Positions 1 through 64,000 of a stretch of DNA of 64,000 nt are shown piece after piece (positions within the stretch are counted from its first letter, which is position 1; every line of letters starts with the position of its first letter). The DNA lies in assembly GCA_044892525.1 (NCBI GenBank), contig CM097885.1, positions 24,306,001 through 24,370,000 of the forward strand. The letters run 5' to 3'. The notes beneath the pieces are model-generated. The model saw nothing but the letters and a program-made list of their open reading frames with translations, searched no databases and was not told the DNA's origin. The DNA is from Schmidtea polychroa (taxonomy: Eukaryota). The translations under genes were made by a program, and so were the position numbers.

Positions 1-940
1 TTAATTCACATGCATATAGAGCGTTTGACTCATTGTATTTCTGCTTTCGATGCAGAAAATCCAACATTTTGCGATTTACTTCCCTTTTGCTACCGAATGT
101 TTTTATTAAAAAATTCTTTATTGATTTCCATGTTTTTAGTTTTGTTGCATCACACTTTGCCTCTAAATATACATCTTGTGCACTTCCTCTTAAATATAAT
201 GGTATTCGCTCTCGTACGACTATGTCTGGCCAGTGACATATTGTAATATATACCTCGAATTCTTTTATAAACGTTTCTAGTTCATTAATATTCCCATCGA
301 ATGGTTCTCCTCGAAATCTTTCTCTAAGTTCTCCAACATTGACATTAACATGGTTTATCTCTGGTGTGTATGTCAACTCTGACCCATTCGGGTTGTTCAC
401 TTGGTTTCCGTCTAACATTATATCTCGACACGAACTTGTCATGCCTGAACTACTATCTTCCTTGTCTGTTGGTTTGATATCAGTTACCGGATATAATTCG
501 TTTCTTTTAATATCGTCGCTGTTTTCACCTTCGTTGGTTAAGCTGTCTGATTCAAATAATGTTTTCACTGGCGCTGGTTTCTTATTGATTCTTCTGTTTC
601 TCTTGGCTCTTTGTCTCTCTGCGTTTCCTAATAAACTAGAGCCTCCTTTACTCTGCAATCTCGTTCGATTGGCTTTTTTATCCATCTTTCTCGCTTTAAT
701 AATCTCTTTTGAATTTCACTGTGTTTCGTTGGCCAACGCTTTAATTTTCCTCTTGGTATTTAATTTGACTTTGTTTACCTTTCTTCTATCCTCGTTTGAT
801 TCTCTTGATTCCTTATTTGTTTTCTTTTGAATTTTTGATTTCTCTTTATTTCTCTTGAATTCTTGGCTTGTATTGACTTCCTTCTGACTTATTGATTGAC
901 TTATTCTAAAATAATTAACACTCCTAGTACATATCATAAT
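1..940 (-). pseudogene. Ty3/Gypsy gag N-terminal/capsid region (interrupted), runs off the window start
   Basis: Minus-strand translation gives a basic low-complexity leader, then ERFRGEPFDGNINELETFIKEFEVYITICHWPDIVVRERIPLYLRGSAQDVY, a retrotransposon Gag capsid pattern (F.G...F...W.D...YL.G.A). It contains stops/frameshifts and resembles the gag near 29000. Confidence 0.75.
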
Positions 941-1556
941 ATTTTATTCATTTTATCCTACCCTTCATTTATTTCCCTATTTTCTTTATTTTATACTACT
1001 CTTTACTCATTATTTCTCTCGCTGTTCCTTTTCTAATTCATGGTACGCTTTTACTTTTTGCTACTCACCCCCCTTTGAATTTAAGTCCATTTTTAATTAT
1101 CTATAACTCGTATCAATTATCTATATCGTCGTATCAATTATCTATCGTATAATCACAACATCAATTATATAATTCAAAAATATATATCATTAGTCATATA
1201 CATATAAAACTCATCAGTAACTTAATTAATATCTCCTCATTCGCTTTTCCCCATTCAAAAATTTGGTTTCATTTTCTCTTGCGCCGGCGCTCTATCATAA
1301 TTTTCCTTTAATCATTACCTCTTTGTCGCACTTAATCTATGTCAATTTAATCGATTTCATCTTAATCGTTTATCTCTTTTATTTCGTTCATAGTTAATCA
1401 TCGACGCTTCGGTTCGCGCGACCTCTACGTCTACATTTATTTACCATCGGCTCCCTGGCTGGTTTAATCACCTCTCTTATTTCATTTAAATCATTTATTT
1501 TCATTCAATTACCATCGGCTCTCTGGCCGGTTTAATCAACTCATTTTAATCTCATG

Positions 1557-2425
1557 AAGTCTTTTACGACTCCTAGACGCCTGGGCTTTAACACCATTAC
1601 GCCATATAATTCACTATCAACCATCAACGCTTCGGTTTATTCGACCTCCGCGTCGGCATCGGCTTCCGGCCGGTTTAATTATACTTTTAATCTCCGAAGT
1701 CTTTTACGACTCCTAGACGCCTGGGTATTTACACCATTACGCCATATAATTCACTATCAACCATCAACGCTTCGGTTTATTCGACCTCCGCGTCGGCATC
1801 GGCTTCCGGCCGGTTTAATTATACTTTTAATCTTTGAAGTCTTTTACGACTCCTAGACGCCTGGGCTTTAACACCATTACGCCATATAATTCACTATCAA
1901 CCATCAACGCTTCGGTTTATTCGACCTCCGCGTCGGCATCGGCTTCCGGCCGGTTTAATTATACTTTTAATCTTTGAAGTCTTTTACGACTCCTAGACGC
2001 CTGGGCTTTAACACCATTACGCCATATAATTCACTATCAACCATCAACGCTTCGGTTTATTCGACCTCCGCGTCGGCATCGGCTTCCGGCCGGTTTAATC
2101 ATATTTTAAACTTTGAAGTCTTTTACGACTCCTAGACGCCTGGGTTCTTACACCGTTACGCCATATAATTCACTATCAACCATCAACGCTTCGGTTTATT
2201 CGACCTCCGCGTCGGCATCGGCTTCCGGCCGGTTTAATTATACTTTTAATCTCCGAAGTCTTTTACGACTCCTAGACGCCTGGGTATTTACACCATTACG
2301 CCATATAATTCACTATCAACCATCAACGCTTCGGTTTATTAGACCTCCGCGTCGGCATCGGCTTCCGGCCGGTTTAATTATACTTTTAATCTTTGAAGTC
2401 TTTTACGACTCCTAGACGCCTGGGC
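1557..2425. repeat. Tandem array of ~140-bp units (6 full + partial) in the Gypsy 5' leader
   Basis: AAGTCTTTTACGACTCCTAGACGCCTGGG recurs at about 1557, 1697, 1837, 1977, 2117, 2256 and 2396. Degenerate units lie at 1400-1550. Confidence 0.97.
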
Positions 2426-2695
2426 TTTTACACCTTTACGCCGTATTCGCGGTCTTCGGTCCCTGATCGGTTTCAAATGCCCTAAATGAGGTTTCTTCAA
2501 CCCCCAGACGCCTTCAGTTTTTACACCTACTATCGTCCCTACCGCGATTAAATTGAGTTGACAGTTGACTTTCGGACCAATTAAAAATTTAAGGTTCCTC
2601 CTACTCAAATTATTAATCTGCTGAGGCCTCACAACTAGCTCAATTCTTGGCCGCCTATTGAAAAGAGTTTAATACCGGTAACCCTAATCTCATCG

Positions 2696-3131
2696 CCGTT
2701 TCACTGGGCCTATCGGTACTCGGTGTGGGCATCCGGGTTTTGTACCGACCCCTGCTAGCAATAATCACGAAGAAAAAAAACATCCTATCTATCAGGATTT
2801 AAAAAACACGGAAATGCCTAATCGCCTCGATCTTGATTCTCAAAAGTGATGAACCAGATCTCCCGACTAGTGAAGATAAAAGGAAATTGGATATGCAGTT
2901 GACTCTCGGTCTCCCGCCTCACAACTGGTCCAATCTTGGTTGCCTGTTGAGTACGAGTCCTTTACCGGTTGACCCGCATCTCACAACCGTTTCACTGGGC
3001 TCCTTAATACTCGGTGTAGGTAACTGGGTCTCTCTCGCTCGCTACCCTTCCGGGTTTTTGTATCAAGTCCCGCTAGCCAATCAAAAAAAAATGCACCCAA
3101 TACTCGGTGTGGGTATCCGGGTTTTTGTATT
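2696..3131. repeat. Imperfect direct repeats in the retroelement leader
   Basis: CCGTTTCACTGGGC...TACTCGGTGT(G/A)GG...TCCGGGTTTT(T)GTA...GCTAGC..A-tract at ~2696 and ~2987, with a partial copy at ~3101. Confidence 0.8.
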
Positions 3132-3675
3132 GGGTGATCCAGCATCATCAGTCCCTTGGCTGATAATCTCCTGGACACTACAGTCCGGTGGTTAGCCGCT
3201 GTACTCGGGTGCCTCATCACTCGCTAGGGAAAAATTCATATCATCCAATTTGAAGTCCAAAAACGGTTTCTTCAAATCCGCAGCTGCTCTCGGATAATTA
3301 AAATTTTTATCTTTTGGTGCACCTTTTCAATTTTTATTTTTTATCTTTTTCTTTTTATTTACCTTCTAGTTTGTCCTTGTCTCCCAAATTCAAAAAATAT
3401 AATAATCGCGTTGGTTCATTTCCCACAAGTGGTGATCAGTCACTCGACAGAAACTCCCCAACATTTGCGATGGGCCCTACTATACTCTTCTCATCAAGGT
3501 GATCAGGATTTCCCCATCCGGGTAAGCATCGTAGGGACGATATGCTTCTCATCCCCTTATGGTCCTGTCTCTCTATGCCAAAAATAAAAAAAAACAGGAA
3601 AAAAAAATGGTAATCGTACTGATCTTATAGATCAGCTCACACTTGATGCGATCCCAGCCAGTCCTGTATTTAATT

Positions 3676-3689
3676 CACGGCTTTCGCCA
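3676..3689 (-). promoter_or_regulatory. Candidate primer-binding site of the Gypsy element
   Basis: Minus strand reads ...AAATAAA...AAATTAAAT-TGGCGAAAGCCGTG, a TGG-initiated motif just after a polyA-signal-containing segment and upstream of gag. The priming tRNA was not identified. Confidence 0.5.
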
Positions 3690-5622
3690 ATTTAATTTGT
3701 GTGTTGCTTGTCTATTTATTTAACGGCTTTTGTGTATTTCATATGTCTATGTTCAACGTATGTTTTATACCTTTCGGTTGCTATTATGGAATTAGTTTTA
3801 CTAACATTCTACTAACTCACACTCGGCTGCAATTCATTTCATCATCTTCAATTTTTCTACATCTCCCTCAGGGAGGTACACTACTACTCTTTCTCTCATG
3901 TTTGCGTCACATACATTACAATCGCTTCAGTTTCAATGCACAATCTTGGCAATAACATAGATGTCCGCAAGGTACCATCATTATTTTTATCTCATTGCTT
4001 CTACACACACAACATTTGAATTCATTATCGATCGCCTCTCTTATCGCATCTTCAACCGTTTAAATTTTTATCTTTAATTCTTGCCATTTGATGTTAAATT
4101 TGGCCTTATCTAAACGTAAATTCTGAATCTGATATACTCTTTGAGTAGTTAATTCCACATTTGGTGTAGCAATTCTCATCATTATACACAATTCATCATC
4201 TACTGGTCTTGGTTTTAAGATCAGCCCTTCTTGAGTGTTTGCCAACTGCTCTGCTTTTCAATTCAATCTTTGTAGTGAGTTGTTAGTTAAATTTACGAAT
4301 TTTCAAGTTTCTTTATAATGTAGCCGGTTAATTCCATCAAGTTATACTTTATTAATTCAGCATTTTATTAAGTGTTCTTATTCCCCTTTAATTAGCTTAC
4401 CTCTACACATTTATTTCCTTATTCAAATTATGTAAGTTCAATAGCTGTTTTACCCTGTTAGTTTAGGCTCCCAATCCATTAAATGATGTTCCGCGCATTC
4501 TTATCCGTTCCATCTAGTTTATTATCTTAGTCTACATAACCCTTTTGATCCCAGCTTGTCCATAATTTTAGTCATTTTATCAAATACTCAATATACCCCT
4601 TTAATCTTTAACGTAGTTTTACATCTTCCCCCTATTTTTAATTAATTGCATCATCTATCTATTTCTATTTCGCAATTCACTGTTTTATGCTTTATCCCCT
4701 TTTTCTTTATACCGTTATTTTCTATTCCCCCCCTTTTCCCTATTTTTGAATTTTTTATTATTTTCTTATATCCAAAGTATTAGTTGTTTATATTTACAAT
4801 TTTTATTATTTTTGATTTTTATTTCATTTCTTACCCATCAACATTCTGTCCCATCAACACGGAACGCTCATACATTATTCTCATACCCAGTTTTATCGAT
4901 TTTCTATATTTACATAATTTAAAACATTTTATTCATCATGTACAACATTCAACATTCATTTTGATCATACACGCATATTCACACATCATGTCTAGTTATT
5001 TGAGAAAACAATCTTTCTTACTCTTGCATAAAGCATTTCATTTCCTGATCAAAAAACTGCTATGCATTCCCGTCTACTTACAGGTTCTTTACCAAGAAAG
5101 TTTAAATATCCCGGCTGAGCCCCCAAATTTGTATGGTGGGTTACTGATGATCAAATATTTTGCTCTTTAGTGCTGTTACCAGCGTAACCCAAGATACAAC
5201 ATTGTTTACCGCTTGATACCCGTTGAACGATCAACGTTGGTACTGTAGCAAGACGGTGAGTACTCGCAAAAAGTGAGCGCACTACTTGCACTGTAATTGT
5301 CGAGCACTCTAATGGGTTCACGGACTATCGTTAGAAGATGTATGTCCGATTTACGCAGGTCCCTTATTATAATCACTTCCTCAACTATGCCTATACAAAC
5401 TTTCTATCCTCAAACGATCATAAGTCATCAGGAATCATACATTACTCTATTAAAGCCTGTTCATACAACACCACATCTAAAATGTTTGAATATAAATTAA
5501 GTGAAACATAACCATAGTTTATTAAACAAACCTCAAGAAATTTTTGAGACTAATGAATTTAATTAGAAAATAAAAAAAAACTTAATAAACTGAAACAATA
5601 GAAATGATAAAGATAACATGCA
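3690..5622 (-). mobile_element. Candidate long (~1.9 kb) LTR of the Gypsy element
   Basis: Bounded on one side by the PBS-like motif. On the other side is a GGGGAA-TG junction resembling the GGGAA-TG junction at ~26525 that follows the second gag element. Boundaries are tentative and the partner LTR is not in the window. Confidence 0.45.
5160..5365 (-). ncRNA. Candidate conserved structured RNA module, copy A
   Basis: Homologous to 55453-55650 in blocks: GACCT, CTTCTA, AGTCCG.GAACCC, GCTCACTTTTTGC, GTACTC, TACCAA, TCAACGGGTAT.AAGCGG and TGGGTTACGCTGG. Stems covary between copies. Confidence 0.6.
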
Positions 5623-7659
5623 TTCCCCACGATAACCTGATCAAAAGAAAATTTCAATTTAGTTAAGTTAACTTACAACCTATTTTAACATAATCCAAAT
5701 ATCACTTGTAAATTATGGGTAATATTAATATATGAAGTTTAGATTCATTACAATCATAAAAGTTCTTATGAAGAGTAAATAATTCTAATCTACTTAAATT
5801 TTCAATTTATAATATTCCTCAAACGACCAAACTAACTCCGTAATATACTTGAATTCATTATGTTAAAATACTAGAACAAGTTGGTAACTAATAAATTAAA
5901 TAAAGTAATGGAATTTTGATTTCATTATTACTTTTTGTTTTGTTAAAGTTATTTAACATTATTTAAATTTTCGTTGTTTTATTATAGTAATTATAATTAA
6001 TGTTAAATAACAAATTTTGAATAAATATATGATTTTAGTTAACTTTGATATAATAATGTAAATAAATTAAAATTTTAAGCATTTATATCCTAAAATTTCA
6101 TAATATTTCAGGAATATCAGCATTTGGCCGAATCTCCGAACAATTACTATTGATCAATAATGTATTATGACATCTCGAATGAGCAAAGATCATTTGACAA
6201 CACCAATGAGAAAATTGTAATTAACTTCCTTAATTTAATTAATTAACTTCATTAATTTCCTTAGCAATCGAGTTGATAATAATTCAGTGAGGTACGAAGG
6301 TTTGATTGCCCCAAGGTCAGTTCCACCAACTAATCTTCCTGGCGGAATTATCTGACAATGACTACTCAAAAAGAGATGCAAGGAATATAGTTGGCCATCC
6401 AACAATATTACGTCAAATCAATATGTAAGTCATTGAACCAAAAGGAACGAAGCAGAAAATAAGGAATTATCCAGAAGTCTTCCAACTCCAGGAAATGTAT
6501 TTCATTGGGATGGTCCATCAACCGTGCTCGAAGGACCTTGGTATAACTATGATTCAAAGAAACAATTATATGAATAAAGTTGATGATCGAAATCAATAAA
6601 CTTAGTCTTTGTTTTTCTTTTTTTTTTGATCTAGTTAAAAATAAATTTAGTCTCTTTTGATTTAGTTAAAAATAAATCCAATAATTCTAATAAATCAATA
6701 AATGATTCTACTAAATTACTTCAGTAAACTACTCTAACCTCGCTCCATCACCTTAAGGGGGTTGTGACCATCACATAACAGGGGTCTTGAGGGGGAAGGT
6801 TATCGTATTTTTATAAGGTTGCTTTATAAATCTGTATGTACATACACACACACACATATATATACACACACATATATATATACATATACATATACACACA
6901 TACCTATATATGGATATAATTTAAATTAATAATATTGATGTCGTTTTCCGGGGGGGGGGTGTTACTAAAAATAGATTTTAGTGATTTTCCGTAATTTTAT
7001 TGGAAGATAGGGCCATTGAAACTAAATTTAGAGATAGGGGAATCCGAAAATCGATAATTTTGTTTAAAATTTTATTTTTATGAAATAATAATTACTTTAA
7101 TAATATAATCAGTTTAGTGGGGTTACTGGGGAAAATAAAATCAATGATATCAATAAAATGTAATAGTAGTACTAATGATAGTAGCAGTAATGTTAAAATA
7201 ACAATAATGATAAACGGCGAATGTACCTTGATATCTTTATGAAATTACCACGGGTATATAGCTTGGGGGTCATTTAGGAATTTTAAGAGTTATCATTTTA
7301 AAATCAAATATAAGATGAATATATACATATATATATAAGAGTAGTCTATCTTAGTGTAAATTTAGATAAATATATAATTTGAGGGGGGTCATTTAGGAAA
7401 TTTTACCACTTATATTTTTTATTATAATGTAAGTTAAATATATATTAAAATAAGCCAATTTAGTATGTATAAGTTTGAGGGGGGTACTCGTGAAAAAGGT
7501 AAGTTATACTTTTATAAGTTTCAAATATACATATATAAGTTAGATTATGAATCTGGACATTTGTTTCGACCATTACGTAACTTGGGGGGGGGGTATTTAT
7601 AAAATATTTACAACTTATTATAGATTATATTTTTATCGCTAACGTAGTTTATATTTTAT

Positions 7660-8430
7660 ACTTTTATGACCAAATTAAGATTATAATTTATAGTCTTTCA
7701 GCTAATATAAGTTTATAATTTATATTTTTATGAAGTTAAATTTATAGTTTATATTTCTAAAGCTAATATAATTTTATAATTTATACTTTTAAGTTTATAA
7801 TTTATATTTTAGGAAGTTAAGTTAAATTTATAGTTTATATTTTAAAGCTAATATAATTTTATAATTTATACTTTTAAGTTTATAATTTATATTTTATGAA
7901 GTTAAGTTAAATTTATAGTTTATATTTTAAAGCTAATATAATTTTATAATTTATATTTTTATGAAGTTAAATTTATAGTTTATATTTTAGAGCCCATATA
8001 ATTTTATAATTTATACTTTTAAGTTTATAATTTATATTTTATGAAGTTAAGTTAAATTTATAGTTTATATTTTAAAGCTAATATAATTTTATAATTTATA
8101 CTTTTAAGTTTATAATTTATATTTTATGAAGTTAAGTTAAATTTATAGTTTATATTTTAAAGCTAATATAATTTTATAATTTATATTTTTATGAAGTTAA
8201 ATTTATAGTTTATATTTTAGAGCCCATATAATTTTATAATTTATACTTTTAAGTCTATAATTTATATTTGGTGAAGTTCAATTTATAGTTTATATTTCCA
8301 AAGCTAATATAATTTTATAATTTATATTTTTATGAAGTTAAGATTATAATTTATAATTTTTATCGTCAATACAAATTTGTAATTTATAATTTCAAGAAAT
8401 TAAATTTATAATTTATACCTTTATAACTAA
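7660..8430. repeat. AT-rich satellite-like tandem array with higher-order structure
   Basis: Repeated TTTATA(A/G)TTTATA subunits. The variant AGCCCATATA recurs at 7991 and 8221, giving a 230-bp higher-order period. Confidence 0.9.
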
Positions 8431-9439
8431 TCGTAATTTACATTTTGAAGAAATTAAATCTATAAGTATAATTCACATTTTTATGAAATTGAGAGGATAA
8501 TTTATACTGTTATGGGTTTACGATTTGAATTTTTATAGTTAGTTTAGAGTCTATTCAATTTAAAATCCAAGTCTTGCTGATGCGCATGTCGAACACCTTT
8601 ATGAATACTATCACTACTAAATCAATCATTTTTAAAAAATCTTTACTTTACACTATTACTAGAAAATTTATTTAAGACATTTATAAATCTAGATTCGACA
8701 AACGTATAGGTAGAGTTGGTTCTTGATGATATTTAACCGTCTACATTAATTGTGAATTGTAGAGTTGTGATTAATTTAGGTCTGAGATCTACTCTGTTTA
8801 TCAACCTTAGTGTATTGTATTGTGATGATTTTGGATGTAGAGTTTAACTATGTAAATTATTCATGCATTGAAAGTCGGGAAGAGTGTTTGCTTTCGCGGC
8901 CCCACTGTGACCACTACGACAAACCTTACTGTTGTGTGGTAAGTCAACCCTTTACGGCTGACCTATAATAAATAGGTAGAGTCAGACGGAGGATTTCATC
9001 GACTTAACTCCATGGCAGAACCATGAAGTGGTGCGACCTCCGAATGACCTGAACAAAAAAAAAACAAATAATATTGATAAGTGCGTGCCAGGCAGTGGCC
9101 TGCAATCATTGTGGGCTGTTTAATCATCGATGATAAAGTGCATAGGTGCAGGGTTGGCTGGGATCTCGCTTCAAAATCAATGATAACCGACGATCTCACT
9201 CAAACCTACATTTCTATAGTTAAAAAGAAATAATGAAAACAAGCTTTCAATAATAATAATTTATAATTCACAATGAAATCGTCCTTACCTACAATCTCAG
9301 AGAAATCAAAACCAAAAATTTTGCATAAGAGTAAAAATATTCATTTGCATTTTTTTTTCCTAGCTTTTAAAGTGACGAAATGTGTTAGTTTATATAGCCT
9401 CTGTTTGACGTGTAAGTATACATGCGTGCATTGATGCAG

Positions 9440-9900
9440 TAAAACAAATTCAGATTATTTTAATTCTCGAACATTCGATTTTTAATTTTTATCGATTTTG
9501 ATGGCGATTTTTCAGTAAGAATTTTTGTTTTTATTTTTGAAATTTTATTTTCGAATTATTTTTTATTAAATTTGCCTCCATGATAGATTTCAGCATTTCC
9601 AGAACAGTCCATGCTAAATTTAATCTATTTCTTATTTTTAAATTGTTTTTTATGATTTCTTTTCTAAAATATTTATTTTTTAAACTAAAATATTTATTTT
9701 TTATAAATTTTATTGGGTCGTTTGGCCGTCATGATGGATTTCGCCATTTTTATGAATTGTTCTGGATTTTTATTCAAAATATCGATATAATTTTCTTTAC
9801 GTAAGATTTTATGAAGATTTTCTTTAATTTTCTTTTTTAATTTTTACTAATCGCCTTTATTCGAATTTGTTTTTTGTTGTTTTATGTCTTTCGGTTATAT
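9440..9900. repeat. Diverged dispersed repeat, homologous to ~12140-12500
   Basis: Shared blocks TTTTAATTCT..., TTTTTATC(G/A)ATTTTGATGGCGATTTTT and TTGGC..CATG occur in the same order and orientation in both places. Confidence 0.6.
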
Positions 9901-10577
9901 TTGAGTAAGTTTTCGTGTAATACTTCTTGCTCGTGTTTTATTTTATTTTTAATTCAGATGTTTTATTTTTGGGTATATTATCTCTCTATTATCATTGTTT
10001 ACTTGGTGTTTTATATATTTTTATTTAAGTAAACTTAATGCTGGGTATGCGTGTTGTGTACTGACACATTTCGTCCCATTCCCAACTTTGGGTCTAGAAA
10101 TCAGTTCTAGCCCAACAATAGTGACTGTAGTGAGACGTTAGACGGTCTCATCGTATTATATATAAACCTTATATGCAGAAATAGAACGTTGTTTTTCATT
10201 CACCGAAATTGGAAATTGTTCAGAATTATATTTTCGAAACCCACCAGATTAATATGTGACAGGGATATTTTCCAATACCCTACTGCGGATAATCTTTGCT
10301 ATGCATATTCGCAGCTGTGACTTTGAAAATGTGTCCAAAAAATCGGTAAACAAGCATTCGTCAATTCTTTCGTCGATTGTCACTTACTTGACTGCGTTGA
10401 ATCAAATGAACCTGGATAAAAATGTTTCCTTTTTTCTATCTCGTTGCCAGTCTCAGAGAGATAACCTCTCTCAATGTAACATCGATATTGTCAAAGACTT
10501 ATTCAATGCGAAATTAAATATTTATAGTTTTATAAGAACTTTTTTTCCAATTTCACCACTGATTATTTTTTCTATTG

Positions 10578-10781
10578 AATTTAATAAAAAGCGAGCTTGA
10601 AGACTATAAATCAGTATTATATCGATGTTTTTTGATACTCACGAATTTTCGGCACTGCCTTTTTCAAGTGAATTTTCTCAAGTGAAATTCACTTGAAAAA
10701 GGCAGTGCCGAAAATTCATGAGTATTAAAAAAATCGATATATTACTGATTTATAGTCTTCAAGCTCTCTTTTTAATAAATT
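10578..10781. mobile_element. Foldback/MITE-like ~200-bp palindrome
   Basis: Near-perfect inverted arms (GAGCTTGAAGACTATAAATCAGTA...TTCGGCACTGCCTTTTTCAAGTGAATTT / AAATTCACTTGAAAAAGGCAGTGCCGAA...TACTGATTTATAGTCTTCAAGCTC). A degenerate half-copy lies at ~36290-36360. Confidence 0.85.
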
Positions 10782-11019
10782 ATAGTTTTATTTCAACGAA
10801 TTAGTTTTGGACTAAGTGAATTTTGTTGAATCATTTTATACTCATGGAATCATAAGTTATGTTTATGTATAAAGTAATTTGTCTTACAAAAGAATTTCAC
10901 AATTTTTTCTTTACTTTTGTTATGAACAATTCTGATAAGGTTCATATGGTTCTGGTCAAAGTTAAATCGATTTAATAGTGGTAGATAATCGATAGATAAT
11001 TAATGCTGGAACTGTACAT

Positions 11020-11165
11020 AGTCAAGGAACCTGTGAGCTTCATTTCTAAAACTACTCTTCCTCATACTTCTTAAACGGATTCTAGACTGCCGATAGAATG
11101 GCTTACGTCGATGAAAATGCTTCTAAGAATACTATATTTTAACAACTCGGAAAACGAGGTCATTG
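11020..11165 (-). ncRNA. Candidate structured RNA module, copy B (degenerate)
   Basis: Plus strand ATGCTGGAACTGTAC...GTGAG...AACGGATTCTAGACTGCCGATAGAATGGCTTACGTC...CGAGGTC matches copy C block by block. Confidence 0.5.
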
Positions 11166-12582
11166 ATCATGGAAAACTGACACCTGGTTCGCATTTATAG
11201 ATAAATATACCATTTATTATAAACTCAGTTATAATTTCAATAATCAACTAAATCAATACAAGGAAAGAAAAATTTATTTTCAAATTTTAATCAAATTTTT
11301 CAGAATTACGTCATGTATAGTTTTTCTCTCTGTCTCGGCTAATAGTTCATCGAGGTCAAAGATGTCGGCCTTGCTCATACTAAGGAAGAAAGACATCCCC
11401 GATGCGTCCAAGTTTGACTCGGATGAATTGATTTTGTCGCATAGATAACTTAATGTTTAAAATCGAGTATATATTAAAGACTCACTGACTAGCTTACATG
11501 CATGTCTCAGAATACTGTTGAAAAGTACTAATCTGTCCTAATTATGGATTTGATCTATTGGTATGTCATACATCTGATCGAGAGTTTGTGTGCTATTCAT
11601 TTGCTCTCAATTCCTTGCATATGTGCAGCAGTAACGCGTGTGTGGGAGCAAACGTGTGGATTCATTGTTTTCCGTCCATGTAGACTTATGTTTTCTGGCT
11701 CACCAAAATTGGAACACATATACACGTACATGTATGTAAAAACTCATTTCGAAATTAGGTGTACACCAAACACCACTGAGAACCGTTTCCTATAATATAA
11801 CAAAAAAATCAATAATCCTACATTATAGAAACAGACATGCTTATAAAGTACATGTTATAAAGTACAATAGTCATGAAGGCGTTTAGAAAAAAGTCGATTC
11901 AAAATCCATAAGTAACCCTAGAACATTAAAATTTAAAAAACAAAAATCAAAATTGATGATTCCATCATAAATTTGAATCATGATATACAATCAAAGATTC
12001 CTTACTTTTAAACAAAACTTCAGTTTTCACAATAGAAAATTGAAAAATTTTGTCTGCCCAAAATTTTAGCATTAAATTATGACTGAAATGATTCACTATT
12101 TATAGTTTCATTTTTGTGTGCGAGTATGTGTGTGAAATAAATTTGAATAATTTTAATTCTGATTAATTTTGAATTGGAATTTTTATCAATTTTGATGGCG
12201 ATTTTTTATAATGTATGATTTATTTTATTTGATAATTTTGATATTTTATTTAATTTTAACTTATTTCGCCACAATGGTCATTTTCTAGAATATTTTATGC
12301 AATTTTTAATAGTTTTATAATATTTTTTTTATTTCTTTTAATTTTTAAATTAATTTCTTACTATTTTTAATGATTTAACTTTCTAAATTTTATTTTTGGG
12401 TTTAGTTGTTGTTGTTGGCGCCATGTAGGAATATTCTAGCGTTTTTCATAATTTCAACTATAGTTTTAATTTTATATTCGTTTTTAACTTCGTCATTTGA
12501 CTTGCATGCACCAGTGTGTAACATGAATCAAACATATTAACTGTGTTTAATCACTATGTGTGTGCAAAACTCTGAGTGTTTA

Positions 12583-14949
12583 TGACATTATATGGTATTG
12601 TGGACATTTTTGTCAAAATTATTTTTTAAATGTAAATAACGCCTGAATACAAACTTAAGTTTGAAAAATTTTTCAATGTAAATTCTTCTTTTTTTTAAAT
12701 TAATAATTTGCCGCCTAATTTATTTTATGGTGTCATACAGATTTCTAGGTATAAAAAAATGCACGTTTACCGTAATGTGGACAAAAATGTCTATTATGAA
12801 ATTCCTGTTCAAACATGATTTGTTTTTACCTGTTTACAACAAACATATGATTTTTGATTTGACATATGTTTGCAACAAACATATGTTATTTGTTCTAAAT
12901 TATTATTTTGTGGGTTTTTTGTGCATTTATTTGCTATTCGTCAAGTAACTTGTACTGACCTTTGCTACGTCTAATTAGAATTTGTTATTTACACATTGCA
13001 TTGATACGATTACGAAGTTTGAGTCTAATATATTATATTTCAACTTATTTTTCTTCAAAAAAAAATCAAAATTATGACACATCAAAATTTAACCGATGAA
13101 GAAATTCAAGATTTAGTTTTTAGTAATAGCGAAGCTGATCCATCTGATGATGACCATGTTTTTATTGATAGCGAGTATTCGAGTTCTGATCAGGAAAGTT
13201 TAGGCGATGTAGATTCAAATAGTTTTTTATCGAAAGATAAGACAGTATTGTGGCATCAAAAACCTGTTAGCACCAATTTGGGTCGCAATCGAGCAGAAAA
13301 TATATTGAATATGACTCCGGGAATTACTAGGTATGCAGCTAGCCGAATCACTGATATAAACAGTGCATTCATGATATTTTTTCCGAAAGCAATTAAAAAT
13401 ATGATTTTGAAAAACTCAAACAGTGAAGGAAACACCGTTTTTGGAGATAGTTGGAAGGATTTGGATGCAACTGAACTTTATTCCTATTTTGGATGATTGA
13501 TTTTAGCGGGTGTTTATAAGTCAAAAAATGAAGCAACTGAAAGCTTATGGCATTAAACTACGGGTATTACGTGCAACCATGCCATTGAAAAGATTTCAAA
13601 ATATTTCAAAAAATTCTTAGATTTGATAAAAAAAAACCCGGTCAGAAAGACGTATGAATGACAAATTTGCGCCAATCCGAGAATTGTGGGATGCATGGAG
13701 TGAAAGGTTACCCATGTTTTATAATCCATCAGAGAATGTGACAGTTGATGAACAACTACTTGGTTTTCGTGGTCGATGTCCTTTTCGTCAATATATGAAA
13801 AGTAAACCTGCGAAATATGGATTAAATTTTAGATTGCAGCTTGCAGCAAGTCTGACTACGCTTGGAAAACACAGCCATATTTAGGAAAACAACCGGATGC
13901 TGCTCCCGAAATAAATCAAGGTATGAGAATTGTACTAGATTTAGTGAGGGGTCTCAAAGGTCACAACATAACACTCGACAATTTTTTCACATCATATCAG
14001 CTTGGTCAAAAACTCCTGGAAAAATCTATAACAATGGTGGGTACACTAAGAAAAAATAAACCAACAATCCCACCAGAAATTTTGAATACAAGATCTTTGC
14101 CACAATATACATCAAAATTTGTTTTTACAAAAGATACAACACTAGTATCTTATGTACCTAAAAAATATCGATGCGTAGTGATGCAAAGTACTCTACATTT
14201 GTCTGATGAAATTATAACTAATGAACCTCAACGTAAACCTGAAATTATCAAATATTATAATGCCACAAAAGGCGGAGTGGATACTTTAGATAAAATGATA
14301 TCCTGTTATTCTACAAAAAGAAAATCTAGAAGATGGTCATTCGTTGTTTTTTGCAATATGTTAGATATATCTGGTTACAATGCTTTCGTACTTTACAAGG
14401 AAGTTGATTTATCTTGGAATTATAATAGTTTGAGTAAGAGACGTTTATTTTTGGAAAAATTAGGTGATAGTTTGATAAAACCTCAAATGCTAAGCCGACA
14501 ACATTTACCTAGAGGACTTGCTGCGAGAAATATTATTCAGGAAGCTCAAAGCAACCAAGATAATGCTGGCGGATTTTCGAAGCCTACAGCTTCGAAAAGA
14601 GGCATGTGTTCTACTTGTCCTATCAGAACGGGGAAAACCATAATAAAATGTAATAAATGTAAAAATTATGTATGCAAAAACCATGTAAAATATATTTGTC
14701 CTGCTTGTCATAATAATTGAAAAATTAAAGAAATTTATTATGTTAAGTTCATTTTATATTATTTTGGTTAAAACTTTGAATAGTTTTTCGAATTTTTATT
14801 TTTGTTTTATATATTTGAATGTAAATAAAAAACTAATGAACTTAAAAAAATTTTTGTTTTTGTTACATTTTGATACAAAAATATATGGTAGACATTTTTG
14901 TCCTTAACGCGGTTAGCGTTGGTAGAAATGAATACCATTTGAAGGTTAA
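12583..14949 (+). mobile_element. piggyBac DNA transposon with disrupted transposase (13074-14720)
   Basis: DDD motifs VDEQL, TLDNFF and GGVDTLD; FRQYMKSKPAKYG; C-terminal Cys-rich domain. Right end ...AAGG-TTAA at 14945-14949. Subterminal GACATTTTTGTC repeats at ~12600, 12780 (inverted) and 14890. Stops/frameshifts present; left terminus degenerate. Confidence 0.92.
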
Positions 14950-16273
14950 TTATGCCTTACAATCTTACTGCATATTAAATAGTTTTCAGTTCAATAAAAT
15001 TATTTATTGAAAAAATTTATTCAATTGAGGAAAATAAAATTTTCCTAACTTATTCCTTAATATCTATATAATGTAGCTCTTCTCGCTATCCACACATGCT
15101 TTATATTTATATTGACAGACTTAATGGTCGTTTACAACGGGTAGGTCTTTATTTGAGGTTCGCAAGTGTTCTAATAACAATACACTGAGATCTATCCCAG
15201 TTGCATTCCATATTCAAAATGAAATAATTTCCGGTGCCTAATAAATTAAATCTAACACAAGAGCCAGATTTAGTTTGCCAACCTTGTTTATTAAAATTTG
15301 GAACAGTTTTTCTCAAAGAATCAATTGTTAAAAATAGAAAGAAAATAATCAAAATATACCATTGGATGAGAAATTTGACATTTTGTAAGTTACAAATTAA
15401 ATGTAAAAAAATAGCAGTTACAATAGATGGTTCAGAACCCTGATGGAATATAGTAATCAATGTGTATTGGTGTGTGTATGAGATTTTTCTTCATTATATT
15501 AACCTAGTATAAGAATAAATTATTAAGACGAGAAATCAACACTTCAATGTTTGAAACTAACAATGATTGACATCAAACAATGAGCCATAACTATAAGAAC
15601 AAGAAAAGACAATAATCACAGAAATAAGTGTATAATGAGAAAGTGGCATAATATCTTTTATCAACAGTCATGAACCCGAAAATAAAAATACACTGAGGAG
15701 TTAAAATGGAGTTCTAGTAATGGAAATCACCTGCTCATTGGTTTTCAACCCCTATGTACATTGTCAACATTGTTGTTAACATGGGTATGCAGGTGGCAGA
15801 AAAGATAATAGTCATGGAGATGTTTAAAGAAGAGCTGATGAAAAATTTATCAGAGGCCCAAGAGCATTTAAACAAAACATTTCCTTAGTGTCAATAGTTT
15901 TCACCTGCCTTTTTACTATCAATTTACCGTGGATTCTTTGACAACAAATGATAATATACTATGATCTTCCAATATCAAACTATTCTCGTTATAACATTTC
16001 AGTAAGTTCAGCTAAAGTTTTAACTAGTGCTAATTATATAAATATTTTTCACCATAGAGAATTGTGAACAATATAGTTTTATGTATAATCTTTATTATAA
16101 AACGTAAAACCGAAAATTTTCATTTTGATCAAACGAAGTAAAAAAATAGAATTTATTATTTATATTTTAACACATTCAACATTAGTTTTAAAAAAGTTTT
16201 TTGAAAATAGATAAATAATTCTTGTTTAAATATATTTATAATATTTCTATAAAAGAGGCGATTAAGAACAAAG

Positions 16274-19200
16274 ATGAATGAAAGTAAATTTTTTAATTTT
16301 ATTTTCCATTAATCTATTTGATTTATAGAATTAAATTCGATTTTGTTATTTAATAAGTAAATATTTATAGTTTTTTATAATTGATTTTGATTTATAATTA
16401 TTTAGAATTGAGAAATCCGTTTTAAAAACACCCAGGTAACACTGTAATCTGAATATATGTTATAATTGATATTTTAAGTCTTAAGCGACGACGAAGTTTA
16501 AAATCTATCAAGTTTGCTAAATGTTGTCTAGGAGCAAATTTAAAACCTAAAACTCAATATATTGGAGATAGGTTAACAATATTCTATTATTTAATGCAAA
16601 TAATAATAATTTCCCCATTTAGAATAATGGCACACAGAGGCGTTATGAATTTTGAAAATATTGAAATTGGTTTATATAGAAATTCAATCGATACTAATTC
16701 AAATTATCAAGAACTATCTATTCCAAATTTAATTGAAAAAACAATGAGACCATCTCGGAAACGATTGTTAAAATTAAGTATTCACCATGAGTCACCTTCA
16801 TCAGATGAGAAGCTACAACAATTAATTTCCCAAAGCCAAACTATCAAACGGAAATTCAATCGACACATATCAATTGTAAGAATAAGTTTACTTTTTTAAA
16901 ACTTGTATTACGATTTTTTATTTTAATTTAAATTTTTTTGAATGTAATAATAATTGTTTTCATCAGCCCTCCCACACCATTTACCGATCTCACCACGGTT
17001 ATATAATGAATTACTATTTTTGATGATCAATTTGACTTTCTCAATACAAATTGACGCTAAACTCCACTTTCGCATCAAGAAATCTTTTTTTTCAAGTCTT
17101 TAAAGACATACCATCACGAATTCGAAATTTTGAGGGCATTTCATAATTAGTCAAGGATTATAATATGAAAATTGAGATAGAATGTTTCTAAAGAAAAACA
17201 AATTCTCCATGAAAAATACTGGAGTTATTCAATTAGCCAATAAAAAATTTGGAATTATTTGATTGGCCGGTAGGAAATTCCGGTATTTTAGGCAGGAAAT
17301 CAAAGCAATTTTTCACAAATACAGAAAACTTAATCAATTAAATATTGCTCAATTTTATTTATGGTGTTTTTTGTCAGTTTTCTAATAATATACTCCCAGG
17401 ATTTGGATCAGGAACCGGAGCTTAGGAATTAAACCCAATCTGGCTCCGGTTTCGATATTTTATATGTATTTTTTAACAAAAATATTTACTTCTAAAAGAC
17501 AAAATCAACTATACGGATATTTTATCAAATTAGCCAGTTTGAAACTATAGCAACAGTTACGATAACCCTTGGTGATGTTTTATTTTTTAACACCTTCAAA
17601 ATACTCACCAATGTCGGTATGAATTTAGAAAATGCCCATAACGTCATGGAATCGCATTTCAGGTATGTATTCACCGTGATAACTATCATTCTTCTCATTA
17701 CCGCGGTTTCGAAGTTGGAGCTGGAACCGAAACATCATGAATATAGACACTTTAACCTTCGTTTCACCAAGCTCATTGACCTCCCAGAATCGCTGGAGTT
17801 GATGTTCCAGCTCTTTCTAACTTGAAAACCTCGTATTGGAACTTCTAACTCTAACTATTTCCAATCCACCAATACAAGTCCATCCTTTGACCTGATCGTA
17901 TCAGTACATATGTTATGGATGGAAATTTTATTCCTTTTACATGATTCCATCCAATTTTGATCATTCTTTAGTTTATCTCTCTTAAACTATGAGCAACCTA
18001 TGCTACTCCCATTACATTTGATCTTTCACAAACACCCTAATCGACACTCCACAAGTTTAATATTCCTGACTACCACATTTTCAATAATAATCATTAAAAC
18101 TAACACGCTATTTTCAAATATATCAGAACATCATCTAAATATGCAGCAACACCGTTATACAAAATATAATCAAACAGTATGTGCATAAGTCTTTGGAAAG
18201 TTGCTGGAATTGTGGATAATCCAAATGGCATTTGATTGTAACAGAACTGTCCTTTCTTTATAGAAAACGCTTCATCCACATGTACCTGATAATATGCCTG
18301 CCCCAAGTCTAGGGACGAAAAAACTGAAGATCCAGACAGAGAATCGAATATTGTTTGGGGATCTGCCGTTGGAAAAGTGAATTTTTCAGTAACTTCATTA
18401 GCCTTCCTAAAATCTTGACACATCCTGATTGATCCGTCTTTCTTACCTACCACGACCGCAGGTGAGTTCCATGGGCTTTGACATTTCCCGATAATGCCCA
18501 TTTTCAATAATTTCATAATCATATCGTCCACTTTTAATTCCATCTTTATAGCCATGCGCCTAAGATTTTGAATAATGGGATTTCCAGACGTTTTCATAGT
18601 ATGATTAGTACAACCTATATCAAAATCTGATTCCATGAAGATCGTACTATACATGGTTACCAACTGCACCAGTTTGGGTCTGAATTTGGTCCAAAAACAT
18701 CCAGCGCTTTTTGACATCGTTCGGTATCACTGTAGCTAACACCAACCGTATCTGAATCAGGCATTATGCTCTTTTTCCATAATCCCCAGTGTTTCATGTA
18801 CTACCACCATGCATTTACATTTACAAACACGCCTTTACTTTTCAATAAAACAGGAATCGTTCTTAAACTATAGAAACTTGTTCCGATCTTCCACAGTATT
18901 TGCTCTAAATTCGTCAAAAGGACTTGTTTCCTAGTAACCCAGTCTAAAATGCAGGTAAACCTTCGCATATTTCACACAAAAATTAAAAGATGTTAACCAT
19001 GTTTCATATTCAAACAGTTTGTTTTATTTTTGGCTTAGTAACCTTCGCTTCACTCCAAAATGTTAACATAATGCACATTTAATTGGCATAAAATTTGCGT
19101 TTATAACCAGTGTTCTAGGAAATGAGTCTTTATTGTTTTTTTTATAAAGAAATAACAAAATGAATCTCCTAAATTTTTAAGCATCCTGAAAGAGTATTAG

Positions 19201-22200
19201 ACGCTCCAGAAGTGTCTTTAGAACATCCTAACATTATGGATTGGAGTAAACAAAACATTATCGCAGTAGCTTTAGGATCTGCTGTTTATTTGTGGGATGC
19301 AATTGCAATTGAAGTTGAAGAAATTATGAATTATGGTTCAGCGAGTCCGTTGAGTATTAGCTGTGTTAAATGGTTTCATGGCACGCAATATAAATCTGAT
19401 CACATTCTAGCCCTTGGTAGTACTGACGGTTCTATAATATTATGGGATTCCAAAAGGAAAACAAAAATACGAAAGATGTATTCTTCTGATCGCTACCATC
19501 GATCTGAAGTGATATCTCTTGCTATCAAAAACAATATCTTGTCAATAGGTAGATCTTGTGGTAAATTGGAGCATTATGATATTAGGCAGAACTCTAATCA
19601 TGTTCCAGATTGGAATAATAATCAGGTTTGGTTATTTTAGTAATATAATACTTCTTAAATGATTTTAATTATAAATATATATATATATTAATGAAAGCTC
19701 TGATGAAATTCATGTTAAATAAATAAAAATATTGATCTATAATAAATATAATTTTAATGATTTCAATTTCTACTCAAATTCAATTATAATTAAAACATTG
19801 ATTTGATAATATTAAAATGCAAAAATTTCGGTATTTATGTTTGAAAAATTCAATTTTCTTTATTGATAAAATTCCAGCGGGAAATTTGATTAAAACTTGA
19901 TTAAAAAAATTATTTATATTCTTCTGTGCGATTTACCGTTGATTTCGGGTTCAGTGAGTTTATAAATAGCAGCATACAATTCAAGTGCAATTTATATAGA
20001 TTCACCTTGCATCAACATTTTAAATTTTATTCTATCCCGTTGTGTTATAGCTATAGACAGAGAGTACTGATATTGATGTAAGTAGCTATAATACATTCCT
20101 GAGAATTTGTGACTGGATTTAAGATCCGTGGAATTATTGTTTATATCTGAAGTTAAACTTGACTGGCTATCTTCAAAACTTTCTTTCACAGAGGATAAAA
20201 TAATCAATCAGCAAACAAGGGAAAACGAAATTAATGTATCAATTATCCGCCAACAAAAGTTAATTGTGATTTGAAAATTTGAAACACGTGTAGAAAGACC
20301 AAGTGAACATAATACATTCAGTATATATTTAAATAATAAATTTTCCCCCGAAGGGTTGTTAACAGTAGAAACAAATGTTTTTTCAAAAGTATTCAGATAT
20401 ATCCGGATCTTGCATCTAAATGATTAATCATCTAAGAACATGTAACTGGATTCAAATCGGCAGTTTTAACATATAATAAAACATATTAACGTTTCTATTT
20501 TCCCTAACATCTTCAATTGTATGTTTTTTAAACATTTTTTATTAATGAATTTAGGTATTAAATTTTAATTGTTTTGATATTTTTTATTGGCATCAATCTC
20601 GATTGAGAAATATTGATTATTTTATTTTAAAATTGAAAATCAATAACTTTAAAAACATTATTTATTATTTTAAGTCATTTCTATTTGTCAAAAAGCTAGA
20701 GATCTTTTGAGCCATATTGCTAAGAACTAAGAATTTTGAAATCTGTAATTTCTAGAAAGTCCATATATTGTTTTGTAGGGGATTCAACTCTATTAAATTA
20801 TCGAGATTATTTAGACCACTGGAAAAATCGGTAATAATTCAAAATCCCTTTTCAGGGAATTTAATTTTGCAAACCCATAAATTTATTAAAATTATTTAAG
20901 CGCTGTTTTTAAATACTTGCCAAAATTCAAAATGTTTAAGAAACTGGAATTGAAAAAATTGATAATTAAAATTTGTAAAGTCTATGTGCAAATCAATCTG
21001 AAGTGCAATAGCATTAATTAATTAATGAAATTCATAATTTTCTTTATAAAACAATGAGTAACCATGAAAAAACTTCGGTTCTTTTAAAATGTTTTTCACT
21101 GATCATTTTCTTAAATTGGTAAAATTGACTAGTAATATTGAAGACCTTGAAAAAACATGTGTATGAATTGTGCAAGGTTTTTTGATAGTGTTACACTTCG
21201 CCAAAATAAATCTGAATGTCCTATCTTTGATAGTCGTATGAGGCATAAAGGAAAATATAATTCTACTATAAAAAATATTGTTGTAAATACTAGTATCCCA
21301 GGTTGAATGAAAGTGAATTTAAAATATGCTCCAAAAGGACTTCTAATACTTTCTGATGATCAAATTGGTCAATTTAAAGACTTTAAGGTTACTCCGAAGT
21401 TTTTAAGGTCGAATAAAGTAGACACTGGTGATTCGCAGTATGGTATTTTAAATGTATTTTTCGCAACGTCAGACCTGTCATATTTACTTCAATATAATCA
21501 GATATAGACAGAAAAAAATTTCCCATGCGATGGCCTTATCAGAAATTTTGTAGTTTGTTCAATGAACTTTGAATTTGATAGAATTAGATTTTCGAGCATC
21601 CACGAATACGGTTAATGTAAAAATTCGTTCACAATTTTATGCCATGAATTTAATGTGTTAATCTTTATTAATGGGAGATTTCTTATATTTGTCGTCTCTA
21701 AAATTTGTCTATACACTTCTAAGATATGTGACTAAATGAAGTTCTCAACTATTATTTCAAGCCGGTTAGTCAAAGAAAAACAGCGCCATGGACAGTCACT
21801 TGAGATCTATAAAAGATAGAGTAAATACTTTAACGAAATTAGATAGGTTATCAATAATTCGATTTTCAGAAAATATTGAAATAAAAATGTCATGTCGATT
21901 AAAATTAAAAAACATCAATTAATTATAGAATAGGATTATTTAACGTTTTTATTTTTAACGTTTTATGTTCAACTGAAAACATTTCCCAAATGTAGTTTTT
22001 AAAAGCAACATTTCAAATCAATAAAGTAAAAGAAATTATATAATCACATAATTTTTAAATTACATACATAATTAAGACATTATTTGAACATCACTTATAC
22101 GATATAATTTTTCCAAATTTTGTTGAAAAAAATGTCCAAAATAAATGACCCGCTATAAGCCGACCTATTAAAAATGAAATTCTCTTATTTGCTTTTCATC

Positions 22201-23746
22201 GACACCAAATTCACGAGCTGCTGCACAATTGTTGTTAGCATTTGCAAACCTAACATGAATAATTACACGATTAAACTTTTGACTTAATTCTATAGCAGTT
22301 GTAAAAGAAATGTTATGGTAAATCGAATGAATTATGGATCATTCGATAGTAAAATCAATTTTCAGATAATATTGAAATAGAAATGTTATGTCGATTAAAA
22401 TTAAAAAAAACATCAATTAATTATATAATAGGATTATTTACAGCCATACCGTTTTATGTTCAACTGAAAACATTTCCCAAATGTAGTTTTTAAAAAGCAA
22501 CATTTCAAATCAATAAAATAAAAGAAATTATATTATCACCTAATTTTTAAATTACATACATAACTAAGACATTATTTGAACATCACTTATACGATATAAT
22601 TTGACAGGCAGAAAAGGTATCAACAGGTAGAAAAGAAAAATTAATAGATTTAACATTGATTATTAAAAATAAAATAATCAAAAATAACTTATTTTTATTA
22701 TAAAAACTTTTTTTTCAAATTTCACTACCACTGGTTTCTTTTCCATTGTATTTATTTGAAAATATAATTTCAAAAAAATTATGTGCTATATATACTTGCA
22801 TAGAAACCGACCCTCCAAATTTTGTTGAAAAAATGTCCAAAATAGATGACCCGCCTATAAGCCGACCTATTAAAAATGAAATTCTCTTATTTGCTTTTCA
22901 TCGACACCAAATTCACGAGCTGCTGCACATTTGTTAGCTATTGCAAACCCAACATGAATAATTAAACTTTTGACTTAATTCTATAGCAGTTGTAAAAGAA
23001 ATCGAATAAATTATGCATCATTCAATAGTAAAATCGAATTTCAGATAATATTGAAATAAAAATATTAAAATGTCGATTAATTAAGGGCAAACATAATAAT
23101 TTTATAATTTATTCATTTGATTTCTTCAGACCATTCTTCACCTAAAATGGTCTCTCGATTTCCATTATCTTGCAGTAGTAGCACAAGATTCTCATTTGTC
23201 ATTCTGGACAGAGAATAAACTCTATTCGTCACCTTTGATTTTGTTTAATGACAAAATCAATGATGTGGCCTGGAGTCATAGAGATGCGCATATTTTCCTG
23301 TGTTGCACTGCATGCGAGAAAGGCGAATTAAAACTCTACAACATTTCTCAAAGGATTTGTCTACGAACAATAAGCACAGATAGCAGTGTAATTTTAGCTT
23401 TCTTTCCCTTCTCTTATTGGAGTTATCGGCTTGTTCTTTATTCTAGATATCGTGCCTTCTGTGGAGTGACATCTATGAGGAGGTGGCGATTATTTCCGAG
23501 GATAAGGATAGTTTTCGAATTAGGATATTGCACGATGATAGCTTGCAACCGATTATCGAATTAACTGGTCATATAAAATCAATTTTATGCATGGCTTCTA
23601 ACCCTACCGGGGAAGTTATTGCAACCATTGGTGAGGATGAACAAATCAGACTTTGGAATTGTTTCCAGTGTCCAGATGTGAAAAAATTGAAAAATAATAG
23701 AAATCAAAAATCTAGTTTATTAAAGGATTTAGAGAGATTTCGTTGA
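16274..23746 (+). CDS. CDC20: Divergent CDC20/Fizzy-family APC/C activator (WD40), paralog A, multi-exon
   Basis: Spliced model reads MNEKLNS...GD|RIMAHRGVMNFE (C-box variant), HPERVLDAPEV..NIMDWSKQNIIAVALGSAVYLWDA, LKWSLDFHYLA, ELTGHIKSILCMASNPTGEVIATIGEDEQIRLWNCF, ending ...LERFR*. TATA at ~16248. Large TE-filled introns at 16876-19180 and 19626-23129. Confidence 0.88.
16960..19070 (-). mobile_element. Degenerate Ty3/Gypsy element in a CDC20-A intron; RT fragment 18100-18717
   Basis: SPWNSPAVVVGKKDGSIRMCQDFRKAN, FSSLDLGQAYYQ, MPFGL, FQRLM and YLDDVLIY. A PPT-like GGGAGGG lies near 16970 and a CA-TTT-TGG PBS-like junction near 19060; these boundaries are tentative. Confidence 0.85.
21857..23082. 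repeat. Local tandem duplication (~490-bp unit) within a CDC20-A intron
   Basis: 21857-22110 repeats at 22352-22600, and 22113-22400 repeats at 22815-23082 (CCAAATTTTGTTGAAAAAATGTCCAAAATA...ATAAGCCGACCTATT). Confidence 0.9.
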
Positions 23747-24191
23747 AATAGTTTTGATTGTGCACTTACGGAATATATCAATATAGATATCTTATAATAA
23801 TAATATATGGAAATTTATTTATATGTGATTATAATAAAATGATGTTCATTGTCTTGTGATTTTTTAAATTTGTTTTAATATTGTGTTATTCATTTAAACA
23901 AAAATGGAATTTTTTATAATTGAAATTGTTTCTGACTCCACTTGTGTTCTTGGGTATCAAATCAACATACAGAAATGTTTAATAAGATGTAATTAATTAT
24001 TCCAATATATCTACATGTAAGAAAGGGACAATGGTTATGTAATTCTTGCAAAAATATTGATAAATCATCTGATAAGGTTTGGTTTCTTGATTCTCCTAAA
24101 ACATTTGGTAAAAGACCGAACCAAGCAATTAGTAAGTTTATTTTCTTTTATAAGCATTTCAATATCACTATCCATATTTGTTTATGCTTAA

Positions 24192-25320
24192 CCTTTAACC
24201 GGACAGAAGTCTTTTGGACTCTTTAACCATACGTAAACCAAAATTTAATTTTTTGCACATTATTTTAACGAATCATGAATTTTCTTAAAACAATATTCGA
24301 ATTTGTTTAGTTTGTAAAATAACGTATTTTCGAAAAATAAAAAAAGTTACAAAACGGACAGATGAGTCCAAAAGGCTCATCAAATAAAATCAAGAAAAAT
24401 TTTTAAAGGGGATTTAATTTTGTTACTATTAATATAAATAGATGTTTGAATGAGGAACAAATTCGTCGTGCAATTGAAGTAGAATCAGATTTTGAAAATA
24501 AAAATTCTATTGCAGAAGAAAATTCTGATGTGGATTCGGTATCAGATAGCGAATCTAACGATATGGAAACAGATTCCGAGGAAGATGACACTTTATATTA
24601 CGAAGATGAATCGATGAATGGAGAAAGTGAAATCTTTATGGGAAAGGATGGGACTCAATGGAATCGAGACCAACACTAAATCACAGACGGCCAACTACGT
24701 TCAAAAACCCACACAAAAAGTGAAGCTCCCTTCTAGTTATAAAATCGATAGACCTGTTGATTTTTTTCGTTTTTTTTTCAACAACGAAGTAATTGAAATA
24801 ATCGTGAAACATACAAATATTTAAGCTACAAGAAAAATTGGTGCATTCATTGGTCTCTTACTTATCGCAGGTGGTAATAAGCCAGGAACAATTATGAAGA
24901 TTTTTGGGATCCTCTTTTTGAAAGCCCTATTTTTCGCGCTACTATGGGTATACGGTGTTTCAAGTCAATTTTAAGATTTCACCAATTTGATGACAAGGAG
25001 ACTCGGTAAATGATAAATGAAATCCAATTAGGGAGGTTTGGGAAATCATAAATAAAAATTTCTCAAAATGATATATTCCAGGCCAAAACTTAACAATTGA
25101 TGAGCAGTTGGTTCTTTTTGGTGGACGACTAAGTTTCAAGCAATACATACCCAGTAAACCAGATAAATGTGGAATAAAAATTTGTTCTATTGTTGAAAAT
25201 GAAACGGCTTATCCTTTAAAAGGAATTCTATATTTGGGCAAAGAGGGTAACACGAGAGCATTAATTGTTCAAAAGTCATCACCCTAGTAAACAATTATTC
25301 AATTTCATTTTACAGATAAA
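24192..25320 (+). mobile_element. Second piggyBac, 5' portion, degenerate and truncated
   Basis: TTAA at 24188-24191 followed by CCTTTAACCGGACAG; internal repeat CGGACAGATGAGTCCAAAAG at ~24355; acidic N-terminus; GKDGTQW; LTIDEQLVLFGGRLSFKQYIPSKPDKCGIKI. Confidence 0.85.
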
Positions 25321-25332
25321 TTACCGAATCAT

Positions 25333-26090
25333 ACAGTAAGCCCTAGAATAACACGGTTAATCGGCACTGGCGTATTCGAAACTAATCGTGTTATTTGAAA
25401 CTAGGAATAAGGAAAATACAAAGTTGGAAATCAGCAGAAGTTTTATTACACATTTTATAAAAATGAAAATAACAATTAATGAACATTAACTATAAACGAA
25501 TAAATTATTTATTAAACTACAAACGCAACGTTTCCTTCAATTTAACATTCCAACATAGAGGTTCACTTTCTTTTAATATGATCATTTCCTAGAGCTCCTT
25601 TAGTAACCTAAAGATCCAATCCGTGCGTGATAAAAAGATAGCATAGAAGTTATAAAGTCAACCTAATAAGATAAATATTATTAATCACTGTCATTATCCA
25701 AACGTCGTAATCTTTTTTTGAATAAGAGGAAAGTTGTCATCACTTGAGTTATTTTCGTTAGTAACATCATTGTTGTTGGAAAATGACGATTCATTGTTTT
25801 GTGATGCATTGTTATCTATGTTGTTTGGGAATTTCCCAAAGGATTATCGCAAAGTGTTATTGCAGGGTTGTTGCAATTTTTTACCGTGTTACTTGAAAAT
25901 TCGTGTAATTCACTTTTTTCTGACAGATAGATAAAGTTTCAGGCATCTTTAAATTTTTGGAACAGAGTTAGGTTGGTTATATTAGAAAATTTGAAAACTA
26001 ATATTTCGCCCTTCAAGCTCAAGAATTTCACCCTTATGTTGGCACTTACGAAAAAACAGTAAAAAATGAAAGATAGTTGAAGTTATAGGT
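25333..26090 (-). mobile_element. Probable pogo/Tigger-type (Tc1/mariner) element end
   Basis: TA-CAGTAAGCCCTAGAATAACACGG terminus typical of pogo-like TIRs. Minus-strand low-complexity tail ending KKRLRRLDNDSD*. Confidence 0.45.
25541..25677. repeat. Direct repeat of 26296-26431 (fragment of the retroelement LTR-like region)
   Basis: TTTAACATTCCAACAT.GAGGT...GATCATTTCCTAGAGC...AAAGATCCAATCCGTGCGTGATAAA.AGATAGCATAGAAGTTATAAAGTCAACC occurs in both. Confidence 0.92.
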
Positions 26091-26099
26091 TTGATAGTA

Positions 26100-26320
26100 A
26101 ATCCCTTGGGTCGTGAGCTTCCGTAAGCCACCGTATTACTATTTCAAAAACGGCTAAGTACCCCTAGTAATGGCAATGTTGGAACTGTACCAAGTCGTTG
26201 AAAGCTACAGAGCAGGTGAGGTCTGTGTTAAGACAACTCCCCCGTAGACCTTCTCAACGGATTCTTGACTGCCGATACGGGGTCTTACGTCAATATTTAA
26301 CATTCCAACATCGAGGTCCT
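26100..26320 (-). ncRNA. Candidate structured RNA module, copy C, just 3' of the gag-only ORF
   Basis: Sense stems TTGAC/GTCAA, AATCC/GGATT, CGTTGAGA/TTTCAACG, AGGTCT/AGACCT and GGTAC/GTACT, plus the conserved CTCAC and TACAGTTCCAA. Confidence 0.6.
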
Positions 26321-26522
26321 ATATCTTTTAATAAGATCATTTCCTAGAGCGGTTATATAACCCAAAGATCCAATCCGTGCGTGATAAAGAGATAGCATAG
26401 AAGTTATAAAGTCAACCGAATATGATAAATAAAATATATTGTTTAATATCAAACCTAACTAAGCAAGTAATAAACAAAACACAACAAAAATAAGAAAATG
26501 TTTGATTTATCAGAAAGGGGAA

Positions 26523-29310
26523 TCATTCCCGAATACCTTCTCCCTCGGCATTGACCAGTAGCTGGTCCAGGTTGAATACGAGATCCGTGTCCAAAACCCA
26601 GAGGAAATCTGTAGAGGAGGTTTGTAGGACAACTTCCGGTGGATTAATGTCCGTCACCAGGAAACTTAGGGCGGCTTCTTGTTTCGTCCGTTTCCGTTTA
26701 TTTCTCTCCGAGCGAGCACTCCTATGACTTTGGGATTGGTGGTGCACAGGTCCACCACAATCGGGTTGGTGATCAAGTTCGTCGATGGACCTGTTGGTGT
26801 ATCGACAGAATATGTTTTTTTGTTTTCACTTTTATTCCTGATTTTTATTTGATTTAATTTTCTGCATATGATTCCCGATGTAAATAATATTTTAAGCACT
26901 GTTTCTTCGTTTACGTCTCCTGCCACTAACCTCTCTGACTTCCTTTCCCATAAACTTTATCTTGTCCGTTATGTTTCTAATTAATGATGATTGTTTTGTC
27001 TCTGAAAAAATTCTAAAATTCATTGCTTTAACTAATTCTGTAATAATGGTTAAGTCCTTGCGATCGTCTACGTCTCTTGGACCTTCGTGGCTAGTACTGT
27101 TCGCGATTTCTCTTAGACGTTCCGCTGTTTTCCGATCGTTTGATTTCTCGATTATCTCTGAATTCCGACGTCTTCCTCTACCTCGTTTTGTAGTATCTGC
27201 ATTGTTGCTTGTTTCGCAATTTTCTCAATCGTCTCGTGTAAATTATCATATTGTCCAATGGTTGAAAAATTATTTCGTCCGCTCCTAGTGATTTCGCACT
27301 CCCTTTCGATGATATGTCCAACATTCGAAGCAATCTATCATAATCAGCCTCCTCGGTTACACTAAGCTCGACTGAGAATATTTGTGTTTCATTTTCAGGC
27401 CTCTCTTGTTTTTCAACTACTGCAGATATAATGTTATTTTCGATCACATTTACTCCATAATCTATCATATATTCCTCATTTATCATCTCGATTTCACTGA
27501 AGTATAGTTTTATTTTGTCATTCTCTCCTATTTTTTCAGGCCAATTACTTCTGGCCATTTGTCTCACTTTGCTCACATTTATACAAACGTGTATCCCCGT
27601 GTTGCACATCAGCGTCTTCGGGGGATCCTTGAACTCAAACGTTATTCTCAACGACTCATGTAGCTTCTGATTTTTTTTCACGAACTCACCATAACATTTT
27701 ATCATTTCTTTTAGTTCTATCTCTAACTTGAATACCCGCGCCATGTTTAGTCTCTTTACCATTTGCGGTATCAAATTTCTAAAGTATTCTAAATTAATTC
27801 CTTCGACTTGAATTTTGTCACTATTCTCAATGTTTCGTTATCATTGTAGGACCATTTCCCCAACGTCTCCTCAAATTCGTTTTTCAATTCCCTATGTATA
27901 TCTGCCTCTGCGAGAAGTTTCGCGTCTGCCTCTTGGGCTTTCTTCAGTTCCTCATCGTCGATGTCTACTTCGTCACCTCTAATTTTCGTTCAATAAGTCT
28001 CCCATATTGGAGTTTGAAATCTTTTAGTTCCTCCCGTAAATTGTTTATTTCATCGTTTGCTGCTACTAATTCAGCACCATTTATTTGTTTCACTTCGGGT
28101 TCGATTTTAAATCTTCCCCCCCTCCCTGGTGACTCATTTCGCGGCTTTGTACATACTTTAACTAAATGGCCATACCTCTGGCAATTAAAATTCACCTCCG
28201 ATCATTATTATACGGATTTATTCGACTTTGTCTATATGAATTTATTTTGTCTATTTCTCGGATTGTTCATATTGTCTCTATATGCAGAACGAATATTTAT
28301 ATTATTTTCAAAATGACTATTTCTAATGTTCTCAGCTCGATTATGGAGATGGTTTCTATTATATGCGAAACAATTGTCTCTATTATTTCTATTACAGTCA
28401 GAACGACTGTTAAAAGTATTTCGATTTCCGAAAATTCTGTTTATTGGACTTTCAAACCTTGCCCTGTTTTCACGTGATTGGATTCTACTAGTACTCGGAC
28501 TCGATTTTCGTCTATTTTTTACAAAATTCAGATATAGTTGCTTCATCTCCTCCCAAGGGATATTGTCATTTTTATTTTCCAACTCAGGCTTTTCCGCCTT
28601 TGGTTTTTTTATCTCAAGTGCATCTATCGCTAAACTAAATATATCCCTTTATATCGCTTCAATTCGCTTCGCTTTCTGATCTAGCTCATTTAGATTACCA
28701 TATTCTACCATAATCAAGGCTTTGTATAAATATCTTGGGATTCCGTTCCAAAATTGATCCTCAATAAACTTAAGTGTGTGCTCTCCCACACCAAATGCTT
28801 TCCTTGCTAACTCCGTTATAGTATACCCATATTCACCAACTGACTCTCTCGCAACTTGGTATCTAAATTTTTGCACATTATATTTTTGTAAGTCACTATC
28901 TATTACAATTTCCTCTCTTAAATTATGAACAAGGTTTACAAACGTATCTCCTCTACACTCTAAATTGTTATTAGACTGTAATGCATACCTCTTAAATATA
29001 ATGCTATTCGTTTTTTTAACTCATCTTGAGTCCAGCCGCAAGCTTCTGCGCATTGAACAATTTTGTTGACGAAGTTATCGAATCTTTCGGGTCTACTGAG
29101 ACTATTCCTTATTTAGTTTTTTTAAATGTGTTTGACTAATTAGGATCTGGTGTGTTTCTGATCAGATTAAATGATAGTTTTTTAAGAGGTGATTTTAAGA
29201 GGTGAATGAGGATTAGATAATGAAATTCGAGTGATTTTCTTATGTAAATTCGAGAAACCTTTGATTAAACCCCAGTGACTGATGAGAATTCTTAATGCTG
29301 GATATATGCC
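26523..29310 (-). mobile_element. Ty3/Gypsy-related gag element lacking recognisable pol (degenerate)
   Basis: Capsid motifs GWTQDELKKRIALYLRGYALQ and QVARESVGEYGYTITELARKAF...DQFWNGIP; N/R-rich linker; eroded zinc knuckle NCQRYGHLVKVC. It then continues into a long C-terminal region with no protease, RT or integrase motifs. Confidence 0.72.
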
Positions 29311-29989
29311 AACAATAATTTATAATTTAAATTTCATTTTTCAGTTGTCTTAACCTTTGTTTAAACTGCTTTAATTTTGCAGATTTTATAATCCGGCCCT
29401 TTGAAAAATCTCGGATGCAATTTTTTAAATCTTTTTCATGCGATTTTGTTGAAATCAACAGTATTAGTGTGCGTAGTGTACATATAAATAATGAAAAATA
29501 TAAATAATAGACAGGATTATAATTTTGAACAGCCGTAACCATACTACTTTAATGTATGTAACACACTTTCACAAAACGCGTGGTTGGCTGACCACATAAA
29601 ATTGAACGGGTACTCCTCTTAATCTTCAAGGGATGACAGGTCACATCACGCGTACTGTTTATTTTGATTTAGCACTGGTCACATACTAGTCGTCATTTCA
29701 TTTTAAATCGCGTTTCGCATTAACTATAAGTATTCTATTTTAACTTTTGATGTTTGTCTTTTCTTTTTAAAATTCTATTTACCATTATATTTACAAAATG
29801 CAATATAAACAAAAAAATGTAATAACTATGCATCAATATTAAATATTTTGTATCGTTAAGATATAAATAACTAACAAAATAAAATCTGTCATTAACTGTT
29901 TTATTTAATAATCATTAATTTAATATAATGCATCATATTTCTTTAAAAATTACGTGACATATTTTACTGGCACAAATTGTTCGCATGTA

Positions 29990-30101
29990 CAACCAAGTAA
30001 GACAATTTCTTGGGCAGGAAAAAACACCCAAAATATTCGCGTGCACAGACATTTTGAAAATTTCATTTTGGCCCGCGCTTAAAAGTATTTGCCCACCCCT
30101 G
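29990..30101. mobile_element. hAT (Buster/Charlie-like) right terminus
   Basis: TTTGGCCCGCG...TTTGCCCACCCCTG (reverse complement CAGGGGTGGGCAAA). The left end was not located. Confidence 0.55.
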
Positions 30102-31096
30102 GTGTAAACCATTTAAAAATTATTTTGTAAAATTAAAAAATGTAAAAAATTGCGCCAGTATCCAGTTAATATGTACCAGTAACGTTGTTGTTTATATTAT
30201 GTTATTTTGTATAACACAAATTTTTATCTTTTTTTCGAATTTCTTATTTTTGTGTTTGTTAATATTTTGTAAAGAATAAAAAAAATAAAAAAACTTACAA
30301 GGAAAACAATAGTTTGTATAAAAAAGGTGATCTCCGAAATTCGCGGACTATTTTTTGCTTTCACCATGCATTCCGTTACTTCTTATTGTACCAATACTTC
30401 ACTGTAGCACACCGAATTTTACCCTAGTCCTGGGCTCAAAAATACATTCCCATGACTTTGTTATATTTTAATTTTTTTGTAATTTTAAATTTTTATATAA
30501 TCACTTTTATATCAAATAATTTTTTTTATATCAAATTAAAACCGAAATAAAAATGAATACTGTAATACTTTTCTAATTTTTTATAATAAAATTTTAAATG
30601 TACAAAATATCTGATAGCCAATATTCATTTTTATTCTACACATTTAAATATATGATTGCGATAAGCAAAAACTCACAGAAATGAAAATATTATGAATCGA
30701 CAAGTAAAATGTTCTATTATCTTTTTATTTTCATTTAACTTTTCGGTAGCGTTTTTAACCTTGTAAAATTATAATTTTAAACAAAATTCATCAAAGTCTT
30801 ATTAAGTTAAAAATTACTTAAGGATGTTACAATAAAAATTTAATTAAAAAGAGATTTATGTTTTTATAAATTTAAATGCCAACTGATTTCCTAATGATGT
30901 TTTAGCATAAATTTTAAAATTTAATAAACTTTGCGTATTTTAATCATATGTGTAAGTGAATGTGATGTTTTAGTTACATAAAATCATTTGTGTAACTTTT
31001 CATAAAATTATGATCTAATTTAATTCAAAAATTACAAGAAAATCAATAAATATTTAAAAGTTTGTTTAAATATTTTTTAACATCAAATTTTTTCCC

Positions 31097-32941
31097 ATGA
31101 ATACTTCCAATAAAAAACGAATATCCGTGCGATTTGATGAAAATACTATTTCAAGGTGATTTAATTTAAAATATTTCTATTTAATTTTTTTTCAAATTCA
31201 GTCGCAGAGAGGAATCAAATAAAATACACAATGTGAAAACGAACAGGTAAGGATTTTTCATATTTTCATTATAATTATTTTTGTTTAGAAAATCTACTGA
31301 CATTTTGAGAAATCGCTTGAAAAGTGAATTTAAAAAAACTGTAAGAAATGCTAATAAAAATAATTACAAAGGCGACCGGTAAATTTTGTCTTTAAATTAT
31401 TAACTCTTACTTTTTAATAGGTTTTTTGCACATAGAGGTGCAATGAATTTTGACAAAGTTTACAATTCTCATATGTCTGATTTGGTATGTTTAGCTCACA
31501 CCGATGTAAATAGTTTAGATATAAGCGTGACAAAAAAACGTTCCAGAAAAATAAAATACAATTTAAATCAAAAGTCTCCCTCAAATCTTCAAAAGGTGGA
31601 TAATTTCATTAAAAGTGAAAATTCTAAATTTATGAAACTTAATAGAATTATTCCCACGGTAATATATATGATTTTTTATTTTCTAAAAATATCTTTCAAA
31701 GGTTCCAGAAAAAGTACTGGTGGTATTGAATGAGATTAGTGAAAATGAGGATAGTATATATGAGGATAGTGAAAACATAGTTGAACACATACAAACTTGT
31801 TGGCTTGAAAATGGTCTTTTAGCTATTGGACTTGATCATCGAGTATTTTTATGGAATGAGATATCGAATTGTTCCAGCAAAATACACCACTACACTAAAA
31901 GTTCTGGCAAACACATCTGTTCGTTAACTTGGGTTGGGTATGATGACACTAGAAATATCCCAAAGTTGGCAATAGGAAATAACGTTGGGGAATTGGAAAT
32001 AGTGGAAATAGATGAATTTTTTAAAGTTAGTGACACTTCAGTGGTATGTGAGAAAACTATCACACATAAAATCGTCATGAAAGACAATACTCTGATCTCG
32101 GCATTAGCATTTGCAAACAATATATTAACTATTGGATTGGAATCCGGCATTATCCAACATCATTCATTAGAATCGTTCTCCACTTCATTATCGAAAAACA
32201 AATATCATACAGAAGTCAGTGGAATATTACAAATTTTGATATTAATATTTGTAAAATAGGAAATTCATAAAATGGTCTGGTCGGTGGATAAAATCCATTT
32301 GGCAGTAATTTCGAAAGGTGGTATTTTAACCGTTTGGGATTCTAACTACCTCAATAAGAAACCGGTGATAAAATTGCACGATAAGAATGAAAGAATTAAT
32401 GATATTTCATGGAATCCCAAAAATTCGAAGCAATTAGTATATTGCAGTGGGAAAAACGATTGCCAACTGAAGATAATTGATGTAAAGTTAAAGCAATTTA
32501 TAAAATCAGTTAATACAGATCAAAGAGTAAATTTTATCAATTATAATATTGATTATAATTCAATATTATTTATTAATATAGTTGAGGTTTATATATTGGA
32601 GCAAGGTTGAGAATGAAATCATTTGCGTTGCCAAACCACAGATACCTAATCCTATCACAGATGAGTCTATTCATGAGGATTTGGATTATTCTAAAATTAT
32701 TCTTTTTAATCAGAAAACTCTTATGAAAATTTCAGAAATAAAATGTATGTCTAGATTTGAACATTTATATTGTGTTTTAAAAATATTTAATATAGGTAAC
32801 GAAAATCAGTACGGATTGACTAGCAATGGTAATGGAGATCAGGTTGTCACAGTTGGAAGACATGGTGAAATTAGAGTTTGGAAATTATTTCCTATCAAGA
32901 AATCACAACCAATGATGGATTTTTATTCGAATTTGAGATAA
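31097..32941 (+). CDS. CDC20: Divergent CDC20/Fizzy-family APC/C activator (WD40), paralog B, compact 8-exon gene
   Basis: GDR|FFAHRGAMNFD C-box variant split by an intron at the same site as in paralog A; PEKVLVVL; LLAIGLDHRVFLWN; WD40 repeats; VVTVGRHGEIRVWKLF; C-terminal ...FYSNLR*. Introns are ~40-55 nt. Confidence 0.82.
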
Positions 32942-34523
32942 TCTATAATATTTTTTCAATACATTCTATATTGCTTTTCTATTTATTTTAAATCCAATCG
33001 TTCTATCTAACCAATGAAATCATATCAATCCATTTCAAAATTTCTATTGGTAATTATAAACAGCCAATCAGAAAGAATTCTTAAATAACATCCAAGTCAT
33101 CATACCAAATTAAAAAATGATATTTTAATTTGATCAAATTGGCATCAATTTGGAGAACCAGTATTTTCGCGCGTCCAACTGTATGTGGCATTATCACGAT
33201 TAAGAAAATTAATCGTTACGATGAGCTCAATGCAAAAAATTAATTTTTCGCATTTTTTTGTGAGAATTCAACTTAAAATAAATGAAAAATGTAAGCCTTA
33301 AAAACAACTCTTTGCTATTTGTGATTATTTGTTATTGTTAAACAGTAATACACCTAATTCCGAAATTTAGTAACTTCTATAATCTAAAAAAAAATCTATA
33401 AATTTATAGTATAGGAACACACAAACTTACCTGTGTATAGAAATTATTGTTCCAAAATTTAATAACTTTATAGGATTTCTGAAGGTGAGAGAAAAATAAT
33501 TGAACACACCAACACAAAACACAATGAAAAATGCATGCAAATTTATTATAGCTTTTTTTGTTCCGAAATAAATAACGATTAACATATTGTTAACATATAA
33601 TTATTTTGAAATTATTAAAAAGTTTTGTAGGAAAATACTTTTAATTTAGAATCCGACAGCTCTAGCTTGAGCTTCAGAGAAAAAGAAGAAAATACATCTT
33701 AAAATTCAATTATAAAATAATTTAAAATATAAACTCTTTAGATTTACAGATATTTCTCAGGATACATTGCCTTTTCGCGAAGGTGGAAATGTAAGATTTA
33801 TTCATTAAATTACAAAACATTAAAAATTGCAGAAAGTAATTCACAATTCGTAAATTTAAATAAATTATTTCATTATAAAATTCAGCCTTTCCTTCTTTCC
33901 TAATTGTATTAAAAAATAAATGTCTTCGGTGATTAATTTACTTATAATCAAAAATATATCTAACTTACATTTTATTGAAATAATTCCAAATAAATTCAAA
34001 ATGTCAAAATTCCTAAAAAAACCTGAAATTTATTTAACAATATGTTATATTATAAATGCTGGTTAACAGTAATATTTAAGAACTTGAATAATAATCTCAT
34101 AATTATATAAAATCAAAATTCAAGTCTTAAAGTTACCTGAAATTAAAAAATTTAAAAAATCATTTTTAAAAAATTGAATAATTGAAATTGAGTAACTTTA
34201 TTTACACTCACCTCAACTTGTGTACACACCAACGTGAATTATAGACGTTACTAAATTTCGGAATTGGGTGTAGCAAAGAAGATTATTGATTGACCAGAGA
34301 CAATTCACACATTATGTTTGTGTTTCAAGAGTATCTTCATTAAATTTGCTTATTATTAGATAGAATCGAATTTTTAATAAATATTTCATATATATTAAAT
34401 TAAAGTATTTATTATTTTTCAACGGTTGCCTTTTAACAAACTGGTTTTTATTTTAAGATAAACAATATATATTTATGAAAACAGACAAACACGAATATAA
34501 TACACAATAAAATTAAAATTTAT

Positions 34524-37500
34524 CTATTTTCCAAAATTGTTAACTGATTTTTCTAAGGTTTTAGCAAACCTTTCCAAAAAGCTAGCGGTGGAATTCAATT
34601 GGTTTATTAGGTCGTTGAGATTGAAATTACAATCGCTATTGACGATATTCTGAAATAATATAAAAAAATACAGGAAAAAAATTAATTTTACCCTAACAAT
34701 TTCCGAAACATTCTTGATGACATCTTCCGATAAATTTTGTTCGATCACGTCTTTCGGTTTTTTATTTGGTTCAGAGATATTTGCACTGGAATTGTTATGC
34801 AACGGTAAAAGCAAGGGTAACGCATTTACATTGCCTATATTTTTAGTGGTACCAATGGGACCATTGGGCTTCAGATTTGAATACATAGACACTGGAAGTA
34901 AGGCTGGAAGGGTATTTGTAATGTTCAAAATTTGTTGTTGATTATTTGAAACGGGCATCGAAGACACGATTGAAGTTTCCAAATGACTCTGTGAAATCTT
35001 ACCATTTTGAGATAATTTAAATCTTTCTGATTCCTAGCGAAAAATACATTAGTTTTAGATATTGAATTATCATAGGGATTTTGGCAGCCATTTCAAGTTA
35101 ACAGGATTAAATCTAAGGAACAGAAAAAATCCTTGTCAAAATCATTTCTTAGTACAGTAGAGAATACTTCATGAAAATTTGTAAATCATTTGCGATATGT
35201 AAAGCTCTGGGGTTTATAAATGGTTAACTAAAATTTTATTATGGGCAAGATAAATGTCACTTTTTGCATACGCTAAATAAAATGATTGAAAATCATAGAT
35301 ATTAGGTGTAATAATTGTAAGTTTATATTGTTATTCTCTATATGATATCTAAACAAGGTAACCCCTATAAAGGTACTATTCAAACAAGTAGAAATTTTCT
35401 TTGTCTGAATGCTTAATGTGGATTTTTATAAAAAAATGGTTTAGTTTAGTTGAGGGTTTGTTGCGAAAGAATTAAGTTTTGCTAATAATTTTTAATATTA
35501 TTCAACTAATATTATTTATAAAAAATATATTTTTGCAATATGTTTCAACCTCTCGAGTGTAATCGTTAAACAACTTATATAAAACAATTATACTTAGATT
35601 TATTAGATATTAACTATATGTGAAAAGAATACAAAAACATTTAGGAATCCTATTAAAATTAATTAAACACTTGTTCGGGCACCTTATTAATTAAATTTAT
35701 TTAAGAATTTATTGAAGGTACCTCATAATCTTAATTGTCAAAATTTAGATTTTAATTGGGATGTTTTGAAAACATTTGGAGAAGTTACTAAAATTTTACA
35801 TTAATGGGTCAATTATTATCTTAAATTCCCAAGAGCCTCAAGATAAGCTGGCGAATTCACTGTCAGCTGGCTTAAAATTTATTCTGTGCCGATCAATTTA
35901 ACAATCCTAAAATAAGATTTAGAAATATTTTCATTTGATTTTTTTTTTTGACAAAAAAAGTTTTTAATTTGGGTTATTTGTGTTAAGTTAGTGTGAATTG
36001 TTTAACAAGCTTGTGGTGATTTTTAAAAATGGAATTAAATAAAGAATTATGGAGTTGTTTCATTTCGAAATTCAGATCTATTTCAATTTTAATTGAATCT
36101 TGGAATATGGGGAACGACCAAAGCAATACTGAAAAAGCTCGATGTTAATACATTTTTGGGTTAAATGATTTTATCATTAACGCGTCAGAATTAATGAATT
36201 TCCAATAGTTTTTGAGACATATTTTTAAATGCCTATTTTCAATTTGTATATCTTCTACTCAGATGACTGACAGTCACACACACGCAAAATCACTTGAGGA
36301 ATTCGCGAATATAAAAAAAACATCGATATTATTACTGATTCATAGTCAAGCTTTTTAATTAATACTATATATATTTACATTGACTACATTCTTTAGTTTT
36401 CTCTACAGGTTGAGGTTCAGGCTTAGGTAAAACGTGAATTTCCCTCAAATGTCTTAGAAGATTGTCTTACAAACATGGCACAAATATTACAGTTACATCT
36501 TTTGGTTTGTGTCCTAAAAATATTATTTGAATATAAAAATGTCTTCCTTTTGTAAATATTTCTGAAATAGTTTGCTGGCTTATCAAATTCCCCATATCAT
36601 CTAAAATTACTAAAACTCTTGAAATCTTTGGCTTGGAATTCTTCCATCTTTTCTAATGAAAGTAAATCTTCTACATTTAGAAATCCATCCCATTCTTTAA
36701 GAGCTCAACAACATATAGGAACATCCTCGATAGGATAACTATTATTCCTTATGTAATTTTTAGAAAAGTAGTTTTTACACTTTCTGTTACTCCATAAATT
36801 ATAAAATTATTATTTATTTTATTTATTTCTTTATTTTTATTCTCATCTAGATTTACGGAACCCGTCAATTTGACGAATTCAATTTTTAAAATTAAAAATA
36901 CAAGAGAAATATTATTTTTTTCAATTTTTTTTATATTGGTTATTAATGATACAATGATACGCGAATATATCACTATCCTGTTTTGTCGCCCTTTTAGTTT
37001 AGCGGAAATATTTCAGTAAAAATAGATATACATTTAATGTCAGTAAATCTAGTGTTAATAAACCCTGGAAATTGTATAGGCTCTTTAACATTTTGTTTTA
37101 TAATATTAATAGATAGGGTAATGAAAATGTCAAAATAATATAATGAATAAAATCCTAAACCAGGGATATTCAACTGGCGGCCCGCGGGCCGGATCAGGCC
37201 CGCCGAAATTAGAAAAAGGCCCTTTCAATATCTTGGAATATTACACATATATAAAAATATTTGGTGATATCTGCATAAATTAAAAGAAAAAATGGCAATA
37301 AAGTTATTAATTTAAAATGCGCCAGGAAAATACATAATAATATAAAAATAAATGGTAAACATTATAATACTTGGTAATAGAATAACAATCACTAAAACCA
37401 GTTTATTTTTGTTACTTTGTAATCCGCTACAAAATTAACTACTTTTTAATTGATACGGCCCTCGATTGCCGTTATAAGAAAAATTTGGCCCTTCATAATA

Positions 37501-40500
37501 TTTAGTTGAAAACCCATGTCCTAAACCAACCTCAATCAAACAAAGTCCTAGTATTATAAAATTATCACTTAATACAGATTTTACTTGTGTAAAAATAATA
37601 ATTTATGAATTTTTTTAAGTTATTAAAATATTATAAATTCAAATGAAAATATTACTTTTTTAATAATATCTATCGTTTCCTTTTCGTTGTTATATATTTG
37701 ATGCATTAACCGATTTCCAGGCCCAGAACTCAAATAGGCAGCCGTATTTTTCATTAGGATTCGTCCATTGTTTTTCTTTGAATTTCTTCGGCAAGCTTTC
37801 AAATAGCTTCTCACTTTGCTGCGATGCTTTGATTCTTCATACTCCGGAAATTGCCGGACAAGAATCGTATTAATTAAATTTAACAGTTCTTTTGGTTGGT
37901 GAGAAAATATAACATTTCTATCAAGTGCCTCATCAATGATTCTTCGAAGTAAAAGCTTGAAATAAAAAAAAACACTTAATAAAGGCTGTGATACAAATTT
38001 GTATATATATATATATATATATATATTGAATTTAGTGATATTGAAGGATATGGAGGATGTGAAATTACACTGATCATGGGACCTTACATAGGCCAGTAGT
38101 GGTAAAGCATAATTTCATAGCTGATTTCATTAATTTATTATAATTCTAATTGTCTTATTTTCAATAAAACCTTATTATAAATCAGTTTACCTTTAATAGA
38201 ATAAAAGTCTTTCCACTTTGATAAAAATACAGTAACTTAAATATTTGATATGTGAGTTTTTAACTATTAATATAATCTTTGGATATAATTGTCTTAATCA
38301 TAGGCGTAACTGGGTTTTCGACGCCCTTGGCTAATTTATCTTTGGCGCCCTTTCAATTATTAGAAAAAAATAATTTCTATAAAATAATAATTATAAAAAA
38401 CTTCCTGAATACTCTAACTTATCCATTTTTCTATAAAAAGGCATAATTGGGCTGTCTTTCATTTAATTTATTGTATTTACATTTTGAAGCATTCGGTCTC
38501 CTGAGGCCTTATATCCTTTCTATTATGATTTCAAAGTGATCTCATTCCTGTATTACATTTTTTTAAATTTTACATATTAAATTTTTACATATTTTATAAA
38601 CAAAAGGATAGATACTATTAATTGTTTATTGGAATAAAATGTGCCACACTTAAAAAATTATTGGTGTGAGGAAGGTGTTCAACGACAATATAATCTCGCT
38701 CCAGGAAAGACTGTTGAACATGCATTTTGGCTTGGTATTTTGAAGTTTGACATAATACTAATTGAACTTAGCGTTGGGTTCACTTCTTTCAGCTTGCCCA
38801 GTATTCTTTTATAACTTTCTTTGGATTTACCAAGAAGTAGGCATACTCGAGCGGTACAGCAGATTCATAAATCAGCGCGTGAATCGTAAAAACTCGCAAA
38901 CAAATAGTAGGCACAACTTTAAACATTCCATCTTTAAACCAGTACTTATGTTCTTGAAGAAGGTCAATATTCAATTTAGTCCCAAACATCAAAATCGCTG
39001 AGTACGAGATCGGTGACCGTAAGGATGGTGATTTAAGATAACGAATACATTTTTCTCAATCACTACCATAGTTTCCGCACTTTTCAGAATTGAGACGTTG
39101 TCTTGAAGGAGCTGTGAAGGAAGCCCATCAGACATTTTGTGATTACGCTTGCATGTATTCATGAGGTTGCTGTAGTAGGTTGAATTAATTTGTAAGTCAT
39201 TTTCAGTGAAATCCGTACATATTATGCCACTTTGATCCCAAAGATTTGTTGGAGTATTAATCAATAAAATCGATTAGTTTCTGACTGTTCGTCCCTTTTA
39301 TAAATCAAATAACTAAGACTCAAATCCAAAATATTTATTGATTATCAATTTAATTTAGAACTCACCAGTAATTTCAACTTCTCTTTCAGTAATTTATTCT
39401 GATTTAGCGTTATTGGAGACAGCACAATGGGTAGTCACCTTGTCTGGAACGTTAAACTGATTTAGAATTATAACAAAAAGTTTGTTTCTTTCATTTACTT
39501 CTACTTGATTAATTATTAGACTTGATTAAATAATTCCCTTAGTTCTTTTTATTCGACCGAATGACAATGTGCTTTTCAATCACTCTCTTTTTATACCCTA
39601 TCTTTGAAAACAATTTAATTATTGTTCATCCAGTATTCCTGAAATTCTGTCTAATTGCCTCCATAACAAGCAAATTGTTCAAAATATAAATATAAGCATT
39701 ACATAATAGTTTTCTTAAAAAAATATTTATTTGAAATTGTAATGTACATTTAATACATCGATGTAATGTACATCGAATAATGTATTTAATGAAAAAGGCT
39801 TAAATTATTACGTTATTGTTTTAAATAATAAATGTTGCTATCAAGGAATAATCACTTTATACTAAATGAAATATTAACACAATTAAATGCAAAGATGATA
39901 CTAATAGAGGATAAAACCTATATAGAGAAGACTTTTGGTTATCCTGACTTTATACAAATAGGATAAAATTAATATTTTGTTTTTTTTTACAATTTCAAAT
40001 AAATATTTTTTTAAGAAAACTATTGTAATACATAATATGTATTTATTAATATATTTATAGTTAATTTAAATTTTATATTAAATTTATAATATCATATATT
40101 AAATCTGCGTTTTTCAATCTTTACTTTCACTGTACCACCAGGTAAAATAAATTGAATGTTCGTGTAAAGCCGCAAAGCTAAACAAAAATTAACAGGCTAG
40201 CAATAAGTTTCATTGCAATTTCAGAAGGAGAGGATAAAAAATATTCGAAATATTGTAAAAGTTTTAAATTTTAAGATTTTCAATTTATAAATAAATCGAC
40301 ACCTGGCGTACCACCGGTTGAAAATTGCTGCATTAATTAGTCTTTTTATGATTGTTATATGTTGGCATCGGTCAGAATATGAAAACACATTATTTAATTC
40401 TCCAAGTTTTAGTTTGCAGTTTCCTTTAATCAAAGGCGTCTTTAGAAATTTGTCGCCCCTGTGCTATAAACTATAATGCGCCCCTAAAAAAACAATTTTT

Positions 40501-42614
40501 TATTTTCAACTAGTGGCCTCTCTTGGGAAATTTTTTAAATTATTCATAATTTTTTTTGTAATATCATAAATTATATTTGAAAGTGCAAATTTTATCAAAT
40601 TTATGGCTTTTATAAAATTTACGGCGCCCCGTGCTTAGCACAGTTAGCACAATGGGAGAGACGGCGCTGCCTTTAATAATAAATTTTGGGAAATCTTTTG
40701 AATATTTGAGAGTAATAATTATGAATAAAAATAAATATTTATACAATCGTAATATGGATTATTCGGGAACTTTCATTTTTAACCGCCTAATTTTAAGAAT
40801 ATACTTATTATTAAATAATGCGGTTAAAACATATTTAGGTGCTTATTTATTGCAATTTTTATTATTATTACTAAATTTGTGTTAAATAAATTTTAATGAT
40901 CTAAATGAATGCTGAATTGAAAACACAGGGGTTCGCAAAAGACAGATAAAAGTATCTAGAGCTGTTGAGTATTAATTATAATTCGGTAAGATAAAACTCA
41001 TAATCTGACATCATGTGGTTTTCATTAAATTATACAATAAATTTTATTTTTATTACAAATTGCTCGTTAATTTTCAAGCGTTTACAATTTATCCTTAGCT
41101 TAATCCAATAGCAAGTGTCCCGGTCGCCTATCAATATCGAGAATTACGTCCTTAATTTTATTTGCTTTTACCAATTAAGTACTTTTTATTTCTTAAATAA
41201 CTTTATCTAGTAACCTTCAGTGAATTTTATATTACTATATTCGTATTTGTCTCATTATTTTCAATTCGTTCATATCCGTTTTCCTACGAAAAATATTGAT
41301 TTTCTTCAATTTTTAATTAATTTTCCCACTTCCATTATTATTTTTTGAACTTTGTAAAATTGTACTTTTTTTTATTTTGTACACAGATTTCTGTGCATTT
41401 GGATTTTATTTTACACTAATTTAGACAACTCCAGCGAATTGAATGAAGGGAACAAAGGGGTATTCATTATCTTTTTAATGATATATACAATTTTTATATT
41501 GTTACGCTATTGTTACGCTTCTGTTAAACAAGGTTCCGGTTTATATTTTAATCATTGCGCTCCAACATCAAGTTAAATTATAAAATGATTCTTGCTCCAT
41601 AGGAGTGGAAATCCTTTTCCATAAACTGCAAACAAGATCCTTTTCTTTTGATCATTCAATTTATAGGAATTAAATAATGTTATTAAATTTCTTTCGCCTC
41701 TAATGACGTACATATGTCCAACATAAAGTTTTATAAGTTGCATGGTGGACAAATATGTCTCTCTTACATATTTCATAGGTAATATTTCCTTCTGCAACTG
41801 ATGAGACAAATATGTCACTTTTGAACATTTCAAAAACTTGGAAATTAAAATAGTAAAAAATCTATCTAATGCTTTATCTACAACATTTCATAAATGAGTA
41901 GATAATTAAAATATTTTAAAAAAAAATTTAAGGGAAATGGATGTTTATTTTTTTCCAACTTTTAAATATTAGAATTGGGCATCATGGACAAGTTTGAAAT
42001 AAATTGGTAATCCAACTTACATTATAAGCGATCTCCCGTTCTTGTTTATCAATGGAAGCCGACAAACTCGAGCTAGAAATTTGACCTTGGCAATAGTCAA
42101 ACGGAATTCCATTGGTTAACCACGGATTGGAGAATTCTCCGTTCTTTTCCAACACGTCAACGAATCCTTTATTGCTTTCCAGGACGCATTTCAGCATTTC
42201 AGAAATTGAGCTAGTACTTTCCTTATTAATTTAATAATGAAAACTAATTCATAATAATTATAAATTTACTTTGTTATCTTGAATTAAATTATTATTGGGG
42301 AAATTTACAGGGAAAATGAATGGGGAAATATCTTGATTAAAATATGGCAATTGGAATCCGTGTTTCCCGTTATCCATATCCGCATTTGACATTGCCGCTG
42401 CTACTGTTGCCGATGCCATGTTGTCTGAGTTTTCTGCATTTTCCAATTTCATTGTTTCAATTGGGTTCTGGTCCTGGGCAATCAGCTAAACAAGAGTAGG
42501 TGGGAATTTGATTTGATATTTTTAATAAAATTTGTTAAGTTTTACTTTAGAAATTGCATTTTTTCTTTTCAAATACTTGGCCACAGTTCTTCGACTTGCA
42601 GTCTTGGAATACAT
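34524..42614 (-). CDS. NOL4: NOL4/NOL4L-like protein, multi-exon
   Basis: Spliced sequence EREIAYN|LLLRRIIDEALDRNVIFSHQPKELLNLINTILVRQFPEYEESKHRSKVRSYLKACRR matches the NOL4 conserved helical domain (DENLDR..QPKE..RQFPEY..RTYLKSCRR). Exons approx. 42614-42546, 42486-42271, 42221-42021, 37955-37656, 35034-34692 and 34649-34524. The start codon is tentative. Confidence 0.8.
37161..37518. mobile_element. hAT-family MITE
   Basis: CAGGGATATTCAACT.../...AGTTGAAAACCCATG termini, GGCCCGCGGGCC subterminal motif, and 8-bp TSD TCCTAAAC (37153-37160, 37519-37526). Confidence 0.9.
38640..39560 (-). pseudogene. Mutator/MULE transposase remnant
   Basis: WFKDGMFKVVPTICLRVFTIHALIYESAVPLEYA resembles the MULE DGTFKVVP..LYTIHA..VP..YA motif. 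Fragmented. Confidence 0.72.
40431..40669. mobile_element. hAT-type MITE
   Basis: CAAAGGCGTC.../...GACGGCGCTG termini, GCGCCCC subterminal motifs, and 8-bp TSD CCTTTAAT (40423-40430, 40670-40677). Confidence 0.82.
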
Positions 42615-43740
42615 TGGGACATCGTTAATTGGGGTTTCATCGGGCTGAACGTAGGCAGTAAAATCATCATATGTCTCCTCCATTTTTATTGAAATATTTG
42701 ATTGTCAATATGAAGTCCCAGTACTACTATGGAAATGTATTAATATTTTATCAATATTGATAAAAGTATTTAAATTAGGGCATACAAGGACCATAGATCG
42801 CTTATTGATCTAATTATTAAATTAATCCCAGACCTTTTAGTAAAATGTTTATACAAAATCTTAAAATTTTATCTTACTAGATTGTAAATAATTTTATTTA
42901 ATTCAAACCTTTTACAAGTATAATCTTAGAATTACTTGTAAAAGGATGTGACGAAAATTCGTGCTAATTATAAAACAAAATATTGATCGATAGCATGAAA
43001 AGAAATGAAGGTAAACTGGTTAATAGTGAAATGTTAATAATTTCTAATGAGAATAAATTTTAATAGAATAAATGTTCGGAAGGATAGAATTGTCTGGAGG
43101 CATTGAAGAATAAATGAGGATTGTTTAAATTTTTGTAAAGTAGTTTCGTTATGAAATTCAACTTTAAATTATTCAATAAAAAGTTGAGATTCGAATATTT
43201 TATAAATGAATTATCCTTTTTACTTTTATCCGATATTTTATCTACCCGGTCCTTCCAATTTAATCTCTGATTTCATAAGTTCACATTTCAATACATTGAT
43301 AAATCAAACAACTTTTACTACAAACACATTAAGCGACAAGGAAAACTTTGAGGTGGCATGTAATGCCCTGAATGTGTCAAATGTCATTATTCTATAATAT
43401 TTTTTGACGAGTTCAAATTAGGCTATCAAACACCTTGTTGGGTTATTGTTTTATTTAAGTCGGTTTTCTCGGACTCTATAAGTCCTTTCCAAACCAATAA
43501 CTATAAAAAAACACAAAACAACCTCATTCAAATTTTACCACAGTTACAATTATTCTCTAGATTTGCGCCCTTCTTTCGTAGATATATGTTATCGCAAGGT
43601 AGGTTGCCAAAGGGGTGATTCTTATAAACATCCTCTGATATTACTTTCTTTGTATCTTCAAAATTTTCTTTTATACTGTTCTGAAAGGCGTTTATCCAAT
43701 ATTGGGAAAACGTTGTTTTAATTCTTTTTGGGATTATGGG

Positions 43741-44165
43741 CAGTGCTCGAAGTGGAACAAAATATGTGCCGGGATAGGCATGCTGTGACACCCGGGATTC
43801 CAGGCTTTTATGCAGAAATTTTCAGTTGGGGGTGTTGCAAAACTTTGGGGGGTGTCCAACAAATTTTGGGGGGGGGGGTGTCCACCCATTTAATCATAAG
43901 TTTCAGAATATACCTACCTATCCATTACTGCTGCTTGGGAAATTCTTAATTGAATAGAGAATAGAGAATAAAGAATATATATATATACATACATATATGG
44001 ATGTACTATGTATGACCTTAATTGCAGTATTTGTGTGATAATAAAATGAAATAAGTACCGGGATAAACCTATAGATTATATGAAATGAAGTGCCGGGATG
44101 CAATTCCGCCTACATAATCAATGCCGGGATAATATCCCGGCTATCCCGCCTCACTTCGAGCACTG
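43741..44165. mobile_element. hAT-type MITE
   Basis: TIR CAGTGCTCGAAGTG / CACTTCGAGCACTG, repeated CCGGGAT motifs, and 8-bp TSD ATTATGGG (43733-43740, 44166-44173). Confidence 0.93.
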
Positions 44166-44599
44166 ATTATGGGCATTTTTCTAACACATTGGTTAAGTGT
44201 TATTTTCAAACATCTGGGGGATTATTAGAATTCTACCAATTTCACTCTTAAACGGCGCTCGGTCTAGTATGCTTCAACTTCCTTCAAAGATTGTCTAATT
44301 AGTCGGGTCTCAGTGCGCTCCGGATCAATAAATTGATCAATAGTACCTAGCTGTTTGGTAACTAGTGGTTAGCTGTTTGTTAGAAGTACATAGTTGTTAG
44401 TATTTAGTTCACATTTTAGATTTTGACAAGAATATAAGAAATATTCTACTTGCTGAATTAAGAAGAGCTTATTATAAGCAAAAATACTTGATGAATAAAT
44501 TGTATTAAGTCTTTAATTGTTATTATTTTATGTGTAGGTATGTGGTTGTTAGTACTTGGTTGTTAGAAGTACATGGTACTTGGTATCTAGTTTTAAATA

Positions 44600-45121
44600 G
44601 TTGGTAGTTGGTTGTAAGTATTTCGTAAGTATAGACACAGTTTGAAAAATACTTTAATTCAAATTTTAAGATTGAAAAAGACGATATGATTCCTAACCCA
44701 TATTCCATTGATATGATTAATGTAAATCATTTACCATAAGAAGCTCAAGAAGAGTTTGCTGAGCTATCGAGCCTTACAGGATTAAAACTCGTGTTCTCTA
44801 AAAAATTACTAAATGAATTTATGTTGGAGATTAGAACATAATTCCCCATACTTTCTGAATTGACTATTAATATAATTTTACCATTTTGTATCGCGTATAT
44901 TTATGCGAAGTGTCATTTTCAACTTTAACATACATAGAAGCTAAATACCGTTCAACTCTGAAAAACGTTGAAGATGCTTTACATACTGCAATATCAAATA
45001 TTGTTCCAGAATTTAAAGTTTTTGCAAAAATAAACAAGCATGCCAGGGTCTTACTTAGGGTCACCAGAATATTTGCTAGGGTTAATGGGGTCGCCAAGTA
45101 AAATAAGTTTGAGAAACTTTG
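44600..45121 (+). mobile_element. hAT (Buster-like) transposase C-terminal remnant and right end
   Basis: ILPF..YLCEVSFSTLTYIEAKYRSTLKNVEDAL..AISNIVPEF (hAT dimerisation domain), followed by a GGGTCGCC...GTTTGAGAAACTTTG terminus. Confidence 0.78.
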
Positions 45122-45282
45122 CATTACATCAAACACCACTGAGATACCATTTCTATAGTGGTGGTTAGTGTGTAAAACATTAAATTGACTCTTGAAATTA
45201 ATTTCAGCCAATTTCGAAATGGCTTTCAAGTAAGATGTTTAATTTTAAGAAAATTTTAATACTTGAATTTTGATCCATATAG

Positions 45283-46207
45283 CAGCGCTTCTCAACCTTT
45301 CTGTTATTGCGACACAGATTACCAACGTAAATATTCTCCCACCCCCAGACTTTTTTGATCTATCGAAAATTAGTGTCATAATGAGAAGTTAAATGTCTTG
45401 AATCTTCAACTTCAAGGAACAATAACATATAATTTGGAAACAAATGATAAAGTCAATGCTTTTTGTAGGAAATTGGATTTGTGGCTTAAAATTTAAAAGA
45501 AAAGAAATTGGAAATGTTTCCGGATATAACTGAATTTGCAAAGACATACAAAACCGAAGAAGTACGTATAAACGTGACTTTATTAACTATAAACAAACAT
45601 CTAAGCATGCTAGCAAAAAATTTTAAAAAATACTTTTGCTGAAGAAAAATTTCTAGCAAGTTACGAGTGGGTTAGGGACCCATTTCACAATGTTCCACAA
45701 GGTCTCTCGACTTCTGAAGAGGAAACTTTTATAGATTTTACAACAAACAGTGAAATCAAAAGACAATTTAATAAGAAATCGATTTTTGAATTTTGGGCTG
45801 ATTTGGACGACGAGTTTGCGACATTAAAACGAAGAGCTTAGCAAATACTTTTACCGTTTTCAACATCTTATCTTTGCGAAACCGGATTTTCTGCGGTGGG
45901 TTCGTTGAAAACAAAATACAGATCACAGCTAAATATAGAAAAAGAACTTAGGGTATCCATATCTGGTATTACTCCTTCATTTCAAAAACTTTGCAATTAG
46001 AAACAGGAAGTCATTAATTAATAACATAACATATTTAACTGGTATTTATTTCATAGTAATAAACTTAAATAATAAATTATTTATATGTAATTATAAACTG
46101 TATTCTTATTTTAAATATAAATTAAACAATTTCTTTTATTTAACCTTCAACAAAGTTTTAATTTTGTTTTTAAATATACTCGCGCACCACACATGTTAAG
46201 AATCGCT
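45283..46207 (+). mobile_element. Non-autonomous Buster-type hAT deletion derivative
   Basis: CAGCGCTTCTCAAC / GTTAAGAATCGCT termini and 8-bp TSD CCATATAG. Internal LLPFSTSYLCETGFSAVGSLKTKYRSQLNIEKELRVSIS. Confidence 0.9.
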
Positions 46208-46865
46208 CCATATAGATATGATTAATAAATATTACTTTGTGTTATATTATAAATTATTTTTATTTAATTTACAGGTTTTTAATGAATTTTATTTTTTAAT
46301 TATAATTTTGGAATTAAATCAATCGCCAGAAATGTATTTTTTCTAAAATATTTCTAAAACAAATATCAGAAATTTTAATGAATATTTCACTTAATTTTAA
46401 CATTTTAATGACAATTTAACGTAGTCTCTTCACAAATAAATTTTCAGCGATCATTTACTTTCTAAAAATTGTCTAAAATAGTTATTATAGAAATATATTT
46501 CAGCAGTGCATTTCTAGGAATCAAAAGCATGATCGATGTTTGTGTATAGTATTTAATTTTTCTTGCATTTTTTAGATTTCTATCGTGTAAGATGTCTCAC
46601 TACATTATCAATGAGAATATCAACGTCAAATTAATTATGTATGTTTATAATGTAAGTTTATTGATTATTTTCTTTACTATAGGAAACGTATCTCAGCAGT
46701 GTTTTGTGTATATGATTATCAATTGCCAATTGGTATAAACACACATACACACACACAAAAACAGTAAAAGATGACCAAAGAAAAATCAATAAAGCTGACA
46801 AATTAATTGTATTTCAAACGACGTATATATGCAAATTCCAAGCATAATCGAACAGGAATATCGAC

Positions 46866-49800
46866 CTAATTGCTGTTCTTATCATCCTCTGGACGCTTCT
46901 TCCGATTGAAGTTCTGTTCAACAGACGCAAATCGATCGTTTGGAAAATTGAAACTCTCCTCAACCAATCTGTTTCTCACGTGATCTGAGACTAGTTCCTG
47001 GAAGGAATTGGTGAGACTCGATGGGAACTGCTGGGTATCGAGCGAATCATTGGAAACGACACCGGCCGACCGAATAGCATGATCGATGCAATCGTGCATC
47101 AGCTCGGGCACTGGTTGAATCGATCGATGTCGTTGATTGAGAATTATTTTCCTTCGTTTAGGAGGCATTCCCGATACGTATGCGTCACTATATGGGATTC
47201 CTATTGTTTGCTGGTCAACTGGGACATTCGAGTCACGAGATACTATATCTATCCAATCCGGTGGAAGGACTGATTGCCAAGAGTTGCCATTTGGTGTGTG
47301 ACTCGCAGCATCCTGTTGGTAAGAACAGACATCCATAAATTCCGCTACGACACCATCGAGAGGATTGGTAACATCTGTTATTGAGTTAGACTTGATAATG
47401 CTACCAGCCAATGAATCAACCATCTAAAATCAGTTATCCTTATAATATTTCAAAAGAATATGATAACAAAAAATCAATTTACCGCTTCCATTACAAATAT
47501 GGGGAAAAGAATTAATTATTATTAATATTATTTATCAATTTCATAATGCAATCAATTACAAAAATAATATTAATATATAAATCGATTCCTGAATTATTAT
47601 TAAATAGATAAATTAGTTCATTTATTTTCATTGTGAGTATATATGAGTATACGTAACATAGATGGTAGATAGTAGGTAAGCTATTATGTAGTTCATTTTC
47701 GGGCCCATAAATTCTAATATAATAAATAATCTCACATCTTCTAGCGAATCAACATTCGTCATTATCTGATCGCTATTATCGGCAATTTGACTATTGTTTC
47801 CAGGAGCTTTCAATGAGCTTTCACCCGATTCCAAATTCAAGAACACAACATAGGCAGACAAAACCGTTTCTCTAAGCTCGGAAAGCTGCTCGGGTCGTCT
47901 AAACAATCGGGAATTCCCATTCTCAAAAAGCCAATCTAATCCAAACGTATTTCGACTCTGATTGATAAATTGTGATAGATAATCATTTGAATCGTCTGGA
48001 AATATATTCAATAATGAATGATCGGATCTGATGCATAGATCAAATGATATTGAATACCGCAATGGCGGGAGAAGCAAATCATTTAATTATACATGATAAA
48101 TATTCATTAATTTAATGAAAATTTATTGAATGAGATAAATTATTATTATTATTTTTAATATTATTTTTTTATTTATATTTTATTATTATTTTATAATTAA
48201 AATTAATATTATTTAATTTTAACTTTAATTTTATTTTTTTAATTTCATTAATTTTACCATTATTTTTATTATTATTTATCATTATATTATAATTAATATT
48301 AAAATTATTTATTATTATTTTGTAATATTAATTTTACTATTATTTTTTTCATTTATATTTTAATAATATTTATTAATATTAATTTTACTATTGTGTTTTT
48401 TATTATTTTTTATTTATCATTATTTTATAATTAACATTAATATTATTTCATTTATTATTTATAAATATTAATTATACAATTATTATTTTATTTATTTCAT
48501 TAATTTTAGTATTATTTTTATTATTTTATTATTTTTTATTTATATTTTAATAATATTAATTTTACAATTATTATTATTTATCATTATTTTATAATTAATA
48601 TTATTTATTATTATTTTATTTTTTATTTATTAATTATTATTGTTATTTATTGATATTAATTTTACCTTTATTTTTATTATTATTTTACTTATACTTTATT
48701 ATTATTGAATAAATTATAATAATGAAATTAAAAATAATTATTATAATATAATAATAAATGCTCACCAGTTGATGACATGAGCGAATCAATAAACGCTCGG
48801 ACCATATATTGCCGTAGCTCGTCATTATCATTGCAAATTATATCTAATAATGCCAAAGTCTCGTTGTGATGGGAAAACATGCTGTTCATTAGTAACTGAC
48901 CGAAACCAATATCAGTTGGGCTCCTAAGGATCATGTCGACAACAACTCGTGCGTGGTGCTACAACAACAATCAATTAGACCATATAATATAATATAAGCA
49001 GTACTCGGTTGAGATTATTTATCGTTTGGTGTATATCGATATTTTCATTGAAATTCCCTCTAGCATCCTCGCTCAGACCATCGACTTGTTCATCGGTTCT
49101 CAATCTGTCAAATATCGTCATGTAGACCCGGTTGAAGGATTCCAAATCCATGACAACATTATCCAGCATCCGCTCTCTCGATCCGTTACATTGTAACTGG
49201 TGTGCCATCAGCAAATCCTGCAATGGAATCCTCAACACATTCAATGGGTGGTAGACTCCATGAATGATTTGAGTGATATCGATCATGGTCAACCGGTTGA
49301 CAACCAACTGAATGATCTGATTGGTAATATTGTTCACGGTGTCATTGTCGTGGTTACTGAATATATCTATTCGGTGATAAACAGATGTTGATATTTGGTC
49401 TGAATGGTTATTGTCAATATTACCTGGAAACAACTGACCGAGAGGCATGTCAAGATTGATTGTCCCAGTACTGGTAAACGATTGTAACAATCTTGTTAGG
49501 TCGTTTTGAGGAAGCGAAGGAATAATAATAGGAGGATTGGTAGCAGCAGATCGTGACGAAGTTTGAGAGGAGGCTAAATAGGGAGAAAATAAATGAAATT
49601 AACTCGATAAATTATAAAAAAGGAGTGAAATTGGGGAGAGTCAAATTTCTTTGGATAAATGGCAAAATCATATTTATACCAGTCGGATTTACAGTAATAT
49701 CTCATTCTCGTTATCAACCGATTGGCTGCAGTTATTACCATTTATATTAAATTGGGGTAGTGGAGCATAGGATATAAGGTAACATTGGGCCAGTGGAGCA

Positions 49801-52500
49801 TATGATATAAGGTAACATTGGGCCAGTGGAGCATATGATATAAGGTAACTTTGGGCCTGTGGAGCATATGATATAAGGTAACATTGGGCCAGTGGAGCAT
49901 ATGATATAAGGTAACATTGGGCTAGTGGAGCATATGATATAAGATAACATTGGGGTAGTGGAGCATATGATATAAGGTAACATTGGACAAGTAGCGTGCA
50001 CGAAATCGGGAATTTTTCTCAATCAGATTATCAGAGACTAAATACCTGTCATAAAACCTTATTAATTTTCCAATGGCAAATGCAAAAATAGGCCTCTGAG
50101 AGCAGGCGTAGCAGGTATGCAATGCGACAAAATATGCTCATTAGAACCGGTTAGGTTTGAATAATTATATGTAAAAGTCAATTTTGCAAGGCCATATTGG
50201 TAAATGAAAAGGTCGGACAGAATATACTTGCTGTCCCGTAACCAGGTCGCCCTATTCCCACCAAATAAAACAATATGAATCATTCTAAGTCAGAGTTGCT
50301 AATAGAATATATGAAATCACATTGTATTATCCGCATGAAATGTATATATGGGAATATACATAAACCACATGGGAAAATCAATAAATATTTCCAATCAGCA
50401 TTAATTCCATGGATATGAAATTTATTTACTGCAATATAATATAAAAAGTCACCGTTATCATTGGTGGTGCTAGGAGTGGCTTGCATCGTGTCTCCGGATG
50501 ATGAGAATATTGAATTGATCAATCCGCCAATGAATGTGCGGACCGGATCGCCTTCCCTGGCATCGGTCACATTAGTGGTCGTGTTAGCAGTTGTAGATGG
50601 TGCCGTGGTGGTGGTAGTCACCACTGGTGACTCAGTGGGGCGCGGGCGACTCCTAGAGCTATCTCTAAACTATATCAATCGATAATTAAATGAATCCATT
50701 ATCAATTGTCTCACCCGAATGCCACCAAATGTCGATATAACCGCTCCAGTCCTGAGATTCGAAGGATTCTGGAAATGTCTCGATTGGCACCTGACATATG
50801 GATCGACATTCTCAATCAATGGCGATCCATTTCTGATAGTCGTGCGAGGATTTGCGCCATTGATCCGTGCCGCCCCACTCGATTGGCCAGGCATAGAGTT
50901 AGTTGCGGTTGAATGGACAAATGAGTCATGCAATGTTGACCGAAACAGATTCTCCATGGTAGCCTGTCCAGGGAATTGTGGCGGTACCGCTTGACGACGA
51001 ATTCGAGCAGTTCCGGCCGGTGTTTCGGTGGTCGGGGTTGGCTGACTCGGCACGGTGCTCGTGGTGACTGGGTCTGAAGCCGGTTGGGATGCACGCCTAC
51101 AACAGAATCAATAATATGTAACATGCCAGCAAGGTTACCCACTCAGTAGTTCTCGTTGCAAACACATGCGTCTGACCACTCGTAACTGGCATCTGAATAG
51201 TCGAATCGACATCCAATCTCACTTGAAACAATTGGGCTGGCATTTCCGAGAAAACGTACAGATATCGACTGCGATCATTACTGTCAAGATTTGTGTCAGA
51301 TGTATTATTAGCGGTTGAAGCATTGCCCTCGGTCGATCCTTCTGATTGAGGTAACCCGCTTTCGCCGAATGCTCCAGTTAATGGAGTGATGTTTTCATCG
51401 ATTGAGGTGCTTGTAGCAGCTTCATTTGTTGGTGTGGCGGTCTCGTTGGCATTTCTATGAACTGGCATTACTCTCGTGTTTGCATTGTATTGGAATTCCA
51501 CCAAATAATCACTCATTATGTGCAACATGTGAGAGAAAAGATGTATATATCGACTAGCTGAATCATGCATCCGTTGCATTTCCCGATCATAATTTGCTAT
51601 ACTGTCCGGCAGATTTTGTCGTCGCAATACATTTTCCCATAATTCCAATTGCGGTTCTGCATCTCGCCACATATCTCGGACGCTATGTACCATGTCGGCT
51701 AAATTATGGATTGGCAAAGGCTGAGCCGACACTTCAGTTATTCTTTCTTCATTTACCCCTAAATCATATGCATTTGCTTGATATAGTCTCTCCCGATCTG
51801 GGCGAGGCGCCGGTAAACTTGGATCTCTAAGATTATCAAGCAATTCTCTGGCTTGTGACATTAGTCTGTGGATATAATTCTGACGCAATCTTGCAAGACT
51901 TAATCTATTAGAACTTGGCATATTTACAGTAATATCTACTCTATTGCCTTCATTATTAACAGAAACCCTGATAAATAACTTAATAATAATAAAAAAATAC
52001 AATCAACAGTTACCCCATAGGATTACTTAATTCGGCAATGTTACCAAAAACATCACTCAGAATATTTCTAATTTGGTCTCGATTAATATCAGAATTTTCT
52101 TCTCTTTCAGTAGTAGTTGTATCTGGAGCTGGTCTATTTTGATTTGGCGGAGGTCTTGTTACCAAATGCATCACATTTCCAGCGACATCTATTTCAATCA
52201 AAAAGTGACATTTAAATCAAAATTTACTATATGAGGACAAAAGGTTATCGTCTTGCAACACGCGACCCTGGAACAACAATCTCTGTCTCTCAACAGCAAT
52301 ATCCTGTAGGTATTTTTAATTAAAATAAAAATTTCTTAAAAACTACCATTTTATGATGAATAATGGCTTTAAATTGCAGAACATTAATCTAAAAATATAT
52401 TACTTAGATAGTACTTTAAACTAATTTTTACATTATCTGGAACAGAAAAATCATGATTCCTTCCATCCAGAGTCTTCACTATCACATTTATCGTACTCAT
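46866..52500 (-). CDS. BAG6: BAG6/Scythe (large proline-rich protein BAT3) homolog, multi-exon
   Basis: N-terminal UBL domain (MSTINVIVKTLDGRNHDFSV..., IAVERQRLLFQGRVLQDD..., MHLVTRPPP); HLFSHMLHIMSD; DPYVRCQSRHF; C-terminal VLPPDWIDIVSRD...PYSDAYVSGMPPKRRK and DRFASVEQNF. Confidence 0.92.
49751..49988. repeat. 33-bp minisatellite (~7 copies) in a BAG6 intron
   Basis: Unit AACATTGGGCCAGTGGAGCATATGATATAAGGT. Confidence 0.95.
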
Positions 52501-54644
52501 TAAAATTGAAAAAAACAATAATATTAATCAAATATTGAAGTTTTTAACTAATTAGTAATTTTTATGGGTTAGTTAAACAAAATCCCACATTAATTAAAAT
52601 TATTCTCAATATTTTATCATATGATTTTTTGTATTAAGAATAACTTAGACAATTTATAAAACATATTCCAACTATTAGTTACTTAAAATTATAATTTAAT
52701 TATATTTCCTTATTTTCACATACTATTTTATCAATTCCTAAAATATTGATATTTACAGCATTTCATTTATTTTCAAAATAGATTGTAGATAAAATCTTGT
52801 GTTACACAGAGCCAAAACATTTTTGATCTCTGGTCATAATGAAATGCTTAAAGAAAACAAAACAGTTCAACGATGGACAAAAAATAAAGGAATTTAATAG
52901 TAAATAACAGCACCTTATTTCATTTAAATTTATTCATATGTAAGTAGCTGAAATAAATATCATGAAATAAATACATGGTCATAGTGGGTAATTTAATCTT
53001 TATAATTTGAAATTTTAGGTTTAATTTCCAATGAAGACGAAATGTGTTTGTATCATAACGAATTCATAATTTCAATTAAATATTAGAATTAATTACTTTA
53101 ATTTATATTGAAGGCAGTATCCAAGTTGTTTGAATATTCATTGAGAATTAACAGTTTTTATAATTCAATTTAATAAACATTAGACTTGTTAAATTGTTGT
53201 TATTAGTTGGTTATTACCGAACTTTGAACTCTTAATAAGTTTAGGCTTATGATAATTTAAGTTTAATTTTTATTGTAATTTCCGTTATTCAAAAAATCCA
53301 TCACATTCATTTAGGAAAACGTCCATCAGTCTGATATCATCGCCATGGTCGCGTTCAATATGATACAATAGAATAGCCAGCTCAGCCTCAAAATTTATAT
53401 TTTAAAATTAAGTTTCAATAATATTTACTTTTGATTTTCTTTTTACTTCTCATATTTCTGCCTGTGTATTGATTCTATGTACGCACCTTCATTTTGGTAA
53501 TTAGAAATTATTTCCTTGACTTTCGCATGTATTTGAGAAGATTACCGAAAAATCTTTGTAATCACAAAACATTCATTTATACCAACAGATGGGTCTCGTG
53601 GAGCTTTTGACTGTTAGTGGGTTACAAAAAAACGTTAAGTACACCCTTCTAATGTATCCAGTACAACTTCTAAATAAAAACATTTGATGTCAGTTGTATA
53701 AACAACTGTTAAATGCCAGATAAAAAGTGGGCGAGCTTATGGTGAATCATGATTGCCCTGAATCCTCATGGGTTCACGAATTTTCGTTTGAATTATGGTC
53801 CCTATTCGTGAAAACTATTGTTATAAATTTTACGAAATCCAATCACTGACAAAAACAATACATAATTTACAATCAAATTGATGCCAGAAATGGGATTTTT
53901 ATTGGATTTATCGTCGAAGGAATTGAAGAAATCGAATGATAAAATATATATTAATTGAAGAGCAATTAAAGCGATTTCGCAGTTGACTTGCTTACCAAAA
54001 TAATGTATTGTCATATTAACATCAAGTATTTGGAAAAGATTTATTCATTACAGCTTTACCTAAGTAAAAAAATCAGGCTCCTAAAAACTAAAATGATCTC
54101 AACTCTTCTGAAAATATTTTAAAAGTTACCCTTGGTTTTAATTAGGCAATTAAGGCTGAACAAAATAGAAAAGCATTCCGGACATTGAGTTTTTGTAGCT
54201 TCAATACATATGACAAATAGGCGATATCTTGCTCAGTTGAATTAATTAATTCATTAATTTTGTGAAATATTCGGATAACAAGGTTAACTTCCATAGGATT
54301 CTTCGTGTTAGAATAAAGATATTTTTACGACAATGTTTTGCTTACCAGAATCATTTAATAATGATAAAGACACAAAAATGATATTTTAGATTCGTATTTG
54401 AACGTCAAAGTTAGTTGATATTTCTACAAATATTAATCCTCAATTACATATTGTTGAAATTGAACAAAATGAAATTTATAATAATGAAACTAAACTGTAC
54501 TTTATTGTTGACGCTTACGGGGTGTGTCATCTAAATGTTCTAGGGTTGCTTATCGCTCTGGCATCTACTCTTCTCTAATCGCTTTCATGATTTTTTTACT
54601 TTTGACAATCTGTGTTCCCATGTTAAAAACTATGTTGTTAATGT

Positions 54645-54795
54645 GCACAATGAGCAAGTGAGCTGTAATAGTAGAATTACTCTTTGCCTTTTCATTTTCG
54701 GGTTCAGGACTTCCGGATAGAGGTCTTACGTCACTTTTGATTATCTATCCATTTCTTAGATTACTGTTCCACCTTGATCAATTAAGTATGGTCCT
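54645..54795 (-). ncRNA. Candidate structured RNA module, copy D (partial)
   Basis: Sense reads GACGTAAGACCTCTATCCGGAAGTCCTGAACCCG, then a long stem (AATGA/TCATT, GCAA/TTGC, GTAAT/ATTAC) containing the conserved GCTCAC. Confidence 0.5.
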
Positions 54796-55452
54796 CATTG
54801 CCTGATGCTATTTAATGTTACATTTGGTAATTTTGCGCACGGATCCGCTCTTATTACCCATTTTATAAATGTTGTGCTAGATTTTCAATAATAATTGATG
54901 CTCTTCAGTGTGCTCTTCGAAAAATAGGAGCAGGGATCTGTCTATATTTCTAATTACGGAACCTAATTACTAACTTCCCGAAACAGTCTTTTGTCCTATC
55001 TACTGTATAATACTTAAATAAACACGGTAAAGATTTTATTAATAAAAATCGCCATTCGTACATATTTTTCACTATATATTTCTATAGCATCACTATCATC
55101 ATCAGGTTACCTACATTCACGACGGATGAATAACTATACTATATTGCGAGTCCGGCAACTGGAAACACAAGAAAACCAATCCATAATCGATCGAACAGCG
55201 GCCAATGAAGTCAGATCGGTGGCGACCGAAATGACGGAGATAGCCTAAACAAAAACGTCTAAGGAAAGCCGAGCGAGTCCGGCTCAAGATGCATACCAAG
55301 CCGATCTTGGCCAAGAACCAGATGCCAAAAAAACTTTGTGTGATTACGTGATGATTATCGTGAGCAAATAAATCTGTTCGTGTATTTGAGAAAATATTCG
55401 TGTCATTTATCAAAGAGAGATTTTACCGTTAGATGCGTAATTGGTGAGATAA

Positions 55453-55650
55453 CGACCTAAAGGAAAGTCAGACACATGCCTTCTATCGGCAGTCCGCGAA
55501 CCCGTACGAGTTCCTGAAAATAGTGTATAATGGTATGCTCACTTTTTGCTGGTACTCTCCCACTTGATACGTTACCAATGTTCATCACTCAACGGGTATT
55601 AAGCGGCAACACACCATCGTACTCTGGGTTACGCTGGAAACGGCGCGACG
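55453..55650 (+). ncRNA. Candidate structured RNA module, copy E
   Basis: Homologous to the reverse complement of 5160-5365. Stems TGCC/GGCA, AACCC/GGGTT, GTATA/TATGC and CTTGATAC/GTATTAAG. Confidence 0.6.
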
Positions 55651-56143
55651 AGGTAAAATGCATGCTTACCGGTAACCCACTATCAGTCTTAATTTGTTAT
55701 ATTATTTATTATTCTTTTATTTTTGAGTTGGTAGATTTTCAAATGCGTTATTTTCTATTAACTATTTTGGTGATTGCAACTTCTTGTGTTTATCAATTTT
55801 ATTTTACGAGTTTTATATATTCTCAATTTGTTGTGTACTTTACATTGTATTATTTGATGTATAATTCAACTTGATGCGGTTTTCATGCTATGTGTTTTTG
55901 ACTCATTAAAACAAGCTCTCAATTTTTGATTCTAAACAAACATTATCATCGATGGTAAATATGACCCCAGTGTTGTTCAGAAAGCGAAATATTAAACGTG
56001 TTTCAACAACATCAATCTTATTCAACAATATCATCTATCTCCTTAGGTTTCATTATTGTAATTTAAATAATGTATGATAAGCAAGAAGTGAAAGGTTACT
56101 GCTGAGGGTTGCATAGGAATTTACGGTTTTGGTTATGGTCCGA

Positions 56144-56747
56144 AGTAGTATATAGTGAGGACTCCAGGACACTTTCAAGGTCATCCCAATGTCCAGATCA
56201 AATATAGGTAAATAGAATCATTTTTATTTATTTTTTTTTAAAATTTATTTTATTACTTCTATTTAATTTTTTTTTAATTTATTAATTAATTATTTTATTA
56301 TGTTTTTTGTTTTAATTAATTACTTTAGTTAATTTTCAATTTATTACATTTAATTAATTAATTATTTATTAATATTTTATTTTAATTACTTACGTTATTT
56401 AATTAATTTTTTTTTAATTTAATTTTTTTTTATCTATTATTATTATTATTTTTTTTTATTGTTATTATTTTACATTTACATTTAATATATTCTAAGAAGA
56501 GTGTAAATTGTAACAATAATATTTCAATTTGAATAAAATTTTAATTAGTAATAATCATAAAATAAAGCTGTGTTAATTTAAAATAAAATGGGCATTAATT
56601 TTTCAAAACAAAGCAAAGTTTTTCATGATAAATAATAATTCTTACTTAAAACTAATTATCTAAATTAATTGGACAAATGAATTATTAAATGATAAAACAT
56701 ATTTTAATTAACGAAGTCAAATAATTCACAATATATATTTTATTATT
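56144..56747 (+). repeat. Left terminal inverted repeat
   Basis: Reverse complement of 62522-63125 with only scattered mismatches. Confidence 0.95.
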
Positions 56748-56804
56748 AAACCTTTGCATAGATCTCTTCAAGACCTTTCGAATGATGTGAATAAAATATA
56801 ATAA

Positions 56805-56976
56805 AATTTTAAAATACCGCAACGTAATATAAATTTTGAAATACCGCAACGTAATATAAAATTTAAAATACCGCAACGTAATATATTTAAAAAAATTTAA
56901 AAAAAATTAAAAAAAAACCCTCCCCTCCCCCGGGGGTATGACGTCATATGTCTTTGTGACGTCATCGATGACGTCA
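56805..56976. promoter_or_regulatory. Subterminal motif cluster: 3x AAATACCGCAACGTAATATA and 3x CRE palindrome TGACGTCA
   Basis: TGACGTCA at 56939, 56957 and 56969. ACCGCAACGTAAT repeats at ~56815, 56843 and 56870, with a variant at ~58336. Confidence 0.6.
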
Positions 56977-57089
56977 TATGTCTTTGTTCCCGGCTCCACA
57001 CATTACCCTACTCTACTGTTTTTTCTCTCTCTTTTTCACCCATTTGTTTCTTTTCTCTTTGTCCGATTGGGATTTAAGTGTAACCATGT

Positions 57090-58110
57090 ATAGGCAGAAT
57101 TTAATTCTCTACAAAATGGCTCAATTACAATTTTAGTTTGTCACTTTGTGTGTAATACACACATGTTTTTACGATAAATTTGTATTTTTCGCGCGGTTAA
57201 CGTAATTTTCTCGGATTTTTATTCATATATTATATAGGCAAAATTTAATTTTCTATAAAATAGCTTGATTAAAAATTATGTCTCGTATGTTGTGTGTAAT
57301 ACACACATGTTTTGACGATACATTTGTATTTTTCTTACAGTTAACGTAATTTTCTTAAGATTTTATTCATATAATATATAGATAAAATTTAATTTTCTAT
57401 AAAATAGATTGATTAGAAATTATGTATCTTGTTTTGTGAGTAATACACACATGTTTTTACGATAAATTTGTATTTACTATACGTTAACGTAATTTCCTTG
57501 GATATTTATTCATTTATTATAGAGATAAAATTTAATTTTCTATAAAATGGATTGATCTAGAGTTTAAAATGTTGTATTATTTTATTACTTTGTTGCAATA
57601 TTTTTATAATCTTATAACAATTTGCTTAAATATTTTACACCTGTTGAAATATTTCCGAAATATGTTATTACTTTGTTGTAATTTACTGAAAGACTTCACA
57701 ATTTATTACAATATTCTTTTTAATTTGTTGTCCGTCTTCGAAATAATATATTGATTTGTCTCAATTAACATCATTATTTTATTACTTTGTTGCAATATTT
57801 TCTAATTTTGTTACAATTTGCTTAAATATTTTACAACTGTTGAAAATTTATCTGAAAAACGTTATTACTGTGTTGCAATTTGATGAAAAATGATATTACT
57901 TTGTGGATTCATCACATATTTTTATAATCTTGTTACAATTTGTTTAAATATTTTATAACTTTGTTGGGATTTGATAAAATCATTTATTAATTTTTATCAT
58001 TTGCTTAAATATTTTACATCAGTTGAAATATTTCCGAAATGTCATTACTTGGTTGTAATATATATTTTTTCATAATGTTACAATTTGATTAAATATTTCA
58101 GAAAAAATAA

Positions 58111-58180
<70 letters not shown>
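57090..58180. repeat. Internal tandem repeats of the element (~145-bp x3, degenerate longer units, (AAT)n)
   Basis: GTAATACACACATGTTTT at ~57152, 57296 and 57440; CAATTTGCTTAAATATTTTACA recurring across 57615-58100; AAT microsatellite at ~58106-58180. Confidence 0.88.
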
Positions 58181-58181
<1 letters not shown>

Positions 58182-58352
58182 GAAATTATGAATATGTTGA
58201 AAACTATGAAAATGTTAAAAATAATCATGAAATTGAGGCAAAAATTATAAAAATGTTCCTGAAATTATTATGAAAATGTTAAATAAATAAACTTTAGCGT
58301 CAAAATGTGTTTTAAAATATATTGAAGTTTTAAAATACTGCAACGTAATGCA

Positions 58353-58490
58353 TTTATTTTTCCTACCCCTTCCTTGATTTTGATTGGTCAGAATATATTT
58401 ATTTTTCCTACCCCTTCCTTGATTTTGATTGGTCAGAATTTAATCATGTGTAATATATAAGCAGTAACTTTTCAAATGTTTGTCATTTAA
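58353..58490 (+). promoter_or_regulatory. Pol II promoter of polB: tandem CCAAT-box units, TATA box, Inr-like TCATT
   Basis: Duplicated ~45-bp unit CCTACCCCTTCCTTGATTTTGATTGGTCAGAAT; TATATAA at ~58454; TCATTT ~28 nt downstream. Confidence 0.65.
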
Positions 58491-58511
58491 ACTTTTAATT
58501 TAACTTATATA

Positions 58512-61500
58512 AGTGAATAATATTTTTATTCTCTATCTAATATTAATGATTATTTTCTTTTAGTGAACGGATGCAGTTTATATAAATTTTGTATTGCCGA
58601 AAGTCATGAAGATGTGGAGAATTGTAAATCAGTTACATCATCATATTTCAAGATAAATGACTCTACCTTATCGGGTTACATATGTCCGGAATGTCTCATT
58701 ATATCACCAGGTAGGTGGTTAATGTTTGTACGACAACACGGACACCATCTTAGAAGATTCGAAGAAACGAAGAGCAGGATGATCACTAAAAGTAATACTC
58801 TTTCTACTATTAACAATTATTAATTTTTTATAGTACAATCGAAAATGAATACATCATACGATCCTAAGCCGATTAAAGAATATATTACAAGTTATGTTAT
58901 TTAAGTTGTTTAATATTAATTATAAATATAGTTAGACAAAACTCTGGCACCACAAAACGAAAGTCAATATTTTACGGAAATGGAGACTCTAACATACAAT
59001 TGTGTCCACGTCGGGAGTCTGACTTAAATGGTTCTCGTGTTGAATTGACAAGCGATGTATCTGCAATTAATTCTCCTGACATTTTTGTTCCAGATTGTCT
59101 CATCAAAGAAATAGAAGATCATATTCAACGAATGGGGACAGTAAAAATCCAATTTGGACTTTGTGCAGAGTTTATCAAAGAGGATGGTGAAATTAAAAAA
59201 TGGTGTTTGTCAAATAAAGCAATTACAATGTCATCTTCATTTATTAATGATGGAATTGAAAAATTAAAAGAAAAGTTGGAGAAATACACTCAACAAAGTA
59301 GTGGGTAGAGAATTCATAAAATATTAGAAGTTACTATGATTTTAACTAAATTATCAGACATAATACATGTATCTGGTAAGATTATTTACATTATTATATA
59401 TATAAATCAAGATATTTATTTAGGTTCAAGTTACATTAAAACGCCAAATTACCTGAAAAACTGTCTGGCTTTAGTTAATGTACACAACAATGATCAATTC
59501 TGCTTTTTATATGGCATACTGGCTGTATTACATTATGATGACATAAAACACCACAGAGAAAGAGTAATGAAATATAATTTAAGTGGTAATATATATATAT
59601 TTATATTTATATATTTATATTTATACATATATTATTTTATTTAGAGTTAAAATGGAAATCAGATTGGTTTCCAATGAAGTTGGTTAACATTTGCCAATTT
59701 GAAGCAATGAATCCTAATCTAGCGATCAATGTTCTCAAATATAATAAGGATCCAATTAAACAGAATAGTGAAAATATTTTCAAGAATCCGTTCGTTGACT
59801 TGGCATATAGAAGTACTTCGACGGGATCTCAGATATATCTCCTATTGATTGAAGAAGGTAATATTTCTTTTAATCATTAAAAATATTAACTAAATTTTAG
59901 AATTAAATTATCATTATTTGGCTGTAACCAATCTCGATCGACTGCTCAATTACAGAGATAGAGTAGAAGGAGTCAGAATCCAATCACATTGGTGTCATAC
60001 GTGTCTTCACGGGTTTCGAAAACGTCCTGCTTTTGAAAGACATATAGGTCTTTGTAGGAAGAATGTGGAGCGGACGACTCTATACTCAATGCCAGAGAAT
60101 AAATATATCGAATTTAAAGACTGGAGTAAAACTATAAAACAGCAGTTTGTTGTGTACGCGGACTTTGAATCAATATTACCTCTAGACGACAAACACTTCC
60201 AAAAACATGAACCGATTGCATCTGAATTTGTGCTTCTTCATCAAGGTCATCCGATTCGAAATGAAACATTTGTTGGGAAAAATTGTATCATTCAGTTTAT
60301 ACACGCATTGGATGATATAGCTAAAGACATAGTTTATCCGTGGTATAAAATTAATGGATCGAATGAAATGATGGAACTCACTTGGGAACAGCAGGAAGAA
60401 TTTACGAACCAAACTCATTGCTACCTTTGTAAAAAGATTATCAATATACCTGTTCGGGATCATGATCATTTTACCGGTCAATATCTCGGAGCAGCATGTC
60501 AAGATTGTAATTTGGCTAGAAGAATTAATCCGTCTTTACCTGTTGTATTTCACAATCTTCGTGGATATGACATTCATCATATATTAAAATATGCAATTGG
60601 AAAATTCCCAGATTGGAATTTAAATGTTATTCCACAATCAACAGAAAAGTTTCTCACACTTACAGCAACATCGAAAGGCAGAAGAATTAGATTCATTGAT
60701 TCTTTACAATTTTTAAATAGCAGCTTGGCAAATTTATCAAAAAATTTACCATGTCTTCCACTGACCTCAGATGTTTTCGAATCACAGATGATGACTTGTA
60801 AAACCATTTTTCCTTATGATATGGCTACATCAATGGATGTTTTACAGTCAATAACAGAATTACCTGCAATTTGGGAGGGAGTTAGTCAAGAAGATTATAT
60901 ACATGCAAATCGAATCTGGCAACAATACAACTGTGAGACATTGCTAGATTACATGCTAATATATCTCAAGTTGGATGTTTTTCTGTTGGCCGATGTTTTT
61001 GAAGCCTTCAGAGAAAAAACATTTGACGAAGATGGACTTGAGGCTCTATCGTTTGTTTCCATACCCGGATTAAGTTGGGCATCAGCTATTAAACAGTTAC
61101 CTGAACCGATAGAACTTATTCAAGATCCAGAGCTTTACCGTTTATTTGAAGCTGGTATTCGTGGTGGAATGACATTTATCAACAAACATCATGTTGAAGC
61201 TGATGTATCAACACAAATGTCATACCTAGATGTTAATAATTTATATGGATGGGCTCTGTCGCAAAAACTTCCTGTTGGTGAATTTAGATGGATAAATGAT
61301 CAGACTGAAATGAATGGTATTATTAAAAGATGTGCAAATGGGGATGAGTTTGATGGAGATCGTGGATATGTTTTGGAGGTTGATATCGTCATTCCTGATA
61401 GTATACAGGATAAACTAGATAATTTACCTATAGCTCCTGAGCTTTGTTATCCGCCTGGAAGTAAAGTTGAAAAGCTGTTGTTAACTCATGAGCCTAAGAA

Positions 61501-62505
61501 AAACTATGTAGTTAATGGTAGAGTTTTGACAGAGTGGTTGAGTTACGGCGCAAAAGTCACAAAAGTTAATCGTGCTGTAGAATTCAAGCAAGTGGCTATT
61601 TTCAAAAGATATATTGATTACAATACCAAAATGAGAGCAGCTAGTACGGATTCGTTTCAGCGAGATTATTATAAGTTAAAGAACAACAGTTTATACGGTA
61701 AAACTGTGGAAAACTTGAAGAAACGTATAAATTTGAGATTATGCAACAAAAGCAAAAGATTGATAACTTATTGTAGTCATCCTATGTTTCGTCGTAGCAT
61801 CAAGATTGCGGATGATCTCATTGCTGTTATACTCAATAAATAAATTGTGTGTTTAGATAGACCAATGTATATTGGACAAACCGTACTTGATTTATCCAAA
61901 CTTCGCATGTACCAATTTCAATATAAAGAGCTACAGAGTTATAGAGAAGAATTCATTGTCAAATTAATATCGTAGCCGGTGACACAGATTCCTTCTTTTT
62001 AGAGTGTAAAAATGTAGATTTACGCTTACAACTATATCCAAAAATGATTGAAGATGGGCTCCTAGATACTTCAAATTATCCAGTGACCGATCCGTTGTTC
62101 TCTGATAAAATTTGTTCTGTAATCGGGAAAGTTAAGGATGAGAATAAAGGAAATCAATATAAAGAATGGGTGTTTCTTCGACCCAAGTGCTACTCACTCC
62201 AAGGCGATAAAAACACTCTAAAAGCCAAAGGAATAAGACTAACAAACTCTAATCTTACACATGAAGCCTATAAAAAAGTGTATACTGATGGTGGAACAGT
62301 GAGCATCCCACAAAAAAGAATAGGAAGTGTCAATCATCAGTTGTATACTTTCATGACAGAAAGACGAGCTCTCCAATGTTTGGACGATAAAAGGTATTGG
62401 TACAATTGTAATGAAAGCTATGCCTACGGTCACTATAAGATTCGTCAAATGCATATTGCAACTGCTATGTCTAGAAATGAATGCAAATCGAAACAAGCAC
62501 TTTAA
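58512..62505 (+). pseudogene. polB: Protein-primed family B DNA polymerase (Polinton/adintovirus type), 6 introns, ~1236 aa when repaired
   Basis: ExoI VVYADFES, ExoII FHNLRGYD, ExoIII YLKLDV; Pol A YLDVNNLYG, Pol B KLKNNSLYGKT, Pol C AGDTDS; LRPKCYS, KAKGI, LDDKR. EndoVII-like insert CYLC..RDHDHFTGQYLGAACQDCN. Lesions: TAG at 59306-59308 (SSG[W]), TAA at 61841-61843 and a 1-nt frameshift near 61953. Confidence 0.93.
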
Positions 62506-62521
62506 CAATTAAATTTATGTG

Positions 62522-63125
62522 AATAATAAAATATATATTGTGAATTATTTGACTTCGTTAATTAAAATATGTTTTATCATTTAATAATTCATTTGTCCAA
62601 TTAATTTAGATAATTAGTTTTAAGTAAGAATTATTATTTATCATGAAAAACTTTGCTTTGTTTTGAAAAATTAATGCCCATTTTATTTTAAATTAACACA
62701 GCTTTATTTTATGATTATTACTAATTAAAATTTTATTCAAATTGAAATATTATTGTTACAATTTACACTCTTGTTAGAATATATTAAATGTAAATGTAAA
62801 ATAATAACAATAAAAATAAATAATAATAATAGTAGATAAAAAAAATTAAATTAAAAAAAAATTAATTAAATAACGTAAGTAATTAAAATAAAATATTAAT
62901 AAATAATTAATTAATTAAATGTAATAAATTGAAAATTAACTAAAGTAATTAATTAAAACAAAAAACATAATAAAATAATTAATTAATAAATTAAAAAAAA
63001 AATTAAATAGAAGTAATAAAATAAATTTAAAAAAAAAATAAATAAAAATGATTCTATTGACCTATATTTGATCTGGACATTGGGATGACCTTGAAAGTGT
63101 CCTGGAGTCCTCACTATATACTACT
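62522..63125 (-). repeat. Right terminal inverted repeat
   Basis: Begins 17 nt after the polB stop and ends in CTACT, followed by the TSD GTCCGA. Confidence 0.95.
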
Positions 63126-63577
63126 GTCCGATTGTCGTATTTATGATCGCTGGTAGGTATGATGATCTGGAAGTGAATGAAATATGCTTAATAGAAGGTT
63201 CTAGTTTATTCACTGGAAATTTAATTCCATGGGCCGGTAATACATATTACCGGTAATTTTCAGGGTCCTATGTTGTTGATTTTAATATCCCTGTTGTGCG
63301 TGATGAACTACATGGCCTAATTATATACGGATTAAGCCTCATCTGTCTTAAGTCTGTTTATCATACCTCTGACTCCCTGACTCAGTACCAGGCTGTCGAA
63401 GATTAAGATTTGATCAAACGATTTAATACAAACTCTTACATTGTAATTTATATTACTGTTAATTATATTACAAGGGCAAAAAGAAAAAGGCGACAATCAA
63501 AAGGATGAAATTCAAAAGTACGTATTAGTAAAACAAACAATAAAAGAGCGAATATAATTAATATTATAATTAATATT

Positions 63578-64000
63578 AGTAGTAGGATGTGTCACCTCCA
63601 GGACACTATAAAATAAGTTGTATAAAACAAGTTAAGTAGTATAAAATAAGTATAAATTAAGTTAAAATTTAAGTAGGTCAAGTTAAAATTAAGTAGATCA
63701 AGTTAAAATTATGTAGGTCACGATTATATAGTTTAAAAATATGTAGGTCAAGTTAAAATTAAGTAGATCACGACTATATAATTTAAAATATGTAGGTCAA
63801 GTTAAAAGTAAGTAGATCACGACTATATAGTTTTTAAAATATATATAGGTCAAGTTACTTTAAACATGTGTCACCTCCAGGACACACACATATATATATA
63901 TATATATAAGTAGGTCAAGTTAAAATTAAGTAGATCAAATTAAAATTATGTAGGTCACGACTATATAGGTATTAAAATATTTAGGTCAAGTTACTTTAAA
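63578..64000 (+). mobile_element. Left terminus of a second, related Polinton-type element (runs off the window)
   Basis: AGTAGTA followed by CTCCAGGACACT at offset +18, the same spacing as at 56144. Then ~19-20-bp tandem repeats (AAGTAGGTCAAGTTAAAATT) and a second TGTGTCACCTCCAGGACAC at ~63867. Confidence 0.65.

Follow-up and report, generated by a model that had tools for sequence, protein, structure and literature searches.

A predicted four-domain RNA module at the LTR ends of Burro-type Gypsy retrotransposons in the Schmidtea polychroa genome

The long terminal repeats (LTRs) of Burro-type Gypsy retrotransposons in the Schmidtea polychroa genome end in a stretch of about 250 nt whose predicted fold is kept through compensating base changes. 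This structured RNA module is real and apparently undescribed, and it belongs to the known class of retroelement leaders made up of U5 and the primer-binding site (PBS). Its last helix is predicted to cross the LTR boundary and to enter an unusual spacer of 7–8 nt before the PBS, and this crossing would be the new feature presented here. We lean towards reading the module as a platform in the 5′ leader of the genomic RNA, where the tRNA primer would be docked and Gag and reverse transcriptase (RT) would be recognized.

To our knowledge, detailed RNA structures of the leader exist for just a few LTR retrotransposons, the majority of them yeast Ty elements. The module repeats one architecture across at least eight families with LTRs that otherwise do not align, and thus represents a ready natural alignment for structure probing. 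It offers a concrete explanation for the unusually long distance from the LTR end to the PBS, and it can be used as a handle for finding the estimated 16,000 LTR ends in a genome that is dominated by these elements. Combined with the lack of a polypurine tract, it opens the way in which env-bearing giant elements are primed to direct tests in vitro.

Distribution of the module in the window and in the genome

The analysis was started from a window of 64,000 nucleotides (G000:C1:24306001-24370000) of this AT-rich genome of 781 Mb. A first-pass annotation of the window had listed five homologous blocks, here copies A to E, and their coordinates, strands and homology proved correct: a profile HMM built from genome-wide copies of the module scores each of them at 75–138 bits and gives 0 matches on block-shuffled sequence. 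All five are present, and a sixth, decayed copy of the D family had been overlooked at 15629–15896 (+; 111–116 bits, HMM span 15641–15847). Copy A lies at the end of a 5′ LTR and stops 8 nt before the PBS; its parts from a GGACC motif through the spacer that follows the LTR cover 5126–5363 (−). Copy B (10999–11165, −; HMM positions 2–126) is truncated inside domain 3; copy C (26037–26320, −) closes with an LTR-type terminus (GTGCCAACA) that is not followed by a PBS, and its family homology extends to about 26,800; copy D (54506–54795, −) is a decayed LTR end, and copy E (55453–55682, +) is an LTR end with no PBS after it. Copies B–E are LTR ends without PBS, and solo or 3′ LTR copies such as these would be passive leftovers. 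By self-BLAST of the window A and E are the only pair linked (71% over 207 nt). The segment 25540–25677 is an 89% duplicate of the sequence immediately upstream of copy C and stops before domain 1.

Copies A, B, C, D and E and three divergent copies served as genome queries, each with at least 40 scored matches; first-look candidates ranged from 94 to 2,454 per query, which are not copy numbers. The estimate of about 16,000 modules genome-wide (95% interval 6,500–33,000) comes from 7 modules found in 34 unselected stretches of 10 kb. After removal of near-duplicates, 177 copies were retained and grouped into eight families, with representatives that are 50–67% identical (A and E, 75%), and one locus (L316) holds a ninth type of module.

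Rfam 15, which the first-pass annotation had named as the place where a known family might turn up, returned no family over the module: there was nothing at gathering score in the window, nothing at E≤10 over the module in eight loci or in copy A, and in copy H at E≤10 two chance-level matches (E 3.8 and 5.4), neither of them a ribozyme. Metagenome contigs were scanned twice for exact patterns, with 0 matches in one scan and 1 in the other, and this single match (L339) was rejected because it stands alone in an apparently bacterial coding sequence with the other domains missing; an exact-pattern scan of viral contigs gave 0 matches. RNA structure in Burro LTRs is undescribed in the literature searched, a search that lies outside the primary Burro paper (Grohme 2018) and its supplements. 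The assembled contigs of one sequencing run (X1, whose RNA origin is a guess) cover the module and the leader and, thinly, part of U3, and neither transcript ends nor levels can be read from such contigs.

Position in the LTR and host elements

In copies traced to the LTR end, the module fills the last 230–300 nt or so of Burro-type Gypsy LTRs, directly before the PBS. The LTR-end motif lies 210–290 nt downstream in 104 of the 183 HMM hits, many of the others being truncated or decayed. Copy A occupies the last 230 nt of a 5′ LTR of 4,984 bp (5134–10117, −; TGTTGGG...CCCACCA; 99.9% identity to L151/L152). The 3′ LTR of the same element lies outside the window, 16.3 kb away at G000:C1:24294822-24299808, and is 99.9% identical; with a 4-bp target duplication (CTAT), element A is a young, gag-only, Burro-related element of 21.3 kb. 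Its LTR is followed by the 8-nt spacer, the PBS, a 4-kb leader and gag, whose ORF starts within the window (2–500, −) and continues beyond it, with matches to Retrotrans_gag (E=2.2e-6) and zf-CCHC (E=2.8e-10) in the continuation; this gag is 40–43% identical to Burro gag. Tandem repeats of about 140 bp (95% identical) are found at 1513–2446 in the leader of element A, upstream of gag.

These positions change the placement given before, in which the module was put just 3′ of gag in one element and in a U3-like part of the LTR in another. Its real place is the R/U5 end of the LTR beside the PBS, and copy A in particular occupies the 3′ (U5) terminus of its LTR. The ORF pieces beside copy C are gag-like by eye, as had been said, but have no Pfam match at E≤0.1, and compared by BLASTP with the gag of element A they reach only E=0.47.

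An intact element of family H (30.4 kb, G000:C2:72066370-72096772) has LTRs of 4,169 bp that are 100% identical, and by Pfam it encodes gag, fusion glycoprotein, protease, RT, RNase H, integrase, ankyrin and MATH domains (L232/L233). This domain set matches the description of Burro/GYPSM1 in the available text of PMC6431247, and family H is also alike in its size of about 30 kb, long LTRs, polyprotein order and the presence of ankyrin and MATH; that part of the description covers protein domains and not LTR RNA structure, PBS spacing or a missing polypurine tract. The host of copy A differs from Burro/GYPSM1 in being a gag-only derivative, and in both element A and element D2 gag is present with no pol match. 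The LTRs of A, H and D2 (4,984, 4,169 and 1,644 bp) have no mutual blastn match at E≤1e-3 and all three end in the module, which therefore corresponds to the R/U5 end and not to U3. It was found in all eight families, in autonomous and gag-only elements alike.

Two further observations were made on these elements. A 254-aa ORF with no Pfam match (L234:1143-1904, −) is present in both LTRs of the intact H element and stops about 280 nt before the module. At G000:C1:77.27-77.32 Mb, five LTR-PBS junctions spaced by 13.55 kb form a tandem array of a gag-only element.

Analysis of the fold

Four domains are predicted on the sense strand, backed by alignments that were made blind to structure. In copy A (all positions on the minus strand) the 5′ GGACC motif lies at 5356–5363, and its distance to domain 1 ranges from 23 to 72 nt across families. 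Domain 1 (5321–5348) consists of a stem, a bulge, a 3-bp stem and a loop of UYCYA type, and its basal stem of 3–5 bp is GAC/GUC, GAG/CUC or GG/CC depending on the family. Domain 2 (5258–5309) is a long stem with an apical hairpin and a CAC bulge that is invariant, together with a G.G mismatch in six families. Domain 3 (5208–5257) has a stem, an 8-nt ANNWCCAA bulge and an apical hairpin. Domain 4 (5129–5199) is the terminal helix, formed by 5199–5184 with 5144–5129, in which a GG(N)GUU segment pairs the LTR end and the helix enters the spacer.

The structure-blind alignment was made from the 177 copies, of which 36 were folded. The RNAalifold consensus reached −38.05 kcal/mol on the sense strand and −25.94 on the antisense strand; 200 null alignments simulated on a tree with independent columns had means of −17.4 and −12.3 and a best value of −33.7, all of them surpassed by the sense consensus. 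Between family majorities 19 of 37 pairs are two-sided (null maximum 6), and RNAalifold run on each family gave the same long hairpins in most families. The bias to the sense strand proposed earlier was confirmed, with 25 family-majority G-U pairs in sense against 4 in antisense and a z of −3.23 against −1.10 for copy A. In a MAFFT alignment of 33 copies (A2), RNAalifold predicted 26 pairs, 21 of them with two-sided changes. A 40-pair structure scored on A2 had 89.6% of its cells paired against 72.5% for shuffled and 35–42% for slid versions, the structure being drawn from the same sequences. Two-sided changes occur in 29 of its 40 pairs, and none of 500 shuffles reached any of these values.

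At the level of single pairs the result is different. An all-pairs G-test with APC on the 177 copies found no column pair above the family-wise 95% null threshold of 47.1; the best canonical pair reached 34.9 (E about 1.8). The two highest-scoring pairs do not base-pair and are markers of clades. With about eight clades such a test has little power, and the covariation proposed from the five blocks is therefore supported at the level of helices and not of individual pairs.

Several details of that earlier reading could be followed across the families. The motifs GACC and CTCAC are present in all five blocks; T(A/T)CCA, claimed for four, lies inside three of the five, and copy B has it just past the block edge. 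Support across families was obtained for the hairpin GCC/GGC that becomes ATC/GAT, for the apical stem and for the stem with TGATAC or TGGTAC. The closing helix AACCC/GGGTT fared worse, as it beats shuffles in 9 of 25 A/E copies and in 2 of 83 others, family I is without AACCC, and in A/E copies AACCC repeats the terminal sequence. Its supposed compensatory form AATCC/GGATT in copy C fails as well, AATCC being private to that copy (AACCC in its family) and GGATT standing at a non-homologous site. The TACCA/TGGTA pseudoknot fits family A only, other families having (C/T)ACCA against GGAA. In domain 1, most families could pair the UUC of the loop with the GAA that follows the stem, but no covariation was seen there, and UCC stands together with GAA in 8 of the 15 copies of family C. 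The idea of an undescribed cis-acting Gypsy RNA thus stands through helix covariation, sense bias and the absence of an Rfam match, and what falls is its placement, its closing helix and its pseudoknot.

Neither codon periodicity nor DNA factor sites, the two other causes of conservation considered earlier, explain the pattern. An open frame runs across the module in only 13 of 177 copies, and coding cannot account for the conservation. Conservation acting purely on DNA, either through CRE-like TGACGT and DPE-like GGACC sites or through the structure of minus-strand strong-stop DNA, would agree with the TGACGT seen in family D and partly in C and I, and with an antisense consensus that folds too. 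TGACGT is missing, however, in A, E, G and H, the GGACC spacing is far from constant, the compensatory changes and the excess of sense G-U pairs favour RNA of the sense strand, and the pairs that cross the boundary extend outside the LTR; we regard this explanation as very improbable.

Terminal helix, spacer and primer-binding site

In element A the spacer from the LTR-terminal CA to the PBS measures 8 nt (5126–5133, −; 7 nt in other families) and the PBS follows at 5108–5125 (−). The PBS is common to all families having a 5′ junction; its primer is presumably tRNA-Pro, and no tRNA-Pro gene was found in the 1.5 Mb of genome DNA searched. In 39 distinct 5′ junctions the spacer is TGATTTT (33), TACAAATT (5) or TGATTT (1). 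The PBS begins 7–8 nt (once 6) past the terminal CA in these junctions, and the 4-bp target duplications abut the CA. The usual loss at the cDNA end is two bases, and with this arrangement the cDNA end must lose more than that. Among nine candidate 5′ junctions of the B/C/D type two were true, after an earlier search had given 0, and junctions with a TAGGTT spacer were rejected, since they lead into flanking DNA and not into a PBS.

The helix across the boundary was first noticed in a chance Rfam alignment, in which the terminal stem of H passes the LTR end. Immediately 5′ of domain 4 stands a motif of 6 nt whose partner is the final base of the LTR together with the spacer, giving 5.82 of 6 pairs in 28 PBS junctions and 3.15 of 6 in 105 junctions with flank DNA under the same choice of best motif. 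The A-type motif TTGTAT makes 6 of 6 pairs with its own ATACAA and 3 of 6 with ATGATT; (A/G)TCAT-type motifs make 6 of 6 with ATGATT and 2 of 6 with ATACAA. This covariation contrasts two groups of families whose copies are not independent, and it may reflect one evolutionary event. When A, D2 and H are folded as single sequences, the boundary-crossing helix is seen in each, and in A it reaches the first bases of the PBS. Folded alone as single sequences, the terminal domain was only weakly better than shuffles (z −2.32, −1.50 and −0.46), and by duplex energies 56 of 108 copies have a terminal duplex within the LTR alone that is better than all 20 shuffles. As the partner in the spacer lies outside the LTR, the helix is possible only in RNA read through from the 5′ LTR, and this links the module with the leader of the genomic RNA.

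Domain 2 has a universal GCTCA (GGGGCTCA in H and I) that recurs within the PBS, so that the 3′ end of the primer could also pair with domain 2; the repetition may be due to chance.

Proposed function and alternatives

The location at R/U5 beside the PBS favours priming or packaging over a 3′ nuclease block. In the reading that we consider somewhat more probable than its negation, domain 4 would position the PBS and pace the start of minus-strand synthesis, as PBS stems of retroviruses do, and it would be the first template copied once the primer is in place. The invariant loops and bulges of domains 1–3 may bind the nucleocapsid part of Gag, RT or a host export factor, and packaging or export signals would thus stand upstream of the docking helix. 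Retention of the module in gag-only elements fits a cis signal that is read by proteins supplied in trans.

Related systems point in the same direction. According to the available text of PMC4974528, the structured 5′ end of Ty1 RNA controls priming and binds Gag; the module would likewise form a compactly folded 5′ region in the RNA of an LTR retrotransposon, tied to priming and Gag binding. As far as that text goes, Ty1 differs in being copia-type with a structure that runs into gag, whereas the module lies wholly in LTR and spacer, is kept across families that are mostly 50–67% identical and has no supported pseudoknot. In the accessible part of PMC1865047, initiation in HIV-1 relies on a stem of the U5-leader region and the PBS, and the accessible part of PMC3601003 reports conservation linked to stem-loops in LTRs generally, calls pairing of the LTR with neighbouring sequence of interest and cites the U5-IR of RSV. 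With these retroviral leaders the module shares its place at the end of U5, immediately 5′ of the PBS, and a conserved pairing of U5 with sequence outside the LTR. It differs from the stems described in these portions, as its helix pairs the 7–8-nt spacer 5′ of the PBS and not the leader 3′ of it, it has three conserved domains upstream of the helix, and there is no sequence similarity.

A natural deletion counts against the leader platform. Domains 1–3 are missing through a shared deletion, with domain 4 and the PBS kept, in two 5′ LTR loci that appear to be independent (94.5% identity, different flanks); of the three positions where this form occurs (G000:C1:9.25 Mb, C1:10.15 Mb and C3:16.71 Mb), those at C1:9.25 Mb and on C3 are near-identical over 13 kb and represent a duplication. 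No paired 3′ LTR was found for any of the three loci. Domains 1–3 may accordingly not be an absolute requirement in cis.

The alternative folds with and without the spacer could tell the two LTRs of an element apart, and the module might then be a switch between 5′ and 3′ LTR for RNA processing, in the manner of foamy viruses. The difference of the terminal helix between the two LTRs would suit such a switch, as would a donor-like GTAAG in 96 of 122 parsed copies of B, C, D, G, H and I and the intact element's ORFs after integrase (MATH/RING, 347-aa, and the 254-aa ORF in the LTR), which need a route of expression. The available part of PMC3694450 describes a hairpin with the splice donor in the foamy virus R region, which is similar in placing a donor motif in a structured LTR segment with a fold that differs between 5′ and 3′ LTR. 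In contrast to that description, GTAAG is missing in two families (0 of 27 parsed A/E copies), and family G has ATAAG instead in 8 of its 30 copies. The search for a downstream poly(A) signal was negative: in none of the families do at least 40% of copies have an A(A/T)TAAA in common in or after the module, and none lies within 1,300 nt of the LTR end of intact H. Domains 2 and 3 are also left unexplained, and we judge the switch, which is possible for six families but not for A/E, to be unlikely.

An element for export or translation in R/U5, similar to the CTE, RRE or RU5, would give domains 2 and 3 a role, as the G.G mismatch and CAC bulge of the former and the bulge of the latter might bind an export or helicase factor. 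Their internal loops are invariant in sequence within covarying stems, they may resemble the loops of CTE and RRE, and element A has its 4-kb leader ahead of gag. Against this stand the absence of an Rfam match and the docking of the last helix at the PBS, which such an element would not explain, and this role seems to us rather doubtful.

Retrozymes bear hammerhead ribozymes in their LTRs, and a self-cleaving ribozyme of a new class could similarly set one end of the element RNA; we hold this to be highly unlikely. A fold of several domains with invariant unpaired bases would be in keeping with it, and the hairpin of domain 1 appears by eye to resemble P3/L3 of HDV-like ribozymes, a likeness that adds to the shared place in a retroelement repeat. 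HDV-like ribozymes have a G at the sixth position of L3 (G25.U20); its equivalent is present in only 8 of 149 copies, and P1 and P2 can both be satisfied in 4 of 149. The hammerhead core CUGANGA...GAAA was found in 2 of 177 copies and no Rfam ribozyme matched even at E≤10. The ribozyme option of the first-pass annotation thus failed on both sets of features. The same cut in both LTRs would, moreover, be expected to abolish the R redundancy that an autonomous element needs.

The 3′ end of the elements may extend the leader platform to a second site of priming. Families A, H and D2 show no polypurine tract directly ahead of the 3′ LTR, where the longest purine run in the last 30 nt is 3–4 nt. 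A conserved AATTGCG-GGN-CGCAATT hairpin followed by GGG(C/T)CCC(C/G)GAG occupies this place (L152:1808-1850, −; L231:8538-8580, −; L338:690-729, +; also in L326 and L160). The hairpin loop can pair with the following motif as U.G in A, G-C in H and A-U in D2, a possible pseudoknot. In addition, the invariant CCAAC(A/G) of domain 3 (5235–5245, −) is complementary to the invariant LTR start TGTTGG (10111–10117), with no variation in either. These features could belong to an undescribed, two-ended form of priming by RNA structure, with the four-domain leader and its paired spacer at the 5′ end, an apparently covarying pseudoknot replacing the polypurine tract at the 3′ end, a bridge from CCAAC to the start of U3, and one of the folds possibly catalytic, cutting RNA to yield a primer or an end. 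We put this forward as a speculative reading with little likelihood at present.

Other features of the window and the genome

The window also carries other mobile and host sequences. Two CDC20/fizzy-like sets of WD40 exons were noted by eye at 19173–23564 and 31687–32259 (+), ORFs like a piggyBac transposase, also by eye, at 13029–14720 (+), and an isolated Gypsy RT fragment at 18100–18726 (−; RVT_1 E=2.7e-13). In the wider genome, a mir-753-like hairpin was seen at L004:2877-2938 (49.5 bits, under the gathering score), which together with the Burro-type elements points to planarian DNA, and 32 tRNA-Val(CAC) genes are arrayed within 10 kb at G000:C1:220.00-220.01 Mb (L241). At 56144–63125 of the window, inverted repeats of 605 bp (98.8%) surround DNA-polymerase-B-like ORFs (59894–62505) and form what looks, by eye, like the remnant of a Polinton.

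Follow-up and report, generated by a model that had tools for sequence, protein, structure and literature searches.

A decayed, one-armed copy of a palindromic, Polinton-derived family carrying a protein-primed DNA polymerase in Schmidtea polychroa

The window analysed here is a stretch of 64,000 nucleotides of the Schmidtea polychroa genome (contig CM097885.1, positions 24,306,001 to 24,370,000), and it contains an element of 6982 bp (positions 56144-63125 of the window) with AGTAGT and ACTACT tips and a GTCCGA hexamer flanking it on both sides. This element is very probably a full palindromic copy of a family, called here family A, from which most of the left arm was lost once and in which the gene encoding the protein-primed DNA polymerase (pPolB) decayed afterwards. 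The copy itself is ordinary and decayed, and the interest lies in its family. Family A is a Polinton-derived palindrome of about 13 kb in which a terminus, an outward-reading PolB gene, a promoter with repeats and a loop are followed by their mirror image, and hundreds of its copies are inserted in the chromosomes with 6-bp target site duplications (TSD). The inverted ends of the window element (56144-56747 and 62522-63125) gave a 604-bp alignment in which there are 598 identical bases, 5 mismatches and two gaps of one base each. A preliminary description of this DNA had reported terminal inverted repeats (TIR), AGTAGT tips, a perfect GTCCGA duplication and one pPolB gene, all of which were confirmed by alignment and by Pfam. 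Nevertheless, the 604 bp described there as the TIR are actually the residue of an arm of about 6 kb, as the sequence of the left remnant runs on as such an arm in full-length family A copies.

Table 1. Features of the window element and its flanks (positions are those of the window)
Feature	Position	Strand	Remark
Left TSD, GTCCGA	56138..56143	.	
Left-arm remnant of 604 bp, TIR-like, with AGTAGT start and subterminal CTCCAGGACACT box	56144..56747	+	
Central loop of the family A palindrome; the deletion stops at its left edge	56748..56988	.	
27-bp repeats with GCAACGTAAT, inside the loop	56799-56885		
Three TGACGTCA boxes, inside the loop	56939-56976		
Single complete arm, about 6.1 kb	56989..63125	+	
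Tandem repeat with a 144-bp unit (3.3 copies), a conserved feature of the inner region of family arms	57089..57556	.	
(AAT)25 microsatellite	58106..58180	.	
Putative Pol II promoter: GCAACGTAAT and a 45-bp duplication with two reversed CCAAT boxes	58340..58460	+	Motif match only
TATATAA of the putative Pol II promoter	58454		Motif match only
pPolB 5' exons	58564-58710, 58834-58890, 58932-59375, 59424-59585, 59645-59857	+	Start codon not located
Main pPolB exon: Exo I-III, endonuclease-VII-like insert, Pol A/B/C	59901..62505	+	
Right arm, outer 604 bp, with AATAAA at 62525 and ACTACT tip	62522..63125	-	
Right TSD, GTCCGA	63126..63131	.	

The search for further copies covered 781 Mb of this AT-rich genome in four large contigs. 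The 150 best PolB matches showed 95-100% identity and were mostly arranged as minus-then-plus pairs. An exact 26-base PolB motif occurred 810 times in the genome, with no occurrence of the reversed control, and 64 of the first 100 matches listed made up 32 divergent pairs, each spanning no more than 60 kb (no more than 12 kb in 30 of them); among these 100 there were no same-strand pairs, 3 convergent neighbours and 36 unpaired matches. A 22-base terminal motif was found 599 times at up to one mismatch (control, 0), tandem fragments near the start of C1 being included in this figure. Counted by hand, the first 100 terminal matches listed contained 24 facing pairs: 13 fell between 11.9 and 14.5 kb, 9 below this range and 2 above it. 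Fourteen of these pairs lay within the interval covered by the listed PolB matches and enclosed a divergent PolB pair (10), one motif (2) or none (2); in the 11.9-14.5-kb class a divergent pair was present in 8 of 8. The usual form of family A is a palindrome of 12-14.5 kb with two outward-pointing, five-intron pPolB genes, one per arm. In the copies fetched, arms of about 6.0-6.6 kb are joined by a non-coding loop of some 0.25-1 kb, and the identity between both arms was 97.5-99.97% in 13 elements of 12-14.5 kb. Tips of a distinct sequence characterise several subfamilies and are identical at both ends of each element. Both tips were visible at 19 of the 25 loci tested, with a clear 6-bp TSD in 17, an ambiguous one in 1 and none in 1; the ambiguous case sits in a TA microsatellite. 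Three further short copies all had a 6-bp TSD (3/3), and the 21 hexamers tallied, including that of the window, were all different. The comparison of copy layouts proposed in the preliminary description had foreseen either 7-kb elements or complete Polintons; the other copies are neither, but palindromes of about 13 kb with two PolB genes.

The sole Pfam-positive ORF of the window element is pPolB (PF03175, E=1e-32), and no unexplained long ORF was found in its interior. Motifs Exo I-III and Pol A/B/C are all present, and the endonuclease-VII-like insert scores below the curated cutoff. Comparison by tblastn with the uninterrupted PolB of a complete host Polinton revealed five GT-AG introns in the 5' part of the gene. 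Three donor positions were shifted one base relative to the aligner printout and, after this correction, the internal exons are of 57, 444, 162 and 213 nt, each a multiple of three. The 213-nt exon kept its length in 13 of 13 measurable arms, and the two exons before it kept theirs in 12 of 13 and 10 of 11; two introns vary among arms (46-57 and 44-149 nt). The 5' exons have a zinc-finger-like start and then correspond by homology to the N-terminal part of PolB in the complete Polinton (26-45% in sequence alignment), and they contain Cys and His motifs, including one of vOTU type, identified as sequence motifs only. In the window copy this gene has decayed to a pseudogene: stop codons interrupt it at 59306 and 61841, and the frame shifts near 61950. 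The last two breaks were seen in 0 of 53 other family arms and the stop at 59306 in 1 of 71, and the main exon is open in 25 of 31 aligned arms. The single pPolB gene of the preliminary description is consequently present, but its splicing and its pseudogene state had both been missed. A search against PDB sequences gave 0 matches and a search of viral contigs yielded no relative, and among metagenomic contigs there was one of 4.1 kb, encoding a 61%-identical uninterrupted PolB and offering no gene context. A sigma-70 promoter scan, inapplicable to an animal locus, gave results at chance level.

The evolution of the arms was studied in the 2.6-kb main exon of 15 elements chosen from the 150 best PolB matches; element E74 was omitted from this alignment because it lacked a single 2.4-kb match. 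Between the paired arms of an element there are 0-9 differences in 2602 bases, and in the tree the two arms form a group; private variants were found in both arms in 100 cases and in one arm in 26. Between lineages pN/pS was near 0.2 (range 0.12-0.38), calculated from open frames only and uninformative for near-identical pairs; both this restriction and the sampling of best matches bias toward young, selected copies. The neutral expectation by site count is about 3.9 non-synonymous changes to one synonymous. Variants common to at least two elements comprised 58 non-synonymous or stop changes against 84 synonymous ones; the corresponding figures were 53 and 32 for private both-arm variants, which include a stop, 16:10 for private one-arm variants and 33:8 for three copies with only one arm aligned. 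Private both-arm and one-arm ratios were alike (Fisher p=1.0). Purifying selection on PolB acted in the transmitting lineages, and the partly purified both-arm variants fit replication complemented in trans and conversion in place equally well. In addition, a stop in an identical codon and 8 derived variants are common to two loci whose flanks differ and which are otherwise distinct at 22 sites. This suggests that a PolB-dead sublineage kept moving, consistent with PolB being supplied in trans.

In the palindromes of Y chromosomes the arms are kept alike by gene conversion, and we considered that the likeness of family A arms could have the same chromosomal, arm-to-arm origin, the element then moving as a two-ended duplex with very long TIRs and with no hairpin. 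The incomplete purification of private both-arm variants would be in agreement with this, as would the finding that, in many elements, the open frame is shortened identically in the two arms. However, the relaxed variants are equally explained by trans-complemented replication, nested insertions are restricted to one arm, and the 604-bp ends of the window element have diverged (5 substitutions and 2 gaps), about as expected from the 7 private columns in 2603 of this copy. On balance we regard gene conversion as a rather unlikely source of the likeness.

The integrase and virion genes were searched for by tblastn with 11 queries (integrase, ATPase, capsid, protease and TBP) taken from two complete host Polintons. 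None of the 11 matched the window element, in agreement with the absence of such genes claimed before, very remote homologues being able to escape a search of this kind. Likewise, no integrase, ATPase, capsid or protease gene belonging to the family was found in 82 family stretches (687 kb), where the matches corresponded to three short fragments and to a single nested Polinton of group 2, at L032, which has an AGTAGT tip of its own. The stretches L071-L072, in which another complete Polinton is nested between 1.46-kb TIRs of its own, had supplied queries and were left out of this count. The integrase block was also absent at 19 unpaired PolB loci, read 10 kb upstream on one side only, and many of these loci show a partial mirror arm. 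The 82 stretches and the 19 loci are a sample of the approximately 810 motif sites and not a census.

Complete Polintons are abundant in this host, with about 36 near-identical integrase matches in one family and more than 90 listed in another. One complete family, here family B, yields left-half palindromes with the order ATPase-integrase-capsids-protease, without PolB and with arms 98.9-100% identical; they were seen at three loci selected for paired integrase matches, and a 6-bp TSD was present in 1 of 2 checked. As family B throws off such half-genome palindromes, those of A type could also be defective snap-back by-products, repeatedly regenerated from an unsampled complete master Polinton with an A-type PolB, in which case the lineage would not be self-sustaining. 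A master of this kind would account for the purifying selection too, and the majority of the motif sites lie outside the inspected sample, in which 19 loci represent, on one side, the unpaired class that makes up 36 of the first 100 matches. We nevertheless regard it as improbable. In the 82 stretches no integrase or virion gene belonging to the family was found, none of the 150 best PolB matches in the genome had an open frame of more than 872 codons, and every sampled lineage is palindromic despite different tips and pS values of up to 0.12. Moreover, the loop position is common to many copies, when independent snap-backs should fold variously.

Regarding the window copy, the deletion spans from base 604 to the stem-loop boundary. 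In five full copies (L073, L114, L120, L063 and L040) the loop-matching sequence starts 3 nt from the inner end of the arm, and the left end of the window element is joined at that point. The 37-mer at this junction has a single occurrence in the genome at up to two mismatches. Other copies that have one PolB or are partly deleted each have a separate breakpoint, and one-PolB derivatives with short inverted ends were found at L041 (934 bp), L132 (546 bp) and L119 (about 590 bp). Two candidate cases of repeated insertion of deleted forms (L033/L044 and L034/L035) were rejected, since the members of each pair share their flanks and are therefore segmental duplications. The deletion may have taken place either after insertion or during the last replication.

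The 7-kb one-gene layout with 604-bp TIRs had been proposed as a complete mobile unit, that is, a minimal replicon mobilised at that size. Its intact tips and perfect TSD agree with this proposal, and short-ended, one-PolB derivatives recur (the three loci mentioned above) and might be mobile in trans. However, the junction is unique and the size is matched by 0 of the 23 other C1 terminus pairs listed (hand count), and on these grounds the unit was rejected. The nearest pair, of 7.5 kb, is differently built; breakpoints differ among the short derivatives, the two repeated forms being segmental duplications, and the PolB of the window is broken in a way absent from the 53 other arms. The probability left to a 7-kb replicon is very small. 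What holds of the integrase-dependent replicon then suggested is a polymerase-carrying lineage without integrase and virion genes and with many 6-bp-TSD insertions, though not at the 7-kb size. Finally, it is hardly credible that the lost arm or the palindromes are artefacts produced when long inverted repeats were sequenced as long reads or assembled. The deletion does end within 3 nt of the stem-loop boundary, where polymerase slippage is possible in vitro or in vivo. However, the 6-bp TSDs at both ends match while the flanks outside them differ, a few substitutions separate the arms, other elements have inserted into single arms, and the left and right ends of the window element differ at 7 places.

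The complete model, in which the window element is a remnant of family A and this family replicates as a protein-primed hairpin and integrates in trans, seems to us a probable one. A displaced or excised single strand would snap back into an almost fully paired hairpin of about 6.2 kb, whose duplex end would be the origin for protein-primed pPolB. The polymerase would then copy the stem, the loop and the second arm, giving a linear duplex of twice the length whose two ends are identical, and the RVE integrase of a complete Polinton, with family C as the best candidate, would insert this duplex with a 6-bp TSD. Passage through the hairpin would keep both arms alike, and an integrase acting on two ends would account for the dimer as the inserted form. 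Terminal-protein and vOTU domains, described in the pPolB of Polintons (10.1101/2024.03.18.585575), would allow the primer and the polymerase to come from a single gene. We infer the hairpin intermediates and the splicing from the assembled genome sequence. Integrase in trans is the best reading for the mobility of family A because a lineage lacking integrase has moved many times with 6-bp TSDs.

An element of family C begins at position 63578, 450 bp to the right of the window element. This family encodes ATPase, RVE integrase, protease, a TBP-like protein and PolB, and its complete elements are of about 16-18 kb. Its terminus gave 697 matches at up to two mismatches, and there are at least 40 copies of its integrase region. 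Over the first 30 terminal bases, compared in register, family C agrees with family A at 22 and the other three families at 17, 14 and 12. Family C is thus a likely candidate for the helper that supplies the integrase, another complete family reaching 17 of 30. A pPolB phylogeny was run with four host Polinton PolBs, to which the A-type PolB is 54-56% identical, and two metagenomic proteins. A-type PolB is a separate clade, grouping with the two metagenomic proteins (SH-aLRT 99, in a quick tree without bootstrap), and the PolB of family C is not its sister; judged by this tree, the direct parent of family A PolB is not among the complete families sampled. In complete host families PolB adjoins the right end and reads outward, and therefore a fold-back of that end gives the layout of family A. 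The origin of the lineage was probably a snap-back product formed from the right, PolB-bearing end of a complete Polinton, and the introns would have been gained later. Fit to helper capsids might account for its length, compared with that of family C. A more far-reaching proposal is that family A sustains itself in the nucleus as a hairpin replicon. Its free form would be a protein-capped hairpin of about 6.5 kb that encodes only a spliced pPolB and integrates as a head-to-head dimer through the integrase of complete Polintons; together with the polymerase-less left-half palindromes, the family would form a split, complementing Polinton system, perhaps sized for helper capsids. We put this forward as a tentative and rather doubtful possibility.

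Family A shares with canonical Polintons/Mavericks the AGTAGT tips, the 6-bp TSD and a pPolB with Exo and Pol motifs and a nuclease insert, the Polintons closest to it being those whose pPolB has an insert of endonuclease-VII/HNH type. The protein-primed family B polymerase typical of these elements is present, although broken in the window copy, and so are AG/AGT-repeat tips and a TSD within the 5-8 bp (usually 6 bp) range; an encoded RVE integrase, packaging ATPase, C5 protease and capsid proteins of the major and minor types are not. The inverted repeats of Polintons are given as 100-1500 bp (10.1101/2023.08.22.554363), and they bound a unique multi-gene core in elements of 13-25 kb, whereas family A has gene-bearing arms of about 6 kb and a non-coding core of approximately 0.25-1 kb. 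In addition, each element has two five-intron PolB genes, while the PolBs of host Polintons are uninterrupted frames of 1312-1402 codons. By inference family A behaves as a Polinton in replication and integration, but it departs from these elements in integrase, virion genes and TIR/core layout, and it was therefore classified as Polinton-derived. A racket-shaped single-strand intermediate has been proposed for Polintons (PMC4196379), and the hairpin model would take that idea to its limit.

The snap-back genomes of AAV are self-complementary, contain only the left or the right part of the genome, may be symmetric or looped and depend on a helper (PMC8235507). Family A would likewise be a self-complementary molecule derived from one parental end, judging from the right-end position of PolB in host Polintons; no full-length parent with the same genes was found in the sampled loci. 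Those of AAV are transient, hairpin-primed parvoviral by-products, whereas family A is integrated, has multiple lineages, is under selection and would be protein-primed. Linear plasmids with pPolB (yeast pGKL type and mitochondrial) are described as Polinton-related replicons without a morphogenetic module (10.1101/2024.03.18.585575). They are extrachromosomal, being stably maintained in cytoplasm or mitochondria without integration, while family A has spliceosomal-type introns, a putative Pol II-type promoter and its hundreds of TSD-flanked chromosomal insertions. Hairpin and palindromic deletion derivatives are known for pGKL1. Foldback/Galileo long-TIR transposons (PMC3573991) also have long, internally repetitive inverted arms, but they are cut-and-paste elements with a transposase and without polymerase, unlike the polymerase-bearing family A.

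With regard to planarians, Polintons have been described as piRNA targets (PMC8532177) and a Maverick expansion, its structure not being given, has been reported in Dugesia (10.64898/2025.12.11.693146); the main text of PMC11410931 mentions neither Polintons, Mavericks nor palindromes. We found no description of a palindromic or two-PolB Polinton in the literature consulted, including PMC6431247, and an earlier account may exist in Kapitonov and Jurka (2006), in Repbase or in supplements. Polinton replication and movement have so far rested largely on bioinformatic inference. Fold-back intermediates and integration in trans have genomic evidence in a family consisting almost entirely of inverted repeats, with a selected polymerase and with insertions that are young and number in the hundreds. 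By keeping a selected polymerase gene in each arm, this family would be at least partly self-replicating. The model can be tested, as the hairpin monomer, the dimer and the protein-capped ends have predicted, defined sizes. Surveys requiring a pPolB linked to an integrase, such as that described in 10.1101/2023.08.22.554363, would overlook families of this kind. Lastly, the endonuclease-VII insert could possibly resolve a cruciform, a role that is not specific to family A because complete host Polintons carry the same insert.

In four short family-A derivatives, namely those of L036, L119 and L132 (L-numbers designate fetched stretches of the same genome) and the window element, the breakpoints were located 545–616 bp from the tip, at the border of the AT-rich terminal segment and near the polyA signal. 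The edge of this segment is possibly a deletion hotspot of family A, a reading that concerns small numbers (n = 4).

Family-A copies were also found to be hit by, or adjacent to, other elements. Nested complete Polintons of two different groups interrupted the PolB genes of family A (L071:3929 to L072:8967, and L032:1761 onward), and a separate family-A copy was located 62 bp upstream of an integrase match at C1:15395489, on the contig containing the window. Polintons may be preferred targets for other Polintons. In addition, a reverse-transcriptase element interrupted two family-A copies (L074-L075 and L111), either within the inner arm or at the centre. The family C neighbour of the window element is 32 kb long, carries a hAT transposase insertion and presents an internal inverted repeat (4.6 kb, 93%) between its protease and PolB genes.

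Coordinates of the family C neighbour and of the TBP-like ORFs
Feature	Location	Strand	Remark
Complete-type Polinton, family C	window 63578-64000 and L091-L093 (G000:C1:24369578-24401600)		starts 450 bp from the window element
TBP-like ORF (PF00352)	L071:5893-6360	(-)	complete Polinton
TBP-like ORF (PF00352)	L091:4208-4843	(-)	complete Polinton

The TBP-like ORF of complete Polintons was absent from family A. The left-half palindromes of family B (L094-L102), with arm identities of 98.9-100%, contained mirrored ATPase, integrase, capsid and protease genes and lacked PolB; two minor-capsid-like genes were arranged in tandem in this family (L103, L107, L109).

The family-A loop was partly palindromic at the centres of L040, L034 and L035, via expanded 27-31-bp GCAACGTAAT repeats, a motif also present in the putative PolB promoter at window 58340. 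Tandem arrays at G000:C1 0.59-1.34 Mb (L048-L050), near a contig end, had a unit of ~4.4-4.6 kb that included the outer ~1 kb of a family-A arm. The window itself contains tandem arrays at 1513-2446, 7646-8416 and 49751-49986, with units of 140, 230 and 33 bp, respectively. Finally, it harbours ORFs that we take to resemble a piggyBac-type transposase (13029-14720, + strand) and several presumably resembling Cdc20/Fizzy-like WD40 genes (19173-19640, 23121-23564 and 31687-32941).

Follow-up and report, generated by a model that had tools for sequence, protein, structure and literature searches.

Six predicted phase-1 introns and a likely split start codon in the protein-primed polymerase gene of a polymerase-only Polinton derivative

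The window analysed here (the whole stretch of 64,000 nucleotides of Schmidtea polychroa DNA) contains a virus-type polB gene that is broken up by six short AT-rich intervals, and this locus raises the questions of whether these intervals are spliceosomal introns, whether the first of them makes the start codon, and how they came into such a gene. Our answer, which we hold to be probable as a whole, is that the locus is the protein-primed polymerase gene of a polymerase-only Polinton derivative, with six likely gained phase-1 introns that would be removed by the spliceosome, the first splice likely creating the start codon.

The polB gene and its intervals

The gene and its putative promoter are laid out as follows (window coordinates).

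58382..58432, + strand: short duplication holding two reverse CCAAT-like words (GATTGG, at 58382 and at 58427), putative function
58446..58455, + strand: rival start, consisting of ATG, T and a GTAATA donor-like word that overlaps the TATA-like box
58454..58488, + strand: TATA-like box (58454-58461) and initiator-like TCATTT (58483-58488), 31 nt apart
58485..58512, + strand: predicted exon 1 (leader; its last A opens the start codon), ending in ATATAA in 33 of 33 copies
58513..58563, + strand: intron 1, phase 1, inside the predicted ATG, 51 nt here and 47, 50 or 51 nt in copies
58564..58791, + strand: exon 2, N-terminal Cys/His (zinc-finger-like) region, aligning with residue 1 onward of P0004, P0005 and P0011
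58792..58833, + strand: intron 2, phase 1, 42 nt (42-47 in copies), with an in-frame stop if retained
58834..58890, + strand: exon 3, poorly conserved linker
58891..58931, + strand: intron 3, phase 1, 41 nt, weak GTTATG donor, invariant in 33 of 33 copies; retention gives a frameshift
58932..59375, + strand: exon 4, end of the linker and a predicted whole terminal-protein (LF/PAD-fold) domain with an invariant Ser
59376..59423, + strand: intron 4, phase 1, 48 nt (45-104 in copies), at the modelled terminal-protein/vOTU boundary
59424..59585, + strand: exon 5, start of the vOTU protease with an invariant Cys
59586..59644, + strand: intron 5, phase 1, 59 nt here (39-103 in copies)
59645..59857, + strand: exon 6, vOTU body
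59858..59900, + strand: intron 6, phase 1, 43 nt (copies have 42 or 43), immediately ahead of the HY motif and the strand with the catalytic His
59901..62505, + strand: coding part of exon 7, with the vOTU end, an endonuclease-VII-like insert, exonuclease and polymerase
62525..62530, + strand: AATAAA polyadenylation-like signal

The six GT-AG introns proposed in the initial annotation agree with the sequence at each coordinate. In the window copy they are 41-59 nt long, 83-95% AT and all in phase 1, and the five internal exons (228, 57, 444, 162 and 213 nt) are all multiples of 3, which would happen by chance in 1 of 243 cases. When the introns are removed one reading frame is formed, as had been claimed, with the named N-terminal motifs found in one register by exon-by-exon translation. 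The likeness in size to host introns holds as well, since a host CDC20-like gene (31156-32795) has seven candidate introns of 42-55 nt in the same style; their candidate phases of 2, 2, 2, 0, 0, 0 and 1 serve as a control for the all-phase-1 layout of polB. The polymerase part matches PF03175 (E 1.2e-32) in Pfam, and a match to PF02945 lies below the cut-off. The window copy itself is broken by two stops, a TAG at 59306-59308 (exon 4) and a TAA at 61841-61843, and by a change of frame near 61945-61966, so that its last exon is closed; the 2.6-kb exonuclease/polymerase exon of the initial annotation is open over about 870 codons in many sister copies but not here. Read-through of intron 4 stays in frame in the window copy. 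Elsewhere in the window, Pfam matches point to host genes at 31100-33000 (CDC20-like), 37623-38114 (NOL4-like) and 51097-52002 (BAG6-like), those to CDC20 and BAG6 being below the cut-off, and to pieces of a piggyBac-type transposase (13833-14720) and a reverse transcriptase (18100-18726).

Sister copies were collected from the same genome (781 Mb, AT-rich, four large contigs) by a DNA search, in which the best 40 of 1271 candidates were scored (nearly all full-length, 96-100%), and by a protein search, in which the best 132 of 12030 candidates were scored. Extraction of 58400-59945 gave 41 copies, 33 of them distinct, which are top matches, mutually related and not independent. The donor GT is present in all 33 at each of the six introns, and the acceptor AG in all 33 at five introns and in 31 at intron 5. 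Five of the six introns differ in length, often by non-multiples of 3, and exon lengths are kept in 30-33 of the 33 copies; exons 2-6 are open in 22. Shared variable exon sites fall 12, 11 and 32 times on codon positions 1, 2 and 3 (p 1.4e-4), and this third-position excess indicates that selection acted on the spliced frame. In every copy the frame is lost if intron 1, 2, 3 or 6 is retained, and only in that plain sense does the claim stand that expression is gated by host splicing; read-through is open for intron 4 in 24 copies and for intron 5 in 11. Contrary to expectation, introns 2 and 3 are no more diverse than the exons (substitution diversity of 0.007 and 0.000, against 0.009-0.057 in exons). 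As in U2-type introns, the GT-AG ends are conserved, the length is free and the frame is restored on removal. The sister copies thus bear out the introns, which are present across the 33 distinct copies with splice sites kept, lengths drifting and exon lengths fixed, and it is well supported by the sequence comparison that the intervals are spliceosomal introns needed for the full protein.

The spliced RNA is a prediction. Four read runs, taken from 13 of which none is on record as RNA, were guessed to be RNA, may be DNA and come without a host-gene control; they gave no spliced joint, and splicing is neither shown nor excluded by them. Contigs from these possibly-DNA runs cross intron 1 (X1) and introns 2-3 (X2, X4) and enter intron 6 (X2) unspliced, and the X1 contig, from a run of uncertain kind, also includes DNA upstream of the predicted promoter. 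A weak search for the spliced product, as a near-identical protein of more than 217 aa including exon 4, found none among 142 candidates; the sole 97% match among representative proteins covers 515 aa of exon 7 and comes from a 1.9-kb contig. It might be thought that only some of the intervals are spliced, introns 4 and 5 having started as in-frame AT-rich inserts and being often retained, or that a mostly unspliced fold-back RNA feeds silencing. The open read-through of introns 4 and 5 would fit partial splicing, as would the unspliced contigs if the four runs were RNA; the palindromic copies described below would yield double-stranded RNA, and Polintons are under piRNA control in a planarian according to the available part of PMC8532177. 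However, intron 5 varies from 39 to 103 nt regardless of frame, nine copies shift the frame within intron 4, and the third-position bias places the spliced frame under selection, while rare splicing would be compatible with the gene model. We regard incomplete splicing of this kind as very unlikely and keep all six intervals as predicted introns.

For the protein fold, the natural frame of a sister copy reading through introns 4 and 5 was modelled with a 60-row alignment (mean pLDDT 82), and the model confidence drops across the retained intron peptides. For exon 4 the matches are Y-family LF/PAD domains (best Z 7.6, rmsd 2.9, 99 aligned) and for exons 5-6 they are OTU domains of viral and cellular origin (Z 4.7, rmsd 4.2, 96 aligned), both at middling Z, and nothing reached E 0.001 in Foldseek. 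The Ser and the Cys are invariant in the 60 rows, and the His motif lies in exon 7. A terminal protein of LF/PAD fold and a vOTU are the folds predicted for Polinton pPolB in the available text of 10.1101/2024.03.18.585575. Judging from the model, exon 4 would hold the whole terminal-protein domain, with intron 4 on the border of terminal protein and vOTU. Since exon 4 would be a whole domain and the internal exons can be skipped in frame, we propose that three products are possible from one promoter, namely the polyprotein, a polymerase without terminal protein (exon 4 skipped) and a free terminal-protein precursor (intron 6 retained), an adenovirus-like division made by splicing; with one intron in the ATG and another five within the first 1.4 kb, the family may moreover be taken for a host gene and escape silencing, which would explain its spread as a polymerase-only palindrome. 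That the all-phase-1 layout is used in this way is a doubtful idea.

The start codon

Exon 1 ends in A at 58512 and exon 2 begins with TG, exactly as in the initial annotation, and this A|TG is found in all 33 copies, exon 2 starting with TGAA. The stretch 58453-58512 is identical in 32 of the 33, and transcription is predicted to start near 58485. In 3 of 16 homologs (P0004, P0005 and P0011) residue 1 aligns at 58563, and their M-x2-C start matches M-N-G-C; taken together, the N-termini of homologs are compatible with either start model (three with M-x2-C, two with M-x3-C). The split ATG is likely the better of the two models, and it fits the TATA/initiator pair, but the claim that the ATG exists only through splicing was too strong, since an unsplit ATG at 58446 is still a live rival. 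In that case the introns would be real, transcription would start further upstream, and ATG-T up to 58449 would be joined over a 114-nt intron to the same acceptor, giving M-L-N-G-C. This ATG has A at -3 and leads the sole ATG-led phase-1 donor within 400 nt; its GTAATA is the donor word of introns 2, 5 and 6, the M-x3-C start of two homologs would suit it, in family B (see below) a plausible leader with ATG precedes a GTAATA donor, and in adenoviruses the ATG leader is 9 bp long according to the accessible part of PMC5744146. On the other hand, it lies upstream of the TATA/initiator pair and its donor overlaps the TATA-like box, and the length of 58440-58512 is constant in 33 of 33 copies whereas that of 58513-58563 varies; at 114 nt the intron would be twice as long as the other five. 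Moreover, an ATG at 58476 with a four-codon frame would fall inside the intron or leader of the rival, and the three homologs starting with M-x2-C are in register with A|TG. We consider the unsplit ATG unlikely and retain the split one as the likely start.

The ATG and four-codon frame at 58476-58490 lie just upstream of the initiator-like word, in the register of the main frame, and are unchanged in all 33 copies. Trans-splicing with a leader ending in AUG is found in flatworms; a trans-spliced leader of this kind was rejected here, as it would be out of frame at the phase-1 acceptors. In five other Polinton families of this genome, B, C, D, E and F (L043, L047, L050, L060, L088-L089), a phase-1 AG followed by GT or GC stands upstream of the first Met. 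This acceptor-like AG is seven codons before a conserved Cys and before the first zinc finger, and three codons from the position used by the polB-only family. Like the adenoviruses, these families seem to have a spliced leader, and the pattern is that expected if splicing completes the first Cys codon. An ATG-led leader is plausible in family B, and no convincing ATG-led donor was seen for the leader exons of families C, D and F.

The element that carries the gene

The gene lies in an element (56144-63125) with the following further parts.

56138..56143, no strand: left target-site duplication GTCCGA, the same 6-mer as right of the element
56144..56747, + strand: left terminal inverted repeat, starting AGTAGT, 605 bp, 98.8% to 62522-63125 and all that is left of the mirror arm here
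56748..56988, no strand: palindrome centre with short tandem repeats and three TGACGTCA words, fixed family-wide
62522..63125, + strand: right terminal inverted repeat, ending ACTACT
63126..63131, no strand: right target-site duplication GTCCGA

The window copy has lost its left gene, where sister elements have a full 6-kb arm, and in many of the 40 scored places the centre segment abuts an inverted copy of 56989 onward. Most sister elements are palindromes of 11.9-14.6 kb. Among the 132 protein-search matches listed there are 42 divergent pairs, with about 0.9 pairs expected, and neither convergent nor tandem ones; the DNA-search matches (best 40 of 1271) include one of each. Within five elements the arms are 99.7-100% alike, against 93.6-98.4% between elements. 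Target duplications of 6 bp are present in 6 of the 6 family elements examined with both ends, and sister ends read AGTAGT or AGTAGC. The marks of a Polinton/Maverick are therefore found, namely (AGT)2 ends in terminal inverted repeats, a 6-bp target duplication, terminal protein with vOTU, and PF03175. No integrase was found in the window element, in the palindromes examined or upstream of 20 unpaired copies (0 of 20), no ATPase or capsid gene in the elements examined or upstream of the same 20 (0 of 20), and no long frame besides polB in the elements examined, which accordingly do not carry the integrase, packaging ATPase, capsid and protease of an autonomous Polinton. Families B, C, E and F carry ATPase, integrase and capsid genes, and some F-type elements are without polymerase. 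We conclude that the family is a young, high-copy, polymerase-only Polinton derivative, mostly with two mirror-image gene copies, and that its integrase is, from these gene contents, probably borrowed from other Polintons. Family B also occurs as polymerase-only palindromes of 11.5 and 15.4 kb with arms 99.8% alike (L042-L045), so this form arose more than once.

Long mirror arms and the need of a helper for insertion are typical of non-autonomous foldback or copy-back derivatives that stem from DNA transposons or linear DNA viruses. The present family shares the mirror arms and, as proposed here, the helper dependence, but both of its arms retain a polymerase gene under selection, and the centre is the same throughout the family. 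Long reads are known to produce fold-back artefacts, and it could be supposed that the palindromes are assembly fold-backs, or that the intervals are inserts from decay in an ancestor that was already dead and was multiplied passively by the enzymes of other Polintons; the copy in the window is indeed dead, and full-length families could supply all enzymes. Six inserts that are all GT-AG and phase 1, exons open in 22 of 33 copies and a last exon of 870 codons open in many speak against passive decay, and the duplications in 6 of 6 elements, unique flanks, an asymmetric conserved centre and small arm differences against assembly fold-back. Both suppositions are largely refuted and can be considered extremely unlikely, and we keep the reading of real palindromes with a selected gene.

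Several neighbouring or related elements were also observed. A second Polinton left end (AGTAGT..., like the end of the family) lies 450 bp past the element (window 63578-64000, L021-L022) and is followed within 13 kb by ATPase, integrase and capsid genes, with no polymerase within 20 kb. Two 15-kb Polintons with terminal repeats (L093-L095 and L099-L101) have ATPase, integrase, capsids and protease and lack the polymerase, in place of which they share a 4.6-kb repeat-rich segment (93% alike); these would complement the polymerase-only family. In L082-L086, a large palindrome of family F genes has fragments of the polB-only family nested convergently inside.

Origin of the introns and related systems

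A search gave 3510 long homologs, the best of which are single frames with 51-61% identity. Against P0001-P0012, there is no length difference at junction 4 in 12 of 12 and at junction 6 in 11 of 12, and at junction 5 the difference is zero in 4 and two residues in 8; in addition, the alignment score is higher with intron 4 removed than kept in all 12. The linker around junctions 2 and 3 cannot be aligned, and the homologs therefore give no test of introns 2 and 3. P0003 is one open frame on its own DNA (locus L041). In a FastTree tree (36 rows, exon-7 part, rooted on P0095) the family is placed with P0001/P0003 (0.97) in a clade that is otherwise intronless (0.99), away from families B, C and F of the same genome. 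As the intronless homologs are colinear at junctions 4-6 and the family is nested among them, gain of the six introns on the family's own branch is most likely and the simplest reading of the sequences. An intronless member of the family was not found in its own genome among the best 150 of 10286 candidates obtained with a homolog-fragment query, in which the contiguous matches, of five loci types, belonged to other families (54-56% identity) and family matches kept the intron stops. The long nuclear adaptation proposed in the initial annotation is undated, the introns being restricted to the branch of the family and the copies young.

If the inserts were read through, the splice signals would force a stop at 6 of 6 introns in phase 0, at 5 of 6 in phase 2 and at 0 of 6 in phase 1. 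The restriction to phase 1 would be explained by this, because only there do GTAA/GTGA donors and TAG acceptors give no stop in an insert of 3n length. We assume that the introns began as AT-rich insertions in loops and domain borders and were spliced later, and that phase-1 inserts alone could be tolerated while splicing was weak, introns 4 and 5 still often being open to read-through. An origin from introners was rejected: intron pairs are at shuffle level in 14 of 15 comparisons (one with p about 0.013), junction repeats are not clear, and the six introns are unlike each other, which argues against it. Spliceosomal introns within Polinton-like elements are known from dinoflagellate Maverick-Polinton-like proviruses, where they are introner-derived according to the available part of PMC11957031; unlike those, the six introns here are dissimilar, are present throughout the family and have been kept along with the reading frame.

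In its AGT-type ends, the inverted repeats at its termini and the target duplication of 6 bp the element resembles animal Polintons/Mavericks (eupolintoviruses, adintoviruses; available text of PMC8097293), and in the order of terminal protein, vOTU, exonuclease and palm domains it resembles Polinton pPolB (10.1101/2024.03.18.585575, as far as accessible), with 54-56% identity to polymerases of full-length Polinton families of the same genome. It differs from Polintons in the six pPolB introns, in having no integrase, ATPase, capsid or protease gene, and in an inverted repeat that in most cases spans the entire 6-kb arm with the gene in it. According to the accessible portion of PMC8097293, the genes of intact vertebrate Mavericks showed no introns, and the polB-only family departs from the intronless core genes described there. 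The adenovirus E2B genes pol and pTP also take their ATG from a tiny 9-bp leader by splicing (PMC5744146, in part) and have homologous terminal-protein and vOTU-like domains, whereas their ATG is unsplit, each gene has one coding intron and pTP is separate; here the ATG appears to be split, there are five more introns and the terminal protein is fused. The available portions of 10.1101/2023.08.22.554363, PMC8502044, PMC6431247 and 10.64898/2025.12.11.693146 contain nothing on pPolB introns, and our literature search, subscription papers, Repbase and supplements aside, found no description of a multi-intron Polinton pPolB or of a polB-only palindrome.

Combining these observations, we assume that host RNA polymerase II would start near 58485 and that the host spliceosome would remove the six introns, the first splice making the ATG and the whole giving a protein of zinc finger, terminal protein, vOTU, exonuclease and polymerase. 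This pPolB protein would copy excised elements from their AGT ends and so keep the arms alike, and the integrase of full-length Polinton families would insert the copies. For protein-primed copying of this kind, which would even out the arms, a panhandle model was reportedly put forward by Kapitonov and Jurka in 2006.

New here are the read-through logic that admits phase 1 only and an exon 4 that, by the model, corresponds to the whole terminal-protein domain. Because core genes of Polintons have been described and searched for as intronless, spliced families have likely been scored as fossils or missed. Human HUSH silencing is one from which introns give protection (available part of PMC8770142), and intron protection in this animal would be an analogy to it. 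The polymerase-only palindrome with matched arms informs directly on Polinton replication. The family, with six gains in 1.4 kb of one gene, may offer an unusually clean system for studying the origin of introns by the phase-1 read-through route and the protection of mobile DNA by introns: close intronless relatives show the condition before the gains, selection has left its traces in hundreds of copies, and sister families with less splicing, present in the same genome, can serve as controls.

Follow-up and report, generated by a model that had tools for sequence, protein, structure and literature searches.

A second Maverick/Polinton-type end next to a polymerase-only element in Schmidtea polychroa shares a compact terminal signal with it

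The standard features of Mavericks (Polintons) are (AGT)2 ends, a 6-bp target site duplication (TSD) and terminal inverted repeats (TIRs) of 46-1,447 bp (PMC8097293). The end motif is described as (AGT)2 or (AG)3, with (AGT)2 the commonest end of vertebrate Mavericks, the end repeats are expected to permit jumping-back initiation, and 96% of the vertebrate loci are degraded (PMC8097293). The terminal-protein domain is part of the protein-primed polymerase (pPolB), and it is described as unclear how the terminal protein is removed ahead of integration (PMC11161782). Insertion is attributed to a retroviral-like integrase (PMC6431247) and, in the literature, leaves a 6-bp TSD. Incomplete elements have been described as well. 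In C. elegans, pPolB1 with a TIR and no integrase occurs at 10 loci, and several Polinton insertions have been found at one locus (10.1101/2024.01.15.575659); polB-less Polintons are apparently still mobile (10.1101/2025.02.07.637071). Segmentation is known from viruses with a pPolB: in bipartite bidnaviruses, the segment with polB additionally carries genes for a superfamily 3 helicase and a parvovirus-type capsid (PMC4061559), and Vesanto virus has up to twelve segments of 3.3-5.8 kb with similar termini (PMC8363768).

Within the 64,000-nucleotide stretch of DNA analysed here (the window), we found an element of the Maverick type with both of its ends, E1, and what is probably the beginning of a second one, E2, which runs off the window. 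Like Mavericks/Polintons (Alpha-PolB adintoviruses), E1 has (AGT)2//(ACT)2 ends, a 6-bp TSD, a 604-bp TIR and a PF03175 PolB, and E2 has the same end as E1. Unlike them, E1 measures 7 kb rather than 13-25 kb, its polB is broken and shows intron-like gaps, and we found in it no integrase, ATPase, protease or capsid gene, the set that an autonomous Maverick carries inside its TIRs. The partial Polintons of C. elegans (pPolB1 plus TIR) and Pieris mannii (polB-less) resemble this locus in having Polinton ends around an incomplete gene set, clustered insertions and a mobility that is presumably provided in trans. The locus differs from them in that E1 retains both TIRs and a perfect TSD, and in that E1 and E2 have in common a 30-bp signal and AGGTCA-type sites only, not a whole TIR.

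With Bidnaviridae (Bombyx mori bidensovirus) and the Drosophila Vesanto virus, the locus shares small linear units, similar inverted termini and, on some units, a Polinton-derived PolB. However, those are ssDNA viruses, whereas E1 is integrated with a 6-bp TSD and is known here from the integrated copy alone. The analogy with bidnaviruses is loose, because their polB segment also encodes helicase and capsid, while polB is the sole ORF set of E1, which has no superfamily 3 helicase or parvovirus-type capsid gene, and because E1 has a 6-bp TSD, the hallmark of a Maverick integrase. Of what a segmented virus would show, matching termini together with complementary genes, E1 and E2 have the termini (30 bp), and E2 can be read for 423 non-coding bases. 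The adenovirus ITR origin consists of a trinucleotide-repeat end for jumping back, a conserved block at a fixed position and then NFI/Oct-1 sites. The E1 and E2 ends likewise have a trinucleotide-repeat end, a fixed-position block and then host-factor-type sites, but these sites are closer to monomeric nuclear-receptor elements than to NFI/Oct-1 sites, and adenoviruses are not known to integrate.

Terminal signature at the E1 and E2 ends

A preliminary description of this DNA had reported AGTAGTA at 63578 with CTCCAGGACACT at +18, about 450 bp past the polB element. Both statements were borne out by our analysis. When up to 2 mismatches were allowed, AGTAGTA-N11-CTCCAGGACACT had three matches in the 64-kb window, at 56144 (+), 63125 (-) and 63578 (+), compared to a mean of 0.00 in 100 shuffles, and the distance from E1 to E2 was measured at 452 bases. 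The first two matches are the two ends of one element, E1. With its 19 specified bases, the pattern is expected ~1e-7 times in the window; the chance of the inner 12-mer, CTCCAGGACACT, at the fixed offset is ~9e-9, and within the window the core of this 12-mer is confined to the E1 ends and E2. Alignment of the E1 and E2 ends revealed that 22 of the first 30 bases are identical, as are 5 of the next 15, and that the common end reads AGTAGTA-N4-GTG-N4-CTCCAGGACACT, with GTG at positions 12-14, a match absent from the preliminary description. E2 begins at 63578 with AGTAGT, a Maverick end of the (AGT)2/(AG)3 type. AGTAGT alone occurs at 29 sites in the window, and as it is a generic Maverick end, specificity lies only in the inner block with its 12-mer. 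These data show that 63578 is a real second Maverick-type end, which has a compact cis signal in common with a polymerase-only derivative.

E1 extends over 7 kb (56144-63125) between its 604-bp TIRs and is flanked by the TSD GTCCGA (Table 1); the chance of two identical 6-mers at these flanks is ~6e-4. The visible part of E2 comprises the 423 bases from 63578 to the window end (64000) and is non-coding. E1 and E2 are the only two elements with such ends in the 64 kb. In the spacer between them (63132-63577), we found no ORF >54 aa, no Pfam or Rfam match and no match to the Maverick genes of 106 related loci, and an Rfam search of E2 together with the spacer returned no match. The six bases ahead of E2, AATATT, are uninformative as a TSD from this one flank, because AATATT is a common palindromic word (166 sites in the window) and the copy at 63572-63577 lies inside a 12-bp tandem duplication.

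Table 1. Coordinates of E1, E2 and the sequence between them in the window
Feature	Position	Strand	Evidence or remarks
E1 left TSD, GTCCGA	56138..56143	+	
E1 left TIR, 604 bp, starting with the common signature	56144..56747	+	98.8% (598 identities, 5 mismatches, 2 gaps)
E1 non-coding left arm: 27-bp x3.3 repeat, three TGACGTCA sites, 144-bp x3.3 repeat, (AAT)25	56748..58350	.	
Likely polB promoter: copy of the 27-bp-repeat core, doubled 45-bp unit with TTTGATTGGT, TATA-like word	58333..58465	+	
E1 polB, its only gene (protein-primed DNA polymerase B)	58560..62505	+	PF03175, E 1.1e-32; weak endonuclease VII match
E1 right TIR, starting 16 bases past the end of the last polB ORF	62522..63125	-	
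E1 right TSD, GTCCGA	63126..63131	+	
Spacer between E1 and E2, presumed host DNA	63132..63577	.	ORF, Pfam, Rfam and Maverick-gene searches
Candidate 6-bp target site of E2, AATATT	63572..63577	+	Low-complexity context, left flank only
E2 terminus: (AGT)2 Maverick end and block GTG-N4-CTCCAGGACACT common with E1	63578..63607	+	Pattern match, end alignment
E2 subterminal array of 20/50-bp units: 8 WAWNTAGGTCA (RORE-like) and 4 TAGATCA	63659..64000	+	Runs off the window
Internal second copy of the E2 terminal block (positions 10-29)	63866..63885	+	20-bp copy, starts a ~135-bp higher-order repeat

The signature had 0 matches in viral contigs, the first 29 bases of E2 had 0 matches in metagenome contigs, and a looser form of the signature had 0 matches in the 106 fetched loci, so that no further unit bearing it was found in these three sets.

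The E1 polymerase gene, its relatives and the non-coding arm

By its PF03175 match, the gene of E1 encodes a protein-primed PolB, although this copy is broken. Searches by tblastn with 18 full-length relatives located pieces of polB from ~58560 to 62450, interrupted by stop codons at 59306 and 61841 and by a shift of frame near 61950, and the 5' part has short gaps that we read as introns. The proteins P0131 and P0156 are 97% and 95% identical to E1 polB. P0156 is one continuous protein across the stretch that is broken in E1, and E1 is therefore a decayed representative of a family that has further members. Among the metagenome relatives, intron-like splits of polB were also seen in L004, L007 and L012, and polB is one ORF in L001, L002, L005 and L010. 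On the basis of PF03175 and an OTU motif, which we take to be diagnostic for the assignment, E1 polB would belong to the class related to bidnavirus PolB. The relationship of this class to bidnavirus PolB is described in PMC8502044, in light of which an assignment of E1 polB to a Beta class was dropped.

The metagenome scan extended over 37 of 64 collection parts; out of 472 confirmed stretches, the best 80 were retained, and these make up 77 loci. Among these, polB was 45-61% identical to that of E1 at 18 loci and ≤39% identical at the others. A prokaryote genome collection yielded 27 polB loci, all at ≤39% identity; in viral contigs, one scan found no polB and another found two distant loci.

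A second gene lies beside polB in 5 of the 18 close relatives among the best 80 of 472 (L017, L018, L023, L035 and L028). In L017, L018 and L023, it is a small gene arranged tail to tail with polB, in two sequence types that are 84% alike. A profile of this small-protein family matched P0253 (E 1e-4), which in turn matched Pfam Adeno_PX (E 2.9e-4, under the Pfam cut-off); the Pfam scan of four direct members of the family gave no pX match. The Atlas annotation of P0121 as Adeno_PX scored no higher than 0.75 (20% of members) and is a lead. Through the two-step link by way of P0253, the small gene may be regarded as a pX-like virion-core gene. It occupies 1888-2187 in L017, 1899-2315 in L018 and 1883-2230 in L023, apparently with an intron, and stands there apart from an ATPase and an integrase, the genes on either side of it in more distant relatives. 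A collection scan with a pX-like alignment gave no match. With an extended profile, pX-like homologues were found between a packaging ATPase and an rve integrase on the polB contigs L082, L029 and L072. Both ATPase and rve integrase were present in 3 of 5 loci scanned, at 31-35% polB identity. Relatives that carry the complete gene set, likewise at 31-35%, fall outside E1's clade.

In L035, a dual-specificity phosphatase (PF00782) and a 153-aa ORF (2284-3516) are tail to tail with polB, with a 20-bp repeat array between, and in L028 an unnamed ORF lies beside polB. These five loci with a second gene, together with L054 and E1, were placed in one 24-row clade (SH-aLRT 92) of a quick tree. The tree had 88 rows taken from 230 core-covering proteins (every second one at ≥44% and every twelfth of the others), and its rows also included named picks, 13 loci and E1. 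Integrase, ATPase and major capsid genes were found in 0 of the 18 close loci among the best 80 of 472, on contigs of only 1.1-4.8 kb, and the flanks of L003 (~1.1 kb upstream) and L054 (~1.6 kb downstream) held no recognisable gene. Contigs of 13.5-32 kb, a length that would suffice for whole Mavericks, are the source of ten close polB proteins.

Two candidate element ends among the relatives did not hold up. L012 and L018 share an inverted AT-rich match that was considered as TIRs around polB and is better read as common promoter sequence before divergent genes, and a 10/12 motif match in L054 was dropped as chance, being the sole one in 55 kb and in the wrong orientation for a right end. 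A GC-richer stretch of 126 bp upstream of polB is 87% identical between L002 (296-417) and L003 (1-126), and no terminal motif was found in it.

The left arm of E1 (~1.8 kb) has no ORF >72 aa, no gene remnant and no evident deletion junction. None of 2,697 ORFs from the 106 related loci, rve and ATPase genes included, matched it by tblastn, and searches for pX-like and Rfam matches in the arm were also negative. We read TGACGTCA as a presumed CRE site and ATTGG as a presumed CCAAT site. The 17-bp word AAATAC[CT]GCAACGTAAT, which is the core of the 27-bp repeat, occurs three times near the left TIR (56812-56882) and once at 58333-58349, just ahead of the polB promoter, and has no other occurrence in the window. 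Together with the lack of a gene remnant or evident deletion junction, this placement of the repeat core before the promoter might be the pattern of a natural small unit, which counts against our preferred reading below. The stretch 58333-58465 itself is likely the polB promoter, as judged from its motifs. The doubled TTTGATTGGT unit ahead of the TATA-like word (58352-58439) is common to L004 (1-80, same strand) and is also present upstream of polB in L012 (170-360, opposite strand). The doubled TTTGATTGGT unit and TATA-like word are likely a lineage-wide design of the polB promoter.

Nuclear-receptor-type sites in E2 and E1

Past the signature, E2 was initially thought to diverge completely from E1 into a different subterminal repeat array. 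The different array is there, in units of 20/50 bp at 63659-64000 that include 12 TAG[AG]TCA units, but the divergence is not complete, as AGGTCA-type sites are common to the E2 array and the E1 TIR. In the latter, AGGTCA/AGATCA half-sites are found at positions 35 and 52, and at position 63 in the right TIR only. For the ROR/Rev-erb-type element, we took WAWNTAGGTCA to be the exact consensus. Nine sites of this form were counted in the window, compared to 1.07 expected; eight are within the 423 bases of E2 (0.036 expected; a number reached in 0 of 2000 simulations) and the ninth is in the right TIR of E1. The E2 array thus has, at eight sites, the AGGTCA preceded by A/T-rich sequence that defines such elements. 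AGGTCA after an A/T-rich run is described as the monomer site of ROR-type nuclear receptors (PMC7246805).

The same consensus was found in one of the metagenome relatives: the 420 bases upstream of polB in L012 contain 3 WAWNTAGGTCA sites versus 0.0065 expected (0 of 2000 simulations), and the remaining 7 of the 8 polB-upstream regions examined have at most one AGGTCA each. The AGGTCA-type sites are a second, independent link of E2 to E1's lineage. Judged by its motifs, the nuclear-receptor-type array suggests that the timing of the lineage's activity could depend on a host hormone or clock factor. Our literature search, with most subscription papers (including the original Polinton descriptions) outside it, returned no description of this 12-mer, nor of Maverick ends with nuclear-receptor sites, which for the latter is weak evidence of novelty.

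Readings of the second end and other features of the window

We estimate at roughly 65% the probability that the sequence from 63578 onward is the left end of a second Maverick/Polinton-lineage element, full-length or gene-poor, that is mobilised by shared machinery. Most likely, E1 and E2 both depend on one set of copying and insertion enzymes that full-length elements provide, rather than being pieces of a segmented virus. Machinery shared in the ordinary way, in an animal genome rich in Mavericks, is the most likely situation. Since E2 keeps the terminal signals of E1, the two would be copied and inserted by the same enzymes. The (AGT)2 ends would allow jumping-back, protein-primed initiation, the block at +11 to +29 may be a docking site for the pPolB/terminal-protein complex or for the integrase, and the AGGTCA array probably recruits a monomeric nuclear receptor of the host and would act as an enhancer or as an auxiliary origin. 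Defective or gene-poor elements with these signals could then be served in trans. E1 itself has no integrase yet has a perfect TSD, and so it would either have lost its other genes after insertion or have been inserted in trans, by the integrase of full-length elements of the lineage.

Under shared machinery, E1 and E2 would be independent clients that landed close together and not obligate partners. The counter-points are that two apparently rare elements 452 bases apart suit co-insertion better than independence, and that integrase, ATPase and major capsid genes were found at none of the 18 close loci among the best 80 of 472, on their short contigs. The preliminary description had proposed, among its possibilities, a different element using the same terminal origin/integration signal, possibly a satellite, and this part of it is sustained by the position-specific 12-mer and by the common AGGTCA-type sites. 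Two otherwise unrelated ends that keep only AGTAGTA-N4-GTG-N4-CTCCAGGACACT would mark, as a natural footprint, the minimal cis signal needed for Maverick replication or integration.

A first alternative, which we consider unlikely, is that E2 is the remnant of a solo Maverick terminus, lacking an intact element behind it, whose first 135-280 bp have multiplied as head-to-tail copies. In contrast to E1, E2 holds its terminal block a second time, at 63866, and the last 17 bases of the window (from 63984) are the same 17 bases that stand ahead of that copy (from 63848), so that a third copy is predicted just past 64000 and the E2 end is itself a higher-order repeat. The second repeat unit aligns to the first with 119 identities, 8 mismatches and 43 gaps, and the window contains several other tandem arrays. 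However, a perfect (AGT)2 end marks the very point at which the E2 array starts. E1, with both of its ends and a TSD, contains subterminal repeat arrays as well, and repeats near an end therefore do not imply that the element behind them has been lost.

A still less probable alternative is the one that headed the preliminary description, a multipartite Maverick, with E1 as its polymerase segment and E2 as a sister segment for integrase, capsid or packaging functions. The segments would have the 30-bp origin and the host nuclear-receptor sites in common, would be replicated together and would integrate next to each other. This reading agrees with E1 being a clean 7-kb unit with TIRs, a TSD and polB as its sole gene, with the 452-base distance to E2 and with a polB of the class related to that of bidnaviruses (PMC8502044). 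It also agrees with the limitation of the E1/E2 resemblance to short signals, comparable to the terminal similarity of Vesanto virus segments (PMC8363768), and with the count of 0 of 18 close loci, among the best 80 of 472 and on short contigs, that carry integrase, ATPase or capsid genes. However, E1 polB is broken, and polB stands beside other genes in 5 of those 18 relatives. The contigs of 13.5-32 kb with ten close polB proteins could hold whole Mavericks; the signature is absent from the 106 loci and the viral contigs, as is the E2 29-mer from the metagenome contigs; and no integrated segmented Polinton was described in the papers that our literature search covered, most subscription papers being outside it. 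Ends that are common to autonomous and defective elements are the ordinary explanation for what the two ends share. The proposed division of labour between segments, the headline of the preliminary description, finds no positive support, given the broken polB of E1 and the close relatives with other genes beside polB. If E2 were nevertheless a complementary segment, it would make this the first known integrated multipartite Maverick, as judged from our literature search, and a model for the origin of bidnavirus-like segmentation, with a Maverick in a segmented state so far known from bidna-like ssDNA viruses.

A chance resemblance, with 63578 not an element end, could appeal to the frequency of AGTAGT alone, but is excluded by the expectation for the 19 specified bases, by the shuffles and by the confinement of the 12-mer core to the E1 ends and E2.

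Elsewhere in the window, a 205-bp dispersed repeat is present in two inverted copies (5133-5337 and 55480-55683, 71% identity), one of them ~460 bases to the left of E1. Tandem arrays and a 204-bp near-perfect palindrome are located at 1513-2446, 7646-8464, 49748-49986, 48135-48745 and 10578-10781; the arrays have periods of ~140 bp, 85/146 bp and 33 bp, and one is AT-rich and resembles the interior of the E1 TIR. A remnant at 3940-4293 is similar (E ~2e-6) to BIR-RING (IAP) proteins that are encoded beside polB in L029 and L049. Other mobile sequences include piggyBac-like transposase ORFs at 13029-14720 (PF13843 in 13833-14717) and, on the minus strand, a fragment resembling a reverse transcriptase and gag-like ORFs (18100-18726 and 27178-28648), which were read by eye from translations. 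Two separate pieces of Cdc20/Fizzy-like WD40 genes (PF24807) lie on the plus strand at 19173-19640 and 31687-32259, and host exons of BAG6-like (weak PF12057) and NOL4-like (PF23079) genes lie on the minus strand at 46866-52002 and 37623-38114.
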